Shown here: positions 1 to 64,000 of the stretch, piece by piece
Layout of the letters: each line of letters begins with the position of its first letter
Position numbering within the stretch: position 1 is the first letter of the stretch
Origin: Alphaproteobacteria bacterium
Lineage (GTDB): Bacteria > Pseudomonadota > Alphaproteobacteria > RF32 > CAG-239
Length of the DNA stretch: 64,000 bases
Direction: 5' to 3'
Assembly: GCA_017464685.1 (NCBI GenBank)
Contig: JAFTYO010000022.1
Location: 2,836-66,835, forward strand
Position numbers and translations under genes: made by a program
The notes under the pieces: generated by a model
What the model was told of the DNA's origin: nothing
The model's database searches: none
What the model saw: only the letters and a program-made list of their open reading frames with translations

Positions 1-178
1 CTGCAATTTTATAAGTTTTGGCATTTTTTCTTGAAAGAGCATTAATCGCCACCATTTCTGAAATAATATTAACTTTGTCTTTGCATTTTCCATACACTAT
101 GTTACGCATGGGAGCATCGGTAATTCCTGCCATAGGTGCTAAAAAAACATTACTCTTAAAATGTAAAAACGATGTCAT
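1..178 (-). CDS. dus: tRNA-dihydrouridine synthase, N-terminal part (gene runs off the window start)
   Basis: Minus-strand translation from the ATG at 178 gives MTSFLHFKSNVFLAPMAGITDAPMRNIVYGK..., containing the Dus family LAPMAGITD motif. The + strand ORF 18..329 is its antisense shadow. Confidence 0.6.
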   Translation of the reverse strand, partial: MTSFLHFKSNVFLAPMAGITDAPMRNIVYGKCKDKVNIISEMVAINALSRKNAKTYKIA

Positions 179-180
179 TT

Positions 181-2259
181 TTATTTTAACCTATCTATTG
201 CTCTGGCAACAACATAATAGATTTTACCTATATCCGAACCCGAAATCATCGATAAGACAACTTCAGAACGTTCAGCATTTTGTGCTGCCGTTATTAAAGT
301 TTCAAAATCTGAAATGTATTTATCCGTAAGCGCCCTAAAATCAGTATTTTTTTCATATTCATCTCTAATTTTTATAATCTGCTTACGGTTGAGTTTCTTT
401 ACAATATTGCGAGCAAAAACAGCATGATCCCCACTATAAAACCTTTTCCATAAATCATCCTCTTCATCTGCATTGAAAAACTTATTTATATCAACACTTA
501 AATTTTCAAGCCTTGTAATAAGCTCTGACGTCTCATTCATAAAATTAGACATACTGAATGCTCCGTATTGTTGTTTTAGCTCAGCCAAATGTCTTTCTGA
601 ACGAATTTTATGATTATCCAACTCACTAATTTGTTCATTTATGGCCGTTTCAAAACCTTTAATTTGTTCACGATACTGCTCAAATGAATTTCCGGCATTG
701 TTTGATGTTAAAATAATACCTTGTTCAATTTCTCTGATTTTATTTTTTATTTCATCAAACTTATCAAGTGCTTCGACAATGCTTTTATGTTGTTGTTCCA
801 AAGATTTTGAGCCCTCCCTACCCTTATTTACAATAACATTTGCACTTTCGGAAAGCTGTAATGTATTTTTTTGTACAACAGCACTAACTTCATTAAACTT
901 GTCAATAGCCTCGACCGCCCGTATCTTTAAATCATCGACTTTAAGCCCCAAATCCATACTTAAATCACCGATTTTAGCCGTAATTTTTTCAGCCGCAGTT
1001 TTAATTTCATCGTTTTTGTTTTCGGTTTTTGTAATAAAGCCGTTAAGCTTTAACAATTCGCTTTCAAGTTTGGCGACAATATGTTCAATATTTTTACTTA
1101 CGGCAAGAGATTTTTGCTCTAAAGAAAAATTAACCCCATCTAAAATGCTACTTATTTTTTCTCCGGCCGTACTTAAAGATTGCAATTGCTTATCAATGTT
1201 TATATCCAATGTTGACGAGCGCTCAACCATAGCTTCAACTTCCATACTGATAAGTTTACCATATTCACCGAGCTTGTTATCAAGATAAGTTGAATTTTTA
1301 TCCAAAAGATCCGATTGTGTTTGCGCCAACTGTTTGTGTGTTTTTAAACTGTTTTCAACATGCGAAATTCCACTATCAAGTCGTTTATAAATTTCTTCGC
1401 AATTATCAGCGGTTTGCAAGAATGTTTTTTCAAGCCTTGAAGTTTTTTCATCAAACGATGACATCATTTTTTGTAAATAATCTTGATTTGAAGTAGCAAA
1501 ATTTTGTATATTTACAGAATGACTTTCCACAAACATTTTACTATCATCAATTATGCTTTTAAGATGATCAGCCGTCGAAATTGTCTCGTTTATAAGAGGG
1601 TTAAGCTCATTGCTTAACATTATCGCCTTATTCTTAAGTTCGTCTGCTTGCATTGAAAAATTTTCAGCAATTTTTGAAGCTGTTTTATATTCTTCAAGCA
1701 TATTTTTCATATTATCATTTAACTTTGATATGTTTTGTGAAAAGCATTGTTCTATAGATACACTGATATCCTCAAAATCTCGCGCCTTGGTTGCCAATTC
1801 TTTTTTCAATATATCATTTTGTTGACTAATATGCGATACTGCAGTATTAAGCTCTTTAATTTGTTTTTGTAAAGCTTGATTAATAAGCTTTGATAAAGCA
1901 TCTTCATTATCAGTATAAATTATTTTATCCAACTTTTCATCCAATGCTGCAGATTGAGAGGAAAAAACATATGCTCTATACACAAAAGCAACCAACAACA
2001 AAATAAGCATCAACGGAACAATTGTCACCACCAAAAATTTTACAAATTCATCAGGCAATAAAACAGACAAATTGTCCCATCCAAAAACACAAGACAGATA
2101 TAGCCCTATAAAGAAACACCATGTAACCGAAACAAAAATAAAAATTTTTTTCAAAAATGAAACTTTTGAAAAAGCAGTCATCTTTTCAGGTATAATACTC
2201 TCTACCGGTAAATCCTTTAAAAAATCCGGAATTTTTTTAGTTTCTTGATCTTGGTCCAT
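181..2259 (-). CDS. hypothetical membrane-anchored coiled-coil protein (692 aa)
   Basis: Two N-terminal hydrophobic segments are followed by ~550 aa of heptad-rich sequence rich in E, K, L and Q. Its stop at 181 abuts the dus start at 178. Confidence 0.5.
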   Translation of the reverse strand: MDQDQETKKIPDFLKDLPVESIIPEKMTAFSKVSFLKKIFIFVSVTWCFFIGLYLSCVFGWDNLSVLLPDEFVKFLVVTIVPLMLILLLVAFVYRAYVFSSQSAALDEKLDKIIYTDNEDALSKLINQALQKQIKELNTAVSHISQQNDILKKELATKARDFEDISVSIEQCFSQNISKLNDNMKNMLEEYKTASKIAENFSMQADELKNKAIMLSNELNPLINETISTADHLKSIIDDSKMFVESHSVNIQNFATSNQDYLQKMMSSFDEKTSRLEKTFLQTADNCEEIYKRLDSGISHVENSLKTHKQLAQTQSDLLDKNSTYLDNKLGEYGKLISMEVEAMVERSSTLDINIDKQLQSLSTAGEKISSILDGVNFSLEQKSLAVSKNIEHIVAKLESELLKLNGFITKTENKNDEIKTAAEKITAKIGDLSMDLGLKVDDLKIRAVEAIDKFNEVSAVVQKNTLQLSESANVIVNKGREGSKSLEQQHKSIVEALDKFDEIKNKIREIEQGIILTSNNAGNSFEQYREQIKGFETAINEQISELDNHKIRSERHLAELKQQYGAFSMSNFMNETSELITRLENLSVDINKFFNADEEDDLWKRFYSGDHAVFARNIVKKLNRKQIIKIRDEYEKNTDFRALTDKYISDFETLITAAQNAERSEVVLSMISGSDIGKIYYVVARAIDRLK

Positions 2260-2469
2260 AATAAAAACACCTTACAAAAACATTTCAATCGACGATATTA
2301 TAATTTTTTTTACACAAATTTTAAACATTCAATAAGACTATCCACAGCCTTTATAAACAAAGATAAGTAAAAAAATTAAGAAAAATAAAAAAATATGTTG
2401 CTTTTTAAAAAAGCATTGTGTATGTTGCTCTTGAATTTGGTATATACGGAAACCTAAATTGATTATTTT

Positions 2470-2544
2470 GCCGTTGTAGCTCAGTGGTAGAGCACGTCAT
2501 TGGTAATGACGGGGTCGTAAGTCCGATTCTTATCAGCGGCACCA
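2470..2544 (+). tRNA. tRNA-Thr (anticodon GGT)
   Basis: Cloverleaf read by hand: acceptor GCCGTTG/CAGCGGC, D-arm GCTC..GAGC, anticodon stem CGTCA/TGACG with loop TTGGTAA (GGT), T-arm, then discriminator A and CCA. Confidence 0.85.
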
Positions 2545-2580
2545 GTTTTTTATTAAGCCCTTATTTCAAGGGCTTTTTTT
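2527..2580 (+). repeat. attL: left copy of a 54-bp direct repeat (tRNA-Thr 3' end plus terminator)
   Basis: ATTCTTATCAGCGGCACCAGTTTTTTATTAAGCCCTTATT[T/G]CAAGGGCTTTTTT recurs at 7957..8010 with one mismatch. Confidence 0.75.
2555..2580 (+). terminator. rho-independent terminator after tRNA-Thr
   Basis: Hairpin AAGCCCTT-ATTTC-AAGGGCTT followed by a T-run. It lies inside the att repeat. Confidence 0.6.
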
Positions 2581-2778
2581 ATGCCTTATTTTCTGCCCAT
2601 TTTAACCAACACGAAAGACCTACACGTCACTGAAGACGTCAAACCCGTCAAAATCACCTCGTTTATTTGGATAAACCAACAATTCTTCCCGAACGGATTT
2701 GCAAGACATTTAAGACATTTGCCCGATTGCATTTCTACGATATTACCGAACTTTAAGACATTTGCCCATTTTTTGCCA

Positions 2779-3201
2779 TTATAGATACTTTAGCAACCTT
2801 TTTGTTATCAAACCTTGTCCCTCTTCATAAAGATTATCGAGGTGTTTTAGTTTATTTAGTCCGTCGTTTATCTGGGATATACCGGTTATTAAATGATGAA
2901 TTGCATCAAGTGACGGGTGTCTTTGTTCTGATAATATCATTCCAAAATAATATTTGTTCTTGCCTAGAAACTGCTCACTAAACTCATATTGTGTCTTAAT
3001 GTATCCTAGTTTCTTTAAGTATTTGAAGCACTTTACCAGAAATTTAGCATCCAATTTTTGCTGATTATATTGAGGATTGTCCATTTCCTCATTAACTTCT
3101 TGGTCTAATGGTTTTGTTGGTGTGATAACAGGAGTTTCTTTGGCAAAATATTGTTTTAATTCATTTATGTCTTTGTTTAATTGATTCATATCTATAATCA
3201 T
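2779..3201 (-). CDS. hypothetical protein (140 aa), island cargo
   Basis: An ORF between the tRNA and the integrase with no recognisable motif. Confidence 0.3.
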   Translation of the reverse strand: MIIDMNQLNKDINELKQYFAKETPVITPTKPLDQEVNEEMDNPQYNQQKLDAKFLVKCFKYLKKLGYIKTQYEFSEQFLGKNKYYFGMILSEQRHPSLDAIHHLITGISQINDGLNKLKHLDNLYEEGQGLITKRLLKYL

Positions 3202-3309
3202 TTTGTTTCCTCATATTTTATAAGTGTATTTATTGGAGCAATGATTAAAAACCGGAATGAATATAAAAAAACTCTGCCATTTAGCAGAGTTTGGATAGTT
3301 TCAAGGCTT

Positions 3310-4827
3310 TTATTTGAAATAATAACTTTCTCTGACCAATTTCTTTAATTCTTTTAGTTCTTTGCTTAATGGGTAGGAAATCTTGGATAATTCTTGGTAA
3401 ACAACCTTTATATCTTTTGTTTTTCCATAAAGTCTTTGACCTGTTCCTTTATCTGCCCAACCTGCTATGGCATTTTGATATTCTGCAGGCATTTTTACTT
3501 CAATAGCCTTGGTTTCAAAAGTATATCTGAATGAATGGAAAACTTTATCAGCTCCGGTTATACCCAATTTATCCAAATATCTGGCAAACCAACCTTGAAC
3601 TGCTCTACTATATTTTCCTCTTGCTGATTGTGATAATTCACTAAACAATTTTTTTTGCTTACTTTTCCTTTGAAAATCCACAAAATTTAAAAAACCAAGT
3701 TCTATAATCTGAGGGTGAATAGGTATAATTCGTTCAGAAGGCTTATTTTTTACAGACTTGTCTTTATCATCAGAATTAATAGATATACAAGGAATGCCTT
3801 TATTACTAACAATATCTTTTGTATTTAATTGGCAGATTTCATTTAATCTGCAACCGTGGTATAAAGCAATCAACGGAACCCAAAACTTAGCTTGATTACT
3901 CCTTAATTTAGGATTTATATATGTTTCAGGATTAAAAATCTTATGCAATTCCTTGCTTTCAAAAGGATTTCGTTGCTCATCTTCACAATTAATCGGAACA
4001 TCTACAAATTCATTTAGGTTTTGAGCAATAATTCCTTCCCTAACAGCATATTTCATAAAATTAATAAATGTATGCAAATATCCTTTAATTGTTCTTTTAG
4101 CCAACACTTTTGTAGGGGCATTTGTAAAAATTTCAGATATCTTTTTGCCTTCATCTAGAACACTGTTCCATTGTTTGGGAACTTGGTAAATCTTCTCGCT
4201 TAGTTTACGACAATCCTGCTTTGTTACTTCTTCTATATATGTCTTTCCCATAACAGCAAAGGCAAGTTTAATCCCTAAATACATTGTACGAACTCGTTCT
4301 TCCGGAACTCCTTTAAGGTTTTGTTTGTTCAAGGCATACTTTTTGAAGAACTTTTCCCAATGTGTTTTAGACATTGATTTGGTTAATCTTTCAGTTGTTT
4401 TAAGCTCATCATAGCTTCTCAAAAGTGTTTTAACCTTAGGATTACTTGGATTATATGGCTTATCTTGTTTAATTGCTTTGATACTATTTTGAGCATATCT
4501 TTCTAATGCTGAAATATGTGTTCCAAAACTCTTAAACCATTCATAACCATCTTTGGTTTTATCTTCTAAACCAAGCTCAATCTCTTTTTCTTTTAGTTTT
4601 GAATAAGTTGTTCTTAAAGTTACATTGGCTTGCGAACTATCAACCAAGCTTTTGAGATAATCAATAATCATCTCAACCATTAGCTCTTTTCTTTTATCAT
4701 CAGGAAGTTTGATATTATTAAAATTCTTTTTTCCCTCAACAATATCTTCAGCACTTTCTTCTATAAAATATTGGATTTGACTTAATCTTGCGAGCAGAAC
4801 TTTAAAGAAATACAACAAAGAATACAA
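3310..4827 (-). CDS. int: tyrosine-type site-specific integrase (505 aa)
   Basis: The C-terminal catalytic domain carries the conserved Arg box (LYHGCRLNE) and the H-x-x-R box (HSFRYTF), with a tyrosine-bearing tail. It lies immediately adjacent to attL and the tRNA. Confidence 0.8.
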   Translation of the reverse strand: MYSLLYFFKVLLARLSQIQYFIEESAEDIVEGKKNFNNIKLPDDKRKELMVEMIIDYLKSLVDSSQANVTLRTTYSKLKEKEIELGLEDKTKDGYEWFKSFGTHISALERYAQNSIKAIKQDKPYNPSNPKVKTLLRSYDELKTTERLTKSMSKTHWEKFFKKYALNKQNLKGVPEERVRTMYLGIKLAFAVMGKTYIEEVTKQDCRKLSEKIYQVPKQWNSVLDEGKKISEIFTNAPTKVLAKRTIKGYLHTFINFMKYAVREGIIAQNLNEFVDVPINCEDEQRNPFESKELHKIFNPETYINPKLRSNQAKFWVPLIALYHGCRLNEICQLNTKDIVSNKGIPCISINSDDKDKSVKNKPSERIIPIHPQIIELGFLNFVDFQRKSKQKKLFSELSQSARGKYSRAVQGWFARYLDKLGITGADKVFHSFRYTFETKAIEVKMPAEYQNAIAGWADKGTGQRLYGKTKDIKVVYQELSKISYPLSKELKELKKLVRESYYFK

Positions 4828-4866
4828 TATGCTCTATATTATATCAGAAAAAATAAAAACTGGAAT

Positions 4867-5742
4867 TTGTGGTTTAATATAAGAATTGCTCCCGATAATA
4901 ATATAAACAACACAACAACTGGTGAACAATGTGTTAACACGCTATTTGGTGTTATGTGTGATACATTAGATGAGCCTAAAAAAGATGTGGGATTAAATGT
5001 AATGCTCGGTGGTAATTATGAATTTAAACTATCAGATAAATGGCGACTAAAGAATGAGTTTATGGTTTATAATTCAAAATATGATGATAAAAAATACGAT
5101 GACACATATCTATATTATACCATAGGTGCAAGATACATTTATAAAAAAGGAGATATTTTCTTCGGACCCACTTTTTCAAAGAGATATCTTGCCCACAAAT
5201 CTTATAACTATTCAACCGGTTTTATGTTTGAAAAAAATTATGATGTAACAAAAAAGCTAAACGCAAACCTAACCTTAAACTATACGCCAACATATTATGA
5301 TGACTATTCGGATATTTTGGACGGCGATGTAAAAAGCGCCAGATTGCGCTTATTTTATGCATTAGATGCTTCAAAATATTTCATATTTAAGACAGGTTAC
5401 GAATATGAAAAAACCAAAGATGAAACATATACAAACGATAGGATAAATCTTGCTCTCGGTTTTGGTGCAGAATTGCCATACGGTTTTCATATATATGCCG
5501 AACCTTCAGTTATATTTACAAACTACAAAGGAAAACGTTGGACAGTTAAAGATTATAATTTTGAAGAGATTAAAGAAAAAGATACAACCCAACGATACTC
5601 TATATCTCTTTCTAACCGAAAAATATCATTTATGGGATTTGTTCCGACTTTAACATATTCTTACACTGATAAGAGTTCAAATATATGGCAAAGAGAATAT
5701 GAAAAATCTTTAATTGAGTTTACAATACAGAAAAGATTTTAA
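4867..5742 (+). CDS. outer-membrane beta-barrel protein fragment (291 aa, no signal peptide)
   Basis: Aromatic-rich sequence with alternating hydrophobicity that ends in a C-terminal Phe (TIQKRF). There is no N-terminal signal peptide, so it looks truncated. Confidence 0.4.
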   Translation: MWFNIRIAPDNNINNTTTGEQCVNTLFGVMCDTLDEPKKDVGLNVMLGGNYEFKLSDKWRLKNEFMVYNSKYDDKKYDDTYLYYTIGARYIYKKGDIFFGPTFSKRYLAHKSYNYSTGFMFEKNYDVTKKLNANLTLNYTPTYYDDYSDILDGDVKSARLRLFYALDASKYFIFKTGYEYEKTKDETYTNDRINLALGFGAELPYGFHIYAEPSVIFTNYKGKRWTVKDYNFEEIKEKDTTQRYSISLSNRKISFMGFVPTLTYSYTDKSSNIWQREYEKSLIEFTIQKRF

Positions 5743-5755
5743 TAAACATTCCACT

Positions 5756-5831
5756 TTTTAATCAAAATCATATTTTTTTAGATAAATAAAAATATGAGTA
5801 TAAGAAATGTATTAAATAATTTAGATTTAGT
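5756..5831 (+). repeat. 76-bp direct repeat, copy 1 (copy 2 at 7220..7295)
   Basis: The two copies are identical: TTTTAATCAAAATCATATTTTTTTAGATAAATAAAAATATGAGTATAAGAAATGTATTAAATAATTTAGATTTAGT. The repeat includes the start codon and first 13 codons of an ORF. Confidence 0.8.
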
Positions 5832-5897
5832 AGAAATATAATATATCCATCTATGAAAGGTAAAAACTTTATATTTTTATGTAGTTTTTCTTCCATA

Positions 5898-5933
5898 AAA
5901 GAAAAACTGTTGACTTTTTGTATCTTTTTCATA
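5898..5933 (+). promoter_or_regulatory. sigma70-like promoter upstream of the ATPase gene
   Basis: TTGACT, then an 18-nt spacer, then TATAAT, about 40 nt upstream of the 5971 start. Confidence 0.45.
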
Positions 5934-5970
5934 TATAATATAGTAAATTAAATAATTTTGGAGTTTTGAT

Positions 5971-7200
5971 ATGGAAAAGAAAAATCGTCCCAATTATATA
6001 CAGAAGTTGTTAGAATTCAAAGATAAGGAAGCAATAAAAGTTATAACAGGTATTCGTCGTTCCGGTAAATCCAGTATTTTAGAAGTGTACAGAAAACATT
6101 TGTTAGAGATTGGTGTATCTAATGATAACATATTTTATATGACTTTTGAATCATTAGTCAATAGGGATAAAACATATCGTCAGATTTATGACGAGATAAT
6201 TTCTTTTTCTAAAAAAACAATAGGAAAAGTATATATTTTTCTAGATGAAATTCAACAAATAAAGCAATGGGAACTTGCTGTAAACTCTTTACGGGTTGAT
6301 ATAGATTGTGATATTTATGTTACAGGTTCAAATGCATATTTACTTTCATCACAATTATCAACATACTTATCAGGAAGATATGTTGAAATAAAAGTGCTCC
6401 CATTATCATTTAAGGAATTTTTAGAATTTAATGAATTTGATGCCTCTAAAAGTTTAGAAGAAAAATTTTCAATGTATATCAAATATGGAGGTATGCCAAT
6501 ATTAACTGAATATGATTTTGATAATGAAAATGCTATATTTAGTGTATTAGAAGGTATTTTTACAACAGTTGTAATGGAAGATGTTATAAAACAGGCCTCT
6601 GTAAGAGAACCTGTTGTTTTGGATAAAATAATCAATTTCTTATCTGATAATATTGGAAATCCAGTTTCAACAAGTAAAATTAAAAATGTTTTAGCATCAG
6701 AACAAGAAAATATAGAAAAAAAGAACATTACTGCATCAACTGTAGATAATTATATCAATTTACTTGAAAATGCTTTTGTTTTTTATCCGATAAAAAGATA
6801 CGACATAAAAGGAAAAGAATATCTAAAAACACAAGAAAAATATTATATCGTTGATACAGGTTTAAGAAACCAAAGATTGGGATATAGAAACATAGATAGA
6901 GGATTTGTTCTAGAAAATATTGTATATTTTGAATTATTAAGACGAGGATATAAAGTATCTATCGGAAAAATAGGCGATAAAGAAATTGATTTTATTGCGA
7001 CAAAAACTAATGAAAAATTATATATTCAAGTAACAGAAACATTAGCAGGAGAAACAACCAGAGAAAGAGAATTAACTCCATTAAGAATGGTAAAAGACCA
7101 TTTTGAGAAGATTGTCTTAACCTCTGATGTTCTTTTTACCGGAACTTCAGAAGATGGAATAAAAATAATCAATTTGGCAAATTGGTTATTGGAAGAATAA
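5971..7200 (+). CDS. AAA+ ATPase of the DUF4143 family (409 aa)
   Basis: Walker A (GIRRSGKS), Walker B-like (IFLDEIQ) and the C-terminal region typical of the COG1373/DUF4143 ATPase family. Confidence 0.75.
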   Translation: MEKKNRPNYIQKLLEFKDKEAIKVITGIRRSGKSSILEVYRKHLLEIGVSNDNIFYMTFESLVNRDKTYRQIYDEIISFSKKTIGKVYIFLDEIQQIKQWELAVNSLRVDIDCDIYVTGSNAYLLSSQLSTYLSGRYVEIKVLPLSFKEFLEFNEFDASKSLEEKFSMYIKYGGMPILTEYDFDNENAIFSVLEGIFTTVVMEDVIKQASVREPVVLDKIINFLSDNIGNPVSTSKIKNVLASEQENIEKKNITASTVDNYINLLENAFVFYPIKRYDIKGKEYLKTQEKYYIVDTGLRNQRLGYRNIDRGFVLENIVYFELLRRGYKVSIGKIGDKEIDFIATKTNEKLYIQVTETLAGETTRERELTPLRMVKDHFEKIVLTSDVLFTGTSEDGIKIINLANWLLEE

Positions 7201-7219
7201 AAATCTAAAACATTCCGTA

Positions 7220-7295
7220 TTTTAATCAAAATCATATTTTTTTAGATAAATAAAAATATGAGTATAAGAAATGTATTAAATAATTTAGATTTAGT
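7220..7295 (+). repeat. 76-bp direct repeat, copy 2
   Basis: Identical to 5756..5831. Together the two copies bracket the ATPase cassette. Confidence 0.8.
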
Positions 7296-7575
7296 GATAT
7301 CAAAGAAAGGTCAGATATTAAGAAGGCCTGATATTGGAACTATTGTAATAAAAGATAGTGGAATTTGCACACATAATCATATTCCATTTACTTTAGAGAA
7401 CTTGGTTAGGCTTTGGACTGAGAACACTCACCCAAAAATTAAACACAATGGACACACCATATACATCTATAAAATCAAAATGATTGATTACAAATTTAAC
7501 ATTGTTGCTTTTGGCTGGGATGAAACTCTTCAAAAACCAGTTAAATTAAGCGGATTTGAATATTACCGGTCATAA
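7258..7575 (+). CDS. hypothetical protein (105 aa) whose 5' end is duplicated in repeat copy 1
   Basis: The start MSIRNVLNNLDLV... is shared with the truncated 15-codon ORF inside repeat copy 1. Confidence 0.3.
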   Translation: MSIRNVLNNLDLVISKKGQILRRPDIGTIVIKDSGICTHNHIPFTLENLVRLWTENTHPKIKHNGHTIYIYKIKMIDYKFNIVAFGWDETLQKPVKLSGFEYYRS

Positions 7576-7956
7576 AAGACAGATATGTATAAACATCAAT
7601 TCTTTCGGAAGTCGCTTAAATACTAAACTTGCGAGGTTTCTATGGTTAGGTCTGACGTGTAGACGAGCTCAAAAAAATCGCTTAAAAATAAATGAAAAAA
7701 ATCATTGTTTTTCAATTATTTCAATAAGTTAATCCCCATTTTCTTACTAGCGGCACCATTTCAAAAAAGCCTCCCTTGTGGAGGCTTTTTTGAAATGGTA
7801 TTGAAGATGGTCAGAAGCGGACTTACGAAGTAATGTCCGGAGCGGATAGTTGGTGAAAACGAGTGCAAAACTTTAGCGAATAGCTTAGTTTTGTGCAAAG
7901 TTTGAACCTTACGACGCGAAAGGGGCCTGTTGGCTAAATAGCCAATGGGAATTTAC

Positions 7957-8010
7957 ATTCTTATCAGCGGCACCAGTTTTTTATTAAGCCCTTATTGCAA
8001 GGGCTTTTTT
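7957..8010 (+). repeat. attR: right copy of the 54-bp direct repeat
   Basis: Near-identical to 2527..2580. It duplicates the last 18 nt of tRNA-Thr and its terminator. Confidence 0.75.
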
Positions 8011-8442
8011 GTTTTTGCTGGGTTAAATAATCAAAATTCCGATTGTTTGTTTTTTCAAGACGTTAACTCCAAAATTATCAGTTTTTTATGTTTTAAAAAC
8101 GAAAATAAATTGCTTAAAATTACCAATATTTCCAATAATCCTGCCCAATTTTTGACACTTACCTGATAAGCCAAATAAGTAAAACAATTTAATCCGCCGA
8201 CAACGCGCATTTGTTGCGGAGGTAACCACCAAATACAAAATAAAGTTATTGATACAGTTGTTACAACCAAAACAGAAGAAATACCAACATAGGCATAAGA
8301 TAATGAGATACAAAATTTGTCAATATTATTTTAATTCAACCAAGAAACAAAAAAAATGCCAAGTGTATTATTTTGTTTTTATATTGAACAATTATAGCCT
8401 TATGCAGTAAGATACACTTATTATTAAATACGGAGAGCAAAA

Positions 8443-9162
8443 ATGACACAAATTAAACAAGGTTTTATATTAGCTGCCGGCAGAGGTAAAAGAATGCAAC
8501 ATTTGACAGATGATAAACCAAAACCTCTTATTAAAGTAGGTGGAAAATGTTTGATAGATTATAATGTTGAGCATTTGATAAATGTCGGCATAAAAGATTG
8601 TGTGGTTAATTTGTGTTATAAAGGTGAAATGATTCGTAACCATTTGTTAAAAACCTATCCGCAGATGAATTTTATTTTTTCGTATGAAGATGAAGCTTTA
8701 GAAACCGGCGGCGGTATTCAAAACGCTTTGTCGTTGATGCGCAATGAGCCGTTTTTTGTGATTAATAGTGATGCTTTGTGGTTTGATGTAAGCGGTCAAC
8801 ATTTGTTACAAGAAATGAGACAAGTGTGGAATGAAAACAATCATGATATATTATTGATGATGCAACCTGTGGAACAAGCATCCGGTTGTCATGCAAATGG
8901 CGATTATTTATTAGATGAAAACAAATATCTGAAACGCCGTAAAGATAAATTTATCAATGCTCCATATTTGTATGGAGGTGTGCTGATATGCAACCCTAAC
9001 GTGTTTTTAAATGAAGAAAAAGGCTGTTATTCATTAATACGGATTTTTGATAAATTGGAACAAAATAACCGCTTAGGTTATTATATACATAAAGGGCAAT
9101 GGTTTCATGTGGGTGACCCTAAGGCAAAAGAAATTGCCGAAACACATTTTGCATTAGATTAA
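8443..9162 (+). CDS. sugar-1-phosphate nucleotidyltransferase, MurU-like (239 aa)
   Basis: N-terminal LAAGRGKRM...PKPL motif of the NTP-transferase fold. Size and layout match the MurNAc-1-P uridylyltransferase family. Confidence 0.6.
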   Translation: MTQIKQGFILAAGRGKRMQHLTDDKPKPLIKVGGKCLIDYNVEHLINVGIKDCVVNLCYKGEMIRNHLLKTYPQMNFIFSYEDEALETGGGIQNALSLMRNEPFFVINSDALWFDVSGQHLLQEMRQVWNENNHDILLMMQPVEQASGCHANGDYLLDENKYLKRRKDKFINAPYLYGGVLICNPNVFLNEEKGCYSLIRIFDKLEQNNRLGYYIHKGQWFHVGDPKAKEIAETHFALD

Positions 9163-9264
9163 AAATTTTATATAAAAAAATTGTTGACTTTTTAACTTAT
9201 TTGCGTTTTTGTATAATAGGTAATATTATTTACCCCGTATTTGCAATGTTTTTATAATTTTATA

Positions 9265-9624
9265 ATGAGTGTGACTATGACTATATATAAAAGAATATTC
9301 GTATTGTTGGTAACCATTTTGGTAACTGCCGTTATTAATACCACTAAAGCTGATATGTTAGACGTTGACTATATTTACCTTGCTGCCGGCAAGGGTGATA
9401 TAGATTATTTATCTCGTGTCGGTGAATATAACATTTCATTGGAAACGACCAATAAAGATGGTGATACACCTTTGTGTATTGCGGCAAGAAAGAAAAACGA
9501 AAAAGCATATAACACACTTATTAAAGCAGGAGCGAATCCAAATGCTCCTTGCACAAAAAACATTGCCGGTTATGGAGAATTTCAAGAAAAAACAATGGGT
9601 TCGATAGCATTCGGGGGGGGGTAG
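9265..9624 (+). CDS. signal-peptide plus ankyrin-repeat module (frame 1), the decoupled N-terminal part of the giant surface protein
   Basis: Predicted signal peptide (MTIYKRIFVLLVTILVTAVINTTKA), then an ANK repeat (DGDTPLCIAARKKNEKAYNTLIKAGANPN). The ORF ends ...FGGG* inside the poly-G run. Confidence 0.6.
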   Translation: MSVTMTIYKRIFVLLVTILVTAVINTTKADMLDVDYIYLAAGKGDIDYLSRVGEYNISLETTNKDGDTPLCIAARKKNEKAYNTLIKAGANPNAPCTKNIAGYGEFQEKTMGSIAFGGG

Positions 9625-12600
9625 TAAACTATTTTCTGGTTCTAAACTGGCTTGGACTGCCGGAACACTTGCTGTTCTTGGAGGTGCTGCTGCACTCGCC
9701 GGTGGCGGCGGTGGCGGCGGTAGTGATGGCTGCCATAAGTTTCTTGGTGATGATGGTGTTTGCTATGAAATAGTTGAGTGTGTTCATGGTAATCAATATA
9801 GAGACCTTTGTGTTTGCGATAAAGGTTGGGAAGGCACACTTTGTGATACTTCGGTGATTTGTGATTCCGGTTATGTCGGTATAGGTGAATGTCCTCTTGG
9901 CTACTATAATAACAAAAACAGCACTTCTTGCAACTCCGGTAACAATGTTTTGTATGAATGCAAACAACATACAGATCCGAATTGTAAAAACGGTAGTCCT
10001 GTCAAAGACGAGTGTATGGTGTGTAATGAAGGATATGAAGTAGACAGCAGCGGTTTGTGTGTGGCTAAAGATTGCGGTGCTGATTATGCCGAGTTGGGAC
10101 AATGCGGCGCAGGAATGTGGAATGATGACACTAAAGACAGTTGTCAATCTGCCTCAACCATGTTGTATAAGTGCTATGAACACAAAGAAGTTGAAAAATG
10201 TGCAAGTTATGATGAAATATCAGACGTTTGTGTCGATTGCGAATACGGATATGTTTTAAAAGGCGGAAAATGTGAAGTTAACCAATGTAAATCCTCTTAT
10301 TACTTAGTTGATAGCTGTCCGAATGGTTACTGGCAAAATAAAACCGATGAATGTAAGCAAGGTGAAGAATTAAAATATAACTGTGTTGCAAGAAACAATA
10401 AGACAGGTTGTGCAACATATGATCCATATTCTGACACTTGTTTATCTTGTGTAAGCAACGGATATGATTTGGTTGATGGCAAGTGCGAGGTTCACGATTG
10501 TGATGATAATATTTATGCTTTACAAGGTAAGTGCGCAACTGGTTGGAATGCCGCAACAACCGATACTCTTTGTACTGAAGGCACTGTTAAAAAATATGAG
10601 TGTAAAGCACATACTGCTCCTACAAATCTTTGTAAAACATATGACAAAGGTAAAGATGCATGTTCAGTATGTTATGAAGGATATACTCCTTCAGGTAGCC
10701 AATGTGTAGAGGTTGATTGTGGTGACTCATATAAAGAGTATGGTAAATGTGCTTATGAAAATGGCTATTATAATAACGATAGCACAGGAAAATGTGTGTC
10801 CGGTACTACACAACTGTTTAAATGTGTAAAAAATTCTGATAATAACTGTATTCAAAGTAGTCCTATTGAAGATAAGTGTATTCAATGTAAAGATGGATAT
10901 ACACCTAACGCTAATGGTAAGTGTGTAGTTAAAAATTGTGAAGGTGACTATGCTAAACTTGGTAACTGTGGAACGGGTAAATATAATAACGAAACTACTA
11001 ACCATTGTAAATCCGGTGAAGATGATTTGTATCTTTGTTTGGTAAATGATGTTGCAAATTGTACAACAACTTCAAAAGATTCAAATACTTGCGTTACTTG
11101 TGATACTGGATACAATCTGAAAGAAGGAAAATGTGAAATAAATCAATGTGGTGATGAATATAAGACATCTGGTCAATGTGGCGATGGGTATTATAACATC
11201 GCCTCAGCATCAACCGGTAATTACTGTGATGAGGGTTCAACCAAAAAGTATAAGTGTCAAACACAAGTAGAAGTTGACAACTGTAATATATATAGTGCAA
11301 CTTCAAAAGGCTGCGCACAATGTAAAGATGGTTGGAATGAAAAAGCAAGTTCAACAAGTTGTCCAATTAATACGTGTGACAATTATGCTAATGTTGGTGC
11401 GTGCACAACTGGTTGGAACGATAACTCGCAAAAGACATGTAACATTGGTACCAACACAGTGTATTACTGCCAAGCCCATACAAAAGTTGACCGTTGTGTA
11501 ACCTATAATCCGAGAGCAAATGAATGTGCGGTATGTACCGAAGGTTATACAGGTGCTCAATGTACTGAATGTGATACCGGATATAAATCAGATGGAAACG
11601 GCGTATGCTATCCGGACTTAAATTGTCAGCATGGTACAACACAAAATGGAGATAAGTGTGATTGTGCTGATACCGGATTTACAGGTGACGAATGTAATGT
11701 TTGTGAAAGCAGACAAGTAGAAGGGGATTATTGTTATCCTAAGCTTGAATGCCAATATGGCGGAACACAAAACAAAAACACCTGTGAATGTCCAGCTGGC
11801 TTTAGTGGAGATTATTGTGAAATATGCCCCAGTGGTGATATTGTTGAAACAAATGGTGTGTACGAATGTAAAGCTTTGGTGGGTTGTTTGCATGGTGGAA
11901 CTCAAGTAAACGGTATGTGTGTCTGCAAAACTGAAGATGCGGAAAATACTACGGTTGCGAACTGGACCGGAGATAAGTGTCAGACTTGTCAGAGCGGAGA
12001 CAGTTTAGGAGATACCTGTTTTGCAAAACGTACAGATTGTAATACACAAAACAGTTCGGGACAAAAGTATGGTGAATGTGTGTGTGCAAACGGATGGAGC
12101 GGAGATACTTGCGACACTTGTGATGGTTTGGTTTCTGATGGTGCATGTATTCCGACATATGCCGCTTGCGGAAGCAACGGTGTATGGTCATATGCCAATA
12201 ACAAATGTGAATGTGATGAAGGCTACAGTGGTGACAGATGTGAAATAGCTCCAACAATTGAATTAAATTGTCAGCACGGAGGAACACCAAATGCCGAAGG
12301 AACAGCATGTGTATGTACCGCTAATTGGAGTGGAACAGAATGTACCTCTTGTTCAAGTGGTGACTATGAAGGTGATACTTGTTACCAGAAAATAGATTGT
12401 AAAAACTACGGAACACAGAAAAAAGGTGTGTGTGAATGTAACTTTAGTAACTGGACCGGTGCTGATTGTAGCGTGTGTCCTAATGGTTATGTAGAACAAA
12501 CTGTATCGGGTGTTTCACTTTGTTTGACACCTGAAGAAAATACAAGAGGATGTATGTTCGGTGAGATTGTAGGTGACAGTTGTGAATGTTACAATGGTTG

Positions 12601-15600
12601 GTCCGGTACAAATTGTGATGAGTGTCAATTTAATGGAGTAGCTGGAGTTGTAAAAGGCAATGTTTGTTACGAAAAAATGGATTGCGTAAATGGTACTCAA
12701 GATGGTGGTAGATGTTCATGTGATTCCGGATGGACAGGAACATATTGCGATATACAAACGACTCCTAATAACTACAACTTTTCTAAAACAATAAATGTTA
12801 CAAAAACAGATGCTACCACGGGTGAAAATGTTGTCGGCTTAGAACATAACGGTTCTGCCTCAAACAAAATCGGTACATGGACAGATCTTTACAATGCATA
12901 TGTTAAAGATGCCGGAACACTTGATGATACATATCAAATTTCGGTAAACAATACAAATCCTGCTAACAGCAGTAATACATTCGGTATGAAAAATGATACC
13001 GGTAATGCATATACCATTTATGTAAATGGTATCAACAATACAATTGCAGGTGTTCTAAAATCTGTTATTAATGTAACTCATGAAACTACAGTAGAAAATA
13101 AGAGTGCTTCATACTCTATGTATGGTATACACGCCGAAAACGATGTGGTTACAATTAAAAAAGATGGCAGTAAGGCAAACGGTCTTGACGTTTCAAGTGA
13201 GATTAATGTAACATATAAAGATACTTATGAAGGCACTTATGAGGCTGATACCGGTGTAAAGGTTGAATTGTATGGTATTCATAGTAAGTCAGGAGATGTT
13301 CATAACACTTCAAACTCTACTATTAATGTAAAATCAGAAGTAACAAGAACAGCTTATAAGCCACATACATATTTATATGGTGCATATTCCAGACGTGGTG
13401 ATGCGACAAATGATGGTATCATTAAGTTAACAGGAGCAACAGATGGTCCTGCTTATGGCCTGTATGCTGCTCTTAATGCAATTAACAATAATGAGATACA
13501 AATTTCGGGTGAGGCTGCAGCTTATGGTATCTTCGGAGCTGAATCGGCAACTAGTAGCGGAAGTGTAGCCGTAGAAGTTAGTAAACAAGGTGATGCTTAT
13601 GGTATTCGTACCCCCGGTGCCGCAAATTTAAGCGGAACCCTTAGTGTTACAACCAAATCTGGAGCCGCATATGGTGTGCATGCAAATAATAACATCACCA
13701 ACACAAACAGTATAACCACAGTTAGCGGTACAAGTGCTTACGGTCTTAAGAGTAATGATGGCAAGGTTACAAGTACAGGAGGTAGCATTAATGTTACAAG
13801 TACAACCGGTTCTGCATATGGTATTCAGACCGGTAAAGGAGTTGTAAGTAACAGTGATATAACTGTTAAAGGTACAAAAACCTCAACAAATTCTGTTTTC
13901 GGTATTAGTGCCGGTGATGCTGTAACTAACAATGGCGGTAAAATAGATGTTACGTCGTCTTCCTCATCATATGATTATCGTAATGCTTATGGTATTAATA
14001 CCTCAAGCGGCAAGGTTACCAATAGTGGTACAATTACGGTTAACGGTAATACTTATGGTGGTTCAATTTATGGCGTGAATACTCCAACCGGAATTGATAA
14101 CACAAATGGTACAATTATCGCAACAGCGAAAGGAAATTATACAGATGCATATGGTGTTTATACTTCAAGTAGTGTTGATATGAGTAAATTAGGTACAATA
14201 AAAGCCAGTGCCAGTGGTAGTATTGCAGATGCTGTGGCTGTTTATTTTGGAACAGGCAGTGTAAACTTAAACAATACAAACACGGCTAATTTGTCCGCAT
14301 CGAGTAGTTATATCAGATATCTTTTTGAAGGAGCAAATGGAACAACAATTACAAGCTCAGCTAACATTAATGCCGGCTTAAAAGCAGGAACGGTTAATAA
14401 TAGCGCTACACTATCCGGTGCTCTTTATGGTATTTATGCCTATAATACCGCAAGCAACACAGGAACCGTTAATGCTACATCCTCACATTATACCAGTACA
14501 CGAGGTATATATGCTGGCGGAACTGTTTCAAACATAGGTGGTACGGTAAATATTACCGGAAATACAAGCGATTATACCAGTTATGGTATCCAGTCAAACA
14601 ATGGTGGTATAGACAACACCAATGGTAAAGTTACAGCCAGTGCCGGTGAGGTTTATGGCCTGTATGCAAGTAATGAAACTATTAATAATACAAATGGTCA
14701 TGTTGAGGTTTCAGGAAGTTATTCGGGTACTTATACTTCCTACACAGGAGGTATTAAGACATCTGGTGGTAATGTTAATAATAACTTAGGTACTGTTATA
14801 ACTCAGAGTAAGAACGATTATGTTTATGGTATCCAGACATCCACAGGTTCCGTAAACAATAGTGAGGGTGCTGTTACCGTGAACGGAACACATACAAATA
14901 ATCAGAATGTTTACGGTATCTACACATCAAGTGGCGAAATTAATAACGGACGCGGAAGTATTGATGTTACAGGTATTTCAAGTAATGTTTACGGTATATA
15001 TACAACAAGTGGTGTAGTTAATAACCTAAAAGGTAGTATTAAAGTTGAAACCGTTGAGGAAGCAACGGGAAGCGCATATGGTATTTACACTAAAGGTGCT
15101 ATTGATTCAAACGCACTTGGTTCAATAGTTGTTTCGTCAGAAAATGGTAAGGCAGTTGGTGTTCACTTTGAAAAAGGTACAATTGAGTTAACCAATACAA
15201 ATACACGAGATATCACCGTAACCGGACAAGAAAGATTGTTGTTTGAAGGAGCAACCGGTACAACCTTAAAGAACTCTGCAATTATTCAAGCCGGTATTAA
15301 GGCAGAAAATGTTGAAAACATCGGAACAATTAATGGTGGTAAGTATGGTATATATGCAGACAAGACGGTTAAAAACACCGGAACTGTTACTGCACAATCA
15401 GATACAACAGCATATGGTATTTATACCAATGGTACGCTTGATTTATCAGGATTTACAGGTTCTGTAACAGCTACAGCTCAGGATAAAGCGGTTGGTGTTT
15501 ATTTTGGACAAGGCGAAGTTGAAATTAGCGCTGCAGCAGCAGGAAACATTACGGTTAGCGGCAGTGGTGAACTTTATGTTATTGAAGGTGCAGAAGAAAC

Positions 15601-18391
15601 AAAAGTTACTAATAATGCACAGTTTAATAATGGAGGTATAAAAGCCGGAGATGTTTACAACAACGGAATAATCAGTGCCGGTGGTAAATATGGTATTTAT
15701 GCTTATAACGAGGCTGTAAATACTGCTGCAATCACAAGTTCAGAATATGGTATTTATGCCGGTGGAAATGTTGATAACAGCGCTAATATTACAACAACTA
15801 ATAGCTATAATAAAGCATACGGAATTCGTGGTGATTCAGTCAAAAACTCTAAAAGAGTTACGGTTACTTCTGCAAACAATGTGGCTTATGGTATATATGC
15901 TTTAAGTTCTGTAGAAAATACAGGTGGTACAATCAATGTTACATCAACTACGAAGGATGCATATGGTATTTATACCAATGGCAGCATTGATTTATCGAAA
16001 CTTGGTACAATTACCGTAAAAGCAGGTGCAACCGGTACAGCTGTTGGTGTTCGCTTTGCAAACGATACACTATTGTTAACCGGTAATCATGGTATAAGTA
16101 TAACCAGTGGTTTGGAACGCTATTTGTTTGAGGGTGGAAAAAATACAACCATTAATAATAACGCAACCATCTCAGCCGGTTTGAAAGCTGAAAACATCAC
16201 AAATACCGGTACCATAAGTTCATCAGGTATAAGAGGTGTTTGGGCATCATCGAATATAACAAACAGTGGTACAATTAAAGCTACTGCAAACTATGATAGT
16301 GTGTATGGCACTTACTTAGATAATGTTAATGCAACATTTGATAATACAAATGGTAAAATTGTAGCAACCAATAATAGTACCTCCTCTTCTACTGTATATG
16401 GTATATTCACAAAAGGTGCAGTAGATGTAAATAAACTTGGAACGATTACTGCATCATCAAATACAACAAATGGTAAGACAATCGGTGTTCATTTTGAAGA
16501 TGGAACTTTAACATTGAATAATGACTTGACCAATTTTACCTTAACAGGAAGAGAAAAGTATCTGTTTAACGGTGGTGTTGAAACTAAAATTGTTAACAAT
16601 GCAAACCTTACAAAGGGCGGATTATCAACCGAGCAAGGTACTATTGAAAATAATGTTAGTATAACAACCGATTCTAGCACAGGTATATATGCTAAAACCG
16701 GAACGGTGATTAATAGTGGTGACATATCCGTCAGTGGATCTTCTGGTAAGTTATATGGTATTAGAGCTGAAGAAGGCTCAACTGTTACCAATACGGGTAA
16801 TGTTACTGTAACTAAATCTGGCAGTTCTGCTGAAGCTTATGGCGTTTATTTAGATGGTAGTACTTTTGATAACCAAGGTGCAATTGAAGTTAAAAACACC
16901 TACAATTCATATTATTCTAAAATGTATGGCGTTTATGCAACAAACGGATCTGTTGTAACAAACAGTGGTACAATTAAGATAACCAGCACTTCCGGCACAA
17001 AAGAATGTGATTCAACAAATTGTAAGGCAAGTACTTCGGCTCCAACTACATCTACACCTGTATTTGTCTACACAAGTTCGGATTCAACTTTTAAAAATAA
17101 CGGTGCGGTAGCATCGGTAGCTTCACTCAATTTGGATACTGATTTTGGTGAAGGTCAGGTAATGCTTGCTCAAAACGGTTCATTTAGTGCTCCATCATTG
17201 ATGGGTTCATTAGGTGTTGCAACCGATGTAGTTGAAGAAGGTTTTGAAAATACGTATACTGTACAAAATGCCATTGTATCTGATGATACAACCGGATTAA
17301 ATCTAACCTCAACTTCTGCATTATTTGATGCAACATTAGATGGACAAGATGTTGTTATGAATAAAAAAGACTTTGCTGATGTGGTTGAAAATGCTTCAAT
17401 GGCAGAGTTTTTAGAAAATAACTACAAATTTGAAAATAATGCCTCATTGTTTGAAACATTGAAGAAACAGAACAATGTGGCAATGCTTAATGATGTAGTT
17501 GATGTATTATCCGGTAGCGATTTGAAACGCTTCAACTTTGAAGATATGCTAATGTTAAAAGAAGTTAGCGCAGATATGAACAATAAACTATTTGAAAATA
17601 AAAATAAAAACGAATACTTTACACTAACCGGAAATACTAATACCACATATTTTGAAGAAAATTCGTCTGCAAATTCCAGATGGATGATAAGCGGTAAGAA
17701 ACTTGGTAAGAAGAGTTATGGTATGGGTATTGTGTTTAGTAATCTTCGTTCATATGACGATGATAGTTCAAATAATCGTGAAGATGAATCTGTACAACTC
17801 TTGATGCCATTTGGTTATAATACACATAACTTTGAGTTTATCGCAATGCCAAGATTGGGATATTCTTACGGAACATATACTCGTAATGGTATTGATAACC
17901 TCAATTATGATGGTACAATTGAAAAACGTATATTTGGATTAAATACGGCCTTTCGTTATCCAGTTGAAGTTAATGATTGGAAGTTATATCCAACTATGGA
18001 ATTCAATGCAATCAATTATTTAGTTGATGGTAGTGAAGAAAATAAACCATATGCGTTGGATATTGACAGACAAAACATTACTTCTGCAGAAATTGGTGTG
18101 GGCTTGAATGCATCCAAATCATATAACTTTGATAAAAATCACAATATGAAAGTAAACTTTGGATTGATGGCTTATCATGAGTTCTTAGATCCTTATGAGT
18201 TAAAACTTTCTATGAGAGGTATGGACGGTTCATGGCGTATTAAAGATGAACGTCGCAAAGATAACCATATAACCATAAATGGTGGATTTGAATATAATTT
18301 AGTTCCGTTTGCCGTATATGGTAATGTGTTCTCTTATATTGACAGTGAATATAATACTAAGGCTGATTTAGGATTAAAGTACGCTTTCTAG
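9608..18391 (+). CDS. giant cysteine-rich-repeat, autotransporter-like surface protein (frame 2 open from 9608; ~2,927 codons)
   Basis: Gly-rich linker, then ~9 tandem ~57-aa 8-Cys repeats and ~12 EGF-like CxCxxGWxGxxC repeats. After these come ~50 degenerate (S/T)AYG(I/V)(Y/H) repeats. The C-terminal ~240 aa are beta-barrel-like and end ...LKYAF. The annotated GTG start at 9854 is not a real start. Confidence 0.7.
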   Translation, partial: HSGGGSKLFSGSKLAWTAGTLAVLGGAAALAGGGGGGGSDGCHKFLGDDGVCYEIVECVHGNQYRDLCVCDKGWEGTLCDTSVICDSGYVGIGECPLGYYNNKNSTSCNSGNNVLYECKQHTDPNCKNGSPVKDECMVCNEGYEVDSSGLCVAKDCGADYAELGQCGAGMWNDDTKDSCQSASTMLYKCYEHKEVEKCASYDEISDVCVDCEYGYVLKGGKCEVNQCKSSYYLVDSCPNGYWQNKTDECKQGEELKYNCVARNNKTGCATYDPYSDTCLSCVSNGYDLVDGKCEVHDCDDNIYALQGKCATGWNAATTDTLCTEGTVKKYECKAHTAPTNLCKTYDKGKDACSVCYEGYTPSGSQCVEVDCGDSYKEYGKCAYENGYYNNDSTGKCVSGTTQLFKCVKNSDNNCIQSSPIEDKCIQCKDGYTPNANGKCVVKNCEGDYAKLGNCGTGKYNNETTNHCKSGEDDLYLCLVNDVANCTTTSKDSNTCVTCDTGYNLKEGKCEINQCGDEYKTSGQCGDGYYNIASASTGNYCDEGSTKKYKCQTQVEVDNCNIYSATSKGCAQCKDGWNEKASSTSCPINTCDNYANVGACTTGWNDNSQKTCNIGTNTVYYCQAHTKVDRCVTYNPRANECAVCTEGYTGAQCTECDTGYKSDGNGVCYPDLNCQHGTTQNGDKCDCADTGFTGDECNVCESRQVEGDYCYPKLECQYGGTQNKNTCECPAGFSGDYCEICPSGDIVETNGVYECKALVGCLHGGTQVNGMCVCKTEDAENTTVANWTGDKCQTCQSGDSLGDTCFAKRTDCNTQNSSGQKYGECVCANGWSGDTCDTCDGLVSDGACIPTYAACGSNGVWSYANNKCECDEGYSGDRCEIAPTIELNCQHGGTPNAEGTACVCTANWSGTECTSCSSGDYEGDTCYQKIDCKNYGTQKKGVCECNFSNWTGADCSVCPNGYVEQTVSGVSLCLTPEENTRGCMFGEIVGDSCECYNGWSGTNCDECQFNGVAGVVKGNVCYEKMDCVNGTQDGGRCSCDSGWTGTYCDIQTTPNNYNFSKTINVTKTDATTGENVVGLEHNGSASNKIGTWTDLYNAYVKDAGTLDDTYQISVNNTNPANSSNTFGMKNDTGNAYTIYVNGINNTIAGVLKSVINVTHETTVENKSASYSMYGIHAENDVVTIKKDGSKANGLDVSSEINVTYKDTYEGTYEADTGVKVELYGIHSKSGDVHNTSNSTINVKSEVTRTAYKPHTYLYGAYSRRGDATNDGIIKLTGATDGPAYGLYAALNAINNNEIQISGEAAAYGIFGAESATSSGSVAVEVSKQGDAYGIRTPGAANLSGTLSVTTKSGAAYGVHANNNITNTNSITTVSGTSAYGLKSNDGKVTSTGGSINVTSTTGSAYGIQTGKGVVSNSDITVKGTKTSTNSVFGISAGDAVTNNGGKIDVTSSSSSYDYRNAYGINTSSGKVTNSGTITVNGNTYGGSIYGVNTPTGIDNTNGTIIATAKGNYTDAYGVYTSSSVDMSKLGTIKASASGSIADAVAVYFGTGSVNLNNTNTANLSASSSYIRYLFEGANGTTITSSANINAGLKAGTVNNSATLSGALYGIYAYNTASNTGTVNATSSHYTSTRGIYAGGTVSNIGGTVNITGNTSDYTSYGIQSNNGGIDNTNGKVTASAGEVYGLYASNETINNTNGHVEVSGSYSGTYTSYTGGIKTSGGNVNNNLGTVITQSKNDYVYGIQTSTGSVNNSEGAVTVNGTHTNNQNVYGIYTSSGEINNGRGSIDVTGISSNVYGIYTTSGVVNNLKGSIKVETVEEATGSAYGIYTKGAIDSNALGSIVVSSENGKAVGVHFEKGTIELTNTNTRDITVTGQERLLFEGATGTTLKNSAIIQAGIKAENVENIGTINGGKYGIYADKTVKNTGTVTAQSDTTAYGIYTNGTLDLSGFTGSVTATAQDKAVGVYFGQGEVEISAAAAGNITVSGSGELYVIEGAEETKVTNNAQFNNGGIKAGDVYNNGIISAGGKYGIYAYNEAVNTAAITSSEYGIYAGGNVDNSANITTTNSYNKAYGIRGDSVKNSKRVTVTSANNVAYGIYALSSVENTGGTINVTSTTKDAYGIYTNGSIDLSKLGTITVKAGATGTAVGVRFANDTLLLTGNHGISITSGLERYLFEGGKNTTINNNATISAGLKAENITNTGTISSSGIRGVWASSNITNSGTIKATANYDSVYGTYLDNVNATFDNTNGKIVATNNSTSSSTVYGIFTKGAVDVNKLGTITASSNTTNGKTIGVHFEDGTLTLNNDLTNFTLTGREKYLFNGGVETKIVNNANLTKGGLSTEQGTIENNVSITTDSSTGIYAKTGTVINSGDISVSGSSGKLYGIRAEEGSTVTNTGNVTVTKSGSSAEAYGVYLDGSTFDNQGAIEVKNTYNSYYSKMYGVYATNGSVVTNSGTIKITSTSGTKECDSTNCKASTSAPTTSTPVFVYTSSDSTFKNNGAVASVASLNLDTDFGEGQVMLAQNGSFSAPSLMGSLGVATDVVEEGFENTYTVQNAIVSDDTTGLNLTSTSALFDATLDGQDVVMNKKDFADVVENASMAEFLENNYKFENNASLFETLKKQNNVAMLNDVVDVLSGSDLKRFNFEDMLMLKEVSADMNNKLFENKNKNEYFTLTGNTNTTYFEENSSANSRWMISGKKLGKKSYGMGIVFSNLRSYDDDSSNNREDESVQLLMPFGYNTHNFEFIAMPRLGYSYGTYTRNGIDNLNYDGTIEKRIFGLNTAFRYPVEVNDWKLYPTMEFNAINYLVDGSEENKPYALDIDRQNITSAEIGVGLNASKSYNFDKNHNMKVNFGLMAYHEFLDPYELKLSMRGMDGSWRIKDERRKDNHITINGGFEYNLVPFAVYGNVFSYIDSEYNTKADLGLKYAF
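9613..9621 (+). repeat. poly-G homopolymer (9 G), a candidate slipped-strand phase-variation tract
   Basis: A 9-G run in an otherwise AT-rich genome. A 1-nt loss (or a 2-nt gain) would fuse frame 1 (signal peptide plus ANK) to frame 2 (the giant ORF). Confidence 0.7.
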
Positions 18392-18409
18392 TAGAAACAC
18401 ATCATTTGT

Positions 18410-18437
18410 AAAACCGCTCTTTTTGAGCGGTTTTTTG
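18410..18437 (+). terminator. rho-independent terminator after the giant gene
   Basis: AAAACCGCTC-TTTTT-GAGCGGTTTTTT. Confidence 0.7.
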
Positions 18438-18560
18438 TGTTATTATACATTAGCTAAAAAATTGACAATTTAATATTATCTGACTTGAAAAATTTTTCCT
18501 TTACATTTTTATCACAAAATGATAGTATAGACTATGTAAAATTTAGTCGAATGATTTATA

Positions 18561-19829
18561 ATGGATGAGAAAAACATATACGATTCCTTTTTGGAACAAT
18601 ATAAAGATTATCCCAAAGAATTGTTTTCTTTGGTTGAAAAAATTCGTCCGCAATTGCCTAAAAGCAATGAAGATGAAAATTATAATTCAGGTACGATGCA
18701 AAAAGATGAAGATATCGGTTTGTCGTCAAATATTGCAGTTATAAATGCTCATAATTTTGAAAGAGCTTTTGCTGATTATAAAGAGCAAAATTCTTTTATG
18801 TCGGATACTGAGGCAAAAGCTCGTGTCGTGTTTGATTTTTTGTCGCAACACGGCGCTCCTTTTTCATATGATAAAAATAAAGATGATTTTTTATTTGCAG
18901 AAAATGGTGAAGATGTAATAAGAGAAAATTTTTATGCTAATAAGATTTATGAAAATGCGCTAAGCAATACAAATTTTTTCGATAGACACATATCAAATAT
19001 GCAGATACTTTGTCTTGAACAGAAATCTGTTACCGATATGCCACGAAATATTAACGGACTTAGCCAAGAATCTATTGATAAGTTTATGGGTATTCCGGAT
19101 AAAGAAAGATTGGAAATATTATATAAAAGGGGATTGTATCACGAACTTATTCATATGACTATGCCGACAACAGATGAACGCAAGTGTGATGCTTTTGCAT
19201 TGTTAAAAGTTATGCAAGAATATCCTAAATATGCAAAAACAATCTTTGAAGTTTATAACATTCCGCGCTCAAAAATGGGCTATACCATTGATACTTTACA
19301 TCAAAAAGACGGTTTTGCAAAACAAAGAGCAATTAAAGGCGGAGCGATGACTTATCTTATGCCCAATACTTATAAAAAATTGGAACAGTATGCGCTAAAC
19401 CCTAAGATGATACCGCAAAATGATGAACAAATATTACGTCTTACTTGTCAATTGACTTCGGAGCCGGAATTTTCTAAAGAACAATTGTCAGCATATGCTC
19501 AACTTTTAGCTCAAAAACATATAAGTCCTCAAAATTTAGCCGGCAACGAAATTGTCCAGCTCTGTATGGCTCAGGGCGGTTTTGACAGTATTGAAAAATA
19601 CATTGAAAGTGATGCAATATTAAAAAATATTTTAACAACTTTGGATAAAGAAAAAACAATCAGTGAAAAGTCGGCATCGGTAAAAAGCCGTATCAGTGAA
19701 AAATCACATAAAACAATTGATGAATTAAGAGGTATATCTTCTGAGACAAAAGTACCTTATAAACCCAAAATCGTGACAATCAATCCGGCAACTTTGAAAT
19801 TAGCGCAAGACAAAAAACAAAGAGTTTGA
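18561..19829 (+). CDS. hypothetical protein (422 aa)
   Basis: Long ORF with no recognisable motif. Its stop is 1 nt before the next start. Confidence 0.4.
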   Translation: MDEKNIYDSFLEQYKDYPKELFSLVEKIRPQLPKSNEDENYNSGTMQKDEDIGLSSNIAVINAHNFERAFADYKEQNSFMSDTEAKARVVFDFLSQHGAPFSYDKNKDDFLFAENGEDVIRENFYANKIYENALSNTNFFDRHISNMQILCLEQKSVTDMPRNINGLSQESIDKFMGIPDKERLEILYKRGLYHELIHMTMPTTDERKCDAFALLKVMQEYPKYAKTIFEVYNIPRSKMGYTIDTLHQKDGFAKQRAIKGGAMTYLMPNTYKKLEQYALNPKMIPQNDEQILRLTCQLTSEPEFSKEQLSAYAQLLAQKHISPQNLAGNEIVQLCMAQGGFDSIEKYIESDAILKNILTTLDKEKTISEKSASVKSRISEKSHKTIDELRGISSETKVPYKPKIVTINPATLKLAQDKKQRV

Positions 19830-19830
19830 T

Positions 19831-20274
19831 ATGATAACACAAAACAGATGGCAACATATTTTATCAGTTGCAAGAAAAGCTAAAAACTTAGCCTTAAAAT
19901 TAAGGCCGAAAGATGAACAATTTGCTCAAGATATGTTTTTGTTAGGTCTGTTACACGATATAGGATATGAATTTTGCAATGATGTTTGCAACCATGGTGC
20001 AATCGGAGGTAAAATTTTAGAGCGCTCAAAATATAAATATTGGCAAGAAGTTGCAAATCATGGCAATGAAACCATAGACCAGATGTCTGATGAATTGTTT
20101 ATTTTAAATTATGCCGATATGACAACCGGTTCAAATGGTGAAGATTTTTCTTTTGATGAAAGATTAAAAGACATTGCCGATAGATATGGTGCAGACAGTA
20201 GTGCATACAAAAAATGTGTTATTGAAGTTGAAAAACTGAAATCAGATATAAGGTGTTATAATTTCTACGATTAG
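19831..20274 (+). CDS. HD-domain phosphohydrolase (147 aa)
   Basis: H...HD motif (LLHDIGY) with downstream His and Asp residues. Translationally coupled to the upstream gene. Confidence 0.55.
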   Translation: MITQNRWQHILSVARKAKNLALKLRPKDEQFAQDMFLLGLLHDIGYEFCNDVCNHGAIGGKILERSKYKYWQEVANHGNETIDQMSDELFILNYADMTTGSNGEDFSFDERLKDIADRYGADSSAYKKCVIEVEKLKSDIRCYNFYD

Positions 20275-20344
20275 ATTATACATAATATGTTAATCATATT
20301 TTTACTAAAACTTATTACAATAAGCCTTAGATTATTTTAATGGA

Positions 20345-21247
20345 TTGATCATGTTTTATATATTTATTTCTTTTTTCGCCCCCTTTTTTAATGCATTAGC
20401 AAGCAGTATAGAAAGTAGATTATCGAATAGTGTATTTAAACATCCGACGACAATGATATTTTATATATCTATGCTAAGCTGGTTGTTTTTACCGCTATGC
20501 TTTGTTTTCGGACTTCCCACAATTCCACCACGAGAAGCTATGTTTTGCTATTTCGGGATTGCTTTAATCGACATTCTTTATCTTTATCCGTTTTATACCG
20601 CAATGAAAGTAATAGATAATTCAATTGTTGCCGCTTTATTTTCTTTAGGACAAATAACCATCCCAATTATGTCATTTTTGTTTCTTGGTGATGTATTAAA
20701 TCTAGACCAATATATCGGATTTATAATAATCATAATGGCATCTGTGGCCCTCAGTATAAAAGGAACACGTGTACCTAAGCTTAACAAAGCTTTTTACTAT
20801 ATGGTCTTTGCCTCTTTGTTGCGTGCCATATATATTATTTTAGAAAAATATACCCTTATTATAGATGAAAATTGGATAAATATGGTAATTTATCCCAGTC
20901 TTATGACCGGAATAATTCCTTTTAGTTTTTTATTCATAAAAAAATATCGTAAAGACATAATAAAAAAATTTCCGCCATATTATAGTAAATTTAAAATTTT
21001 TCTTCTAAATGAATTTTTGTGTTATTTAGAATTGTTAGCTGAAATATATGGAATATCCGGTTTATCACCTGTTGTAAGTGCTGCAATCAGTGCCACCATG
21101 CCAATATTTATGATTGTATTTTGCTATATAGGATTAAAGAAATTCAATATTCCACTTAATGAAAAAATAACCAGAAAACAATTAACTAAGAAACTTTTTT
21201 GCTTTGTTTTAATAATTCTGGGAGTAATTTTGGTTGTCAACCATTAA
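20345..21247 (+). CDS. polytopic membrane protein, possibly a DMT/EamA-like transporter (300 aa)
   Basis: About 10 hydrophobic helices. The size fits the DMT fold, but no diagnostic motif was found. Confidence 0.4.
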   Translation: MIMFYIFISFFAPFFNALASSIESRLSNSVFKHPTTMIFYISMLSWLFLPLCFVFGLPTIPPREAMFCYFGIALIDILYLYPFYTAMKVIDNSIVAALFSLGQITIPIMSFLFLGDVLNLDQYIGFIIIIMASVALSIKGTRVPKLNKAFYYMVFASLLRAIYIILEKYTLIIDENWINMVIYPSLMTGIIPFSFLFIKKYRKDIIKKFPPYYSKFKIFLLNEFLCYLELLAEIYGISGLSPVVSAAISATMPIFMIVFCYIGLKKFNIPLNEKITRKQLTKKLFCFVLIILGVILVVNH

Positions 21248-21293
21248 TATTATGAGCTATACCTCAAGTGAATTGAGGTATAGCTATGTATCA

Positions 21294-23159
21294 TTAAAGC
21301 TCAGGCACAGAAGCTTTAGTCCTTTTTTCTTCCGAAACCGGCACCTCATTTTTGCGATTAAGAGGCTCACCATTAATTACCGCCTTAATTTCATCACCGG
21401 TTAAGGTTTCATATTCGATTAAAGCCTTCGCTAAAGTTTCCCACTCTTTTGATTTTTCTTTTAATATTTTTGTGGCTTCAGCATGACCTTCGGTCACTAA
21501 GCGCTTAATTTCAGCATCAACCAAACGAGCTGTATCTTCACTCATATTTTTGTTTTGGGTAACCGAACGTCCTAAGAACACTTCACCCGAATTTTCAGAA
21601 TATAAAACAGGACCCAATGTGTCACTCATTCCCCATTCGGTAACCATAGAACGAGCCAAATTTGTGGCAGCGGCAATATCAGATGATGCTCCCGAGGTTA
21701 CGGCTTCATATCCGAACTTTAATTCTTCCGCCACACGACCACCCATCAAAATGACAAGTCGTGAAAGCATTTTGGCTCTGGTATAAGAATATTGGTCTTT
21801 TTCCGGCAACTGTTGTACCATACCCAAAGCTCGTCCTCTGGGTATAATGGTTGCCTTATGAATTGGGTCTGTTTCTTTGACATTTAGGGAACAAATGGCA
21901 TGACCGGCTTCATGATATGCAGTGAGCATTTTTTCTTTTTCATCCATAGCCATAGATTTTCGTTCATTGCCCATTAAGACTTTGTCTTTAGCATCATCAA
22001 AATCTTTGGCCGTAACTTTGCGTTTGTTTTTACGAGCTGCCAACAAAGCAGCCTCATTTACAAGGTTCGCCAAATCAGCTCCCGAAAAACCAGGGGTTCC
22101 TCTGGCAACAACTGCCAAATTTACATCTTTAGCAAGAGGAACTTTTCTGACGTGAACTTTCAAAATTTCTTCACGACCTTTAATATCCGGATTTGTAACC
22201 GTAACTTGTCTGTCAAAACGACCGGGGCGCAACAAAGCGGGGTCTAACACATCGGGTCTGTTGGTAGCGGCAATTAAGATAATGTTTTCATTTTCTTCAA
22301 AACCGTCCATTTCCACAAGCAACTGGTTTAGGGTTTGTTCTCGTTCATCATTTCCGCCGCCAAGACCGGCACCACGATGACGACCTACAGCATCAATTTC
22401 ATCAATAAACACCAAACAAGGTGCATTTTTTTTGGCTTGAGCAAACATATCACGAACACGAGATGCACCCACACCGACAAACATTTCAACAAAATCCGAA
22501 CCCGAAATCGAGAAGAACGGAACATCGGCTTCACCAGCAACTGCTTTTGCCAAAAGAGTTTTACCTGTTCCCGGAGGACCTACCAATAATACGCCTTTAG
22601 GGATTCTGCCGCCTAAACGAGAAAACTTTTGCGGGTCTTTCAAAAAATCAACAATTTCTTCAAGTTCTTGTTTTGATTCATCGGCGCCCGCAACATCGGC
22701 AAAAGTAACTTTTTTGTTGTTTTCAATTAATCTGGCACGAGATTTACCAAAACTCATAGCCTTGTTGTTGCCAGAATTGGCTTGACGCATAAAGAATATC
22801 CACACACCCACAAGCAAAAGCATCGGAAACCATGAAATTACAATTCCCCAAAAAGTGTTCGAGCTTGTATCAATAGGTTTGGCATTGACACGAACACCGT
22901 TTTGACGCAGTGTTTCAAACATTGATGGGTCATTGGGGGCATATGTATAAAACTCTTTACCCTCAGATGTTATACCTCTGACATCATGTCCTGAAATGTT
23001 TACTTCGGCAATGCGTTTATTGTCAGCCTCGTTCATAAAGTCTGAAAAAGCCATTTGTTCCACATTTACCATGCGGGCTTTTTCACTGAAAGCACTGACA
23101 ATGGCCGATAAGCCTAAAAAGATGATAAGCCAAACAACCAAATTTTTACCAGATTTCAT
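21294..23159 (-). CDS. ftsH: ATP-dependent zinc metalloprotease FtsH
   Basis: N-terminal TM segments, the AAA module ([26 protein letters not shown]), second region of homology and the HEAGHA zinc site. Confidence 0.95.
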
Positions 23160-23254
23160 CTAAAACTTCCTTAAAAAATTTTTTACTATTGATTTATATA
23201 GGGTGTAATATGAAAAAACTCAAGAGCATTTATAATTTTGCGCACCACGGAAAA

Positions 23255-24076
23255 TTATTTGCTCAAACTTTTAAGCAATTTTATTTCTTGTTGCCAACCC
23301 GATAAATCATTGGGTGTTTCCAAAATAAACGGTAAATGTTTTAATTTTTTATGATTGATGATATTTACGAATGTATCAAGACCTATTGTTCCCTTACCGA
23401 TTTGTTCGTGTCGGTCTTTATGAGAATTAAATTCTGTTTTACTGTCATTTAAATGAATGGCTTTCAACTTTTCAAGACCGATAATTTTATCAAATTTTTC
23501 CAAGACCGAATCTAATTGATTGACGATATCATAACCAGCGGAATATACATGACAAGTATCCAGACACACTCCTATTTTTTCAGGCAATTCAACTTGTTTG
23601 ATAATTTCTTGAAGTTCTTCAAAAGTTGCGCCCACTTCTGAGCCTTTACCAGACATTGTTTCAAGTAATATGGTTGTAGTTTGATTTGGCATTATAATTT
23701 TATCTAATAGGGAAGCAATTTTATCAATACCGATTTTAGCACCCTGCCCGACATGACTTCCGGGGTGAAAATTATAATAATTGTTAGGGATTAGTTCCAT
23801 TCTGCTTAAGTCATCTTTAAATACAAGCTCGGCAAATTCGGCTGTTTTAGGATTATCGGAACAAGGATTTAAAGTGTAAGGGGCATGAGCCACAATTTTT
23901 TTGTCGGAAAATATTTTAAGAAATTCCTCAATATCATTCAAATCTAAATCTTTAGCTTTGGAGCCTTGCGGATTACGAGTAAAAAATTGAAAAGTTGAGG
24001 CACTAATGGTAAAAGCATTTTTTGCCATTGCAACAAAACCCTTAGAAGAAGATAAATGGCAACCGATATTAAGCAT
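23255..24076 (-). CDS. nfo: endonuclease IV (AP endonuclease)
   Basis: Nfo blocks are present: [35 protein letters not shown]...DRHE and ILETP. Confidence 0.85.
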
Positions 24077-24210
24077 ATAATTTCCTTTAATATGTGTTAT
24101 TTTTGCTTGATTATAGACTGTGTTAAAAAAATATCTATAATTTTTTGCACTTTTTGAAAAAAAATACTTGTTTTAAAAAAATATTGATGTATTAGTATAG
24201 TCACTGTTTA

Positions 24211-24287
24211 CGGATTGTAGTTCAGCCTGGTAGAACGCTTCGTTCGGGTCGAAGAGGTCGCTAGTTCGAATCTAGTCAATCCGACCA
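24211..24287 (+). tRNA. tRNA-Pro (anticodon CGG)
   Basis: Acceptor CGGATTG/CAATCCG, anticodon stem CTTCG/CGAAG with loop TTCGGGT (G37), T-arm GGTCG..TTCGAAT, then ACCA. Confidence 0.85.
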
Positions 24288-25796
24288 TACATGACGAAAG
24301 CCTCCAGAGAGGATGTTCTCTAGAGGCTTTCTTATTGAAAATAAAGGATTTTTTCCTTCTAGCAAAAAGTTCGAATAAAGCAATTTTAAAACCTTCCGTT
24401 TTTCTTGGCAATTCGAACTTTCATAAATCTCAGGTATCTTAGATACCAATAAAATCAGCTCTTCTAAGCTGTTTAACCCTTGCTTTGTTACTTCATTATA
24501 ATGTGATAATTTTTTATCTAGATTTTCGATTTGTTTTGTAATTTCATCATATTTTTTATTATATTGTTCCTGTGTAATACTATTATTAAGACGCATATCA
24601 AGCAACATATCCAAATTGTTTTCCAACTGAGTCTTTTTGCTTTTCAAAATCCGTCTTTCCTCTATTTCTATTTTGTGCTTTTCTTTAATTTCTTGTTGAA
24701 TCAAAACCAATGTATCTTCAAGTAGCTTTAACGGCATTTTTTTGAGCCTACACAAGTCATCTTTAATTTTAGCGTCAACTATATTCTCGTTAATACGAGT
24801 GTCTTTACAATGAGGGCAAAACAGATATTTATGCACGCGACCGTTTTGTTTATATTTGACATCCGGCGTAATCATTTTTCCGCAATGTTTGCAAAATATC
24901 ATACCGCGATATACGTCCTCAACTTTACGCTTCCGATGGAAAGACCTCCCGAGGAGGAGGTCTTGGCATTTATCAAATAATTCTTTACTTATGAGCTTTT
25001 CGTAATTGTGAGGGTAAAGTTTACCGTAGCACTTCATAAAACCGTAGTAAAACGGATTCTTTAGCATATTTATGATTGTTTGCTTATGAACTTTGTTCTT
25101 TTGTTTCTTTTTATACCGTCTCGTTTTAAAACCCAATTCGTCCGCGAGACGTGTCAAATCTGCCAATGAATATGTACCTGTCGCATATTCACGAAATAAT
25201 TTTTTTACAATCGGTCCCATAATCGGGTCAACCAGAATAGTTGTACTGTGTCTGCTATAGCGTTCGTTATAATACCCGACAGGAGCACCGCTAAAATATT
25301 CTCCGGTATCAGGCATGGCTTCCATTCCTCTTTTAACGTTATCCGACAGATTGCTAGTGTAACCTGAGGCAAGTAATATTTCAAATTGATATCTCATCCA
25401 ATCGTTACCAGATGAGTGTTTATTCAAAACCAATCCGCTTGTTACAAAATGAAGTTGCACCCCATTCATAACCAAATCATAAATTGTGCTATATTCTTTA
25501 AAGCTACGTTGCAACCTATCCACTTTATCACACACAATGGCAATCGGTGGCTTTTGTTTTTTTATAAAATCTATTACCTCATTAAATTGTTTTCTGGGAC
25601 CCCTTGTTGAACTTTCCTCAAAGGAAATAGTTTTTATAATAGGCATATGAAGGCGCTCGCAATATTGCTTGATACGACTATCTTGTGCATCCAACGAATA
25701 CCCTTCTGCTTGTTCGCGCGTTGATACGCGAGAAAAAGAAACAGCTTTAATATTTTGTGCCATATTTTTTTCACTTTCATTTATAAATTTTGTCAT
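24276..25796 (-). CDS. large serine recombinase (506 aa)
   Basis: N-terminal resolvase-type catalytic domain (AVSFSRVSTREQ, VCDKVDRLQRS), then a recombinase domain, a Cys4 zinc ribbon (CKHCG...CPHCKD) and a coiled coil. Its 3' end overlaps the 3' end of tRNA-Pro by ~12 nt. Confidence 0.8.
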   Translation of the reverse strand: MTKFINESEKNMAQNIKAVSFSRVSTREQAEGYSLDAQDSRIKQYCERLHMPIIKTISFEESSTRGPRKQFNEVIDFIKKQKPPIAIVCDKVDRLQRSFKEYSTIYDLVMNGVQLHFVTSGLVLNKHSSGNDWMRYQFEILLASGYTSNLSDNVKRGMEAMPDTGEYFSGAPVGYYNERYSRHSTTILVDPIMGPIVKKLFREYATGTYSLADLTRLADELGFKTRRYKKKQKNKVHKQTIINMLKNPFYYGFMKCYGKLYPHNYEKLISKELFDKCQDLLLGRSFHRKRKVEDVYRGMIFCKHCGKMITPDVKYKQNGRVHKYLFCPHCKDTRINENIVDAKIKDDLCRLKKMPLKLLEDTLVLIQQEIKEKHKIEIEERRILKSKKTQLENNLDMLLDMRLNNSITQEQYNKKYDEITKQIENLDKKLSHYNEVTKQGLNSLEELILLVSKIPEIYESSNCQEKRKVLKLLYSNFLLEGKNPLFSIRKPLENILSGGFRHVWSD

Positions 25797-25800
25797 GATT

Positions 25801-27180
25801 TCAATTCCTTATATTATTTTCACTTTTCAAATTCTCAAGTACATTTTGGGTGCTTTCTTGAGTTAGTAAGGATTCTTCCGAATGTTCTTGAGGGCTACTT
25901 TCTTCCGATGGTAAAACAATAACATCGTTTGCAACGAGTTTCTTGCCAATACCACCAAAAATTTTCATTAACGTCTTATTGTCCGGCTCATAGCTCTTGA
26001 CGAGATTGAACAGTTTTAATGCTGTGGCATTTTTGCCAATCAATCTTTTGACATAAGGTGCTCCGCAGTCATCAATCACTTTAGCCATGCCGATAAATTC
26101 AAACTTTTTCAGCAATTTTGCATCGCCAAGATTCAACAGCATACTTTCACTGCCATCTTGCAGAAAATAAATTTGCCGTCCGGCTTCATAAATTTTCCGC
26201 CAAAAATGAACATTGAGCTTACGCGCAATTTCACTTTTAAATACGTCGCGGAAAGTTATAGTATAACCTTCTTCAAAGAAAATCCCGACTTTGGCTAACT
26301 TTCGGCGCAAGACTTTTGAATTGTTGAGCCTAACTTCAAGTCGCAACACTTGTAAATTTCCAAGTTTTTCAATGTCAATATTTTGAAAATCTCGGTGAGA
26401 TTCCTCATCAATACACCTTTTAGGCGAAAACTGCATTTGCCTAATGTCAGCTATCTTGTCATAAACCGCAATTTCATAATCATTATAATGAAACCTTGCG
26501 CAGTGACCGCCGTTAAGATAATCCGTATGTCCATTGCCTGAGCGAGCGCCAAAATTTATCTTAGCCACATTGCTGACAATATATTGTGTTGCCACGCCCT
26601 TAGGCAAAATGATATTTTTGCAGCTGTGATACCTGACTATCGGCGCATTGGCTAAAACGTTAGGGCTGACTTTGATGCCCATTTCAAGCAAAACATCCTT
26701 TAGTTTTAAAACCGATGGCTTAAAATCTTGGTTACAAACTTCTTGCAAATTATTGCCGTATAACAGCTTGGGAAGTGAAACATCTATCTGTAAATAAATG
26801 CTTCTGCCGCCGTGCTGTTGACCGTTGATAAGCAAAAGTCTTGGTTTATAGTGATTTAAACGTTTATCTTCCGCAGTCATGCCTTGGTATGTTGTCGAAG
26901 TTCCGCGTCCGAAATATCCCAAAACTTTGTTAACCGGCGAATCAAATTTGTCTTCCACGATTTCAAAATCGTTCAATCTAAGACGAAGCCTCACGGTGTC
27001 GCAAATTGCTTTGCGACACCCAGCTTCGTTGCCGCTAAGCAACGCTGTCATCATCACCTCCTTCAAAATCATCGTTATCGTTAGCAGGTTCAGGCGTAAT
27101 TCCGGCCTGCATGCCGTAAAATAAAGTGATAAGCGAGCAGATGAATTTTGCCGTTTCACCTGCTTGCTCGTTTGAACCAT
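25801..27180 (-). CDS. hypothetical protein (459 aa), possibly a replication or mobilisation protein of the element
   Basis: Only its position next to the recombinase suggests a role. No motif recognised. Confidence 0.3.
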   Translation of the reverse strand: MVQTSKQVKRQNSSARLSLYFTACRPELRLNLLTITMILKEVMMTALLSGNEAGCRKAICDTVRLRLRLNDFEIVEDKFDSPVNKVLGYFGRGTSTTYQGMTAEDKRLNHYKPRLLLINGQQHGGRSIYLQIDVSLPKLLYGNNLQEVCNQDFKPSVLKLKDVLLEMGIKVSPNVLANAPIVRYHSCKNIILPKGVATQYIVSNVAKINFGARSGNGHTDYLNGGHCARFHYNDYEIAVYDKIADIRQMQFSPKRCIDEESHRDFQNIDIEKLGNLQVLRLEVRLNNSKVLRRKLAKVGIFFEEGYTITFRDVFKSEIARKLNVHFWRKIYEAGRQIYFLQDGSESMLLNLGDAKLLKKFEFIGMAKVIDDCGAPYVKRLIGKNATALKLFNLVKSYEPDNKTLMKIFGGIGKKLVANDVIVLPSEESSPQEHSEESLLTQESTQNVLENLKSENNIRN

Positions 27181-27419
27181 TATCCATTTTTAACTTTGAT
27201 TCTAGAAGAAAGACAATGTTGTCTGGCGACAGAAATTTGAATCTGCTCCAAATCGTTCATTATAAAAGATATGAGTTCGTTGCAAATTTCTATATTATTG
27301 TCGTCCAAAAATTTTTTCAAATCCATAAGGTCTGATTCTATATAATAGATATAGTTAACAGTTTCTTCGTAGATTTTAAATTTACTTTTTAAGTTAAATA
27401 AGCGAGTAAATTTGTTCAT
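27180..27419 (-). CDS. small hypothetical protein (79 aa)
   Basis: ORF only. Confidence 0.2.
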   Translation of the reverse strand: MNKFTRLFNLKSKFKIYEETVNYIYYIESDLMDLKKFLDDNNIEICNELISFIMNDLEQIQISVARQHCLSSRIKVKNG

Positions 27420-27797
27420 TTAATTTTCTCCATATGTTTTATAAAATTGAAGTCACGGTCAAAAAATTTTTAAATATAGTTGCCCGCCTTCCGAATCAAA
27501 ATTATTCAAAAGGTGGAGAAAAATTGTTTTTAGGGATTTGCGACTGATTTATAATGAAAAATACGAGTTAAATTACGATATTATAATAATTTTTAGATTT
27601 AACTGCTCGTTTTTAGCGATTTTTTGATAAAAACTAGAAATTTGCCATCAAAATTAGGAAAATAAATTGGTATGATTTATAAATCTGAAGAGAGAAAAGT
27701 AGGTGATAAAAATTTACATATAAGAAAATTTTATGTTGAAAAATATTTTTAATATATTAAATTATATTTATATTGAATAATTTAATATGGTGATAAA

Positions 27798-28124
27798 ATG
27801 AATAAGCAGAAAATATTACTAGCTACAGGAGAAATTCTACAAACTGAGCGAAAAAAACAAAAAATTAAGCAAATTGATTTAGCTAAAAAAATTGGCTGTT
27901 CGACATCCGGTCTTTCTAAAATTGAAACTGGTACTGTAGAGATGAAATATTGTACTTTTATTGAAATTTGTGAAAATTTAAAATTAGATCCCAGTAAGGT
28001 ACTTAAACAGGCTGTAGAAATGTCACCTACAAGCTTAAAATGCTTTAAAAAAATTGAAAGTATGCTTCCTGATAAAAATTCGAAGATTGATTTAAATACC
28101 CTGATAGACTTCAATACCCTTTAA
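27798..28124 (+). CDS. XRE-family helix-turn-helix transcriptional regulator (108 aa)
   Basis: Cro/C1-type HTH (IKQIDLAKKIGCSTSGLSKIETG). Confidence 0.65.
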   Translation: MNKQKILLATGEILQTERKKQKIKQIDLAKKIGCSTSGLSKIETGTVEMKYCTFIEICENLKLDPSKVLKQAVEMSPTSLKCFKKIESMLPDKNSKIDLNTLIDFNTL

Positions 28125-28504
28125 TACTCCTCAGCCAATAAAATCGTCAGAACACGATTAGTGATTGTTTCATCGCTTGGGTCTAAGCTCAAGTATTGAT
28201 ATTCAACGTCGTAATAATCGATTTTCCAAAAATAAGTTACGCCGTCAAGGTCAAACGAGCCGAAGTCATGCTCGCCGTTTTGGTCGTTGTCTTGATTAAA
28301 ATTGCTGAAATTTCTGATTTTTTCTGTTATCTCAAGCTGCTTATCTATCGGCAATTCTGCTACGCCTCGCGTTATTAAAACCCGACCGCCTGAAAAATTT
28401 TGTCTTAAGTTATCGTTAAGCTCCCGAATTTTTTTGATTTTATCGTCCATATTGCACCTTTCGTTTAAAACAGAAAGAGCCGGAATTGCTTCCGACCCTT
28501 TCAT
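28121..28504 (-). CDS. DUF3768-like protein (127 aa)
   Basis: Carries a ...DFGSFDLDGVTYFWKIDYYD... block. This resembles a small protein family seen on plasmids and integrative elements of alphaproteobacteria. Confidence 0.4.
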   Translation of the reverse strand: MKGSEAIPALSVLNERCNMDDKIKKIRELNDNLRQNFSGGRVLITRGVAELPIDKQLEITEKIRNFSNFNQDNDQNGEHDFGSFDLDGVTYFWKIDYYDVEYQYLSLDPSDETITNRVLTILLAEEY

Positions 28505-28655
28505 AAAATTTGTTATACCGTTTCTTTTTCATTTTTTGCCTTTTTATTATTTTATAATATCGCCCTTACAAGAACTCAAGCAAATAATTCATATTTTTCT
28601 TTATACATTACAATAAACTGTTGCTATTTATCGCTTTGATAAATATGATGCGATT

Positions 28656-31547
28656 ATGATTACGGCAGAAGAAATAAGAGCGAAATATTGGGCTTTAGAA
28701 GTGCTGTCCTCACATAACCAAGAGGACATTAACAGCATTTCAGGCTCACTCGGCACATCTAAAATTGATTTGAATCCGCATCAGATTAATGCGGCGCTGT
28801 TTGCTTTGCAATCGCCTATATCGCAAGGCGTCATCTTAGCCGATGAAGTCGGTCTCGGTAAAACAATTGAAGCCGGAATTGTCATTTCAGAGTATTACTC
28901 ACGCGGCAAAAATTCAATAATTGTTGTTGCTCCTGCCAGTTTATGCCAACAATGGCAAACAGAAATGCAGGACAAATTTAATTTGCCGACACAAATTTTA
29001 GATAGCAAAATTATACATTCTGCCTTAAAAAATGAAGATACTGCCGTTTTGCAGTTTAAGGGCATAACAATTTGCTCTTATAACTGCGCCGTTCAATTCA
29101 AAAAAATAATGAAAGACCGCGATTGGGATTTGGTCGTTATTGATGAAGCTCATAAACTGCGCAACTTTTATAAAGGCAAGACTAAAATTGCCGAAGGCAT
29201 TAACGAAACTTTTCTCGGCAAGAAAAAATTACTTTTGACAGCGACGCCTATTCAAAATTCGCTCATGGACATTTTTTCACTTGTCAGCATTATAGACCCG
29301 AGCATTTTAGGCAATGAATATTCTTTTATGGAAAATTACCTTTATTCCGAGCAGCATCACGAAGAGCTTAAACGCCGCTTACAATGTGTTTTGCATAGAA
29401 CTTTGCGCCGTGATGTCTTAGAATATATTAAATATACCAATCGTGAAGCTATGACTGTCGCTTTTAATCCCACAAAAGCCGAAGAAGAACTTTATACTGC
29501 CGTTTCGGCTTATATTCAGGATATTTCGCAAATTGCTATTACGACACGCTTCAGAACGCTTATTGTGCTGATGATACGCAAATTGATGAGTTCTTCAACT
29601 GCGGCGGTCAAAGGAACACTTAAAGGCTTAATGAATCGCTTAAATACTCTTGAAAAGTCAAGCGGCAGCCTTGATAAGCTCGCTAACTTTATGTTTGACG
29701 AAGACCTTTTAAGCGAATACGAAGATAATATTGAAGATTTTGAACTCAAGCAAGCACTCAATAAGCCGAGCTTCAAAAAAGAAGATATAAAAGCAGAAAA
29801 AGAATTTTTGCAAAAATTGATTGATAAAGCCGCAAAAATCAAAGTTGACGGCAAGACCGAAAAGCTGATTGGCGCTATTGAACAAGGTTTTGAAAAAATA
29901 CAAGCCAAAGGCGGACTTCGCAAAGCTATTATCTTTACCGAAAGCAATCGTACGCTGAATTACCTCTATGATTATTTAAGCTCGCACGGTTTTAAGGACA
30001 AAATCGTTACCTTTAACGGTCAGAATAATTCGCCGCTTACCAATCAGATTTACAACGATTACGTCGAGAAACATTCATCAGATTTGACCGGTTCGCGCAC
30101 TAATGATATGAAAAAGGCGCTTGTTACGAAATTCAAAGAAGATGCTGAGATTATGATCGCTACCGAAGCGGCTGCCGAAGGCTTAAACCTGCAATTCTGC
30201 TCTTTGCTTGTCAACTATGACTTGCCATGGAATCCGCAACGTGTAGAGCAGCGTATCGGGCGCGTGCATCGTTATGGGCAAAAATGCGATGTCGTTATTA
30301 TCAACTTTATCAATAAGAAAAACGTTGCCGATGTTCGACTTTATGAGATTTTGCAACAAAAATTCAAATTATTTGACGGCGTATTCGGCGCAAGTGATGA
30401 GATTTTAGGCACATTGTCCGACGGCGTTGACTTTGAACGTGCCGTTGCCGATATTTTTGACCTTTGCCGCACGACCGAAGAAATAAATCGTGCCTTTGAC
30501 GAGCTGCAAGAAAGATTGGGCGTTAAACGCGAAGAAAAAATAGAAGAAGCCAAGCAGCTTGTTTTAGAGAATTTAAGCCCGACAACACAAGAAAAACTGC
30601 ATATTATGAAACAGCGCGTTGAAGATTATTTAGAGCGCCGCAAGCAGATTTTCTGGGATTTGACTGTTGTAATGCTTAAAAAATATCATCCTGAAATGTT
30701 TATCAACGAGCATACAAAAGTTTTCGGACAGTTTAAGGAGCAAGTATTCAATCTGCCGTCAGAGATTAACTTTGCTAAAAGCTTCAACTATTGCTTAAAC
30801 TTTAATAAACGCGAAATCAATCGAGATTTATTGTTGCCGAAAGAGCGCAAAGCCTTAAATCGTTCAGCAACGACTTATAATCCTGATTCCGGCTTCGGTA
30901 AGCGTATTTTGAGCGAAGCATTAAATTTGACTGCTGAGCCTTTACACTTGCAATTAAATCCGTCAGATAAATTAAAATCAGGGCAAAAAGGGCGTTTAGA
31001 GCTGTCTTTATTTAAGATGACGCAACCCGAGGACGTCAATTATTTAATAACGACAATAATGTCCGACAGCGGCAATTTACTGAATTTGCGGGCAGAAGAT
31101 ATTTTTGATAATGCCATCAATGTTGAAGAGCCGCTTTTAATGGGCTATCACGACTTATTAAGTCAAATTCACGAGCAAAACATTGCAAAATATGAAAAGT
31201 CTGAAAAAAAGCGCATTGACAATATTTTGCGTGCCGAAGTCGATAAGCTTAATCGTTGGCTGATAGATGAAAAGCAAGCCATACACTTGAAAGGCGATAA
31301 ACTTAAAAATAAGATTACGAGCCTTAAGCGGCAGCTAAAGCAAGAGAAAAATTTTGATGCCAAGCTTGCCATAAGTGTCGAGATTAAAAAGCTGCAAGAA
31401 GAAATGAACAACAACGAGTTCAATACTTTTGATACCGAGCGCGAGCTTGAAAAGAAATGTAATCGCCTCGTTGGCGGCAAAAAGCGCAGCTTAAAGATAG
31501 ATTACAGCATCGAGCCGATATTTGATATTACTTGGGAAGTTGAGTAG
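28656..31547 (+). CDS. SNF2-family helicase/ATPase with a ~400-aa coiled-coil C-terminal extension (963 aa)
   Basis: Motifs I (LADEVGLGKTIEAG), II (VVIDEAHKLRN), III (LLLTATPIQNS) and VI (QRIGRVHRYGQ) are present. The ATPase begins ~40 aa from the N-terminus. Confidence 0.85.
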   Translation: MITAEEIRAKYWALEVLSSHNQEDINSISGSLGTSKIDLNPHQINAALFALQSPISQGVILADEVGLGKTIEAGIVISEYYSRGKNSIIVVAPASLCQQWQTEMQDKFNLPTQILDSKIIHSALKNEDTAVLQFKGITICSYNCAVQFKKIMKDRDWDLVVIDEAHKLRNFYKGKTKIAEGINETFLGKKKLLLTATPIQNSLMDIFSLVSIIDPSILGNEYSFMENYLYSEQHHEELKRRLQCVLHRTLRRDVLEYIKYTNREAMTVAFNPTKAEEELYTAVSAYIQDISQIAITTRFRTLIVLMIRKLMSSSTAAVKGTLKGLMNRLNTLEKSSGSLDKLANFMFDEDLLSEYEDNIEDFELKQALNKPSFKKEDIKAEKEFLQKLIDKAAKIKVDGKTEKLIGAIEQGFEKIQAKGGLRKAIIFTESNRTLNYLYDYLSSHGFKDKIVTFNGQNNSPLTNQIYNDYVEKHSSDLTGSRTNDMKKALVTKFKEDAEIMIATEAAAEGLNLQFCSLLVNYDLPWNPQRVEQRIGRVHRYGQKCDVVIINFINKKNVADVRLYEILQQKFKLFDGVFGASDEILGTLSDGVDFERAVADIFDLCRTTEEINRAFDELQERLGVKREEKIEEAKQLVLENLSPTTQEKLHIMKQRVEDYLERRKQIFWDLTVVMLKKYHPEMFINEHTKVFGQFKEQVFNLPSEINFAKSFNYCLNFNKREINRDLLLPKERKALNRSATTYNPDSGFGKRILSEALNLTAEPLHLQLNPSDKLKSGQKGRLELSLFKMTQPEDVNYLITTIMSDSGNLLNLRAEDIFDNAINVEEPLLMGYHDLLSQIHEQNIAKYEKSEKKRIDNILRAEVDKLNRWLIDEKQAIHLKGDKLKNKITSLKRQLKQEKNFDAKLAISVEIKKLQEEMNNNEFNTFDTERELEKKCNRLVGGKKRSLKIDYSIEPIFDITWEVE

Positions 31548-31986
31548 ATTTTTGCTCTTGTGTAAATTTTCTTGCTATAAAGAAAGCATCAATAACTTCG
31601 TAAAACATTAAGAAATATAAGCTGAATAACAACACCTCAACTCCTTTAATAATATACTCCACCCATAAATTATCATAATATTCGTCAGGCGTAGCAACAA
31701 AGCATATTATCTGAAATCCATATATAATTAGCATTGTCAAAATATTCTTTTTCAAGGTTTTTTGCGTATTTAGACACTTGGTTTCAAATTTTTCCTGTAT
31801 ATTATCAAAAATCACTGTAAAGGCAGTCACAACCCCTACATATATAGCTAACATATTGCCCATTATGGCAAGAGATTCCTTCTCCATAAATTTTTGAAGA
31901 AATCCGTTATCAATATTATAATCTAAAATGAGTATAGGAAAAACTATACCGACAATAATCCCGGATAAAATACAAAACGTTCTCAT
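31528..31986 (-). CDS. small 4-TM membrane protein (152 aa), last gene of the Res-Mod operon
   Basis: Four hydrophobic helices. Its start is 1 nt after the upstream stop, and its 3' end overlaps the convergent SNF2 gene by 20 nt. Confidence 0.45.
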   Translation of the reverse strand: MRTFCILSGIIVGIVFPILILDYNIDNGFLQKFMEKESLAIMGNMLAIYVGVVTAFTVIFDNIQEKFETKCLNTQKTLKKNILTMLIIYGFQIICFVATPDEYYDNLWVEYIIKGVEVLLFSLYFLMFYEVIDAFFIARKFTQEQKSTQLPK

Positions 31987-31987
31987 G

Positions 31988-32878
31988 CTATTTCCTCAAT
32001 AAAATGTTCATTATCCCAGTTAATTGCTCTTTTGTTAAATTTTGACCGCGCAATGTAATATCCGTATCAACAAAAGATTCTGTTTTTATAGTATCATTAC
32101 TTGATATTGCTTTCTTTTTATTCCCTTTAAATTGTAGTTTAAATGTGCCTGCTCCTAAATCTACATATTCGGCACTTTCTTTGAGAAGTTTGTTGTTTTC
32201 TGATAAAGTTAAATTTCCATCCGTGTTTTCCATACTTATTTGAACTTTTGTAGAATTAAACTCTCCGGCAACAGATCTTAAGTCATTTTCTAATGATGAT
32301 TTAAGGTCTAGCAGGTTCGGTGGAATATAAGAAAATGTAATTTTTTTAATTTTACCTTCATTTTCTTTTACAACATTCCAAAATAAAGTTTTTTCAGAAG
32401 GTATGGAATTTATTGTTAAGAAAAATCCATATTTCTGTATATCTCTGTTAATAGCAGAAGCTAAATTTTGCAATACAGAAGCCCTATATTTCATATCCAC
32501 ATTATTAACTTGCACTAATAAAAGCTGTCCTTTTTTCGCAGTTTCTCCGCTATTGTGTTCGTTTGATAAATTTATGAATATATCGCACCCTGGCCAATCT
32601 TCAATTTCTCTTGTTTTAAAGCCTTCTTCAGGCGCTGTTCTTATATTCTTTTTAACTCGTTTACCAATATTGGCAAACACATACGAGCCTTCTTTTTGCT
32701 TTATATAAAGACAATAATCTTTTTCTCTACTTCTAAATTTATATGTTTTATCTGGTGAAAACATATCATCAATAACTTCTTCTCTTGTTTTTTGCTGACA
32801 AAAGGGAAGTTCAGGTTCCTCAATTGGGGTTAGAAAAAATCTATAATATTCAAAAAGTTCTTTAGAATTATTAGTCAT
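31988..32878 (-). CDS. hypothetical protein (296 aa) directly downstream of mod
   Basis: No recognisable motif. A 3-nt gap separates it from the mod stop. Confidence 0.4.
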   Translation of the reverse strand: MTNNSKELFEYYRFFLTPIEEPELPFCQQKTREEVIDDMFSPDKTYKFRSREKDYCLYIKQKEGSYVFANIGKRVKKNIRTAPEEGFKTREIEDWPGCDIFINLSNEHNSGETAKKGQLLLVQVNNVDMKYRASVLQNLASAINRDIQKYGFFLTINSIPSEKTLFWNVVKENEGKIKKITFSYIPPNLLDLKSSLENDLRSVAGEFNSTKVQISMENTDGNLTLSENNKLLKESAEYVDLGAGTFKLQFKGNKKKAISSNDTIKTESFVDTDITLRGQNLTKEQLTGIMNILLRK

Positions 32879-32881
32879 ATT

Positions 32882-34546
32882 CTATTCTTCCTCTTCTTCA
32901 AATTCAAAATCTTCGTCGGTTGGTGTGTATTTGCTGAGGTTGAGAGGGTAGCCTTCGCGACCCCATTCGCATTTTTTCAAAATTGCCGACGGGATTTTTT
33001 TAACAGTAATGTTCGGATAAGCATTTTTATTGCCGACAAAGGCGCTGCAACAAATAAGCAAATTATCGTTGCCGACTTCTGTTGCTAACTTGCCTAAAGA
33101 TTCCTCTTGCACGCTCATTGTCGTGGTATAAATAAAGCTCTTTTCAGAAGAAAAGCCCTGTTTCCAATACTTTTCAGCGTCCGGCTTATAATGATAGCCC
33201 AAAATCTTACACATTGCCTCAGCGAGCATATCAGCGTTGTATTTGTCCGAAATAATCTGCTGTCCGTATTTGTCTTTGACGATTAAAGATGATGCTAATT
33301 CATAGAATTTGAAACCGCCGCCACAAAGCCAACCGGTTGATTTTGTGACACCTGTGGAATCATTACCGGTAATAATTTCTTGCAGTCGTGGTATACAATG
33401 CGTATAAACATGGTCGCCCATTTCTACACCTATCCAACGACGCCCCATTTTATGCGCCACCGCCGCTGTTGTTCCCGAACCTAAAAAGCTATCAAGAACC
33501 AAATCTCCCGGTTTTGTCGACATTTCTAAAATTCTTTTAATTTGAACTTCCGGTTTTTTACTTTTAGCAAACGTTACTCCACCTTCACGCGCAATCCCTT
33601 GATAGTTCATATCATCCCATATATTTGTTACCAACTCTGCTGTTGTTAATTTTCCATCAATCATATGTAATTTATCTTTATAAAACAGTATTCTATTACC
33701 TTTATAAAGGTAAATATCTGGGTATCCCTCTCTTTTTTGTAAATATATTTTGTTGTCTTTCTTAGATAAATCAATAAGTTGTCTTGTTTCTTGTCCTACT
33801 GCTTTATAATCAGGCTGAGCAAATCTGATAATTTGGTTTGCATAACTGTTAAAATCTTTATCTAATGAAAATTTATATTTTTGCATAGCTTCTTTTAAAG
33901 GTATAAAACTCCAATTTTCAAAACCGCTATCGTAATTTTCAATAAATTGTGAATATGCTTTGTCATACTCACGAGCTTTGTAAACTGGTTGATAAACCCA
34001 TTTTTCTTTATTTTTTGCATATGTTAACATCAAATCGCAAACTTGAACAGGTGTAGGATTAATTGCTTTATGACCTGTTGCAGCCCCCCTTTTGATAGTT
34101 GTCATTATAATAAAATTTTTTCTACCGAAAATCTCATCACAAAGAACTTTTAAGTAATGTCCTTCGTTTTCATCGATTGAAATCCAAATACTCCCGTCTT
34201 CTGTGAGTAATTTTCTCAAAATTTCTAATCTATCACGCATTAAAGATAGCCAAATTGAATGTTCTAAACCATCATCATAATACAAAAAGGCACTTCCGGT
34301 GTTATATGGCGGATCAATATAAATACACTTAACTTTGCCGGTATAATCCTGCTCCAAAGCCTTCAACGCCAACAAATTATCACCATGAATTAGCATATTA
34401 TCGTAAGTCGGCTGAACTGAACCTTTTTCAGTCGGCTCAAAGGAAAATGACTTTTCCTTATCTTCAAGCAAAATACGTGGCTCTGGGTTAAATCTGTCTT
34501 CTTTCCCCGGCCATGTTAACTCTAATCTTGTCAATTTCTCAGTCAT
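32882..34546 (-). CDS. mod: Type III restriction-modification Mod subunit (beta-class N6-adenine DNA methyltransferase)
   Basis: Motif IV (IYIDPPYN) lies N-terminal to motif I (DSFLGSGTTAAVA), the beta-class order. The likely true start is MTEKLTRLELTWPGK at 34546, overlapping the upstream stop as ATGA. Confidence 0.8.
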   Translation of the reverse strand: MTEKLTRLELTWPGKEDRFNPEPRILLEDKEKSFSFEPTEKGSVQPTYDNMLIHGDNLLALKALEQDYTGKVKCIYIDPPYNTGSAFLYYDDGLEHSIWLSLMRDRLEILRKLLTEDGSIWISIDENEGHYLKVLCDEIFGRKNFIIMTTIKRGAATGHKAINPTPVQVCDLMLTYAKNKEKWVYQPVYKAREYDKAYSQFIENYDSGFENWSFIPLKEAMQKYKFSLDKDFNSYANQIIRFAQPDYKAVGQETRQLIDLSKKDNKIYLQKREGYPDIYLYKGNRILFYKDKLHMIDGKLTTAELVTNIWDDMNYQGIAREGGVTFAKSKKPEVQIKRILEMSTKPGDLVLDSFLGSGTTAAVAHKMGRRWIGVEMGDHVYTHCIPRLQEIITGNDSTGVTKSTGWLCGGGFKFYELASSLIVKDKYGQQIISDKYNADMLAEAMCKILGYHYKPDAEKYWKQGFSSEKSFIYTTTMSVQEESLGKLATEVGNDNLLICCSAFVGNKNAYPNITVKKIPSAILKKCEWGREGYPLNLSKYTPTDEDFEFEEEEE

Positions 34547-34925
34547 TCTTTTGTTCTTTCTTAAGTTGTTGTGCCAATTCCAAAATTTTTTCTTCACTTT
34601 CCAAACAGTTATCTGCCTCTTCCATGAATTTATAACAATCCTCTAAACTAACCGGAGAGGCAGGAACATTGTTAATGGGATTTATGGGTAACGTTCTTAA
34701 TTTTGAAATTTTGTATAACAATAATGTTATAGGATGATTAATTTCATTATCATCAATATGCAACGGAGTCCTTGTGTAAGTGTTAGCTACTTCAAATCCA
34801 AAAATAAGCATAAAATTAAAAAGCTCATTTTCTGAACCGTATTTGTTCATCAGCTTTATAGCCTTCCTCATAACAGATTCAAACTTATCTTTTAGCTTTT
34901 CTTCTAACTCTTGCTCTGTCATCAT
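34539..34925 (-). CDS. hypothetical protein (~128 aa) between rhuM and mod
   Basis: ATGA overlaps at both ends: the RhuM stop overlaps its start, and its stop overlaps the mod start. Confidence 0.35.
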   Translation of the reverse strand: MMTEQELEEKLKDKFESVMRKAIKLMNKYGSENELFNFMLIFGFEVANTYTRTPLHIDDNEINHPITLLLYKISKLRTLPINPINNVPASPVSLEDCYKFMEEADNCLESEEKILELAQQLKKEQKND

Positions 34926-35977
34926 TTTTGTTCCTTTTTCTTTGCCCAATCTTCAAGCTCTAAAAAGCGGTCAAAGTCACTTTGATACAGCTTATCTTGA
35001 ATAATCCGATATTTTTCAAACTCTGTTTCAGCGTGTTGTTTAGCCAGCTCTGCCGAAACTTTACCGGCGTCTTGCAAAATTTTATGGTCTAACATTGTTA
35101 AAAAGCCGTTTAAGCGTTGTTCCCAATCTTCCATTGTCATAGGAATATGGCGCATAGCCATTAACTCTGCCGTATCTAAGTAGGCGTTCACAATTCGCTC
35201 TAATTGCTTTAATTCAAACTCAGTCAAATAGTTTTTAGCAATAACTACATCATATTTGTGAATTTTGCTATCTGGAGCACCTTCCCATGTCGTCAAGCCC
35301 ATATGCTCTTTTTCTGCATCGGCACGGTCATAAATCACTTCTGCCGCAGTTTGCCCATGCACCGCATAATGCAATTTATTTTGAACTGCCGCAAAAAAGC
35401 GTTTTGTCGCTGTTGCCGTTGCGTCATAATCTACGGCGGTTGCGTAAATGTCTGTTACTTTTTGATAAAATCTGCGCTCAGATAAACGAATTTCGCGGAT
35501 TTTTTCTAATTGCTTTTCAAAATAATCTTGTGTTAATACTGAGCCGCCTTGCTTTAAGCGCTCAACGTCCATTACCCAGCCTTGAATGGTATAATCCTTA
35601 ACAATTTGATTTGCCCACTTACGAAATTGTACCGCGCGCTCGTTATTGACTTTGAAGCCGACGGCAATAATCATTTGCAAATTATAATGTGCAACTTCGC
35701 GCGAAATTTGACGATTACCCTCATTTTGAACTATTAAGTATTTCTTAATAGTTGCATCTTCTGACAATTCATTGTCGTCATAAATTTTCTTAATATGTTG
35801 ATTTATTGCAGAGACAGAAACATCATAAAGTGTCGCCATCATTTTTTGCGTAAGCCAGATATTCTCATTTTCATAGCGCATTTCAACACTTATCGGGTTA
35901 TCACCGGTTGCAGCTATAAATGTTAAATATTCGGCTGCTGATGAACGAATTGTTATTTCTTGTTTTTTCTTTGCCAT
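34922..35977 (-). CDS. RhuM-family protein
   Basis: Characteristic RhuM N-terminal block (NIWLTQKMMATLYDVSVSAINQHIKKIYDDNEL ... YNLQMIIAVGFKVNNERAVQFRKWANQIV). Its start is 1 nt after the res stop. Confidence 0.75.
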   Translation of the reverse strand: MAKKKQEITIRSSAAEYLTFIAATGDNPISVEMRYENENIWLTQKMMATLYDVSVSAINQHIKKIYDDNELSEDATIKKYLIVQNEGNRQISREVAHYNLQMIIAVGFKVNNERAVQFRKWANQIVKDYTIQGWVMDVERLKQGGSVLTQDYFEKQLEKIREIRLSERRFYQKVTDIYATAVDYDATATATKRFFAAVQNKLHYAVHGQTAAEVIYDRADAEKEHMGLTTWEGAPDSKIHKYDVVIAKNYLTEFELKQLERIVNAYLDTAELMAMRHIPMTMEDWEQRLNGFLTMLDHKILQDAGKVSAELAKQHAETEFEKYRIIQDKLYQSDFDRFLELEDWAKKKEQK

Positions 35978-35978
35978 T

Positions 35979-38681
35979 TTATCTTGCCTCATAATCTCTT
36001 ACCAGTTTTTCAAAACTGCGGTCTAGGGTTACGGTATTATCAGGTATCAACAAATAATGCCAAGCTTTGCCGTTATGCTTTTTCTCAAAGTCCGTTGCAA
36101 TTTCGCACCACTTCAAAGCCGCTTCTTTCTTGGCTAATACTGTCTTGTCCGTCATTTGATTTGAAGCCTTCGTTTCAATCATATACTTGCCGCTGATTGT
36201 TTCGACGATAAAGTCAGGGTAATAATTATGAAGCTGACGCTCATCATCAGGATATTTGATATTAAATATCTCTTTTGCCCTGTCATTATTCGGCTTAAAC
36301 CATTTTAAAACTTCGCCGGCATTTTCTAAAATTTCAGAAAGGTCTTTCTCTGTTGACGAATCAAACTTTTGCTTATCAAACAGGCATTTCTTAAAGCCGG
36401 TAAAAATCATATTTTTAATTTTAGACTTGTCGTGAACAGAAGCACGATAGTCAAGCGGCGTTTCGCCTTCTCTTGCCAGCATTTTATATGATTCCGACGT
36501 TTGTGTGCCGTAGTCGCTGTCAACTTTAACAGTTAATTCCATTTTAGCCGGACATAAATGCGCTTTCATCTGCAGCATAATTTTATGTGCGATGTCAACG
36601 CCGTTCCAAAACAGAATTTTGCGTGTATTTTCTTCGCTACCCGAATAAGAGTTGATGTAGTCAATCGTCTGTCTCACGAGCTTTTGAATTAAGTCGGCAT
36701 TTTCTTGATAAGAAACAATCATTTCATCAACCAAAGGCACAAGCAAATAGTGTGTTATATCTTCATAGCGGTCAAAAAATTCGGCTTGCATTTCGTCGCG
36801 ACCATGCCCGATAATTTCTTGAATTATCATTTTTTGAGATTCCGGCTTATAGCCGTTAAAATCTGCCGTGTCTATATCAAAATCATAAAAGCTGAAACTG
36901 TTTAATTGACGATAAGTTTGGATAATTCTCGGGATATTAATCGTCATTTTAATAACTGTGTCGGTCATATTTTTAGCCGTTTGCGGTAAATCAACAGTTG
37001 CCTCTAACGAAAGCTCCGAATTTTCCAACTTCATATATTTGAGCTTTTGCTCAGCCAGTTCGACGATTTTTTCTTGATTTTCTTTGCTTTTCAAGTCCTC
37101 AGGATTAAGAACATAGCGTCCTGTTTCAGCAATAGCCTCGCGAACAGCTTCGCCGATTTTGCGATTATCTTCATTTGTAAACACCGGTAAAGTTGCTTGT
37201 TTAGGCTGTGGCTTCGGCACAATTATATTGCCGTTTTGCAGTTCTTCATCAATTTTACTGGTGCTTGTTTCGACTGTTTTGCCGATTAAGCCGTTATCGC
37301 TATTATCAATATATTCTTGCTGAAATTCAAAGGACTGGTCGCGAGCTGCTTTAATAATGTCAGCAAATTTATCATGCGCGACGACGTGCAAGCGGTCTAT
37401 GGCTTCATCGTCGGTCAACTTGCCGTAAGGTAAACGCAAGCCGCGTCCGATAGACTGTTCTACCAAAATTTTTGAATCTGCTGTTCTGAGCGGCACAATC
37501 GTATAAAGATTGTTTACATCCCAACCTTCGCCGAGCATATTGACGTGTATCACGATTTCAGTCAGCTCGTCAGCATCTTCTATTTGCAATAAGCGTTGCA
37601 AGACTTCGTCTTTTAGCTCGCCGTTTTGCTTAGAGTTAACGACAATTACCTTGTCTTTATAGCGTCCTTCTTCAAAATCATCGCTCTTTATTTTGGCTTC
37701 AATGGCTTCAGCATGAGCAATATCCTTAGCAATTATCATCATAAAAGGCTTAACTTTACGTACCTTTTTATTGTCCGCATAAACCGCCAATTCAGCCTTA
37801 ACGCTCTCATGCACTTGAATGCCGTCTTTGATTTTTAAGTCTTCTAATGTGTCTTCGTCATATTGATTTTTATTAAAATCTGTGCGTCCGACGATAGCAG
37901 GCTTTTTAACAAAGCCGTCTTTTATGGCGTGAGCGAGATTATACTCATAAGCAATATTTCTGAAAGGCTTACCTTTTGCGCCTGTTGACTTTGCCGTAGC
38001 AGTCAGCTCAATACCTAAAACAGGATTCAGCTCATTAATTGCCGCCATACCGGCATTTGCACGATAGCGATGCGCCTCGTCCATAATCAGCACTAAATCT
38101 TTTAAGCCGGACAAATAATCGAAATACGATTGCCCTAAATATTCTGCCATACGGCGAACTCTCGGCATACCGCGTGCGTCTTTGTCTGAATCAATTTTAG
38201 AAATGTTGAAAATATTGATACGCAAGCGGTCATCATTAGGATTATCAAACAAGCCGCCGACTTGATCATAGTCATCGCCTGTAATAATTTGCGGCGTGCC
38301 GACATAAGTATTAAGACCAGGAAAAACATATTTAGCTGTGTTTGGCGTAAAATCTGTTTTTAATTTATTATAAATTGTTAAGTTTGGTGCCAAGACCATA
38401 AAATTTTTGATACCACATTCGGCATGAAGATACGCAATCATTGCACCCATTAAGCGCGTTTTACCGACGCCTGTGGCGATTGCAAAGCATATACAAGGGA
38501 AAGCACGCTCAAAATCTTTGATTGACGGACGCACTTCTTGAATAAGACGTAAAGCCTCTAAAGTGTCCATATTCTTAGCCAAAGTTATCTTTTCTAAGAT
38601 ATTTACCAAAATATCAAGGCTGTCTGTTTGCGGCTGACGCAAAGAAAGAGCTTGATTAATCATACGCTGCGTTTCGTTCAT
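35979..38681 (-). CDS. res: Type III restriction enzyme Res subunit (SF2 helicase plus C-terminal PD-(D/E)xK nuclease), 900 aa
   Basis: Walker A (ATGVGKT), DEAH (IMDEAH) and motif VI (QSIGRGLRLPYG). The C-terminal nuclease motif is YPDFIVE...IETK. Confidence 0.75.
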   Translation of the reverse strand: MNETQRMINQALSLRQPQTDSLDILVNILEKITLAKNMDTLEALRLIQEVRPSIKDFERAFPCICFAIATGVGKTRLMGAMIAYLHAECGIKNFMVLAPNLTIYNKLKTDFTPNTAKYVFPGLNTYVGTPQIITGDDYDQVGGLFDNPNDDRLRINIFNISKIDSDKDARGMPRVRRMAEYLGQSYFDYLSGLKDLVLIMDEAHRYRANAGMAAINELNPVLGIELTATAKSTGAKGKPFRNIAYEYNLAHAIKDGFVKKPAIVGRTDFNKNQYDEDTLEDLKIKDGIQVHESVKAELAVYADNKKVRKVKPFMMIIAKDIAHAEAIEAKIKSDDFEEGRYKDKVIVVNSKQNGELKDEVLQRLLQIEDADELTEIVIHVNMLGEGWDVNNLYTIVPLRTADSKILVEQSIGRGLRLPYGKLTDDEAIDRLHVVAHDKFADIIKAARDQSFEFQQEYIDNSDNGLIGKTVETSTSKIDEELQNGNIIVPKPQPKQATLPVFTNEDNRKIGEAVREAIAETGRYVLNPEDLKSKENQEKIVELAEQKLKYMKLENSELSLEATVDLPQTAKNMTDTVIKMTINIPRIIQTYRQLNSFSFYDFDIDTADFNGYKPESQKMIIQEIIGHGRDEMQAEFFDRYEDITHYLLVPLVDEMIVSYQENADLIQKLVRQTIDYINSYSGSEENTRKILFWNGVDIAHKIMLQMKAHLCPAKMELTVKVDSDYGTQTSESYKMLAREGETPLDYRASVHDKSKIKNMIFTGFKKCLFDKQKFDSSTEKDLSEILENAGEVLKWFKPNNDRAKEIFNIKYPDDERQLHNYYPDFIVETISGKYMIETKASNQMTDKTVLAKKEAALKWCEIATDFEKKHNGKAWHYLLIPDNTVTLDRSFEKLVRDYEAR

Positions 38682-38858
38682 TTTTAGGCCTTTTAATGAA
38701 TTTTAACAATGCAGCCAGTTTACAAGAGATGTTTGATACTTGCAAGCCTTAGAGTCATTCAATAACAAGATTCTTTAAGTATAGAGCTTAAAAAAAGGCT
38801 TCACGCCCTAAGACATGAAGCCGACACAATAATAACACTAGTGTTAAGTTAACTTATT

Positions 38859-39209
38859 TCAGAGGTGCAGTCTTGCGAAAACTTTGTATTCATCTTTCGG
38901 ATTGGTAAAGAAGATTTCCTTAGGCTTATGCGTTACCGTAGAAATTCTCTCAGGACGAGGTATGGCAATCATTTCGCAATAATCATCTGTCATATTTTCT
39001 ATTGCCGACATTTCTGCTTTTAAATATCCTTCACCGCAAGTTCCAAAAAAATAAAAAACTTTGTCCTGATTATAATATCCGGCTTCAAAAAAATTCTCTT
39101 TTTCTTCTTCTGTCACACACCGCAAAATCTCCGTTTTATCATCTTTATAATAGCGCAGGGCATACTCATAAGCTTTGTTATCAGTACAAATATAATAAAC
39201 TTCAATCAT
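38859..39209 (-). CDS. small protein paralog B (116 aa)
   Basis: Shares the YY(I/L)C.D..AY.(Y/F)AL..Y...F..G(T/H)C..GYLK(A/M)E pattern with 39223..39570. Confidence 0.4.
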   Translation of the reverse strand: MIEVYYICTDNKAYEYALRYYKDDKTEILRCVTEEEKENFFEAGYYNQDKVFYFFGTCGEGYLKAEMSAIENMTDDYCEMIAIPRPERISTVTHKPKEIFFTNPKDEYKVFARLHL

Positions 39210-39222
39210 CGTCTTACCCTCG

Positions 39223-39570
39223 CTAATTTGTCCGTAAAATGTCCTTGTCGTTGATAATATAGCCTTCGATATATTCTTCTAACGGCTTGCCTGTAAGGCG
39301 AGATTTTTGAGCTCTGTAAGGTATGTAATAGCCTTCAAATTTTTCGGGATAAATTGTTAAAAATTTTTTGAGCTCCATTTTCAAATAGCCGTTGTGACAA
39401 TGTCCGAAAACATAAAATTTTTTATTTATATTTTCAAAAATGAGCCAACCGGCGGCATCTGTATCTTTCTGTATTTCACAAAATGCCACTTGAGTAAAAG
39501 TATCTGCATAATTTTTTAAGGCAAATTTATATGCTCTTTTGTCGCAGCATAAATAATATGTTTCTTTCAT
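39223..39570 (-). CDS. small protein paralog A (115 aa)
   Basis: Tandem paralog of 38859..39209, 14 nt upstream of it. Confidence 0.4.
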   Translation of the reverse strand: MKETYYLCCDKRAYKFALKNYADTFTQVAFCEIQKDTDAAGWLIFENINKKFYVFGHCHNGYLKMELKKFLTIYPEKFEGYYIPYRAQKSRLTGKPLEEYIEGYIINDKDILRTN

Positions 39571-39882
39571 TTTGTTAATCCTTATAAAAACTAAGCTGAT
39601 TTTCCCTTACATTTAAAATTATTAAAGAGATGTATGAATGTTATGAATTTTTGAGGCATTGTTTTATTTATTTTTCAACTACCGAGAAATTCTCGGCTGT
39701 TCAACTATCCGGAATTTCCGAACAGTTCGTTTTGCCTTAGAACTCGACTCATTATAGAATACATATTTTATAATAAGTCCTTATTTTTCAATGGCTTGAG
39801 AAATTCTGTTCTTGAACTTTTGTACGAACTCATTATAATTTATTTGTAAAATCAGATATTTATAATAAGTTTGGAGGTCAAA
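39571..39882. promoter_or_regulatory. 312-bp intergenic region with clustered palindromes, a candidate switch or operator
   Basis: Palindromes CCGAGAAATTCTCGG, CGGAATTTCCG and CGAACAGTTCG at 39682..39731. Short inverted repeats CTGATTTT/AAAATCAG lie near both ends (39596..39603 and 39849..39856). Confidence 0.35.
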
Positions 39883-40482
39883 ATGTCTATTGGTAAGCAA
39901 GCAAAAATCTTAAGCGACAAACAGCAAAATCTAACTCTGGCGCATTTAGAAACAACGCGCTATCCGTTACGCAATAAAATTATATTTTTACTCAGTTTCA
40001 AAGAAGGGCTGAGAGCCAAAGAAATTTCAAAGTTAGTTTGGGGTATGGTATGCAGTTCTGAGGGCAAAATTGCCGATGTCATTAATTTAAGCAACAACGC
40101 AAGCAAAGGTAAATACTCCGGCAGAATAATCCCTCTGCATAAAGAGTTGAAAATTTTACTGGCTGATTTGCTAGCTGAAAGGCAGAAAGATGAGTATTTC
40201 AATTTAGATAAGCCGGTTATTACGACCGAGCGAGGCGAGCATACGACGCCGCAAGTTATTGTCAATTTTTTCTATCACTTATATAAAACAATCGGCTTCA
40301 ACGGCTGTTCGTCACATAGCGGTCGCAGAACTTTTATTACAAATGCGGCAAAGCACATAAGTTTGGTCGGCGGCACATTGAACGATGTCAGATTACTTGC
40401 CGGTCACTCATCACTTGCTACCACCCAACGCTATATTGCTTACGACACCGAGGCTCAGAGAAGAATTGTAGAAATGAGCTAA
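39883..40482 (+). CDS. small tyrosine recombinase, FimB/FimE-sized and catalytic-domain only (~199 aa)
   Basis: Box I Arg (GLRAKEISKL), then HSGRRTF and LAGHSSLATTQRY (H-x-x-R...Y). There is no N-terminal arm-binding domain. RBS GGAGG lies before the ATG at 39883. Confidence 0.7.
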   Translation: MSIGKQAKILSDKQQNLTLAHLETTRYPLRNKIIFLLSFKEGLRAKEISKLVWGMVCSSEGKIADVINLSNNASKGKYSGRIIPLHKELKILLADLLAERQKDEYFNLDKPVITTERGEHTTPQVIVNFFYHLYKTIGFNGCSSHSGRRTFITNAAKHISLVGGTLNDVRLLAGHSSLATTQRYIAYDTEAQRRIVEMS

Positions 40483-40486
40483 CCAA

Positions 40487-41290
40487 CTAAGAAAATAAGT
40501 CCCCTTGAGCTTTAATTGGCGGATAAAATACCCCTGTAATTACAAAAGGGTTTCTGCTCTTTTTTAAATGATTATCATAAGTTGTTCCTAAAAACAAATA
40601 AATGTCTTTGTTCTTTACGAATCCCATGTATTTATCTTTGACTGCTTGACAAGCTTTTTCTTCATTATTTTCTTTTTTCATTATGTTCAAATATAATTGA
40701 GGTGCCTCCCAATCTTCAATCATAAGTTTGGATTCTACATCTTCATCATCTTCAAAAATATAGGAAAATACATATGGTATTTTAGGCATTAACACAAATT
40801 CTTTAGCTTCTTCGAAAAGGCTTTCTTGTTTAGCTTTATTTTTTATAAATTCAACTTTTTCTTTTGGCCATTCTCTGTCTGTAGGTTTTATATTAAATCC
40901 TGTAATCTTTGATGGCTTAAATGTAGCCAAAGAAAGTTTATTGTTTTGGGCTAAATCTATAATTTCTTTTTTATTTGTATATATTTTTGTTTTAAACACA
41001 AAATTCTTGCGTTCTTGCCACGCATTCTCTGTTCCTAATTTATTTAATAATTTAATGCTATCAACATTTGTAGGATTCAATGATTCAGGTCTAGGGTCAG
41101 CTGTTCGTTTTATTAAATCTAGTTCTATCCATTGATATTTACTATATTGCGTATATAATTTCCTGTATGGTACAGGATAAATGCGAATCCAATTTCCATT
41201 TTCGTCAATTCCTGCAGTACATACCGTTTCATCATATTTATTTGATAATGTAGGATAAGTTTTAACTGTTATCAAAACTTTCTTTTTCAT
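40487..41290 (-). CDS. hypothetical protein (267 aa), downstream partner of the DUF488 fusion gene
   Basis: Its start is 1 nt after the upstream stop. No motif recognised. Confidence 0.4.
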   Translation of the reverse strand: MKKKVLITVKTYPTLSNKYDETVCTAGIDENGNWIRIYPVPYRKLYTQYSKYQWIELDLIKRTADPRPESLNPTNVDSIKLLNKLGTENAWQERKNFVFKTKIYTNKKEIIDLAQNNKLSLATFKPSKITGFNIKPTDREWPKEKVEFIKNKAKQESLFEEAKEFVLMPKIPYVFSYIFEDDEDVESKLMIEDWEAPQLYLNIMKKENNEEKACQAVKDKYMGFVKNKDIYLFLGTTYDNHLKKSRNPFVITGVFYPPIKAQGDLFS

Positions 41291-41291
41291 C

Positions 41292-42188
41292 TTAAATATG
41301 CTCCAAAACCAAAGCCTTTTGCATTTTTACAAGAGCATTGGCAACTCTTGCGCGATGACACATATGATAATCTGCTTCGAAACAAGTTAATGCAACTCTT
41401 CTGTATTCTTTAATCAAATTTAAAATTTTATTCAAATAAAGTTCGCTATGAGCAAGAGTTGTTTTTTCATAATGGCTAAATAATTTTTCATAATCAGCCA
41501 TTGTGTTTAGTTCAATACGTTGTTCCGATTCGATGCCAAGTTGCGGAATATTAATATATTTAATGCCTACTCGTTCAATTAAATTTTGCATAGAAGATTT
41601 AGAAAAGCCATATTTCCTACTTATAGGATTTCTTCTTACATCGCACACCAGTTTTATGTTGTTTTTTATCAGTTTGTTTATATAAGCATCGACACTATTT
41701 GCTTCATACCCTATAGTAAACAACCTTTTTTCGTTTGACACATCTAGGGTATATCTGTCTTGCGTGGGAAATATTCTGTTATAAATTTCACTATTTATAG
41801 TATAATAAGGGTATCTTTCATATACATACCGAATTAAATCATCGCCCTTATATTTCGAATATATCTCCTTAAATTTTACAATTTTGTTCCTATCATTAGC
41901 ATCTAATAAAGAAATATAGTCTGTATCATTATCTGTTAATTTTAAGTTTTCAGAATAGGTTAAGTAATTAGATGCTTCTAAATTTCGCAAATCAGCATAA
42001 GACTGAAAAGAAAAGCAACCATATTTATATGGCACAAAATCATAATCTCTTTTTCCATCTGGCTGGCAGATTTGTGTATAAAGAAATAAATATTTTTGAA
42101 AATCAGTACGCTCTAATTCACCACCAAAAGCGTTCAATAATGCCAACATTAACTTTTGTCTGTAAAACATATCTTTTCCTAACAACAT
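41292..42188 (-). CDS. two-domain protein: N-terminal Panacea(DUF4065)-like region plus C-terminal DUF488 domain (298 aa)
   Basis: The C-terminal block LFTIGYEANSVDAYINKLIKNNIKLVCDVRRNPISRKYGFSK...GIKYINIPQLG matches the DUF488 consensus. The N-terminal RQKLMLALL...FVPYKYGCF weakly resembles Panacea/SocA. Confidence 0.5.
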   Translation of the reverse strand: MLLGKDMFYRQKLMLALLNAFGGELERTDFQKYLFLYTQICQPDGKRDYDFVPYKYGCFSFQSYADLRNLEASNYLTYSENLKLTDNDTDYISLLDANDRNKIVKFKEIYSKYKGDDLIRYVYERYPYYTINSEIYNRIFPTQDRYTLDVSNEKRLFTIGYEANSVDAYINKLIKNNIKLVCDVRRNPISRKYGFSKSSMQNLIERVGIKYINIPQLGIESEQRIELNTMADYEKLFSHYEKTTLAHSELYLNKILNLIKEYRRVALTCFEADYHMCHRARVANALVKMQKALVLEHI

Positions 42189-42432
42189 TAAAAGTTATAT
42201 AATATTTATACTTAATTTATCAAGTTTTATATCAAGTATATCCTATACAATATTTATTTCTGTTTTCTTAATCTAGTCAAATTTTATAATAATATTTATA
42301 CTAAAAAACATACCATAAATTTTATATATTATTTTTTATATATATTTTCCCTCGGTCAACATATGCTTAACTTCTTCTATAGCTATTATATCATCGTCTG
42401 TAAATGTTCTAATAATATCGAGTGAAGACGAC

Positions 42433-42476
42433 CAACACTAAAAAGCCACCCTTTATGGGTGGTTTTTTAGTGTTGA
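42433..42476. terminator. long perfect hairpin (19-bp stem), bidirectional terminator-like
   Basis: CAACACTAAAAAGCCACCC-TTTA-TGGGTGGTTTTTAGTGTTG. Confidence 0.5.
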
Positions 42477-43088
42477 ATGCATTTGCATTAGGTTCGAACT
42501 AGCGAAAAAGCCATTTGAATACAATCGAAGGGCGGACGGAAGTATGCGGTTCATCGTCAAATTATGGGGCAAGCTACCCATAGTCATTCCCCCAATAAGT
42601 AATAATAGAACCAATACCTATTATTGATAACATCACGCAAGCAAATAAAAAATCTCCTGTTGTAAGCATAACACAAAATTTTAATGGTTATTTACTTTTT
42701 TGTTTTCAATGAATTCCAGACATTGCTAATGTTGGTAATAGGGGTAATCTCAACCCTTTCGCCTTTTATTTCAGCGACTACCGGTAAACCCGTTTTTGAG
42801 CTTAAGGCTTTCATTTCTAACAAAATTTGATTGATGCAGACTCCTCTAATAGGCACTATAGTTACTGCGTTGAAACATTTAAACATAGTAATTCGTAATT
42901 TTAAGTAAAACATCATAATTTCAAATAGTGGGCAGATGATAATCTATTTTATTGTAAAATTCAAACATTTTAATTTTTGCAATAATAGTTTCTTTTAACT
43001 TTGCCACTACACCTGATAAAAATATGTGTTGACGAAAAATGTTTTTTTCTATATCATTATCTTAATTATAATGAATTTAAGGAGAAAG

Positions 43089-43991
43089 GTAATGTCTAAT
43101 ATTTTGGCAAATGCACAAGCAATGCGTTTTTTAAATGAACTTGGTTTAGACGGATATAAACTGAATCATGATTATGTGGTGATTCCTACCGGTGTTAAGT
43201 TTGTTTTTTCTCATGGCGGTAAAGAATATTTCCCTAATGAGGCACATTACTATCGCCCAAATACAGAAAAAGGAGCTGATTATACAAGTGGAGTTGGCGT
43301 TATTTCTCCTGCAAATGGGAAATTTGACATATACACTTGTAATCTTGAAATGGTTGAACAAGCACAGAAGGCTATGCATGGTGCTTCTAATTCTATACCT
43401 GTTAGATTTTATAAAGGCGGCCGTGATGTATGTTTTGATGATCAAACGATAAACGACACTTTTGATGCAATGTTCGAAAGACAACATCAAGAGCGCCTGA
43501 ATAAAGAAGATAAACAAGCATATGATGATGCTACTAAAAATACAGAGAAAGCCAAAGCCTTATTGGAAAAACTGGGACTGGAAGGGTTTGAAGAAGGCAC
43601 AAATTATGTTATTATAGCAAACGGTGAACCATATCATGCATGGGATAGTTGGGAAAACAAAACTGGTCAACAGGGATATATTAATTTGGAACGCTTAGGA
43701 TATGAAAAAGACGGACGCATCTGCAGTTCTTATAATGGAGGCGCCATGACCATTTATGACGGAAAATCAGACTTTATCATATTAACAACCGATACAAAAA
43801 TGATGGATATGGTTAAAACATCTAAAACCGGAGGTTGGGTACCATGTTATAATGCCGGAAGAGAAGTTATTTTTGATAATAAATATGTTGAATATAATTT
43901 TTCTGGCATGATTGGACATACAGATAATATGATTAAACAGGCAGAGAAAAAGCAATTCATGCAACAAAAAAACAATGCATATGAACCCTAA
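43089..43991 (+). CDS. hypothetical protein (~300 aa) with an internal duplication
   Basis: RBS AAGGAGAAAGG before the ATG at 43089. Two similar segments occur (LNELGLDGYKLNHDYVVIPTG and LEKLGLEGFEEGTNYVIIANG). Confidence 0.4.
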   Translation, partial: VMSNILANAQAMRFLNELGLDGYKLNHDYVVIPTGVKFVFSHGGKEYFPNEAHYYRPNTEKGADYTSGVGVISPANGKFDIYTCNLEMVEQAQKAMHGASNSIPVRFYKGGRDVCFDDQTINDTFDAMFERQHQERLNKEDKQAYDDATKNTEKAKALLEKLGLEGFEEGTNYVIIANGEPYHAWDSWENKTGQQGYINLERLGYEKDGRICSSYNGGAMTIYDGKSDFIILTTDTKMMDMVKTSKTGGWVPCYNAGREVIFDNKYVEYNFSGMIGHTDNMIKQAEKKQFMQQKNNAYEP

Positions 43992-44159
43992 TAATAAAAA
44001 ACTGCTCAATATAGAGTTGTTAAATTAAACTTCTAAAAGTCGTCATTTTTGGCGACTTTTTTGCATATAAAAAACCTTCAAGAAACTTTTTATTTTAAGA
44101 TTTGTTAGGATCTGAGCTGATTTTATTGCAGATATTTTCTAAAAATCAATATATCATAA

Positions 44160-45476
44160 TTACCGTTCATTCAAGTCTTTAAAACTTCTAACTTTTTCAA
44201 CATTGTCATTATTATAATTTGCCTGATTATTATCTTTTTCAGCAGAAGATGAACTCTTCATATCTTTATTATGATTAATTTTATCTACCAATCGTCTATG
44301 CGTTTGCCATTCTTCCTCCGTGTATGCATTAAATTTATCAGCTTTTAACATAACTAATGAAGATACCTCCCACCCCTCCAAATAATTTTTATATTTTTCC
44401 CAATTATCAGGATCATTAACATAGATACAATCATAATCTTTCTGTAATGCTTCAATATCAATTACGTTATCACTAAGTCTAGATACACAACTATATGGAG
44501 CCAAATCTTCAAAAGATTCCACAACTAAACAACGGCTGTCTTTTGTAGGCTCTACATAGTAAAAGCTAGCGCCTTTAGCATAAGGGTTGTAATGTGTTTT
44601 GCTCCAATTATACCATTGAGAATATCCGTTTTCTATTTTAGGAGAAGCCCATAATCCACCCCAAAACTTATTACTACCTTTAAATTCTCGAAGTTCTTTA
44701 AATTTTTCAACACAAGGCTTTTCCTGTCCCATAAAAATAAACTCTAAATTAGGCAATATGTCACAACGTGGTTCTAATTGCACAATTGGTTTACCTGTAA
44801 AATTTTGGATACGATTTGTAACTTCAGGATATTGTTTAGCCATTCTTGATAATAAAGAATTTGCTCTAATGTGTGAAGACTTATCATTGTTAGGATATTG
44901 ATATATACTTTCCATAATGTCTAATACTTTATGCCGTAGATTTGGGTTTTTATCAATTATGATATCCAAAACAGAATACATCATTTTAAGAGAATTCGCA
45001 TCAAAACGTTGTATTGGTAAACGAGGAAGTATATTAATTACATTAAGGCAATTTGCTTTATCTTGTTGTATAGATTTTTTTATTGTGTTTAGACAAGTAT
45101 AATCAAAAAACTCACCCTTTTCATCATGACAAAACTTAACAAATTGAGATTGCAGATTAAGTTTCGGATCTAAACAACATCTTGTAAAATCCTCTACAAT
45201 TGTTGCATAATATTTTTTATGAAAATCACTATCTTTTGAACAAACATATAACAAAGAATCTAATAAGCTATCTTTCAGATGTTGCGGACTTTTTTCAAGA
45301 CAGTGAATAAAACCCTTTTCTAATGAATATAGTATATCCTCACTTGATGTATTATATATTTTGGGACATTCTGGAGCTATAGCTATTTTATCTATTGTGT
45401 TGTTTAATATTGTTAAAGTTAAAGAAGCTCCTGCAATATTTTGATTTGACAACTCTATTTTAATATTGTCCATCAA
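44160..45476 (-). CDS. hypothetical protein (438 aa)
   Basis: ORF only. Separated from the upstream 108-aa ORF by a frame change at a homopolymer-rich spot. Confidence 0.35.
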   Translation of the reverse strand: MMDNIKIELSNQNIAGASLTLTILNNTIDKIAIAPECPKIYNTSSEDILYSLEKGFIHCLEKSPQHLKDSLLDSLLYVCSKDSDFHKKYYATIVEDFTRCCLDPKLNLQSQFVKFCHDEKGEFFDYTCLNTIKKSIQQDKANCLNVINILPRLPIQRFDANSLKMMYSVLDIIIDKNPNLRHKVLDIMESIYQYPNNDKSSHIRANSLLSRMAKQYPEVTNRIQNFTGKPIVQLEPRCDILPNLEFIFMGQEKPCVEKFKELREFKGSNKFWGGLWASPKIENGYSQWYNWSKTHYNPYAKGASFYYVEPTKDSRCLVVESFEDLAPYSCVSRLSDNVIDIEALQKDYDCIYVNDPDNWEKYKNYLEGWEVSSLVMLKADKFNAYTEEEWQTHRRLVDKINHNKDMKSSSSAEKDNNQANYNNDNVEKVRSFKDLNER

Positions 45477-45496
45477 AATCTCAGGTATTTGTTTTT

Positions 45497-45823
45497 TTAG
45501 GTAATTGTATGATTCCTCTTCTTTGTTAAAGAACAGCGGACATCCTGCTTCAAAAATTTTTTACATATTTCTAATGTTTGTTCCTTAGTAGTTTCATCAG
45601 AAAGACGCTTTAATATAAATGAACGAAGTTCTCTATACCTTTTACTAGGCTGATAATATCCTAAGTACTCACCCATCTTCCCATCCATTTTTTCCAAAAT
45701 AGGAGGTGAAAACAATTTATCACAAAAAATCAGCCGGGCTTCACGAGTTGTTGGCTGCGGTTGTCCAGTTAATGAATATGAAATTTTATCCCAAGTTTGT
45801 TCTACTGTATCTTCATAAAACAT
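45497..45823 (-). CDS. hypothetical protein (108 aa), possibly the 5' fragment of a gene split from 44160..45476
   Basis: Its stop is 20 nt from the next start in another frame. Confidence 0.25.
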   Translation of the reverse strand: MFYEDTVEQTWDKISYSLTGQPQPTTREARLIFCDKLFSPPILEKMDGKMGEYLGYYQPSKRYRELRSFILKRLSDETTKEQTLEICKKFLKQDVRCSLTKKRNHTIT

Positions 45824-46002
45824 AAATAATCCTACAACATGACAGCTATTCTATCATACGCCTTATATTTTGTCAACATATAAGTTGTTGACCGCTGAAT
45901 TTATATTTCCTTCTTATCTGGAATTTTAAACTGTGTTTTAATATGTATTTACTTTATCTAAAAATGATGTTATTATAAGGCATAGAATTTGGGAGAAAAA
46001 TA

Positions 46003-46767
46003 ATGTCAGATATAAAAGATAGAATAAATAAGACACTTATTAAGTTGGGTATTGCTACCGCCACAATACTCCCTATCAGCAATGCAAATGCACGTACTGA
46101 AACTCCAAAAGATGATATTAGAGCAGATAAAATCGAAAGAGCTGATTTCTCACAAGTACAGGATATAATTCATGAGAATGAAGGGGACAGCATATTATCT
46201 GATATGAATAGGCAAGTTTTCAGATTAGTAGATAAAAATGGCATAATGGAACATTATCAAAAAGAATATAATCGAAAAGATATACTTGATAATGGTTATA
46301 TGATGACGCATAACGATTATACATACCACAAAAATGGCAAAACAAAAGACCATGACCAAGATTTAGTTTTGCATACCCCTGACGGTAGACAACTTGATTG
46401 TAGTTTTTTAAATAAATTTGATTTTATAGCTGTTGGTACTGTTACTGACGTAACCACAGGCGAGACACAAATACGAACACCTGAATTTGTCGAGGCCAAA
46501 AATGCTCTCACTGAAAAGAAAGCTAAAATTGAGACAATGAAACGGATTAAGGATCCAAATGATCGCAAAGCTATAGAACAGTATGTCAGCAGAATAAGAT
46601 ACGAACTGGATAATTTTATCGGTAGTGAACATACCACTAAAGTTTCATCACGTTTTTCAGAAGAAAGACAAAGTATTACCGCATCAGCAGAAAAAGTAAA
46701 TAAAGCGACCAAAGAATTTCAAACGATGGCTAAAAAACAAGTGAGATCATTTGAAGGTAGACATTAG
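46003..46767 (+). CDS. hypothetical secreted protein (254 aa)
   Basis: N-terminal signal-peptide-like segment (LIKLGIATATILPISNANA). Confidence 0.4.
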   Translation: MSDIKDRINKTLIKLGIATATILPISNANARTETPKDDIRADKIERADFSQVQDIIHENEGDSILSDMNRQVFRLVDKNGIMEHYQKEYNRKDILDNGYMMTHNDYTYHKNGKTKDHDQDLVLHTPDGRQLDCSFLNKFDFIAVGTVTDVTTGETQIRTPEFVEAKNALTEKKAKIETMKRIKDPNDRKAIEQYVSRIRYELDNFIGSEHTTKVSSRFSEERQSITASAEKVNKATKEFQTMAKKQVRSFEGRH

Positions 46768-46929
46768 TACAACTCAACACTTATGAATAGTTAGCACTAA
46801 TTACAGTCACTACAAGTGTATTTTTCATTGATTAAGGTTCCATAAAGGTATAAATAAAAATATCATTTGACACATTAATATTCATTATTTTATGATATTA
46901 ATCAGAGTAAAATAATATGAGGCAATGAT

Positions 46930-47982
46930 ATGACTTTTGATATTTCCAAATTTATTAAAGTAAACCAAGCATATTTTATTTGGGCAACTTTTATGGGACT
47001 ATTATACTTGTTCAGAGATATGTTCGGCCTTGTTTTTATTACATTTATTATGTGCTTTATTGTTTCAGGAATAACTACATTTATTCGTCAAAAACACCAC
47101 ATAAATCGTAGAGCCATAATTGTAGCTATTTATATTTTATTTTTAATCGGAGTTATTGCTTTTTTAACGATTATACCACAACGTCTTCTTTCTGAGGCAA
47201 TATCATTTACGGATCAATTACCAAATAGCATAAAGTCAACTAAAGAATGGCTAAATGTTCATTTTGCCGACAATGAATTTATATTTCCTTTATTGCCGCA
47301 AATAAAAGAAGCTTTGTTTCCTGACACTATTGTTGTCAGTGTATGGAATGTGGTTAGAGGAATTTTGGAAAAAGGGTTACATTATTTTGGTTGGTTTTTC
47401 TTGGCTATGCTATTTAGTTTTTTGATTATGTTTGATTTACCACATCTTTCAAAAGGAGTAAAAAATTTAAAATATACTAAACTTGCAGATTCCTATCAGG
47501 AAACAGCAGATAGTATATTGTTGTTTGCCAAGGTTGTAGGAGAAAACTTTCGTGCTCAACTGTTTATATCTACCGTCAACACATGCCTGACAGCCATTTG
47601 CCTTTATGCTTTAGATATCAAAGCAATAGCTCTGTTATGTACTATTGTGTTTATGTGCGGATTAATTCCGGTTTTAGGTATGATTATATCTTCAGTACCA
47701 ATTATCCTAATGGCTGTAAATACGGGTGGAATGGAACTGGGATTTTGGGCTATTGTTATGATAATCGGCATACATATGTTTGAAACATATGTGTTAAATC
47801 CCAGAATCGTATCTTCAATCATGCGTATTAATCCTGTTATGACACTCATTATTTTATATATTGCACATAGTGTTATCGGTATGTGGGGAATGTTGCTTGG
47901 TGTTCCAATTGCAGTGTATATATACAGAAAAATAAGTTTACCTAAAAGAAAAATAAGTTTACCGCGAAAAAACCGAGAATAA
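46930..47982 (+). CDS. AI-2E family transporter (PerM/UPF0118-like)
   Basis: 8-TM topology with the GLIPVLG and FETYVLNPR blocks. The C-terminus carries a tandem 21-bp duplication (KISLPKRK/KISLPRKN). Confidence 0.7.
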   Translation: MTFDISKFIKVNQAYFIWATFMGLLYLFRDMFGLVFITFIMCFIVSGITTFIRQKHHINRRAIIVAIYILFLIGVIAFLTIIPQRLLSEAISFTDQLPNSIKSTKEWLNVHFADNEFIFPLLPQIKEALFPDTIVVSVWNVVRGILEKGLHYFGWFFLAMLFSFLIMFDLPHLSKGVKNLKYTKLADSYQETADSILLFAKVVGENFRAQLFISTVNTCLTAICLYALDIKAIALLCTIVFMCGLIPVLGMIISSVPIILMAVNTGGMELGFWAIVMIIGIHMFETYVLNPRIVSSIMRINPVMTLIILYIAHSVIGMWGMLLGVPIAVYIYRKISLPKRKISLPRKNRE

Positions 47983-48039
47983 AAAATCAGCAATACAACC
48001 ACATAATATTTTCTCAACTACGGAATATTCCATTCATCA

Positions 48040-48170
48040 TATCTGATTTAAACACCTTTAAAGACTCTTTTTACTTGCAAAAAAAAAAAACGGTTTATGA
48101 TGCGACCTGAGAGGCTAATTTTTGACCTTTCAAGTACATTTAAACTTAATTTTTGTAAAGGATATAAATT
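48040..48170 (+). promoter_or_regulatory. conserved upstream region U1 of the SCPU-like family, with a 12-A tract (48079..48090) after TTGCAA
   Basis: GACTCTTTTTACTTGCA-A(n)-CGGTTTATGATGCGA... is shared with 49905..50034 and 56540..56671. Confidence 0.5.
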
Positions 48171-48626
48171 ATGAGAAAATATTTTCTTTTATCTGCTGTT
48201 GCTTTAATAGCTGCAACAACAGCAAACGCAACAACCGACTATGCCGAAGTAACCGCTAAGGCTACAATTGAAGTGGCAAACAAGTATGATTGTGGTGAAG
48301 TTAATTGGGGCACAATCGTTGTCAAACAAAACAATTCTGATATTTTGTTACAAATGGATTCGGATACTGGAAAAGTAACTTCTGGTTCAGATGATGTAAT
48401 TTCCGTTACTGGTGCATCTAGAGCACAGTGTGATAACTCGGAGACTGAGTTGTACCCTGAGGGGATGAATATACCTTCCATAACATTAAGAGCCGATGGT
48501 AAAACACAAACTCTTACCTATGCTCCGGACGGTTACGGCGATTTTATAGGTGGCAGCTTAACAATTCCTGCCAAAATTGAAGCCGGCACTTATACAGGTT
48601 CATTTACTATTACTGAAACTTACTAA
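48171..48626 (+). CDS. SCPU/Csu-pilin-like secreted protein, paralog 1 (151 aa)
   Basis: Signal peptide (MRKYFLLSAVALIAATTANA). The mature domain has a Cys followed by a W/FG motif, and the C-terminus (GTYTGSFTITETY) matches the spore-coat-U/Csu pilin end motif. Confidence 0.5.
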   Translation: MRKYFLLSAVALIAATTANATTDYAEVTAKATIEVANKYDCGEVNWGTIVVKQNNSDILLQMDSDTGKVTSGSDDVISVTGASRAQCDNSETELYPEGMNIPSITLRADGKTQTLTYAPDGYGDFIGGSLTIPAKIEAGTYTGSFTITETY

Positions 48627-48637
48627 TAATTTACCTA

Positions 48638-48672
48638 CCGCCTCGGGCTTAAAAACCTCGAGGCGGTTTTTT
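48638..48672. terminator. bidirectional rho-independent terminator
   Basis: CCGCCTCG-GGCTTAAAAAC-CTCGAGGCGG followed by TTTTTT. Confidence 0.65.
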
Positions 48673-48676
48673 ATTT

Positions 48677-49048
48677 TCACAACCAAGTTAAGACAAGAAA
48701 CAATATCGGTGATAAAAAAATAAGCTTTGCCAATGTGGGGTGATTTTTCATATTACTGGTACCGATTAAGAACAAAAGAAAAAACTCTATTAATAAATCT
48801 TGCATATTGCCAATATAAACTTCTTGATTGATATAATACCATAAACCTTGAGTATATTCAGAATTAAAAATAGCATCATTTTCTGTAGGCGGATTTAGAT
48901 ATCCCCAAATCAATATAAAATAAAACAACGAATATAGTGCAACATACCACTTAAAATCCAAAAGCAATTTAATTGTATTGACAATATGTTCTTTAACAAT
49001 ATTTATGGCTCGCATTTGATATTCCTTATTGGTGTAACATTTTTTCAT
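48677..49048 (-). CDS. small 3-TM membrane protein (123 aa), candidate immunity partner of the upstream toxin-like gene
   Basis: Lies immediately downstream of the DUF2778-like gene on the same strand. Three hydrophobic helices. Confidence 0.35.
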   Translation of the reverse strand: MKKCYTNKEYQMRAINIVKEHIVNTIKLLLDFKWYVALYSLFYFILIWGYLNPPTENDAIFNSEYTQGLWYYINQEVYIGNMQDLLIEFFLLFLIGTSNMKNHPTLAKLIFLSPILFLVLTWL

Positions 49049-49105
49049 ATTACCAGTAAAAACATTAAAAGCAAGATTAAATATTCTTGCCTCTAATGTT
49101 TATGC

Positions 49106-49738
49106 TTACCAATTATTCGGATATTTTACATATACAGGTACAGATTCTTGACAATCATCTAAATAGTCATTTAATTTTCCCGTTTGCCACGGAATATCAA
49201 TACAACCCGCAGAGCCTTTACTTAGTCCACCATGTATCGTAAATCCTGAACGGCCATATGTATCGGTATTTTCATCAGGTTGCAACCAAACACGGTTTAT
49301 TCCCCACGCTGGAATTGACCCTGGCCATTTTCCGCGTTTTCCGAAACCAATAATAGAATCAATTAATGATATATTCTGTCTTTGGTCTTGATTAGCATAA
49401 TATATCCCCTCAGGTAACGGACCTTTATTAGCTACATTTTGATATCGTGAACTTTGATAATCTCGATGACCTGATTGAGCATCCAGATTAGCATATTGTC
49501 CCATATTATTATATAATCCTAAATTTTGACCATTGAATGTCATATAACAATTCGGATTGTTATAACTGTCATTTGGGCAATAACCATAATTATCGTTGGA
49601 TACATAATTACCGCCATACATAGTATCATAGTACCTTTGTCGATTGGCATATTCTTTAAGCTTATTAAGAAAATTCTGATTCGAATATCCTGTGTTGTAA
49701 GTTTGTTCATAAGATTGATATTTTGGATAATTATACAT
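49106..49738 (-). CDS. DUF2778/Tlde1-like protein with an L,D-transpeptidase catalytic fold and an N/Y/Q-rich N-terminus (210 aa)
   Basis: The C-terminal block GPLPEGIYY...GRSGFTIHGGLSKGSAGCID has H and Cys arranged as in YkuD-type L,D-transpeptidases and the Tlde1 effector family. The N-terminal ~110 aa are low-complexity N/Y/Q-rich. Confidence 0.5.
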   Translation of the reverse strand: MYNYPKYQSYEQTYNTGYSNQNFLNKLKEYANRQRYYDTMYGGNYVSNDNYGYCPNDSYNNPNCYMTFNGQNLGLYNNMGQYANLDAQSGHRDYQSSRYQNVANKGPLPEGIYYANQDQRQNISLIDSIIGFGKRGKWPGSIPAWGINRVWLQPDENTDTYGRSGFTIHGGLSKGSAGCIDIPWQTGKLNDYLDDCQESVPVYVKYPNNW

Positions 49739-49904
49739 ATTTTTTTCCTTTCAAAAGTTATTGTTATTTTCATTACAAAATTTGTTATAACACGAAAAAT
49801 CTAAAATATCAATAAAAATATATTAAAAACAATATTTTTAATATTTAAACTCATATATAACAAAACACTAATTATCAACTCTCGGTTTTTGCTCATACCT
49901 CTAC

Positions 49905-50034
49905 ACCATTTTTGATTTAAATCCACAATTAGACTCTTTTTACTTGCAAAAAAAACGGTTTAAGATGCGATATGAAAGGCTAATTTTTAGCTTTTCAAAT
50001 TAAGTTTAACTATTTTTGTAAAGGATTAAATAAA
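49905..50034 (+). promoter_or_regulatory. conserved upstream region U2, with an 8-A tract (49948..49955) and the palindrome GATTTAAATC
   Basis: The same block as U1 and U3, differing mainly in A-tract length. Confidence 0.5.
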
Positions 50035-50481
50035 ATGAGAAAATATTTTCTTTTAACTGCTGTTGCTTTAATAGCTGCAACAACAGCAAACGCAACAACC
50101 GACTATGCCGAAGTAACAGCAAAAGCTACAATCGAGGTAGCAGGTACTTTTTCTTGTTCTAAAATCAATTATGGTAACATTGTAGTAAAACAAAAAAATA
50201 GAGCTTTTTCTATTCTTGCCCATGATTTATCTTCTGATGGTGGTTATGCTGATGACCTTATTTCAATCACAGGTGCTAATAATGCTGTATCAACATGTAC
50301 TGCAACTATTCCAGATAGTGTTGGTGGTTATGTTGAGCTGACAAATAGCAATGGTGATAAAATAGGAGTTGAATATCATGGAGAAAATACTACTAATTTA
50401 TACTCATTCATTAGTATCCCTGCCGAGGTTAAAGCCGGTGAATATGAAGGTTCATTTACCTTAACTTTAACTCAAGAATAA
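50035..50481 (+). CDS. SCPU/Csu-pilin-like secreted protein, paralog 2 (148 aa)
   Basis: Its signal peptide is identical to paralog 1 for 20 aa. C-terminus GEYEGSFTLTLTQE. Confidence 0.5.
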   Translation: MRKYFLLTAVALIAATTANATTDYAEVTAKATIEVAGTFSCSKINYGNIVVKQKNRAFSILAHDLSSDGGYADDLISITGANNAVSTCTATIPDSVGGYVELTNSNGDKIGVEYHGENTTNLYSFISIPAEVKAGEYEGSFTLTLTQE

Positions 50482-50499
50482 ATCTCATATCAACTTAAA

Positions 50500-50526
50500 A
50501 AAGAGGGGTAGCAACCCCTCTTTTTC
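50500..50526 (+). terminator. rho-independent terminator
   Basis: AGAGGGG-TAGCAA-CCCCTCT followed by TTTTT. Confidence 0.65.
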
Positions 50527-50675
50527 GACCTTTTGCAACTGATATCAACTTTTGCCAAAGGAACATTTTCGGCTCAACTCTGAAACTTAAAGTCTGCTTG
50601 ACTTTTATTATCATCATCGAACACCTATGATATAGTCCTAACTTTTGACTTTACAATCATTATAAAACTTATTTA

Positions 50676-51584
50676 CTATAAAACGATGTTTTTCTCAAAA
50701 GTAAAACCTCGCAAAAGCTCCTTAATTTGCATTGCCTTTTTGCCTTGTCTTTGAACTTTATCAACCCGTAATGCTTTATCTCTACAGCCGATTATCAAAG
50801 CTTTTTGTCCCTCGATGATTTTACCAGCATCAGCTTTAATATCTTCAACGGTTGCTTTTAAGAGCTTAAATCTTTCGCCCTGATACTCAAAAAACATAGC
50901 CGGAAACGGATTAAAAGCTCTGATTTTTCTTTCTAAAACCTCTGCCGAATCGTCAAAATTTATTTTTGTTTCTTCTTTATCCAGTTTGTTGGCATAAGTT
51001 ACCAAATTTTGGTCTTGCTCAATTGGGACAATATTATCAAAATCTGATAAAACCTCACTGATTAAATCAGCTCCGATGACTGACAGTTTGTCATGTAAAA
51101 CACCGCCTGTGGTATTACCATCAATTTTTACCTCGCCTTTTTTATACATAGCACCTGCATCTAAGGCTTCAACAACTTGCATTATGGTAACTCCGCTTTT
51201 ATCGTCACCATATTCAATGCTTCGTTGAATTGGCGCTGCTCCTCGCCACCTTGGCAACAACGAGGCATGAACATTGATGCACCCTTTATCAAATGCTTCA
51301 ATTACGGCTTTAGGCAAAATTAAACCGTATGCCGCCACAACCGAAATATCAGCTTTTAACGAGCAAAACCTTTGTTGTTCATCTTCCGTTTTTAAGGTTT
51401 TTGGTGTCCTAACTTCAATACCAAACTTTTCCGCCAACAAATGAACAGGTGTTTTGTTTATTTGTTTTCCCCTGCCCGCTTCTTTCGGAGCTCTGGTATA
51501 AACGCAGACAACCTCGTGTTCTTTGATAAGTCTTTCCAAAACCGGAACGGCAAAATCAGGGGTTCCCATAAATACTATTTTCAT
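50676..51584 (-). CDS. fmt: methionyl-tRNA formyltransferase
   Basis: MKIVFMGTPDFAVP...HASLLPRWRGAAPIQR, the formyltransferase signature. Confidence 0.9.
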   Translation of the reverse strand: MKIVFMGTPDFAVPVLERLIKEHEVVCVYTRAPKEAGRGKQINKTPVHLLAEKFGIEVRTPKTLKTEDEQQRFCSLKADISVVAAYGLILPKAVIEAFDKGCINVHASLLPRWRGAAPIQRSIEYGDDKSGVTIMQVVEALDAGAMYKKGEVKIDGNTTGGVLHDKLSVIGADLISEVLSDFDNIVPIEQDQNLVTYANKLDKEETKINFDDSAEVLERKIRAFNPFPAMFFEYQGERFKLLKATVEDIKADAGKIIEGQKALIIGCRDKALRVDKVQRQGKKAMQIKELLRGFTFEKNIVL

Positions 51585-51599
51585 TTTTCTTCCTTTTAT

Positions 51600-51629
51600 A
51601 AATAAAAAGCCGCTAACAAAAGCGGCTTA
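51600..51629 (-). terminator. rho-independent terminator after the ppiD-like gene
   Basis: AAGCCGCT-TTTGTT-AGCGGCTT followed by a T-run on the minus strand. Confidence 0.55.
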
Positions 51630-51636
51630 ATGTTTT

Positions 51637-53520
51637 TTATAAATCAGTTAAGCCCATAAGCTTATATTTTACTCTGATTTTATATTCATCGGCATAGCTT
51701 TTGAGCAACGCATCGGTAAATGCGCTTAAGAGCTGTTGCTCTGCATTGCGTTTAATCAAGTCTTTTTCCTTAAGACTCAATTCAACCTCATTGTCAAAAT
51801 CTTGAACAGCAACGGCAACAACATAGTCCTCACCATATTGCATCTGATGAGGTGTATTAAGCGAATCGGCAAACATTGCTCTGATATCGGCATAGTTCAA
51901 GTTTGCAAATGTCTCATTTCTGGTAATCGGTCTTGAATTATACACATCTAAACCATAACGAGGGCCAACATCTGACAAATCATCGCCATTTTCCAAGTCG
52001 TGCATTATGTCATTTAATTTTTCTTGAGCTATGGCAGCTTTTTCATTGTCAGACCAAAGTTTAACAATGTCAGAACGAACAGTTTCAAGAGCTTTAGGGT
52101 GAGCTTCTTTAATGTTGTCAACTCTTAAAGCAAATAAGCCGTTATCGGTTTCCAAAACCTGAGATGTTTCACCTAAAGAATACAAAAATCCGACATCGGC
52201 AAAATCATTGCCCGCAATGAGGTCTTTAAGTTCATCAGGTGAAGATGTTGCAGTTCTGTCTTCAGCATAACCTGTCACTTTAGCAAGTTTAACATTCATC
52301 TCTTGTGCTATGGTTTCCAAATCTGTTCCGGCGCCGAGTTTGTCTTCAATGGAGGCCAAAACCTCATAGCTTGCATCATAAAGCCTTTCATCTTTTAAGA
52401 TTTTTTCAATTTCGGCTTTGGCTTGAGCATAATCGGTTTTTGAACTTTCTTTAATGTCGGCAACTTGCATAATTTGCCACATATCACCAACCTTTACAGG
52501 TTTGGTAAACTCGCCTTTTTTAAGAGCAAAAACCTGTTCCGACAACTCAGTAATGAGTTCATCAACGGAAGTAAAACCAAGATCTGTATCTTCTTTGCTT
52601 TGGTTTGCAAGCTCTTGAGCGATGTTGTAAAAATCTTTTCCTTGTTTGAGCTCAAAAAATGCTTTATTAGCAAGTTTTTCTTCATCGAACATCATTTGCA
52701 ACACTTGACGAGTTTCAGGTGTTTCATAATCCGACTTATTGTCTTCATAATAAAAGGCAATATCATCATCACTAATTTTTATATTGTCAAAAATGTTTTG
52801 CATCGGCACGTACAAAACTGTTAAATCTCTACGTTCGGGTTCCATAAATCCAACAGAAAAATCTTCATAATATTGGTTGATTTCTTCTTCGGAAATCGTT
52901 CTGTCGATTTTCATCTCTGAAGGTTTAATATTTACATATTTAAATGTACGACGCTTATTATCAACTTTTGTCTGAGCTTTAAGCAAAACTTGAGGAACAT
53001 TGATATTTAAAACCTGATTATCAATAAGCAAACGGCGAGCCAAATTGCGACTGATAGCTTTTACATATTCGGCTTCAGATAAACCGCTTTGAGATAAAAG
53101 CTCTCTGAATATATCTCGGTTGAAATTTCCGTTTTCATCACGAAATGTAACATCATTAACAATAAGACTGTGGATAAAATTCGGACTAAACAATACATTG
53201 TGCTTTTTGGCAGTTCTATCCATAATCGAATCGTTTAAGAGCTTTTGCGACAATCCGTAGACAATGGACGTCCTCATTTCATCGGTAAGTTCTTGATTAT
53301 CACCCAAAAGTTTTGAAGCAAGGGCAATTTCGTTTTGAGCCTGATAGGCAAACTGAGACTGCAAAATTTCAATGTTATCCACTTTTATAACGGCACGATT
53401 GTTGTTGGCATTGCTAATATAACTGCTGACGCCGAACAAGGACATAAAGCTGAGTGCGGTTAAGGTCAATATGAGCTTTGCGGCCCAACCTTTTTGTGCT
53501 TTTGCTAATTTAGTTATCAT
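51637..53520 (-). CDS. ppiD: periplasmic chaperone/peptidyl-prolyl isomerase, PpiD-like (627 aa)
   Basis: N-terminal TM anchor, a SurA-N-like chaperone region, and a size typical of PpiD. Confidence 0.65.
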   Translation of the reverse strand: MITKLAKAQKGWAAKLILTLTALSFMSLFGVSSYISNANNNRAVIKVDNIEILQSQFAYQAQNEIALASKLLGDNQELTDEMRTSIVYGLSQKLLNDSIMDRTAKKHNVLFSPNFIHSLIVNDVTFRDENGNFNRDIFRELLSQSGLSEAEYVKAISRNLARRLLIDNQVLNINVPQVLLKAQTKVDNKRRTFKYVNIKPSEMKIDRTISEEEINQYYEDFSVGFMEPERRDLTVLYVPMQNIFDNIKISDDDIAFYYEDNKSDYETPETRQVLQMMFDEEKLANKAFFELKQGKDFYNIAQELANQSKEDTDLGFTSVDELITELSEQVFALKKGEFTKPVKVGDMWQIMQVADIKESSKTDYAQAKAEIEKILKDERLYDASYEVLASIEDKLGAGTDLETIAQEMNVKLAKVTGYAEDRTATSSPDELKDLIAGNDFADVGFLYSLGETSQVLETDNGLFALRVDNIKEAHPKALETVRSDIVKLWSDNEKAAIAQEKLNDIMHDLENGDDLSDVGPRYGLDVYNSRPITRNETFANLNYADIRAMFADSLNTPHQMQYGEDYVVAVAVQDFDNEVELSLKEKDLIKRNAEQQLLSAFTDALLKSYADEYKIRVKYKLMGLTDL

Positions 53521-53684
53521 ATTTTTTTCCTACTATTAATAAAAAACATTTTTTGCCATTATAGTTTAATATTTATTTATTGCAATTACAAAATATTGGT
53601 GTTGAAAACTTTTTTTAACTGGAAAAATAAAAATCAATGTGCTAAAGATTTTTATTAGTGAATTTTAATTAAAAGGAATTTAAT

Positions 53685-54449
53685 ATGGCTCGTAAAATTT
53701 TAATTGCCGGTAACTGGAAAATGAACGGTCTTTTACAAGACGGAACAAATTTGGCTAAAGAAGTGGCAAATGAGGTTAAAAAACTCGGCAAACCAGAATG
53801 TGAATTTTTGGTTTGTCCGCCGTTTACTTTGCTTGACAGGGTTAAAAAAGCTTTACGCGGTTCCAAGGTTGCATTGGGTGCGCAAGATTGTCATATGGCC
53901 GAAAAAGGTGCTCATACAGGTGATATCAGTCCCTTAATGCTTAAAGATTTGGGCTGCACATATGCTTTGATAGGACACTCCGAAAGAAGAACAAATCATG
54001 GTGAAAGCAATGAGCTTGTTTGTAAGAAAGCCTTAAGTTTGCATGCATCAGGTTTAAAAGCCGTAATTTGCATCGGCGAGACCTTAGAAGAAAGAGAATC
54101 GGGAAAAACTATTGAGGTTTGTACAAATCAGATTATGGGCTCGGTTCCGGAAACCGCAAATGCAACCAACACCGTAATTGCTTATGAGCCGGTATGGGCA
54201 ATCGGCACCGGAAAAACACCGACAGCTACCGAAGTTCAAGAGACACATGCTGCCATCAGAAAAGTTGTTGCTAAAAAGTTAGGAAAATCCGTTGCAAATA
54301 AAATGCGTTTGTTGTATGGTGGCTCAGTTAAACCTTCTAACGCAACCGAGCTTCTGGCTTTAGAAGATGTTGACGGAGCATTAATCGGGGGTGCCAGCTT
54401 AAAAGCAACTGATTTTATGAGTATTGCTCAAAGTGTTTGTGGAAAATAA
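53685..54449 (+). CDS. tpiA: triosephosphate isomerase
   Basis: IAGNWKMNG, AYEPVWAIGTGKT and LYGGSV motifs. Confidence 0.9.
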   Translation: MARKILIAGNWKMNGLLQDGTNLAKEVANEVKKLGKPECEFLVCPPFTLLDRVKKALRGSKVALGAQDCHMAEKGAHTGDISPLMLKDLGCTYALIGHSERRTNHGESNELVCKKALSLHASGLKAVICIGETLEERESGKTIEVCTNQIMGSVPETANATNTVIAYEPVWAIGTGKTPTATEVQETHAAIRKVVAKKLGKSVANKMRLLYGGSVKPSNATELLALEDVDGALIGGASLKATDFMSIAQSVCGK

Positions 54450-54464
54450 GAAAAGGAAAATAAA

Positions 54465-54797
54465 ATGGGATCGGTATTGTTAGTTATACATTTAATTACG
54501 GCAATTTTTTTGGTCGTCATCATTTTGATGCAAAGATCATCCGGTGGGGCCTTAAACGGTTTAGGTGGCGGTTCAGGTGCAAACAGTTTTTTAAGTGCCA
54601 GAGGAACAGGAAATCTATTAACCCGTTTAACTGCAATTTTAGCAACAATTTTCTTTGTAACCAGCATTTCGCTTGCCATATATTATAAAGGAGCTGAACG
54701 TAAAAGTTCTTCAATTTTAGATGTTGCTCCCGCAACCAAAAGTATACCGACTACATCTGCCGAACCGGTAGTACCAAGCGTTCCACAGGCTGAGTAA
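54465..54797 (+). CDS. secG: preprotein translocase subunit SecG
   Basis: Two TM helices with a Gly-rich loop (GGALNGLGGGSGANSF). Confidence 0.85.
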   Translation: MGSVLLVIHLITAIFLVVIILMQRSSGGALNGLGGGSGANSFLSARGTGNLLTRLTAILATIFFVTSISLAIYYKGAERKSSSILDVAPATKSIPTTSAEPVVPSVPQAE

Positions 54798-54886
54798 GTA
54801 TATGGTCACAAACAAAAAATAGGCACCTTAAAAAGACATAAGGTGCCTTTCTCACTTTTAAACAGATAAAAAAGGACTTTAAAAAG

Positions 54887-56476
54887 ATGATAAATCCAAA
54901 GACAAAATTTATATTTATAACCGGCGGTGTTGTATCTTCATTGGGAAAAGGTTTGGCTTCCGCCTCTTTAGCTGCAGTGTTGCAAGGACATGGTTTTAAG
55001 GTGCGTTTAAGAAAACTAGATCCGTATTTAAATGTTAATCCCGGAATTATGAGCCCATATCAGCACGGAGAAGTTTTTATTACCGATGACGGCACGAAAG
55101 CTGATTTGGATTTAGGCCATTATGAAAGATTTTCAGGTGTATCAGCAACCAAGTTTGACTCAATTACCACCGGTAAAATTTATCAAAGAGTGATTGATAA
55201 AGAAAAACGAGGTGAATATAACGGTGCAACCATTCAGGTAATTCCGCATGTTACCAATGAAATTAAAGATTTTATTATTTCAAATTTAGACGATGAAGAT
55301 TTTGTGCTGTGTGAAATCGGCGGCACGGTAGGTGACATTGAGGGACAACCATATTTAGAGGCTATTCGTCAAGTTGCTTATGATTTGGGGCGCAACAGAG
55401 TTATGTTTATTCATCTTACGTTATTACCGTTTATTCCTACTGCCGGTGAGCTCAAGACTAAACCGACGCAACATTCGGTAAAAAAATTGCAAGAATACGG
55501 CATTCAACCGGATATGCTTTTATGTCGTTCACAAATTAAGATTCCTGAAAATGAAAAAAGGAAATTGGCATTATTTTGCAATGTTAGAGAAGAAAATGTT
55601 ATTGCCGCTCTTGATGTAAGCAACATTTACCAAGTTCCGCTTGCATATTCTAATGAGGGAATGGACAGAGCCGTTTGTCGATATTTTAACATTGACAATG
55701 ACAAACCGGCCGATTTAAGCAAATGGCAAAAAATTGTTGAAACCATTAAAACACCGGAGGGGCAAATTTGTGTCGGGGTAGTCGGAAAATATACAGAACT
55801 TTTGGAAGCATACAAATCTTTGCACGAGGCCATTAAGCACGGAGCAATTGCAAATCATTATCAGGTAAAAATAAAATGGATAGATGCCAAAAGTTTAGAC
55901 ACACAAAATTTGAGTGCATATTTTAAAGATGTAAACGCTATTATTGTTCCGTCAGGAGCAGGAGTTGAAGGCAACAACGGAAAACTTGCGGCCATCAGAT
56001 ATGCCAGAGAAAACAACATTGTCTTTTTAGGAATTTGTTTGGGTATGCAACTGGCAGTAATTGAATATGCTCGCAATGTTTTGGACATTAAAGATGCAGA
56101 TTCTGCTGAGTTTAATAACAATTGCACACCGTTTGTAAAAATTAATGATACAAAAAAAACTCGTATCGGAGCCCATCTTTGCTGTTTAGATAACGAATCG
56201 AAAATATGCCAAATTTATAATTCATCTGAAATTGAGGAAAGACATTATCATAAGTATGAGATAAACTCCGATTATGAAAAATTGTTGAAAAAAGCCGGAA
56301 TGGTTGTCAGTGGAAAATCACCTGACGGCAAATTGTTCGAAGCAATTGAGCTTAAAAATCACCCTTGGTTTATCGGTGTTCAGTTTCACCCTGAGTTAAA
56401 ATCAAAACCGTTTGCTCCGCATCCGTTGTTTGTATCTTTAATCAAGGCAGCTATTGATAATAGCCGTTTGATGTAA
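54887..56476 (+). CDS. pyrG: CTP synthase
   Basis: N-terminal ITGGVVSSLGKG and a C-terminal glutamine amidotransferase domain (GICLGMQ, HPE). Confidence 0.95.
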   Translation: MINPKTKFIFITGGVVSSLGKGLASASLAAVLQGHGFKVRLRKLDPYLNVNPGIMSPYQHGEVFITDDGTKADLDLGHYERFSGVSATKFDSITTGKIYQRVIDKEKRGEYNGATIQVIPHVTNEIKDFIISNLDDEDFVLCEIGGTVGDIEGQPYLEAIRQVAYDLGRNRVMFIHLTLLPFIPTAGELKTKPTQHSVKKLQEYGIQPDMLLCRSQIKIPENEKRKLALFCNVREENVIAALDVSNIYQVPLAYSNEGMDRAVCRYFNIDNDKPADLSKWQKIVETIKTPEGQICVGVVGKYTELLEAYKSLHEAIKHGAIANHYQVKIKWIDAKSLDTQNLSAYFKDVNAIIVPSGAGVEGNNGKLAAIRYARENNIVFLGICLGMQLAVIEYARNVLDIKDADSAEFNNNCTPFVKINDTKKTRIGAHLCCLDNESKICQIYNSSEIEERHYHKYEINSDYEKLLKKAGMVVSGKSPDGKLFEAIELKNHPWFIGVQFHPELKSKPFAPHPLFVSLIKAAIDNSRLM

Positions 56477-56498
56477 TTATTTTTGTATTAAAATTATA

Positions 56499-56536
56499 AC
56501 CCATACAGTTAAACTTTTTTCTGTATGGGTTTTCTT
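56499..56536 (+). terminator. rho-independent terminator after pyrG
   Basis: CCCATACAG-loop-CTGTATGGG followed by TTTT. Confidence 0.6.
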
Positions 56537-56539
56537 ACC

Positions 56540-56671
56540 TCATTTTTGATTTAAATCCACATTAAGACTCTTTTTACTTGCAAAAAAAAAAAACGGTTTA
56601 TGATGTGATGTAAGAGGTAAAAATTGCCCTCTTAAAACTTAAAGTTAAACTATTTTTAAGGATTAAAACAT
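56540..56671 (+). promoter_or_regulatory. conserved upstream region U3, with a 12-A tract (56582..56593) and GATTTAAATC
   Basis: The same block as U1 and U2. Confidence 0.5.
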
Positions 56672-57202
56672 ATGAGAAAATATTTTCTTTTAGGTGCTGT
56701 TGCTTTGATGATTTCAGGCACAGCAAATGCCACCGGATATGCATCGGGTGTTTTTGCAACAACAGTTAATTTAAAAAAAGCATCTGCCATTGAATGTTCT
56801 CAAGCTCTAGATTTTGGAACAGTGATAGTCACAACTTTAGAAGATAGTTCTGGCACAGTCGAGATATTGGGTAAGAATGGAAAAAATGTAAGCAGTGGAA
56901 GTAATGGAATATTCATAGAAGGCACACCTACACCTGCTAAATGTACTATATCCGGCGATGCAGCTTATGCAATAGCAGATACTAATGCAACAATTACTTT
57001 TGAAAGGCTAAATCCTGTAATTAACAGTGCTGATACAGGAGTAGAATTTTCTACAGATGACTCTTATGTTGCTTATAACGAGGAAGAGTATTATGAAGGT
57101 GATGGAAATATGGACCTGTTTATTGGTGGTAAATTATCAATTTCGGAACTTTATACTGAAGGTGAATTTACAGAAAACATTCTAATGAAAATTACATACT
57201 AA
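56672..57202 (+). CDS. SCPU/Csu-pilin-like secreted protein, paralog 3 (176 aa)
   Basis: Signal peptide MRKYFLLGAVALMISGTANA. The block ...ECSQALDFGTVIV... matches the SCPU Cys and FG motif. Confidence 0.5.
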   Translation: MRKYFLLGAVALMISGTANATGYASGVFATTVNLKKASAIECSQALDFGTVIVTTLEDSSGTVEILGKNGKNVSSGSNGIFIEGTPTPAKCTISGDAAYAIADTNATITFERLNPVINSADTGVEFSTDDSYVAYNEEEYYEGDGNMDLFIGGKLSISELYTEGEFTENILMKITY

Positions 57203-57210
57203 TCTTTCAT

Positions 57211-57242
57211 AAAAAGAGGAGCTTCTTGCTCCTCTTTTTTTA
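57211..57242. terminator. bidirectional terminator
   Basis: AGAGGAGC-TTCTT-GCTCCTCT followed by TTTTTT. Confidence 0.65.
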
Positions 57243-57455
57243 AGACTTTTTAACCACAACCACTCTATCGGGTACAATTTGGGTATAAGCAAGCCATATT
57301 GCAGACAAGCCTACCAGCATATACACAATACGGCTTAACATACTCATATCTCCGAACAAGGCCGAAACCAAGTTAAATCCGAACAAACCTATTAAGCCCC
57401 ATGTTATACCGCCGACGATTGTGAGCCACAAAGCTAATTTTTCCATAAAATACAT
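57240..57455 (-). CDS. DUF378 small membrane protein (71 aa)
   Basis: LTIVGGITWGLIGLFGFNLV...YMLVGLSAIW matches the DUF378 pattern. Confidence 0.65.
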   Translation of the reverse strand: MYFMEKLALWLTIVGGITWGLIGLFGFNLVSALFGDMSMLSRIVYMLVGLSAIWLAYTQIVPDRVVVVKKS

Positions 57456-57526
57456 TTTTTCCTCCTAAAAAAAGGTTTTTACTTTTTGTGCAAATGTGAT
57501 ATATCCCTAAAGAGATAATTTTCAAT

Positions 57527-58237
57527 ATGGATAAAAATATGTATAGCGAAAAGTTTTTAAAGTTTATTGAGATGTGGGTAAAGGACTTTGGCATATCTCA
57601 CACAATTGATGAAAAGGTTTGTGTCGATAGGGATAACAACCCCATTCCGTGGTACACTTATCCGGCAATTGAATACCTTTCCCAGTTTGATTACTCCAAC
57701 AAAACCGTGTTTGAGTTCGGTTGTGCATATTCTTCTTTGTTCTGGGCAACAAGAGCTAAAAAAGTGATAAGCATTGAAGACAATCCTAAATGGTTTGAAA
57801 AATGGCAACAAGAATTTAATGAGCCAAATCTTGATATCAAGTGGCGTGATGAGGGCAAAATTTACGAAAATGCAATTTTTGAAGAAAACCAAAAATATGA
57901 TGTAATTGTCATTGACGGCAAGCGCCGTTTTGAATGTGCCAAAGCAGCCATTGAAAAGCTTGCCGATGGCGGTATGATTATTTTAGATGACTCTGATAGA
58001 GTAAACACCAGTGATGAATATAAAAAAGCCATTAAGGAGCTTCAATCAGCCGACTTATTGCAAGTTGATTTTTACGGTTTTTGCCCGATGAATGTTTATA
58101 CAAAAGCTACAACCATATTTTTTAAACGGGATTTTAATTTTGCCTCAAAATTTGATGTCCAACCGGTAAACGGTCTCGGAAATTTGTGGTCAATGAGCAG
58201 AAAAGACCGAAAAGCCTTGTATAACAAATTTAAATAA
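57527..58237 (+). CDS. hypothetical protein, possibly a class I SAM-dependent methyltransferase-like fold (236 aa)
   Basis: A motif-I-like VFEFGCAYSS plus an acidic beta-strand end (VISIEDN, YDVIVIDG). Weak evidence. Confidence 0.3.
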   Translation: MDKNMYSEKFLKFIEMWVKDFGISHTIDEKVCVDRDNNPIPWYTYPAIEYLSQFDYSNKTVFEFGCAYSSLFWATRAKKVISIEDNPKWFEKWQQEFNEPNLDIKWRDEGKIYENAIFEENQKYDVIVIDGKRRFECAKAAIEKLADGGMIILDDSDRVNTSDEYKKAIKELQSADLLQVDFYGFCPMNVYTKATTIFFKRDFNFASKFDVQPVNGLGNLWSMSRKDRKALYNKFK

Positions 58238-58252
58238 TTTATATGTATCAAA

Positions 58253-61200
58253 ATGAGTACCGAGCAAAACAAAACACAAATTTATTCTTCCATACCAAAC
58301 GGCTTTGATGCTTTTTGGCTTAGCGATTTTGTAAAAAACAATAACAAAACCACTCTTTATATTGTCAGCAACGGAATTGAGCTTTTTCAAACTGCTGAAG
58401 TTGTAAAATATTTAAACCCCGAATTTGAAGTACTTATGTTTCCGGCTTGGGATACGGTGCCTTATGACAGAGCCTCACCTAATGTCAACATATTGTCACA
58501 GCGCTTGGAAACTCTATCCAAACTCGTTTTAGACCCGAATCCGAAACAAAAACGAATCGTAATTACAAGTGTGGGAGCTGCCATTCAGAAGTTGCCGCCC
58601 AAAAAGATTTTTCTTAATTCGAACAAAATAATTAAAATCGGTTCAAAGTTTGATTTTAATGTTTTTTTACATTATTGCGCCATCAACGGATATACAAAAG
58701 TCGAACAAGTAATGGAGCCGGCTGAATTTGCCGTAAGAGGCGATATTATAGACATTTTTCCCTCAGGCGCATCACAGCCCATCAGAATTGATTTGTTTGA
58801 TGACGAAGTTGAAAACATCAGAACTTTTAATCCGCTTAATCAAAGAACAACCGGCACTTTGTCAGCATACACATTTTTAGTGGCAAATGAAGTGGTATTA
58901 AATGAAAACACCATTAAAAATTTTAGACTTTCATATCGTGAAAGTTTTGGCACAAACGGTTTAAAAGACGAAATTTACGAATGGATATCTGAGGGTAAAA
59001 AATATATCGGTATGGAAAACTGGTTACCGTTTTTTTATGATGAGCCCCTGCCCTCGTTGTTTGATTATGTCTTCAATGCCGACATTGTTTTAGGCAACAA
59101 TTATGATGACGCCTTAAAAGCAAAAAAAGAGAGCATAATTGATTATTATACAGCAAGACTGGAAGCTTTGGATATGGAGCAAAAATCCGATGAGCTTATA
59201 TATCGCCCCATAAAACCGGAGCTTTTATATCTTACACAAGATGAATTTGAAAAAATCATCAATGATAAAAATGCCATTAAGCTCACTGCCTTAAGCTTGC
59301 CCGATTCTGAAAATATTACAAATTTAAGAGTAATCCCTGCTCGTAATTTTGCCCACGCAAAAAACATCAATCAGGCGGCAGTATATCAGGATTTAAAAGA
59401 CTATTTATCCGAAAACGCAAAACTAAAACGCATCATTTGCTGTTACAGCGAAGGCTCTCGTGAGCGTATGTTTCACACATTGTCCGAATATGGTTTTAAT
59501 AATTTAAGTTTTGCTGAAAATTTTAACGAGGCTTTAAAAAAAGCGCAGAACAAAAAAATTGTCCTGATTGTGCTCAATTTGGATCATGGTTTTAAAAATC
59601 AAGAATTTTGTATAGTCAGCCAAGAGGATATTTTGGGTGTTAAAAAAGACCGAAAGCCAAGCAAAAAAGTTTCAAAGCAAGATTTTATTGCCGATATTTC
59701 CACCTTAAATATTGGCGAATTGGTTGTACATATTGAGCACGGAATCGGCAGATTTATGGGGCTTGAAACAATTACGGCCGGAGGTGCCGTTCACGACTGT
59801 TTAAAAATTATATATGCCAATAACGACAAACTTTTCGTACCGGTTGAAAACATTGATGTTGTTTCAAGATACGGCTCAGATGATGAAAATATTGTGCTTG
59901 ATACATTAGGCTCTGCTGCTTGGCAGGCAAAAAAAGCCAAAGTAAAAGAAAAAATTAAAGACATTGCCGAAAAACTCATAAAACTTGCCGCCGAACGCAA
60001 GCTTAAAACATCTGACGCTTTTGTTGCCCCGTCAGGCTTATATGACGAATTTTGCTCCCGTTTTGCTTTTAATGAAACAGATGACCAACTAAGAGCCATT
60101 AAAGATGTTTTACAAGATTTAAACACCGGTGTTCCGATGGACAGACTTGTTTGCGGAGATGTAGGATTTGGCAAAACCGAAGTTGCGTTGCGAGCCGCTT
60201 TTACGGTAGCTTCAAGTGGTGCACAAGTTGCACTCATTGTGCCGACAACACTTCTTGCCAGACAACACTATTTGAATTTTATCGAGCGTATGAAAGGCTT
60301 TCCCGTAAGAGTTAAAATGCTTTCTAGATTAGTCAGTGCTAAAGAATTAAAAGAAACGCAAGAGGGCTTAAAAAACGGCTCAATAGAAATTGTTATCGGC
60401 ACTCATGCCTTGTTATCGCAAAATGTAAAGTTTTGCAATTTGGGATTACTCATTATTGATGAAGAACAGCATTTCGGTGTGGCTCACAAAGAAAAACTCA
60501 AAGCCTTAAAATCTGATGTTCATGTTTTAACTTTAAGTGCAACTCCAATTCCGAGAACTTTGCAACTATCCCTTACGGGAGTTAAAAATTTGAGCATAAT
60601 TGCCACTCCGCCGGTTGACAGATTGGCAGCCAGAACGTTTGTAATGCCTTTTGATAAGGTAATGATAAAAGAAGCAATTTATCGTGAAAAATTCAGAAAC
60701 GGACAAGTATTTTTTGTTTGCCCCAGAGTTTCGGACATTGCATCGGTTCATAGCGAGCTTAAAGAACTTGTACCGGATATAAAAATTGCGATTGCACACG
60801 GACAAATGCCGGTAAAAGATTTGGAAGATGTAATGGTTGACTTTGCCGCTCACAAAGCAGATTTGCTGCTTTCGACCACCATTATAGAATCCGGAATTGA
60901 TATGCCATCGGTTAACACAATGATAATTTATAAAGCCGATATGTTCGGACTCGCTCAACTTTATCAGTTAAGAGGCAGAATCGGCCGTTCAAAAATCAGA
61001 GGATATTGCTATTTTACCATTCCGCCAAAGAAAAAGTTAAAACCGATTGCCGAAAAAAGATTAAGCATATTATCGGCTCTTGACACTTTGGGCGCAGGGT
61101 TTTCGCTTGCCAGTCATGATATGGATATCAGAGGTTCGGGAAATGTTTTGGGGACGGAACAATCGGGACATATAAAAGATGTCGGAATTGCTTTGTATCA

Positions 61201-61720
61201 CCATATGCTTGAAGAAGAAATTTTAAGACAAAAAGCATTATCGCAACAAGAAACAACTTCAGAATTTAATGCTGATGATTGGGCTCCGCAAATTACAACC
61301 GGAATACCAATTATTATTGATGAAAAATATGTTAAAGACTTAGGTGTCCGTTTGGGTTTGTATAAGCGAATCGGTGCAATTAAAACCGTTGATGAAATTT
61401 TGCAAATGAGAGAAGAACTGATTGACCGTTTCGGTCCCATTCCGGTTGAAGTTGAAAACTTGCTTACCACCATTGAAATTAAACAACTTTGTTATAAAGC
61501 CAACATCGCAAAAATTGATGCCGGCGCCAAAGGAATTTTGATTGCGTTTCATAACGACACATTTCATGCGGTTGACAAGCTGATTGAGTTGGTAAATCGT
61601 TCATTTGGTGTCGTTAAAATCAGACCGGACCAAAAGTTGTTTATTGAAGGCAAACTTGACGACTATCAAAAAAGAATATCCGTAATTAAAAAATATGTTG
61701 ATACCTTAAGCAAAATGTAA
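58253..61720 (+). CDS. mfd: transcription-repair coupling factor
   Basis: UvrB-homology N-terminal region, RNA-polymerase-interaction and translocase modules (GDVGFGKTEVA, DEEQHFG, TATPIPRT) and a TRG motif region. Confidence 0.95.
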   Translation: MSTEQNKTQIYSSIPNGFDAFWLSDFVKNNNKTTLYIVSNGIELFQTAEVVKYLNPEFEVLMFPAWDTVPYDRASPNVNILSQRLETLSKLVLDPNPKQKRIVITSVGAAIQKLPPKKIFLNSNKIIKIGSKFDFNVFLHYCAINGYTKVEQVMEPAEFAVRGDIIDIFPSGASQPIRIDLFDDEVENIRTFNPLNQRTTGTLSAYTFLVANEVVLNENTIKNFRLSYRESFGTNGLKDEIYEWISEGKKYIGMENWLPFFYDEPLPSLFDYVFNADIVLGNNYDDALKAKKESIIDYYTARLEALDMEQKSDELIYRPIKPELLYLTQDEFEKIINDKNAIKLTALSLPDSENITNLRVIPARNFAHAKNINQAAVYQDLKDYLSENAKLKRIICCYSEGSRERMFHTLSEYGFNNLSFAENFNEALKKAQNKKIVLIVLNLDHGFKNQEFCIVSQEDILGVKKDRKPSKKVSKQDFIADISTLNIGELVVHIEHGIGRFMGLETITAGGAVHDCLKIIYANNDKLFVPVENIDVVSRYGSDDENIVLDTLGSAAWQAKKAKVKEKIKDIAEKLIKLAAERKLKTSDAFVAPSGLYDEFCSRFAFNETDDQLRAIKDVLQDLNTGVPMDRLVCGDVGFGKTEVALRAAFTVASSGAQVALIVPTTLLARQHYLNFIERMKGFPVRVKMLSRLVSAKELKETQEGLKNGSIEIVIGTHALLSQNVKFCNLGLLIIDEEQHFGVAHKEKLKALKSDVHVLTLSATPIPRTLQLSLTGVKNLSIIATPPVDRLAARTFVMPFDKVMIKEAIYREKFRNGQVFFVCPRVSDIASVHSELKELVPDIKIAIAHGQMPVKDLEDVMVDFAAHKADLLLSTTIIESGIDMPSVNTMIIYKADMFGLAQLYQLRGRIGRSKIRGYCYFTIPPKKKLKPIAEKRLSILSALDTLGAGFSLASHDMDIRGSGNVLGTEQSGHIKDVGIALYHHMLEEEILRQKALSQQETTSEFNADDWAPQITTGIPIIIDEKYVKDLGVRLGLYKRIGAIKTVDEILQMREELIDRFGPIPVEVENLLTTIEIKQLCYKANIAKIDAGAKGILIAFHNDTFHAVDKLIELVNRSFGVVKIRPDQKLFIEGKLDDYQKRISVIKKYVDTLSKM

Positions 61721-61729
61721 GGAATAAAT

Positions 61730-62635
61730 ATGAAAAGAACAAAACATAATGATGTAAACGGTTGGCTGATTGTTGACAAGCCCAAAGGTATGGGATCAAC
61801 CGATGTGGTAAATAAAACCAGATATTTGTTAAATGCCAATAAAAACGGTCATGCCGGTACATTAGACCCTTTTGCAACCGGAGTTTTGCCGATTGCATTC
61901 GGTGAGGCCACAAAACTTATACCGTTTGTAACCGACGGTAAAAAAGAATATGAATTTGTCTTAAAGTTTGGTATTCAAACCAACACCGATGATATCGAAG
62001 GTGAAGTTATAAGCACCTCAAACATAATTCCCGATAAAGAACAAATTTTACAAGTGTTACCACAGTTTGTGGGCACAATTACGCAAGTTCCACCTATGTA
62101 TTCGGCCATAAAAATTAATGGTAAAAGAGCTTATAAACTGGCAAGAGAAGGAAAAGAAGTCAACATTCCGCCAAGAGAGATTGAAATTTATTATTTGGAG
62201 TTTTTGGAACAAATAAACGAATCGGAATATAAGTTCAAAGTCGGTTGTTCAAAAGGCACATATATAAGGACATTGGGTAAAGATATTGCTCTAAAACTCG
62301 GCACTTTAGGGCATTTGACCGATTTAAGAAGAACAAAATGTGCAATTTTTTCAATTGACGATACGATTTTGCTGGAAAATTTAAAAAATATAGTGTATGA
62401 AGAACAAAGACTTTTGTCGCTTCTGCCGATAGAGACATCACTGCGCGACATCGCGGTGATTGCCGTTTCGGAAGAAGATGCCGTCAAACTGAAGTTTGGA
62501 CAGGCTTTATCGCCGAAAAATTATCAAGGTTACGGCTTAGGTGCGGTTTTGGCAGCTATGTCGGGCAACAGTTTGATAGCATTGGTTAGGGTTGAAGAAA
62601 ACAAACTTTCTCCAATTCGTGTGTTTAATTTATAA
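61730..62635 (+). CDS. truB: tRNA pseudouridine(55) synthase
   Basis: GHAGTLDPFATGVLPIAFGEATK catalytic Asp motif. Confidence 0.9.
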   Translation: MKRTKHNDVNGWLIVDKPKGMGSTDVVNKTRYLLNANKNGHAGTLDPFATGVLPIAFGEATKLIPFVTDGKKEYEFVLKFGIQTNTDDIEGEVISTSNIIPDKEQILQVLPQFVGTITQVPPMYSAIKINGKRAYKLAREGKEVNIPPREIEIYYLEFLEQINESEYKFKVGCSKGTYIRTLGKDIALKLGTLGHLTDLRRTKCAIFSIDDTILLENLKNIVYEEQRLLSLLPIETSLRDIAVIAVSEEDAVKLKFGQALSPKNYQGYGLGAVLAAMSGNSLIALVRVEENKLSPIRVFNL

Positions 62636-62656
62636 AATAAAAAAGGAAAAATTAAG

Positions 62657-62926
62657 ATGTCGATTACAAATGAAGTAAAACAAGAAATCATTGCGAAATA
62701 TGGTACAAAACCGGGTGACACAGGTTCTCCGGAAGTTCAAATCGCAATTTGGACATACCGTATTAATTCTTTGATCGAACACTTCAATGTTCACAAAAAA
62801 GATTTACACTCTCGCTTAGGCTTGATGAAGATGGTCAGCCGTCGTCGTCACCTCTTAGACCACTTAAAAGCTAAGAGTAACGATCGTTACCAAGCAATCA
62901 TCAAAAAGTTAGAATTGCGTAAGTAA
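62657..62926 (+). CDS. rpsO: 30S ribosomal protein S15
   Basis: 89 aa ending ...HHLKANKKDHHSRRGL-like ([22 protein letters not shown]). Confidence 0.95.
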
Positions 62927-62930
62927 TTTG

Positions 62931-62964
62931 AAAAAACTGCGGGGCATAGGGCTCCGCAGTTTTA
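62931..62964 (+). terminator. terminator/attenuator hairpin between rpsO and pnp
   Basis: CTGCGGGGC-ATAG-GGCTCCGCAG followed by TTTT. Confidence 0.6.
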
Positions 62965-63029
62965 TAAAAATCCTTAAAAAATTTTTTAAGGTGAGGTTTT
63001 AAAAAGAAGAAATTTGAAAGGTAGAAAAT

Positions 63030-64000
63030 ATGATAAATTTTAAAAAATGCCGTCAAGAGATGGAATGGGGCGGTCGTAAATTAGTGTTAGAAACAGGTCA
63101 AATTGCCAGACAGGCAACCGGAGCTGTTATGGCTACATATGGAGATACAGTTGTGGTTGCAACTGTTTGTACAGCAAAAGAGGCAAATGCCGATCAGGAT
63201 TTCTTCCCATTAACAGTGAACTATCAGGAAAAATATTATGCAACCGGAAAAATCCCCGGCGGTTTTATGAAAAGAGAGGGCAAACCCTCAGAGCGAGAAG
63301 TTCTCATTTCTCGTTTAATTGACAGACCTATTCGTCCGTTGTTTCCTGATGCTTTCAAAAACGAAGTTCAAATTATATGTACCACTTTATCTCATGACCA
63401 AAAAAATGACTCTGATGTTGTTGCCATGATTGCGGCTTCTGCAGCTTTGGCAGTTTCAGGTGTTCCGTTTTTAGGCCCGATTGGTGCGGCAAAAATCGGT
63501 TACAAAGATGGTAACTATATTTTAAACCCAAGCATTGAAGAACAAAAAACATCTGATTTGGAATTGGCCGTTGCCGGTACCAAAGAGGGGGTTTTGATGG
63601 TTGAATCGGAGGCCAAAGAGCTCTCCGAAGAAGTTATGCTCGGAGCCGTTATGTTTGGTTTTGAAAGTTTCCAATCGGTTATTGATATGATTTTAGAACT
63701 TAAAAAACAAGCCGGTAAAGAAAATTGGGAAGCTCCTGTATTTCCTCAAGAATTTAATGATTTATGTATGCGTGTAGAAAAAGATTTCGGCGAAAAATAT
63801 GACGAAGCTTTTAACGAAGTTGATAAACAAACACGAGGTAACCTTTTAGGTGCTTTGTCCGAAGAAGTTAAAGCCACCATTGACCAAGAAAATGAGCTTG
63901 AAGTTCGTTATGTCGGTGATGCCATTGAACACATTATGCACAAAACCATGCGTGAAAAAGTACTTTCTACCGGCAAGCGCATTGATGGTCGTGATACCAG
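63030..64000 (+). CDS. pnp: polyribonucleotide nucleotidyltransferase (PNPase), N-terminal part; continues beyond the window
   Basis: Start MINFKK..., first RNase PH domain (GDTVVVATV, NYQEKYYATGKIPGGFMKREG). Confidence 0.9.
   Translation, partial: MINFKKCRQEMEWGGRKLVLETGQIARQATGAVMATYGDTVVVATVCTAKEANADQDFFPLTVNYQEKYYATGKIPGGFMKREGKPSEREVLISRLIDRPIRPLFPDAFKNEVQIICTTLSHDQKNDSDVVAMIAASAALAVSGVPFLGPIGAAKIGYKDGNYILNPSIEEQKTSDLELAVAGTKEGVLMVESEAKELSEEVMLGAVMFGFESFQSVIDMILELKKQAGKENWEAPVFPQEFNDLCMRVEKDFGEKYDEAFNEVDKQTRGNLLGALSEEVKATIDQENELEVRYVGDAIEHIMHKTMREKVLSTGKRIDGRDT

Follow-up and report, generated by a model that had tools for sequence, protein, structure and literature searches.

A probable chromosomal toxin–immunity pair with a Tlde1-type enzyme and a predicted membrane immunity protein in an uncultured gut or rumen alphaproteobacterium

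A gene for a small enzyme of the L,D-transpeptidase fold, followed on the same strand by a gene for a short membrane protein, raises the question of whether the two form a toxin–immunity pair, and of how such a toxin could reach its target. The locus in the window (the whole 64-kb stretch of DNA that was analysed) is probably a chromosomal toxin–immunity pair of an uncultured gut or rumen alphaproteobacterium, composed of a Tlde1-type enzyme and a predicted membrane immunity protein. It would represent a known kind of system, in which the gene of a putative wall-targeting enzyme precedes that of a small membrane protein, the latter most likely guarding the producer. Both open reading frames named in a preliminary description of this DNA are present on the minus strand where it had placed them (49106..49738, 210 aa; 48677..49048, 123 aa), and its core reading, a peptidoglycan-targeting toxin of the Tlde1/DUF2778 type with an immunity gene, appears well backed by HMM, profile, predicted fold and synteny. 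The locus recurs identically, with the same 210-aa gene, in at least eight contigs from independent samples. Its neighbours in the window are the housekeeping genes fmt, ppiD-like and tpiA, and no phage genes were seen near it. The features of the locus are collected in Table 1.

Table 1. Coordinates of the features of the probable toxin–immunity locus and its flanks; the paired genes lie on the minus strand, and the 123-aa and 112-aa forms of the small gene are numbered separately.
Feature	Position in window	Strand	Basis
Putative toxin gene, 210 aa: disordered N-terminus and C-terminal Tlde1/DUF2778 L,D-transpeptidase-fold domain	49106..49738	-	ORF, PF10908, homologs
N-terminus, aa 1-62, Tyr/Asn-rich, low-complexity, predicted helix at aa 20-40	49553..49738	-	Composition, AlphaFold
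Tlde1 domain, aa 63-210	49109..49552	-	Invariant alignment columns, AlphaFold pLDDT ~90, Foldseek
His169 codon	49232..49234	-	Aligned with catalytic His121 of Tlde1a
Cys179 codon	49202..49204	-	Aligned with nucleophile Cys131 of Tlde1a
Terminator-like hairpin right after the toxin stop codon	49060..49101	-	RNAfold, shuffles
Putative own -10 element TAATAT (49047-49052) and RBS AAGGA (49023-49027) of the immunity gene	49023..49052	-	Sequence
Putative immunity gene, 112 aa, inner-membrane, N-terminal amphipathic helix and three TM helices	48677..49015	-	Synteny, homologs, AlphaFold
Acidic loop between TM1 and TM2, aa 41-73 (112-aa form)	48797..48895	-	Charge distribution, positive-inside rule
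Invariant turn G-T-S-N-M-(K/R)-N-H-P between TM2 and TM3	48737..48763	-	Invariant alignment columns
Flanking DUF4402-like secreted protein, 151 aa (context, outside the conserved module)	48171..48626	+	Pfam DUF4402
Flanking DUF4402-like paralog, 148 aa (context only)	50035..50481	+	phmmer

The larger gene, whose ATG is preceded by an AAGGA ribosome-binding site about 8 nt upstream, matched Pfam PF10908 (Tlde1_dom, DUF2778) at 39.6 bits over aa 85-182 (E 7.9e-10; gathering threshold 30.1 bits). A search returned 269 homologs, and PF10908 was found in 120 of the 120 matches listed; because the homologs carry this domain, membership in the Tlde1/DUF2778 family is, at the level of sequence, far beyond chance. 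The GP(L/I)P.G.Y and GSAGCI motifs quoted in the preliminary description are present as KGPLPEGIYY (aa 105-114) and within YGRSGFTIHGGLSKGSAGCIDIP (aa 161-183). The conserved and confidently folded part begins at Cys64 (NCYMTFNGQNL), and Cys64, Arg163, His169, Cys179 and Cys196 are invariant in 60 homologs. Foldseek placed the AlphaFold model of the domain nearest to Tlde1a, with 7UO8, 7UMA and 7UO3 as the top three matches (E 1.4e-7) and YkuD and Ldt structures next. A PDB search with the single toxin sequence gave no match; the family profile was needed to reach Tlde1a, and it matched Tlde1a only. In the profile alignment, R163, H169, S176, G178 and C179 of the toxin correspond to R115, H121, S128, G130 and C131 of Tlde1a, whose His121 and Cys131 are the catalytic histidine and the nucleophile (PMC9638812), so that the YkuD-like arrangement of His and Cys suggested earlier was borne out.

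Two properties of the domain count against the toxin reading. The complete (S/T)HGC motif is absent from the toxin, which reads S176-A177-G178-C179 with alanine in place of the second histidine (His129 in Tlde1a), and this alanine is at least 90% conserved in the family; the H129A variant of Tlde1a keeps D-amino-acid exchange and loses most of its crosslinking and part of its carboxypeptidase activity. Moreover, the domain is 55-77% identical across many species among the matches listed, which is high for an arms-race protein.

The N-terminal region had been described as a prion-like stretch of about 110 aa made almost purely of N, Y, Q, G and S. It is better described as a Tyr/Asn-rich, disordered segment of about 62 aa, since Cys64 already belongs to the folded domain, and these five residues total 61% of it. 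Nevertheless, its composition is unusual: N, Y and Q make up 48% of aa 1-62 (N 19%, Q 6.5%, Y 23%; N+Q only 26%), compared with 14.5% in the 19 other window proteins, and none of 11,726 background windows of 62 aa reached this value. The helix predicted within the low-complexity stretch is charged and interrupts it, and the AlphaFold pLDDT is below 50 for aa 1-18 and 37-60. No homolog of the region was detectable outside near-identical strains. Comparison with 140 family N-termini by phmmer gave a best E of 0.03, confined to a 15-residue helix; an HMM built from the three short N-termini that resemble it most (P0004, P0005 and P0081) did not retrieve the window copy at E up to 10; and a six-frame comparison of the toxin 5′ DNA returned low-complexity noise only. 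That the region could be a degenerate form of the 'YGVDHS' module was considered and rejected, as an HMM of that module built without the window scored it at -0.7 bits (E 0.22, 2 targets). Short N-termini, of 31-63 aa, are also found in other family members.

The most likely start of the small gene is Met12 of the longer form (ATG 49015): AAGGA lies 7 nt upstream of it, the alternative ATG at 49048 has no ribosome-binding site in front of it, and 112 aa is the length annotated for close homologs. From the earlier account of a downstream three-TM protein of 123 aa, the three hydrophobic segments stand (34-51, 85-100 and 104-123 in the 123-aa form; AlphaFold helices 22-40, 64-87 and 93-111 in 112-aa numbering, pLDDT 89), and the length is probably 112 aa. 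The protein had no match in Pfam, NCBIfam or PHROG, none of its 38 database homologs carries a Pfam domain, and its AlphaFold model retrieved nothing below E 4 among PDB folds. The loop between the first two helices contains five D/E and no K/R and is partly conserved (NPP..D..I...E...G.W.Y.NQEVYIG); it is predicted to be periplasmic and would be a candidate toxin-binding surface. No part of the immunity family is more conserved than the G-T-S-N-M-(K/R)-N-H-P turn, which is predicted to face the cytoplasm; this counts against a simple periplasmic binder, for which such a turn is not obviously needed.

The gene had been said to be positioned like an immunity gene, and the same position holds among its relatives: 42 of 46 full-length toxin loci have an immunity homolog as the next gene downstream, in the same orientation. 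The wider neighbourhoods of these loci differ (RelA, Lon, VirD4/ligase, prophage, fmt/ppiD), and the immunity homologs are 46-54% identical across unrelated contexts. Immunity paralogs occur in tandem arrays of two to four, truncated toxin tips are each followed by an immunity gene, and an orphan immunity gene, 95.5% identical to that of the window, resides in another genome context with no toxin remnant. Synteny, tandem arrays and orphan copies together indicate the behaviour of an immunity gene, so that immunity is most likely the function of the small gene as far as its sequence and distribution can tell. Between lineages the gene is 93-96% identical, whereas the toxin domain reaches at most 77% to its next relative. 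The three toxins that carry a loop insertion and read GSRGC at the motif are accompanied by a lipoprotein-like protein instead, indicating that toxin variant and partner type co-vary.

The two genes are separated by a terminator-like hairpin with a 17-bp stem, an A-rich 5′ flank and a T-rich 3′ flank (RNAfold dG -20.3 kcal/mol; z -5.8 versus shuffles). An equivalent GGCAAGA...TCTTGCC hairpin was found in 28 of 31 distinct toxin–immunity spacers when each sequence was folded and scored against shuffles; RNAalifold gave no consensus for these spacers, their 5′ arm having been misaligned by MAFFT. The immunity gene appears to have its own promoter, and orphan immunity loci that lack a toxin retain this upstream stretch at 94% nucleotide identity. 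Given the conserved terminator-like hairpin and the apparent promoter, immunity expression would be independent of the toxin.

No signal peptide was found in any family member, and as the window toxin has no Sec signal it would reside in the producer's cytoplasm, where its substrate is lacking. After export, its predicted place of action is the periplasm of a neighbouring Gram-negative cell; there, His169 would activate Cys179 for an attack on the mDAP-D-Ala bond in the tetrapeptide stems of peptidoglycan. The outcome could be L,D-carboxypeptidase activity, D-amino-acid exchange or both, by which acceptor stems would be depleted and the wall weakened. In sibling cells, the 112-aa protein, putatively anchored in the inner membrane by three helices and exposing an acidic loop to the periplasm, would most likely neutralise the incoming toxin. 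The disordered 62 aa sit where relatives hold exchangeable modules and are presumed to be an export or import determinant.

The closest known system is Tlde1a/Tldi1a (Tae5/Tai5; 7UMA, 7UO3 and 7UO8) of the Salmonella Typhimurium SPI-6 T6SS, the best structural match, which has the same PF10908 domain, the same short His-x9-Cys spacing, a conserved arginine (Arg115/Arg163) and glycine (Gly130/Gly178), and likewise a bicistronic toxin–immunity organisation with a toxin lacking a signal peptide. Differences are considerable: the window toxin is about 22-25% identical over the structural alignment, has SAGC where Tlde1a has SHGC, and carries an additional disordered N-terminus of about 62 aa. The partners differ as well, the window immunity protein being a predicted polytopic membrane protein encoded downstream, whereas that of Salmonella is a periplasmic DUF2195 protein encoded upstream; neither a DUF2195 domain nor a Sec signal peptide of the Tldi1a type was found in the small protein. 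In addition, the window pair has no T6SS linkage and has the terminator-like hairpin between its genes.

In a preprint, the immunity proteins of Tlde1c/Tldi1c (Tae7/Tai7) are described as having at least one TM segment and as lacking an annotated domain, and DUF2778 genes are reported near secretion systems other than T6SS as well. The window small protein, compared with the Tai7 type by description only, similarly lies next to the toxin gene and has TM segments (three predicted helices) and no domain. Tae7 proteins come mostly from Enterobacterales, Burkholderia and Pseudomonas and are in some cases fused to Rhs, whereas the window family belongs to gut and rumen Alphaproteobacteria and has N-terminal modules of its own. 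The fold and the His/Cys pair are also common to YkuD-type enzymes (B. subtilis YkuD, LdtMt1/2 and YcbB), yet these are Sec-exported housekeeping enzymes with no immunity partner, they are 11-19% identical to the window toxin, and their His-to-Cys spacing is longer (HXX14-17-(S/T)HGCh in the motif of the paper).

The close relatives constitute a polymorphic-toxin family, carried by roughly 55 species and restricted to gut and rumen Alphaproteobacteria, in which N-terminal modules combine with different warheads (Tlde1, GH108, SAA-like and pesticin-like); one module of about 95 aa, 'YGVDHSGFSTRDELEYQ', is common to Tlde1, GH108, SAA-like and other warheads. Polymorphic toxin systems, which reportedly include phage-borne MuF toxins, resemble these relatives in joining one N-terminal module to varied toxin domains, each with a small immunity gene, and the relatives likewise have orphan toxin tips, immunity arrays and some loci in phage structural modules. 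In contrast to such systems, no MuF, Rhs, PAAR, LXG or filamentous-haemagglutinin parts were seen, and the window copy is without the shared modules of its relatives. Those modules matched no Pfam or PHROG family, and a family search with the shared module returned short unnamed fragments only and nothing on delivery.

The earlier statement that no secretion system lies in the window holds for classical systems among the scanned ORFs, which are most of those of at least 110 aa; no Pfam family of T6SS genes (hcp, vgrG, PAAR or adaptors) occurred among the 38 window proteins scanned, and the only export-related gene there encodes a SlipAM/Slam-type outer-membrane protein 43 kb away. Around some 60 close-family loci, no secretion gene recurred at a distance of up to 10 kb, and a literature search on secretion systems in RF32-type gut Alphaproteobacteria found nothing relevant. 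That delivery machinery neither occurs in the window nor recurs near relatives counts against a delivered toxin. An upstream gene of about 153 aa, 'c2', was considered as a secretion adaptor and rejected: it is carried by 14 related loci, directly upstream of the toxin in most, and is absent from the window, it matched no Pfam or PHROG family, and being helical, with a weak N-terminal HTH_19 match in one member (E 0.008, below threshold), it looks more like a regulator.

The toxin may be T6SS cargo, a bacteriocin like colicin M or pesticin, or phage-associated. In colicin M and pesticin, which are small soluble toxins directed at peptidoglycan, an unstructured N-terminal region serves for translocation and the warhead at the C-terminus works in the periplasm; their genes are accompanied by one for an immunity protein that faces the periplasm, and they require no dedicated secretion machinery. 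The window toxin would be alike in its suggested mode of working, with no sequence homology, and no TonB/TolB box or receptor-binding domain was recognised in it by eye; a sister toxin on viral contig L081 matches the Pesticin domain weakly (PF16754). The genes of some relatives are found among portal, major head and tail genes, within podovirus-like structural modules. Nevertheless, 2.9 million viral contigs of IMG/VR contained only two close relatives and GenBank phages gave two weak matches, so phage carriage would be the exception. It is conceivable, if rather unlikely, that the variable N-termini of the family, among them the 62 aa of the window toxin and the shared module of about 95 aa, define a T6SS-independent delivery route for cell-wall toxins, either as self-translocating bacteriocins of the colicin M/pesticin kind in gut Alphaproteobacteria or by a podovirus-like particle, the latter because some of the toxins are encoded in virion structural modules of phages. 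If either form were true, the three-TM protein would be a new membrane immunity fold.

Since its N-terminus matches no shared module, this toxin copy could be undeliverable, and the locus might then be a disarmed remnant that has lost its trafficking module and is kept mainly for immunity against Tlde1-type toxins of related Alphaproteobacteria. The mostly disordered N-terminus outside every family class, the better conservation of the immunity gene than of the toxin domain between lineages, and the retention of the immunity gene alone in a related genome all fit this explanation. We consider it quite improbable, as the toxin has an uninterrupted ORF behind a good ribosome-binding site and keeps all family-invariant residues, the same gene recurs in contigs from different samples, and short N-termini are found elsewhere in the family. 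A housekeeping role, in which the enzyme would remodel the cell's own peptidoglycan as an L,D-carboxypeptidase or transpeptidase together with a dedicated partner in the membrane, would agree with the conserved domain and with the position amid fmt, ppiD-like and tpiA. It is extremely improbable, given that members lack signal peptides, that copy number and genomic position vary (some genomes have two loci), that N-termini are modular and also occur on proteins ending in GH108, SAA-like and pesticin-like domains, that truncated toxin tips and immunity arrays exist, and that a related genome holds the partner gene without the toxin.

An enzyme lacking a signal peptide next to a small three-TM protein also resembles an endolysin–holin pair, so that the genes could form a phage-type lysis or virion-associated cassette. 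Relatives within podovirus-like modules, viral structural neighbours that include a phage 'Endolysin' and a phage 'Tlde1 domain-containing protein', and the DUF2778 gene annotated in Burkholderia phage JC1 point in this direction. Contig L081, however, has a toxin with three immunity paralogs and a separate endolysin (GH108 + PG_binding_3; phrog_315, E 1e-56) flanked by small membrane ORFs, and the small protein of the window stops inside TM3 without the charged cytoplasmic tail of holins. As tandem arrays and enzyme-free orphans are immunity-like, the window locus is without nearby phage genes and close relatives in viral contigs are so few, such a cassette is very improbable.

For the toxin–immunity pair, the annotation of the locus is solid but unsurprising. 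Experimental work on Tlde1-type toxins has so far concerned T6SS effectors of Salmonella, and surveys have dealt mainly with Enterobacterales, Burkholderia and Pseudomonas. The window locus falls in a distinct and well-conserved branch, found in uncultured Alphaproteobacteria of gut and rumen and marked by an unannotated family of putative three-helix membrane immunity proteins, a conserved layout of terminator and then apparent promoter, and exchangeable N-terminal modules. If these N-termini set a secretion-system-independent or phage-linked route, it would be a new mode of transfer for gut cell-wall toxins. The natural replacement of His by Ala in SHGC makes it possible to test what steers these enzymes towards carboxypeptidase or towards exchange activity.

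The pair had also been placed between two SCPU-like paralogs. The flanking genes are true paralogs (phmmer of the 148-aa against the 151-aa protein, E 1.9e-33), and they are DUF4402-like rather than SCPU, the SCPU HMM (PF05229) giving no match to them even at E up to 1. The 151-aa protein scores 25.0 bits against Pfam DUF4402 (E 3.3e-5), just under the cut-off of 25.2, and a third paralog at 56672-57202 scores 35.5 bits. The 151-aa gene is missing from other toxin loci and adjoins the orphan immunity gene in L073-L076. The two flanking paralogs also share their 5′ and upstream DNA (48062-48335 and 49931-50199).

The 210-aa open reading frame, whose ATG follows an AAGGA ribosome-binding site by about 8 nt, matched Pfam PF10908 (Tlde1_dom, formerly DUF2778) at 39.6 bits (E 7.9e-10; gathering score 30.1 bits) and contains both KGPLPEGIYY and YGRSGFTIHGGLSKGSAGCIDIP, which bears out the domain and motifs named in the preliminary description. 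No NCBIfam model matched either this toxin or the small membrane protein encoded downstream. A search of 5.8 billion proteins recovered 269 relatives, all carrying PF10908, with 55-77% identity to the toxin across the C-terminal ~150 aa and N-termini differing in length and sequence; among these, the few with names appear as 'DUF2778 domain-containing protein [Alphaproteobacteria bacterium]'. Conservation in an alignment of 60 sequences extends from Cys64 (N-C-Y-M-T-F-N/D-G-Q-N-L) to the last residue, and the invariant residues include Cys64, Arg163, His169, Cys179 and Cys196. Invariance of the Cys64/Cys196 pair suggests a possible disulfide and an oxidising, periplasmic site of action.

No PDB entry was matched with the toxin as a single sequence, and the sole match of the family profile was Tlde1a, a T6SS effector of Salmonella Typhimurium (7UMA, 7UO3, 7UO8; E 1e-3), with Arg163/His169/Ser176/Gly178/Cys179 of the toxin aligned to Arg115/His121/Ser128/Gly130/Cys131. 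The AlphaFold model, confident over aa 63-210 (pLDDT ~90), found the same three entries as its best PDB matches (E 1.4e-7), followed by YkuD, LdtMt1/2 and YcbB. Whereas Tlde1a has His129 in its (S/T)HGC motif, this second His is replaced by Ala177 in the window toxin, and Ala is nearly invariant family-wide. Tlde1a H129A kept D-amino-acid exchange but lost most crosslinking and part of its carboxypeptidase activity (PMC9638812); by analogy, the balance of enzymatic activities in the window toxin may differ from that of Tlde1a.

Features of the window discussed in the text
Feature	Position	Strand	Remarks
SlipAM (surface lipoprotein assembly modifier, Slam-type) outer-membrane protein	4867-5742	plus	E 8.6e-41
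2845-aa ORF	9241-18391	plus	no convincing Pfam domain; weak sub-threshold teneurin-EGF match
Probable integrated island	24211-40482		beside tRNA-Pro (24211-24287)
DUF4402-like secreted paralogs	48171-48626, 50035-50481, 56672-57202	plus	first two flank toxin pair
Small membrane-protein ORF, 123 aa	48677-49048	minus	co-directional with toxin
Hairpin	49060-49101	minus	dG -20.3 kcal/mol, z -5.8
Toxin ORF, 210 aa	49106-49738	minus	co-directional with 123-aa ORF, both inside 48677-49738

The downstream gene had been read as a 123-aa protein with three transmembrane segments. Three hydrophobic segments were found by hydropathy, but 112 aa is the favoured length: AAGGA lies 7 nt upstream of Met12 (ATG 49015), ATG 49048 is without a ribosome-binding site, and the closest homologs are annotated at 112 aa by gene callers. 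Met12 lies 90 nt from the toxin stop (85-95 nt at other loci). The AlphaFold model (pLDDT 89) shows an N-terminal amphipathic helix and three long helices. In the 123-aa ORF, 7 K/R fall within the N-terminal segment, the 33-aa loop following TM1 has 5 D/E without any K/R, and the short turn from TM2 to TM3 has a single K; this charge pattern favours a putative N-in topology in which the acidic loop is periplasmic. The most invariant stretch, G-T-S-N-M-(K/R)-N-H-P (48737-48763, minus strand; the same in 34/34 immunity homologs), forms the TM2-TM3 turn, which is predicted to face the cytoplasm; an invariant turn on that side is not expected of a simple periplasmic toxin binder. The family matched no Pfam, NCBIfam or PHROG model, and a PDB fold search gave no match.

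Loci around the toxin relatives (L handles below) were taken from metagenome assemblies and one genome per GTDB species. Every close relative traces to a MAG of gut or rumen origin (roe deer, yak, goat, horse, mouse, Hadza and other humans), recorded as 'Alphaproteobacteria bacterium', 'uncultured Azospirillum sp.' or 'Azospirillum sp. 51_20', whose GTDB order we take to be RF32. By our own ORF calls and HMMs, 42 of the 46 full-length toxins are followed immediately, on the same strand, by a small-gene homolog, in keeping with the immunity-like position noted at the outset. The wider neighbourhoods vary (RelA/SpoT, Lon, VirD4 and ligase, prophage; fmt/ppiD in the window), and the small proteins share 46-54% identity across these contexts. 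Many loci carry two to four tandem small-gene paralogs, several have truncated C-terminal toxin fragments, each with its own small-gene copy behind, and the window's arrangement is unchanged in at least eight contigs from independent samples. At L073-L076 an orphan immunity gene (e.g. L073:4947-5846), 95.5% identical to the window's, lies between uvrD and tilS; nucleotide identity to the window (94%) begins 37 nt past the expected toxin-stop position, and no toxin remnant was detectable at these loci. Three toxins (L010, L012, L014) carry GSRGC where the others have GSAGC, together with a loop insertion (…SLTPKNIALKLGEKLG…), and the gene that follows them encodes a lipoprotein-like protein of 224-276 aa rather than the 3-TM protein; toxin variant and partner type therefore co-vary, and this partner looks like a second immunity type.

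Synteny, small-gene arrays, toxin tips and orphan copies are, as read from sequence, standard signatures of a toxin-immunity pair, and membrane-embedded immunity proteins have been described for one Tlde1 subfamily (10.1101/2020.02.18.954545). These results support the window pair as a Tlde1-family cell-wall toxin with its cognate membrane immunity protein. The toxin's branch is specific to gut and rumen Alphaproteobacteria and behaves as a polymorphic toxin system.

The most serious alternative is a holin-endolysin cassette, since the two-gene architecture fits and one protein of L,D-transpeptidase fold in the viral structure library bears the annotation endolysin. Nevertheless, the small protein is without a charged C-terminal tail, its arrays and orphan copies resemble immunity genes, and phage contig L081, which has the toxin together with three immunity paralogs, also encodes a separate GH108 and PG_binding_3 endolysin flanked by small membrane ORFs. 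A housekeeping role is contradicted on three counts: no signal peptide is present, copy number and genomic position vary, and the N-termini are modular. On a further possible reading, the window pair may be a disarmed remnant that has lost its trafficking module, and selection would then act on the immunity gene.

The N-terminus had been described as N/Y/Q-rich over ~110 aa; the enrichment was recovered, but the low-complexity part is limited to aa 1-62, and the protein is conserved and folded from aa 63. N+Y+Q make up 48% of this part (Tyr 23%, Asn 19%, Gln 6.5%; N+Q only 26%), against 14.5% in 19 other proteins of the window, whose GC content is 33%, and none of 11,726 background stretches of 62 aa was as rich. 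'Prion-like' thus describes only its composition. AlphaFold placed disorder at aa 1-18 and 37-60 and a helix of moderate confidence at aa 20-40, and no significant relatives of aa 1-62 were found except in near-identical strains. By eye, a short motif like [FMN]-[ST]-[LT]-R-[DEH]-E-[LI] recurs close to the start of proteins from several N-terminal classes that are otherwise unlike one another (family proteins P0074, P0116, P0097, P0108, P0002 and others), which may be a common recognition signal.

As for delivery, 38 window ORFs (most ORFs of at least 110 aa), among them AI-2E transporter, fmt, PpiD-like rotamase, FtsH and Mfd, were scanned with Pfam and gave no T1SS-T7SS component, in agreement with the preliminary description; SlipAM, 43 kb from the toxin, was the one export-related gene identified. 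DUF2778 genes elsewhere are reported near T1SS, T2SS, T4SS and T5SS loci (10.1101/2020.02.18.954545). Clustering of 1,273 genes from 72 loci gave as the only recurrent toxin neighbours the immunity family, other small membrane or signal-peptide proteins, phage structural genes and a ~153-aa helical protein, probably a regulator, which is directly upstream of the toxin in most of the 14 loci having it.

Relatives at L012, L013, L022, L025, L027, L028, L043, L045 and L060 begin with a ~95-aa module (M..Y.KY.SP.GYQ.G...D.YGVDHSGFSTRDELEYQ.AR...NYPQYGTNFWG...NNYGFG) followed by N/Q/G-rich linkers. It is common to proteins with a Tlde1 domain and to neighbouring ones that end differently, with C-termini that include a GH108 muramidase (E 2.5e-18), an SAA-like domain (E 3e-20) and domains that have no annotation; each such toxin has its own small membrane or signal-peptide partner gene behind, and L060 (e.g. 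1784-7334) has at least five in a row. At least five further N-terminal classes occur in the family, and no N-terminal module of the relatives matched a Pfam or PHROG family. A distinct toxin at L081, whose N-terminus is of another kind, ends in a weak pesticin-like match (E 7.5e-5, below threshold). Judged by this domain composition, the relatives are polymorphic toxins. The cell wall is likewise the target of the GH108 and pesticin-like warheads, and the toxins would therefore have only the outer membrane to cross, which would fit T6SS cargo or colicin M/pesticin-type bacteriocins. At L012, L014, L017, L042 and L081 the toxin-immunity module lies inside a podovirus-like structural block (portal, scaffold, major head, tail, S74-chaperone fibre and tail-fibre genes; e.g. 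L081:400-16400), as it does at L063/L069; the toxins there may be virion proteins or phage cargo. Close toxin relatives numbered only two among 2.9 million IMG/VR contigs, and GenBank phages gave two weak ones. The window is without those phage genes, the shared N-terminal modules and the ~153-aa upstream gene.

Directly 3' of the toxin stop, 28 of 31 distinct spacers carry a strong hairpin (core GGCAAGA...TCTTGCC; median z -5.6 against shuffles) with A-rich 5' and T-rich 3' flanks, then a -10-like hexamer (TAATAT in the window; at other loci often TATAAT) and the ribosome-binding site of the immunity gene. The stretch upstream of the immunity gene is retained at L073-L076. We infer that hairpin and hexamer represent a terminator ending the toxin gene and a separate promoter driving the immunity gene. 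What is new here is limited to the unannotated immunity fold, the SAGC active-site variant, this putative terminator-then-promoter layout and the orphan disordered N-terminus.

The flanking 151-aa and 148-aa proteins, taken earlier for SCPU-like paralogs, are paralogs (E 1.9e-33), but matched DUF4402 and not SCPU; the third copy is above the DUF4402 threshold. No chaperone/usher gene was found near them. Their DNA is 79-100% identical over ~270 nt upstream and the 5' part and 71% at the 3' ends; signal peptides and the first ~35 aa are nearly identical, the middles diverge, and a 25-nt identical box (AGACTCTTTTTACTTGCAAAAAAAA) lies upstream of both. These genes are absent from other toxin loci and are therefore not part of the toxin-immunity module. 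At L073-L076 a single DUF4402-like gene is convergent to the orphan immunity gene, with 94% nucleotide identity to the window at the junction and only ~50% protein identity in the gene body, a mosaic pattern. Elsewhere in the window, a small ankyrin-repeat protein gene lies ahead of the 2845-aa ORF, and the probable island contains a large serine recombinase, SNF2 helicase, N6/N4 DNA methylase, RhuM, ResIII/TnsA-like, DUF3768 and tyrosine integrase genes.
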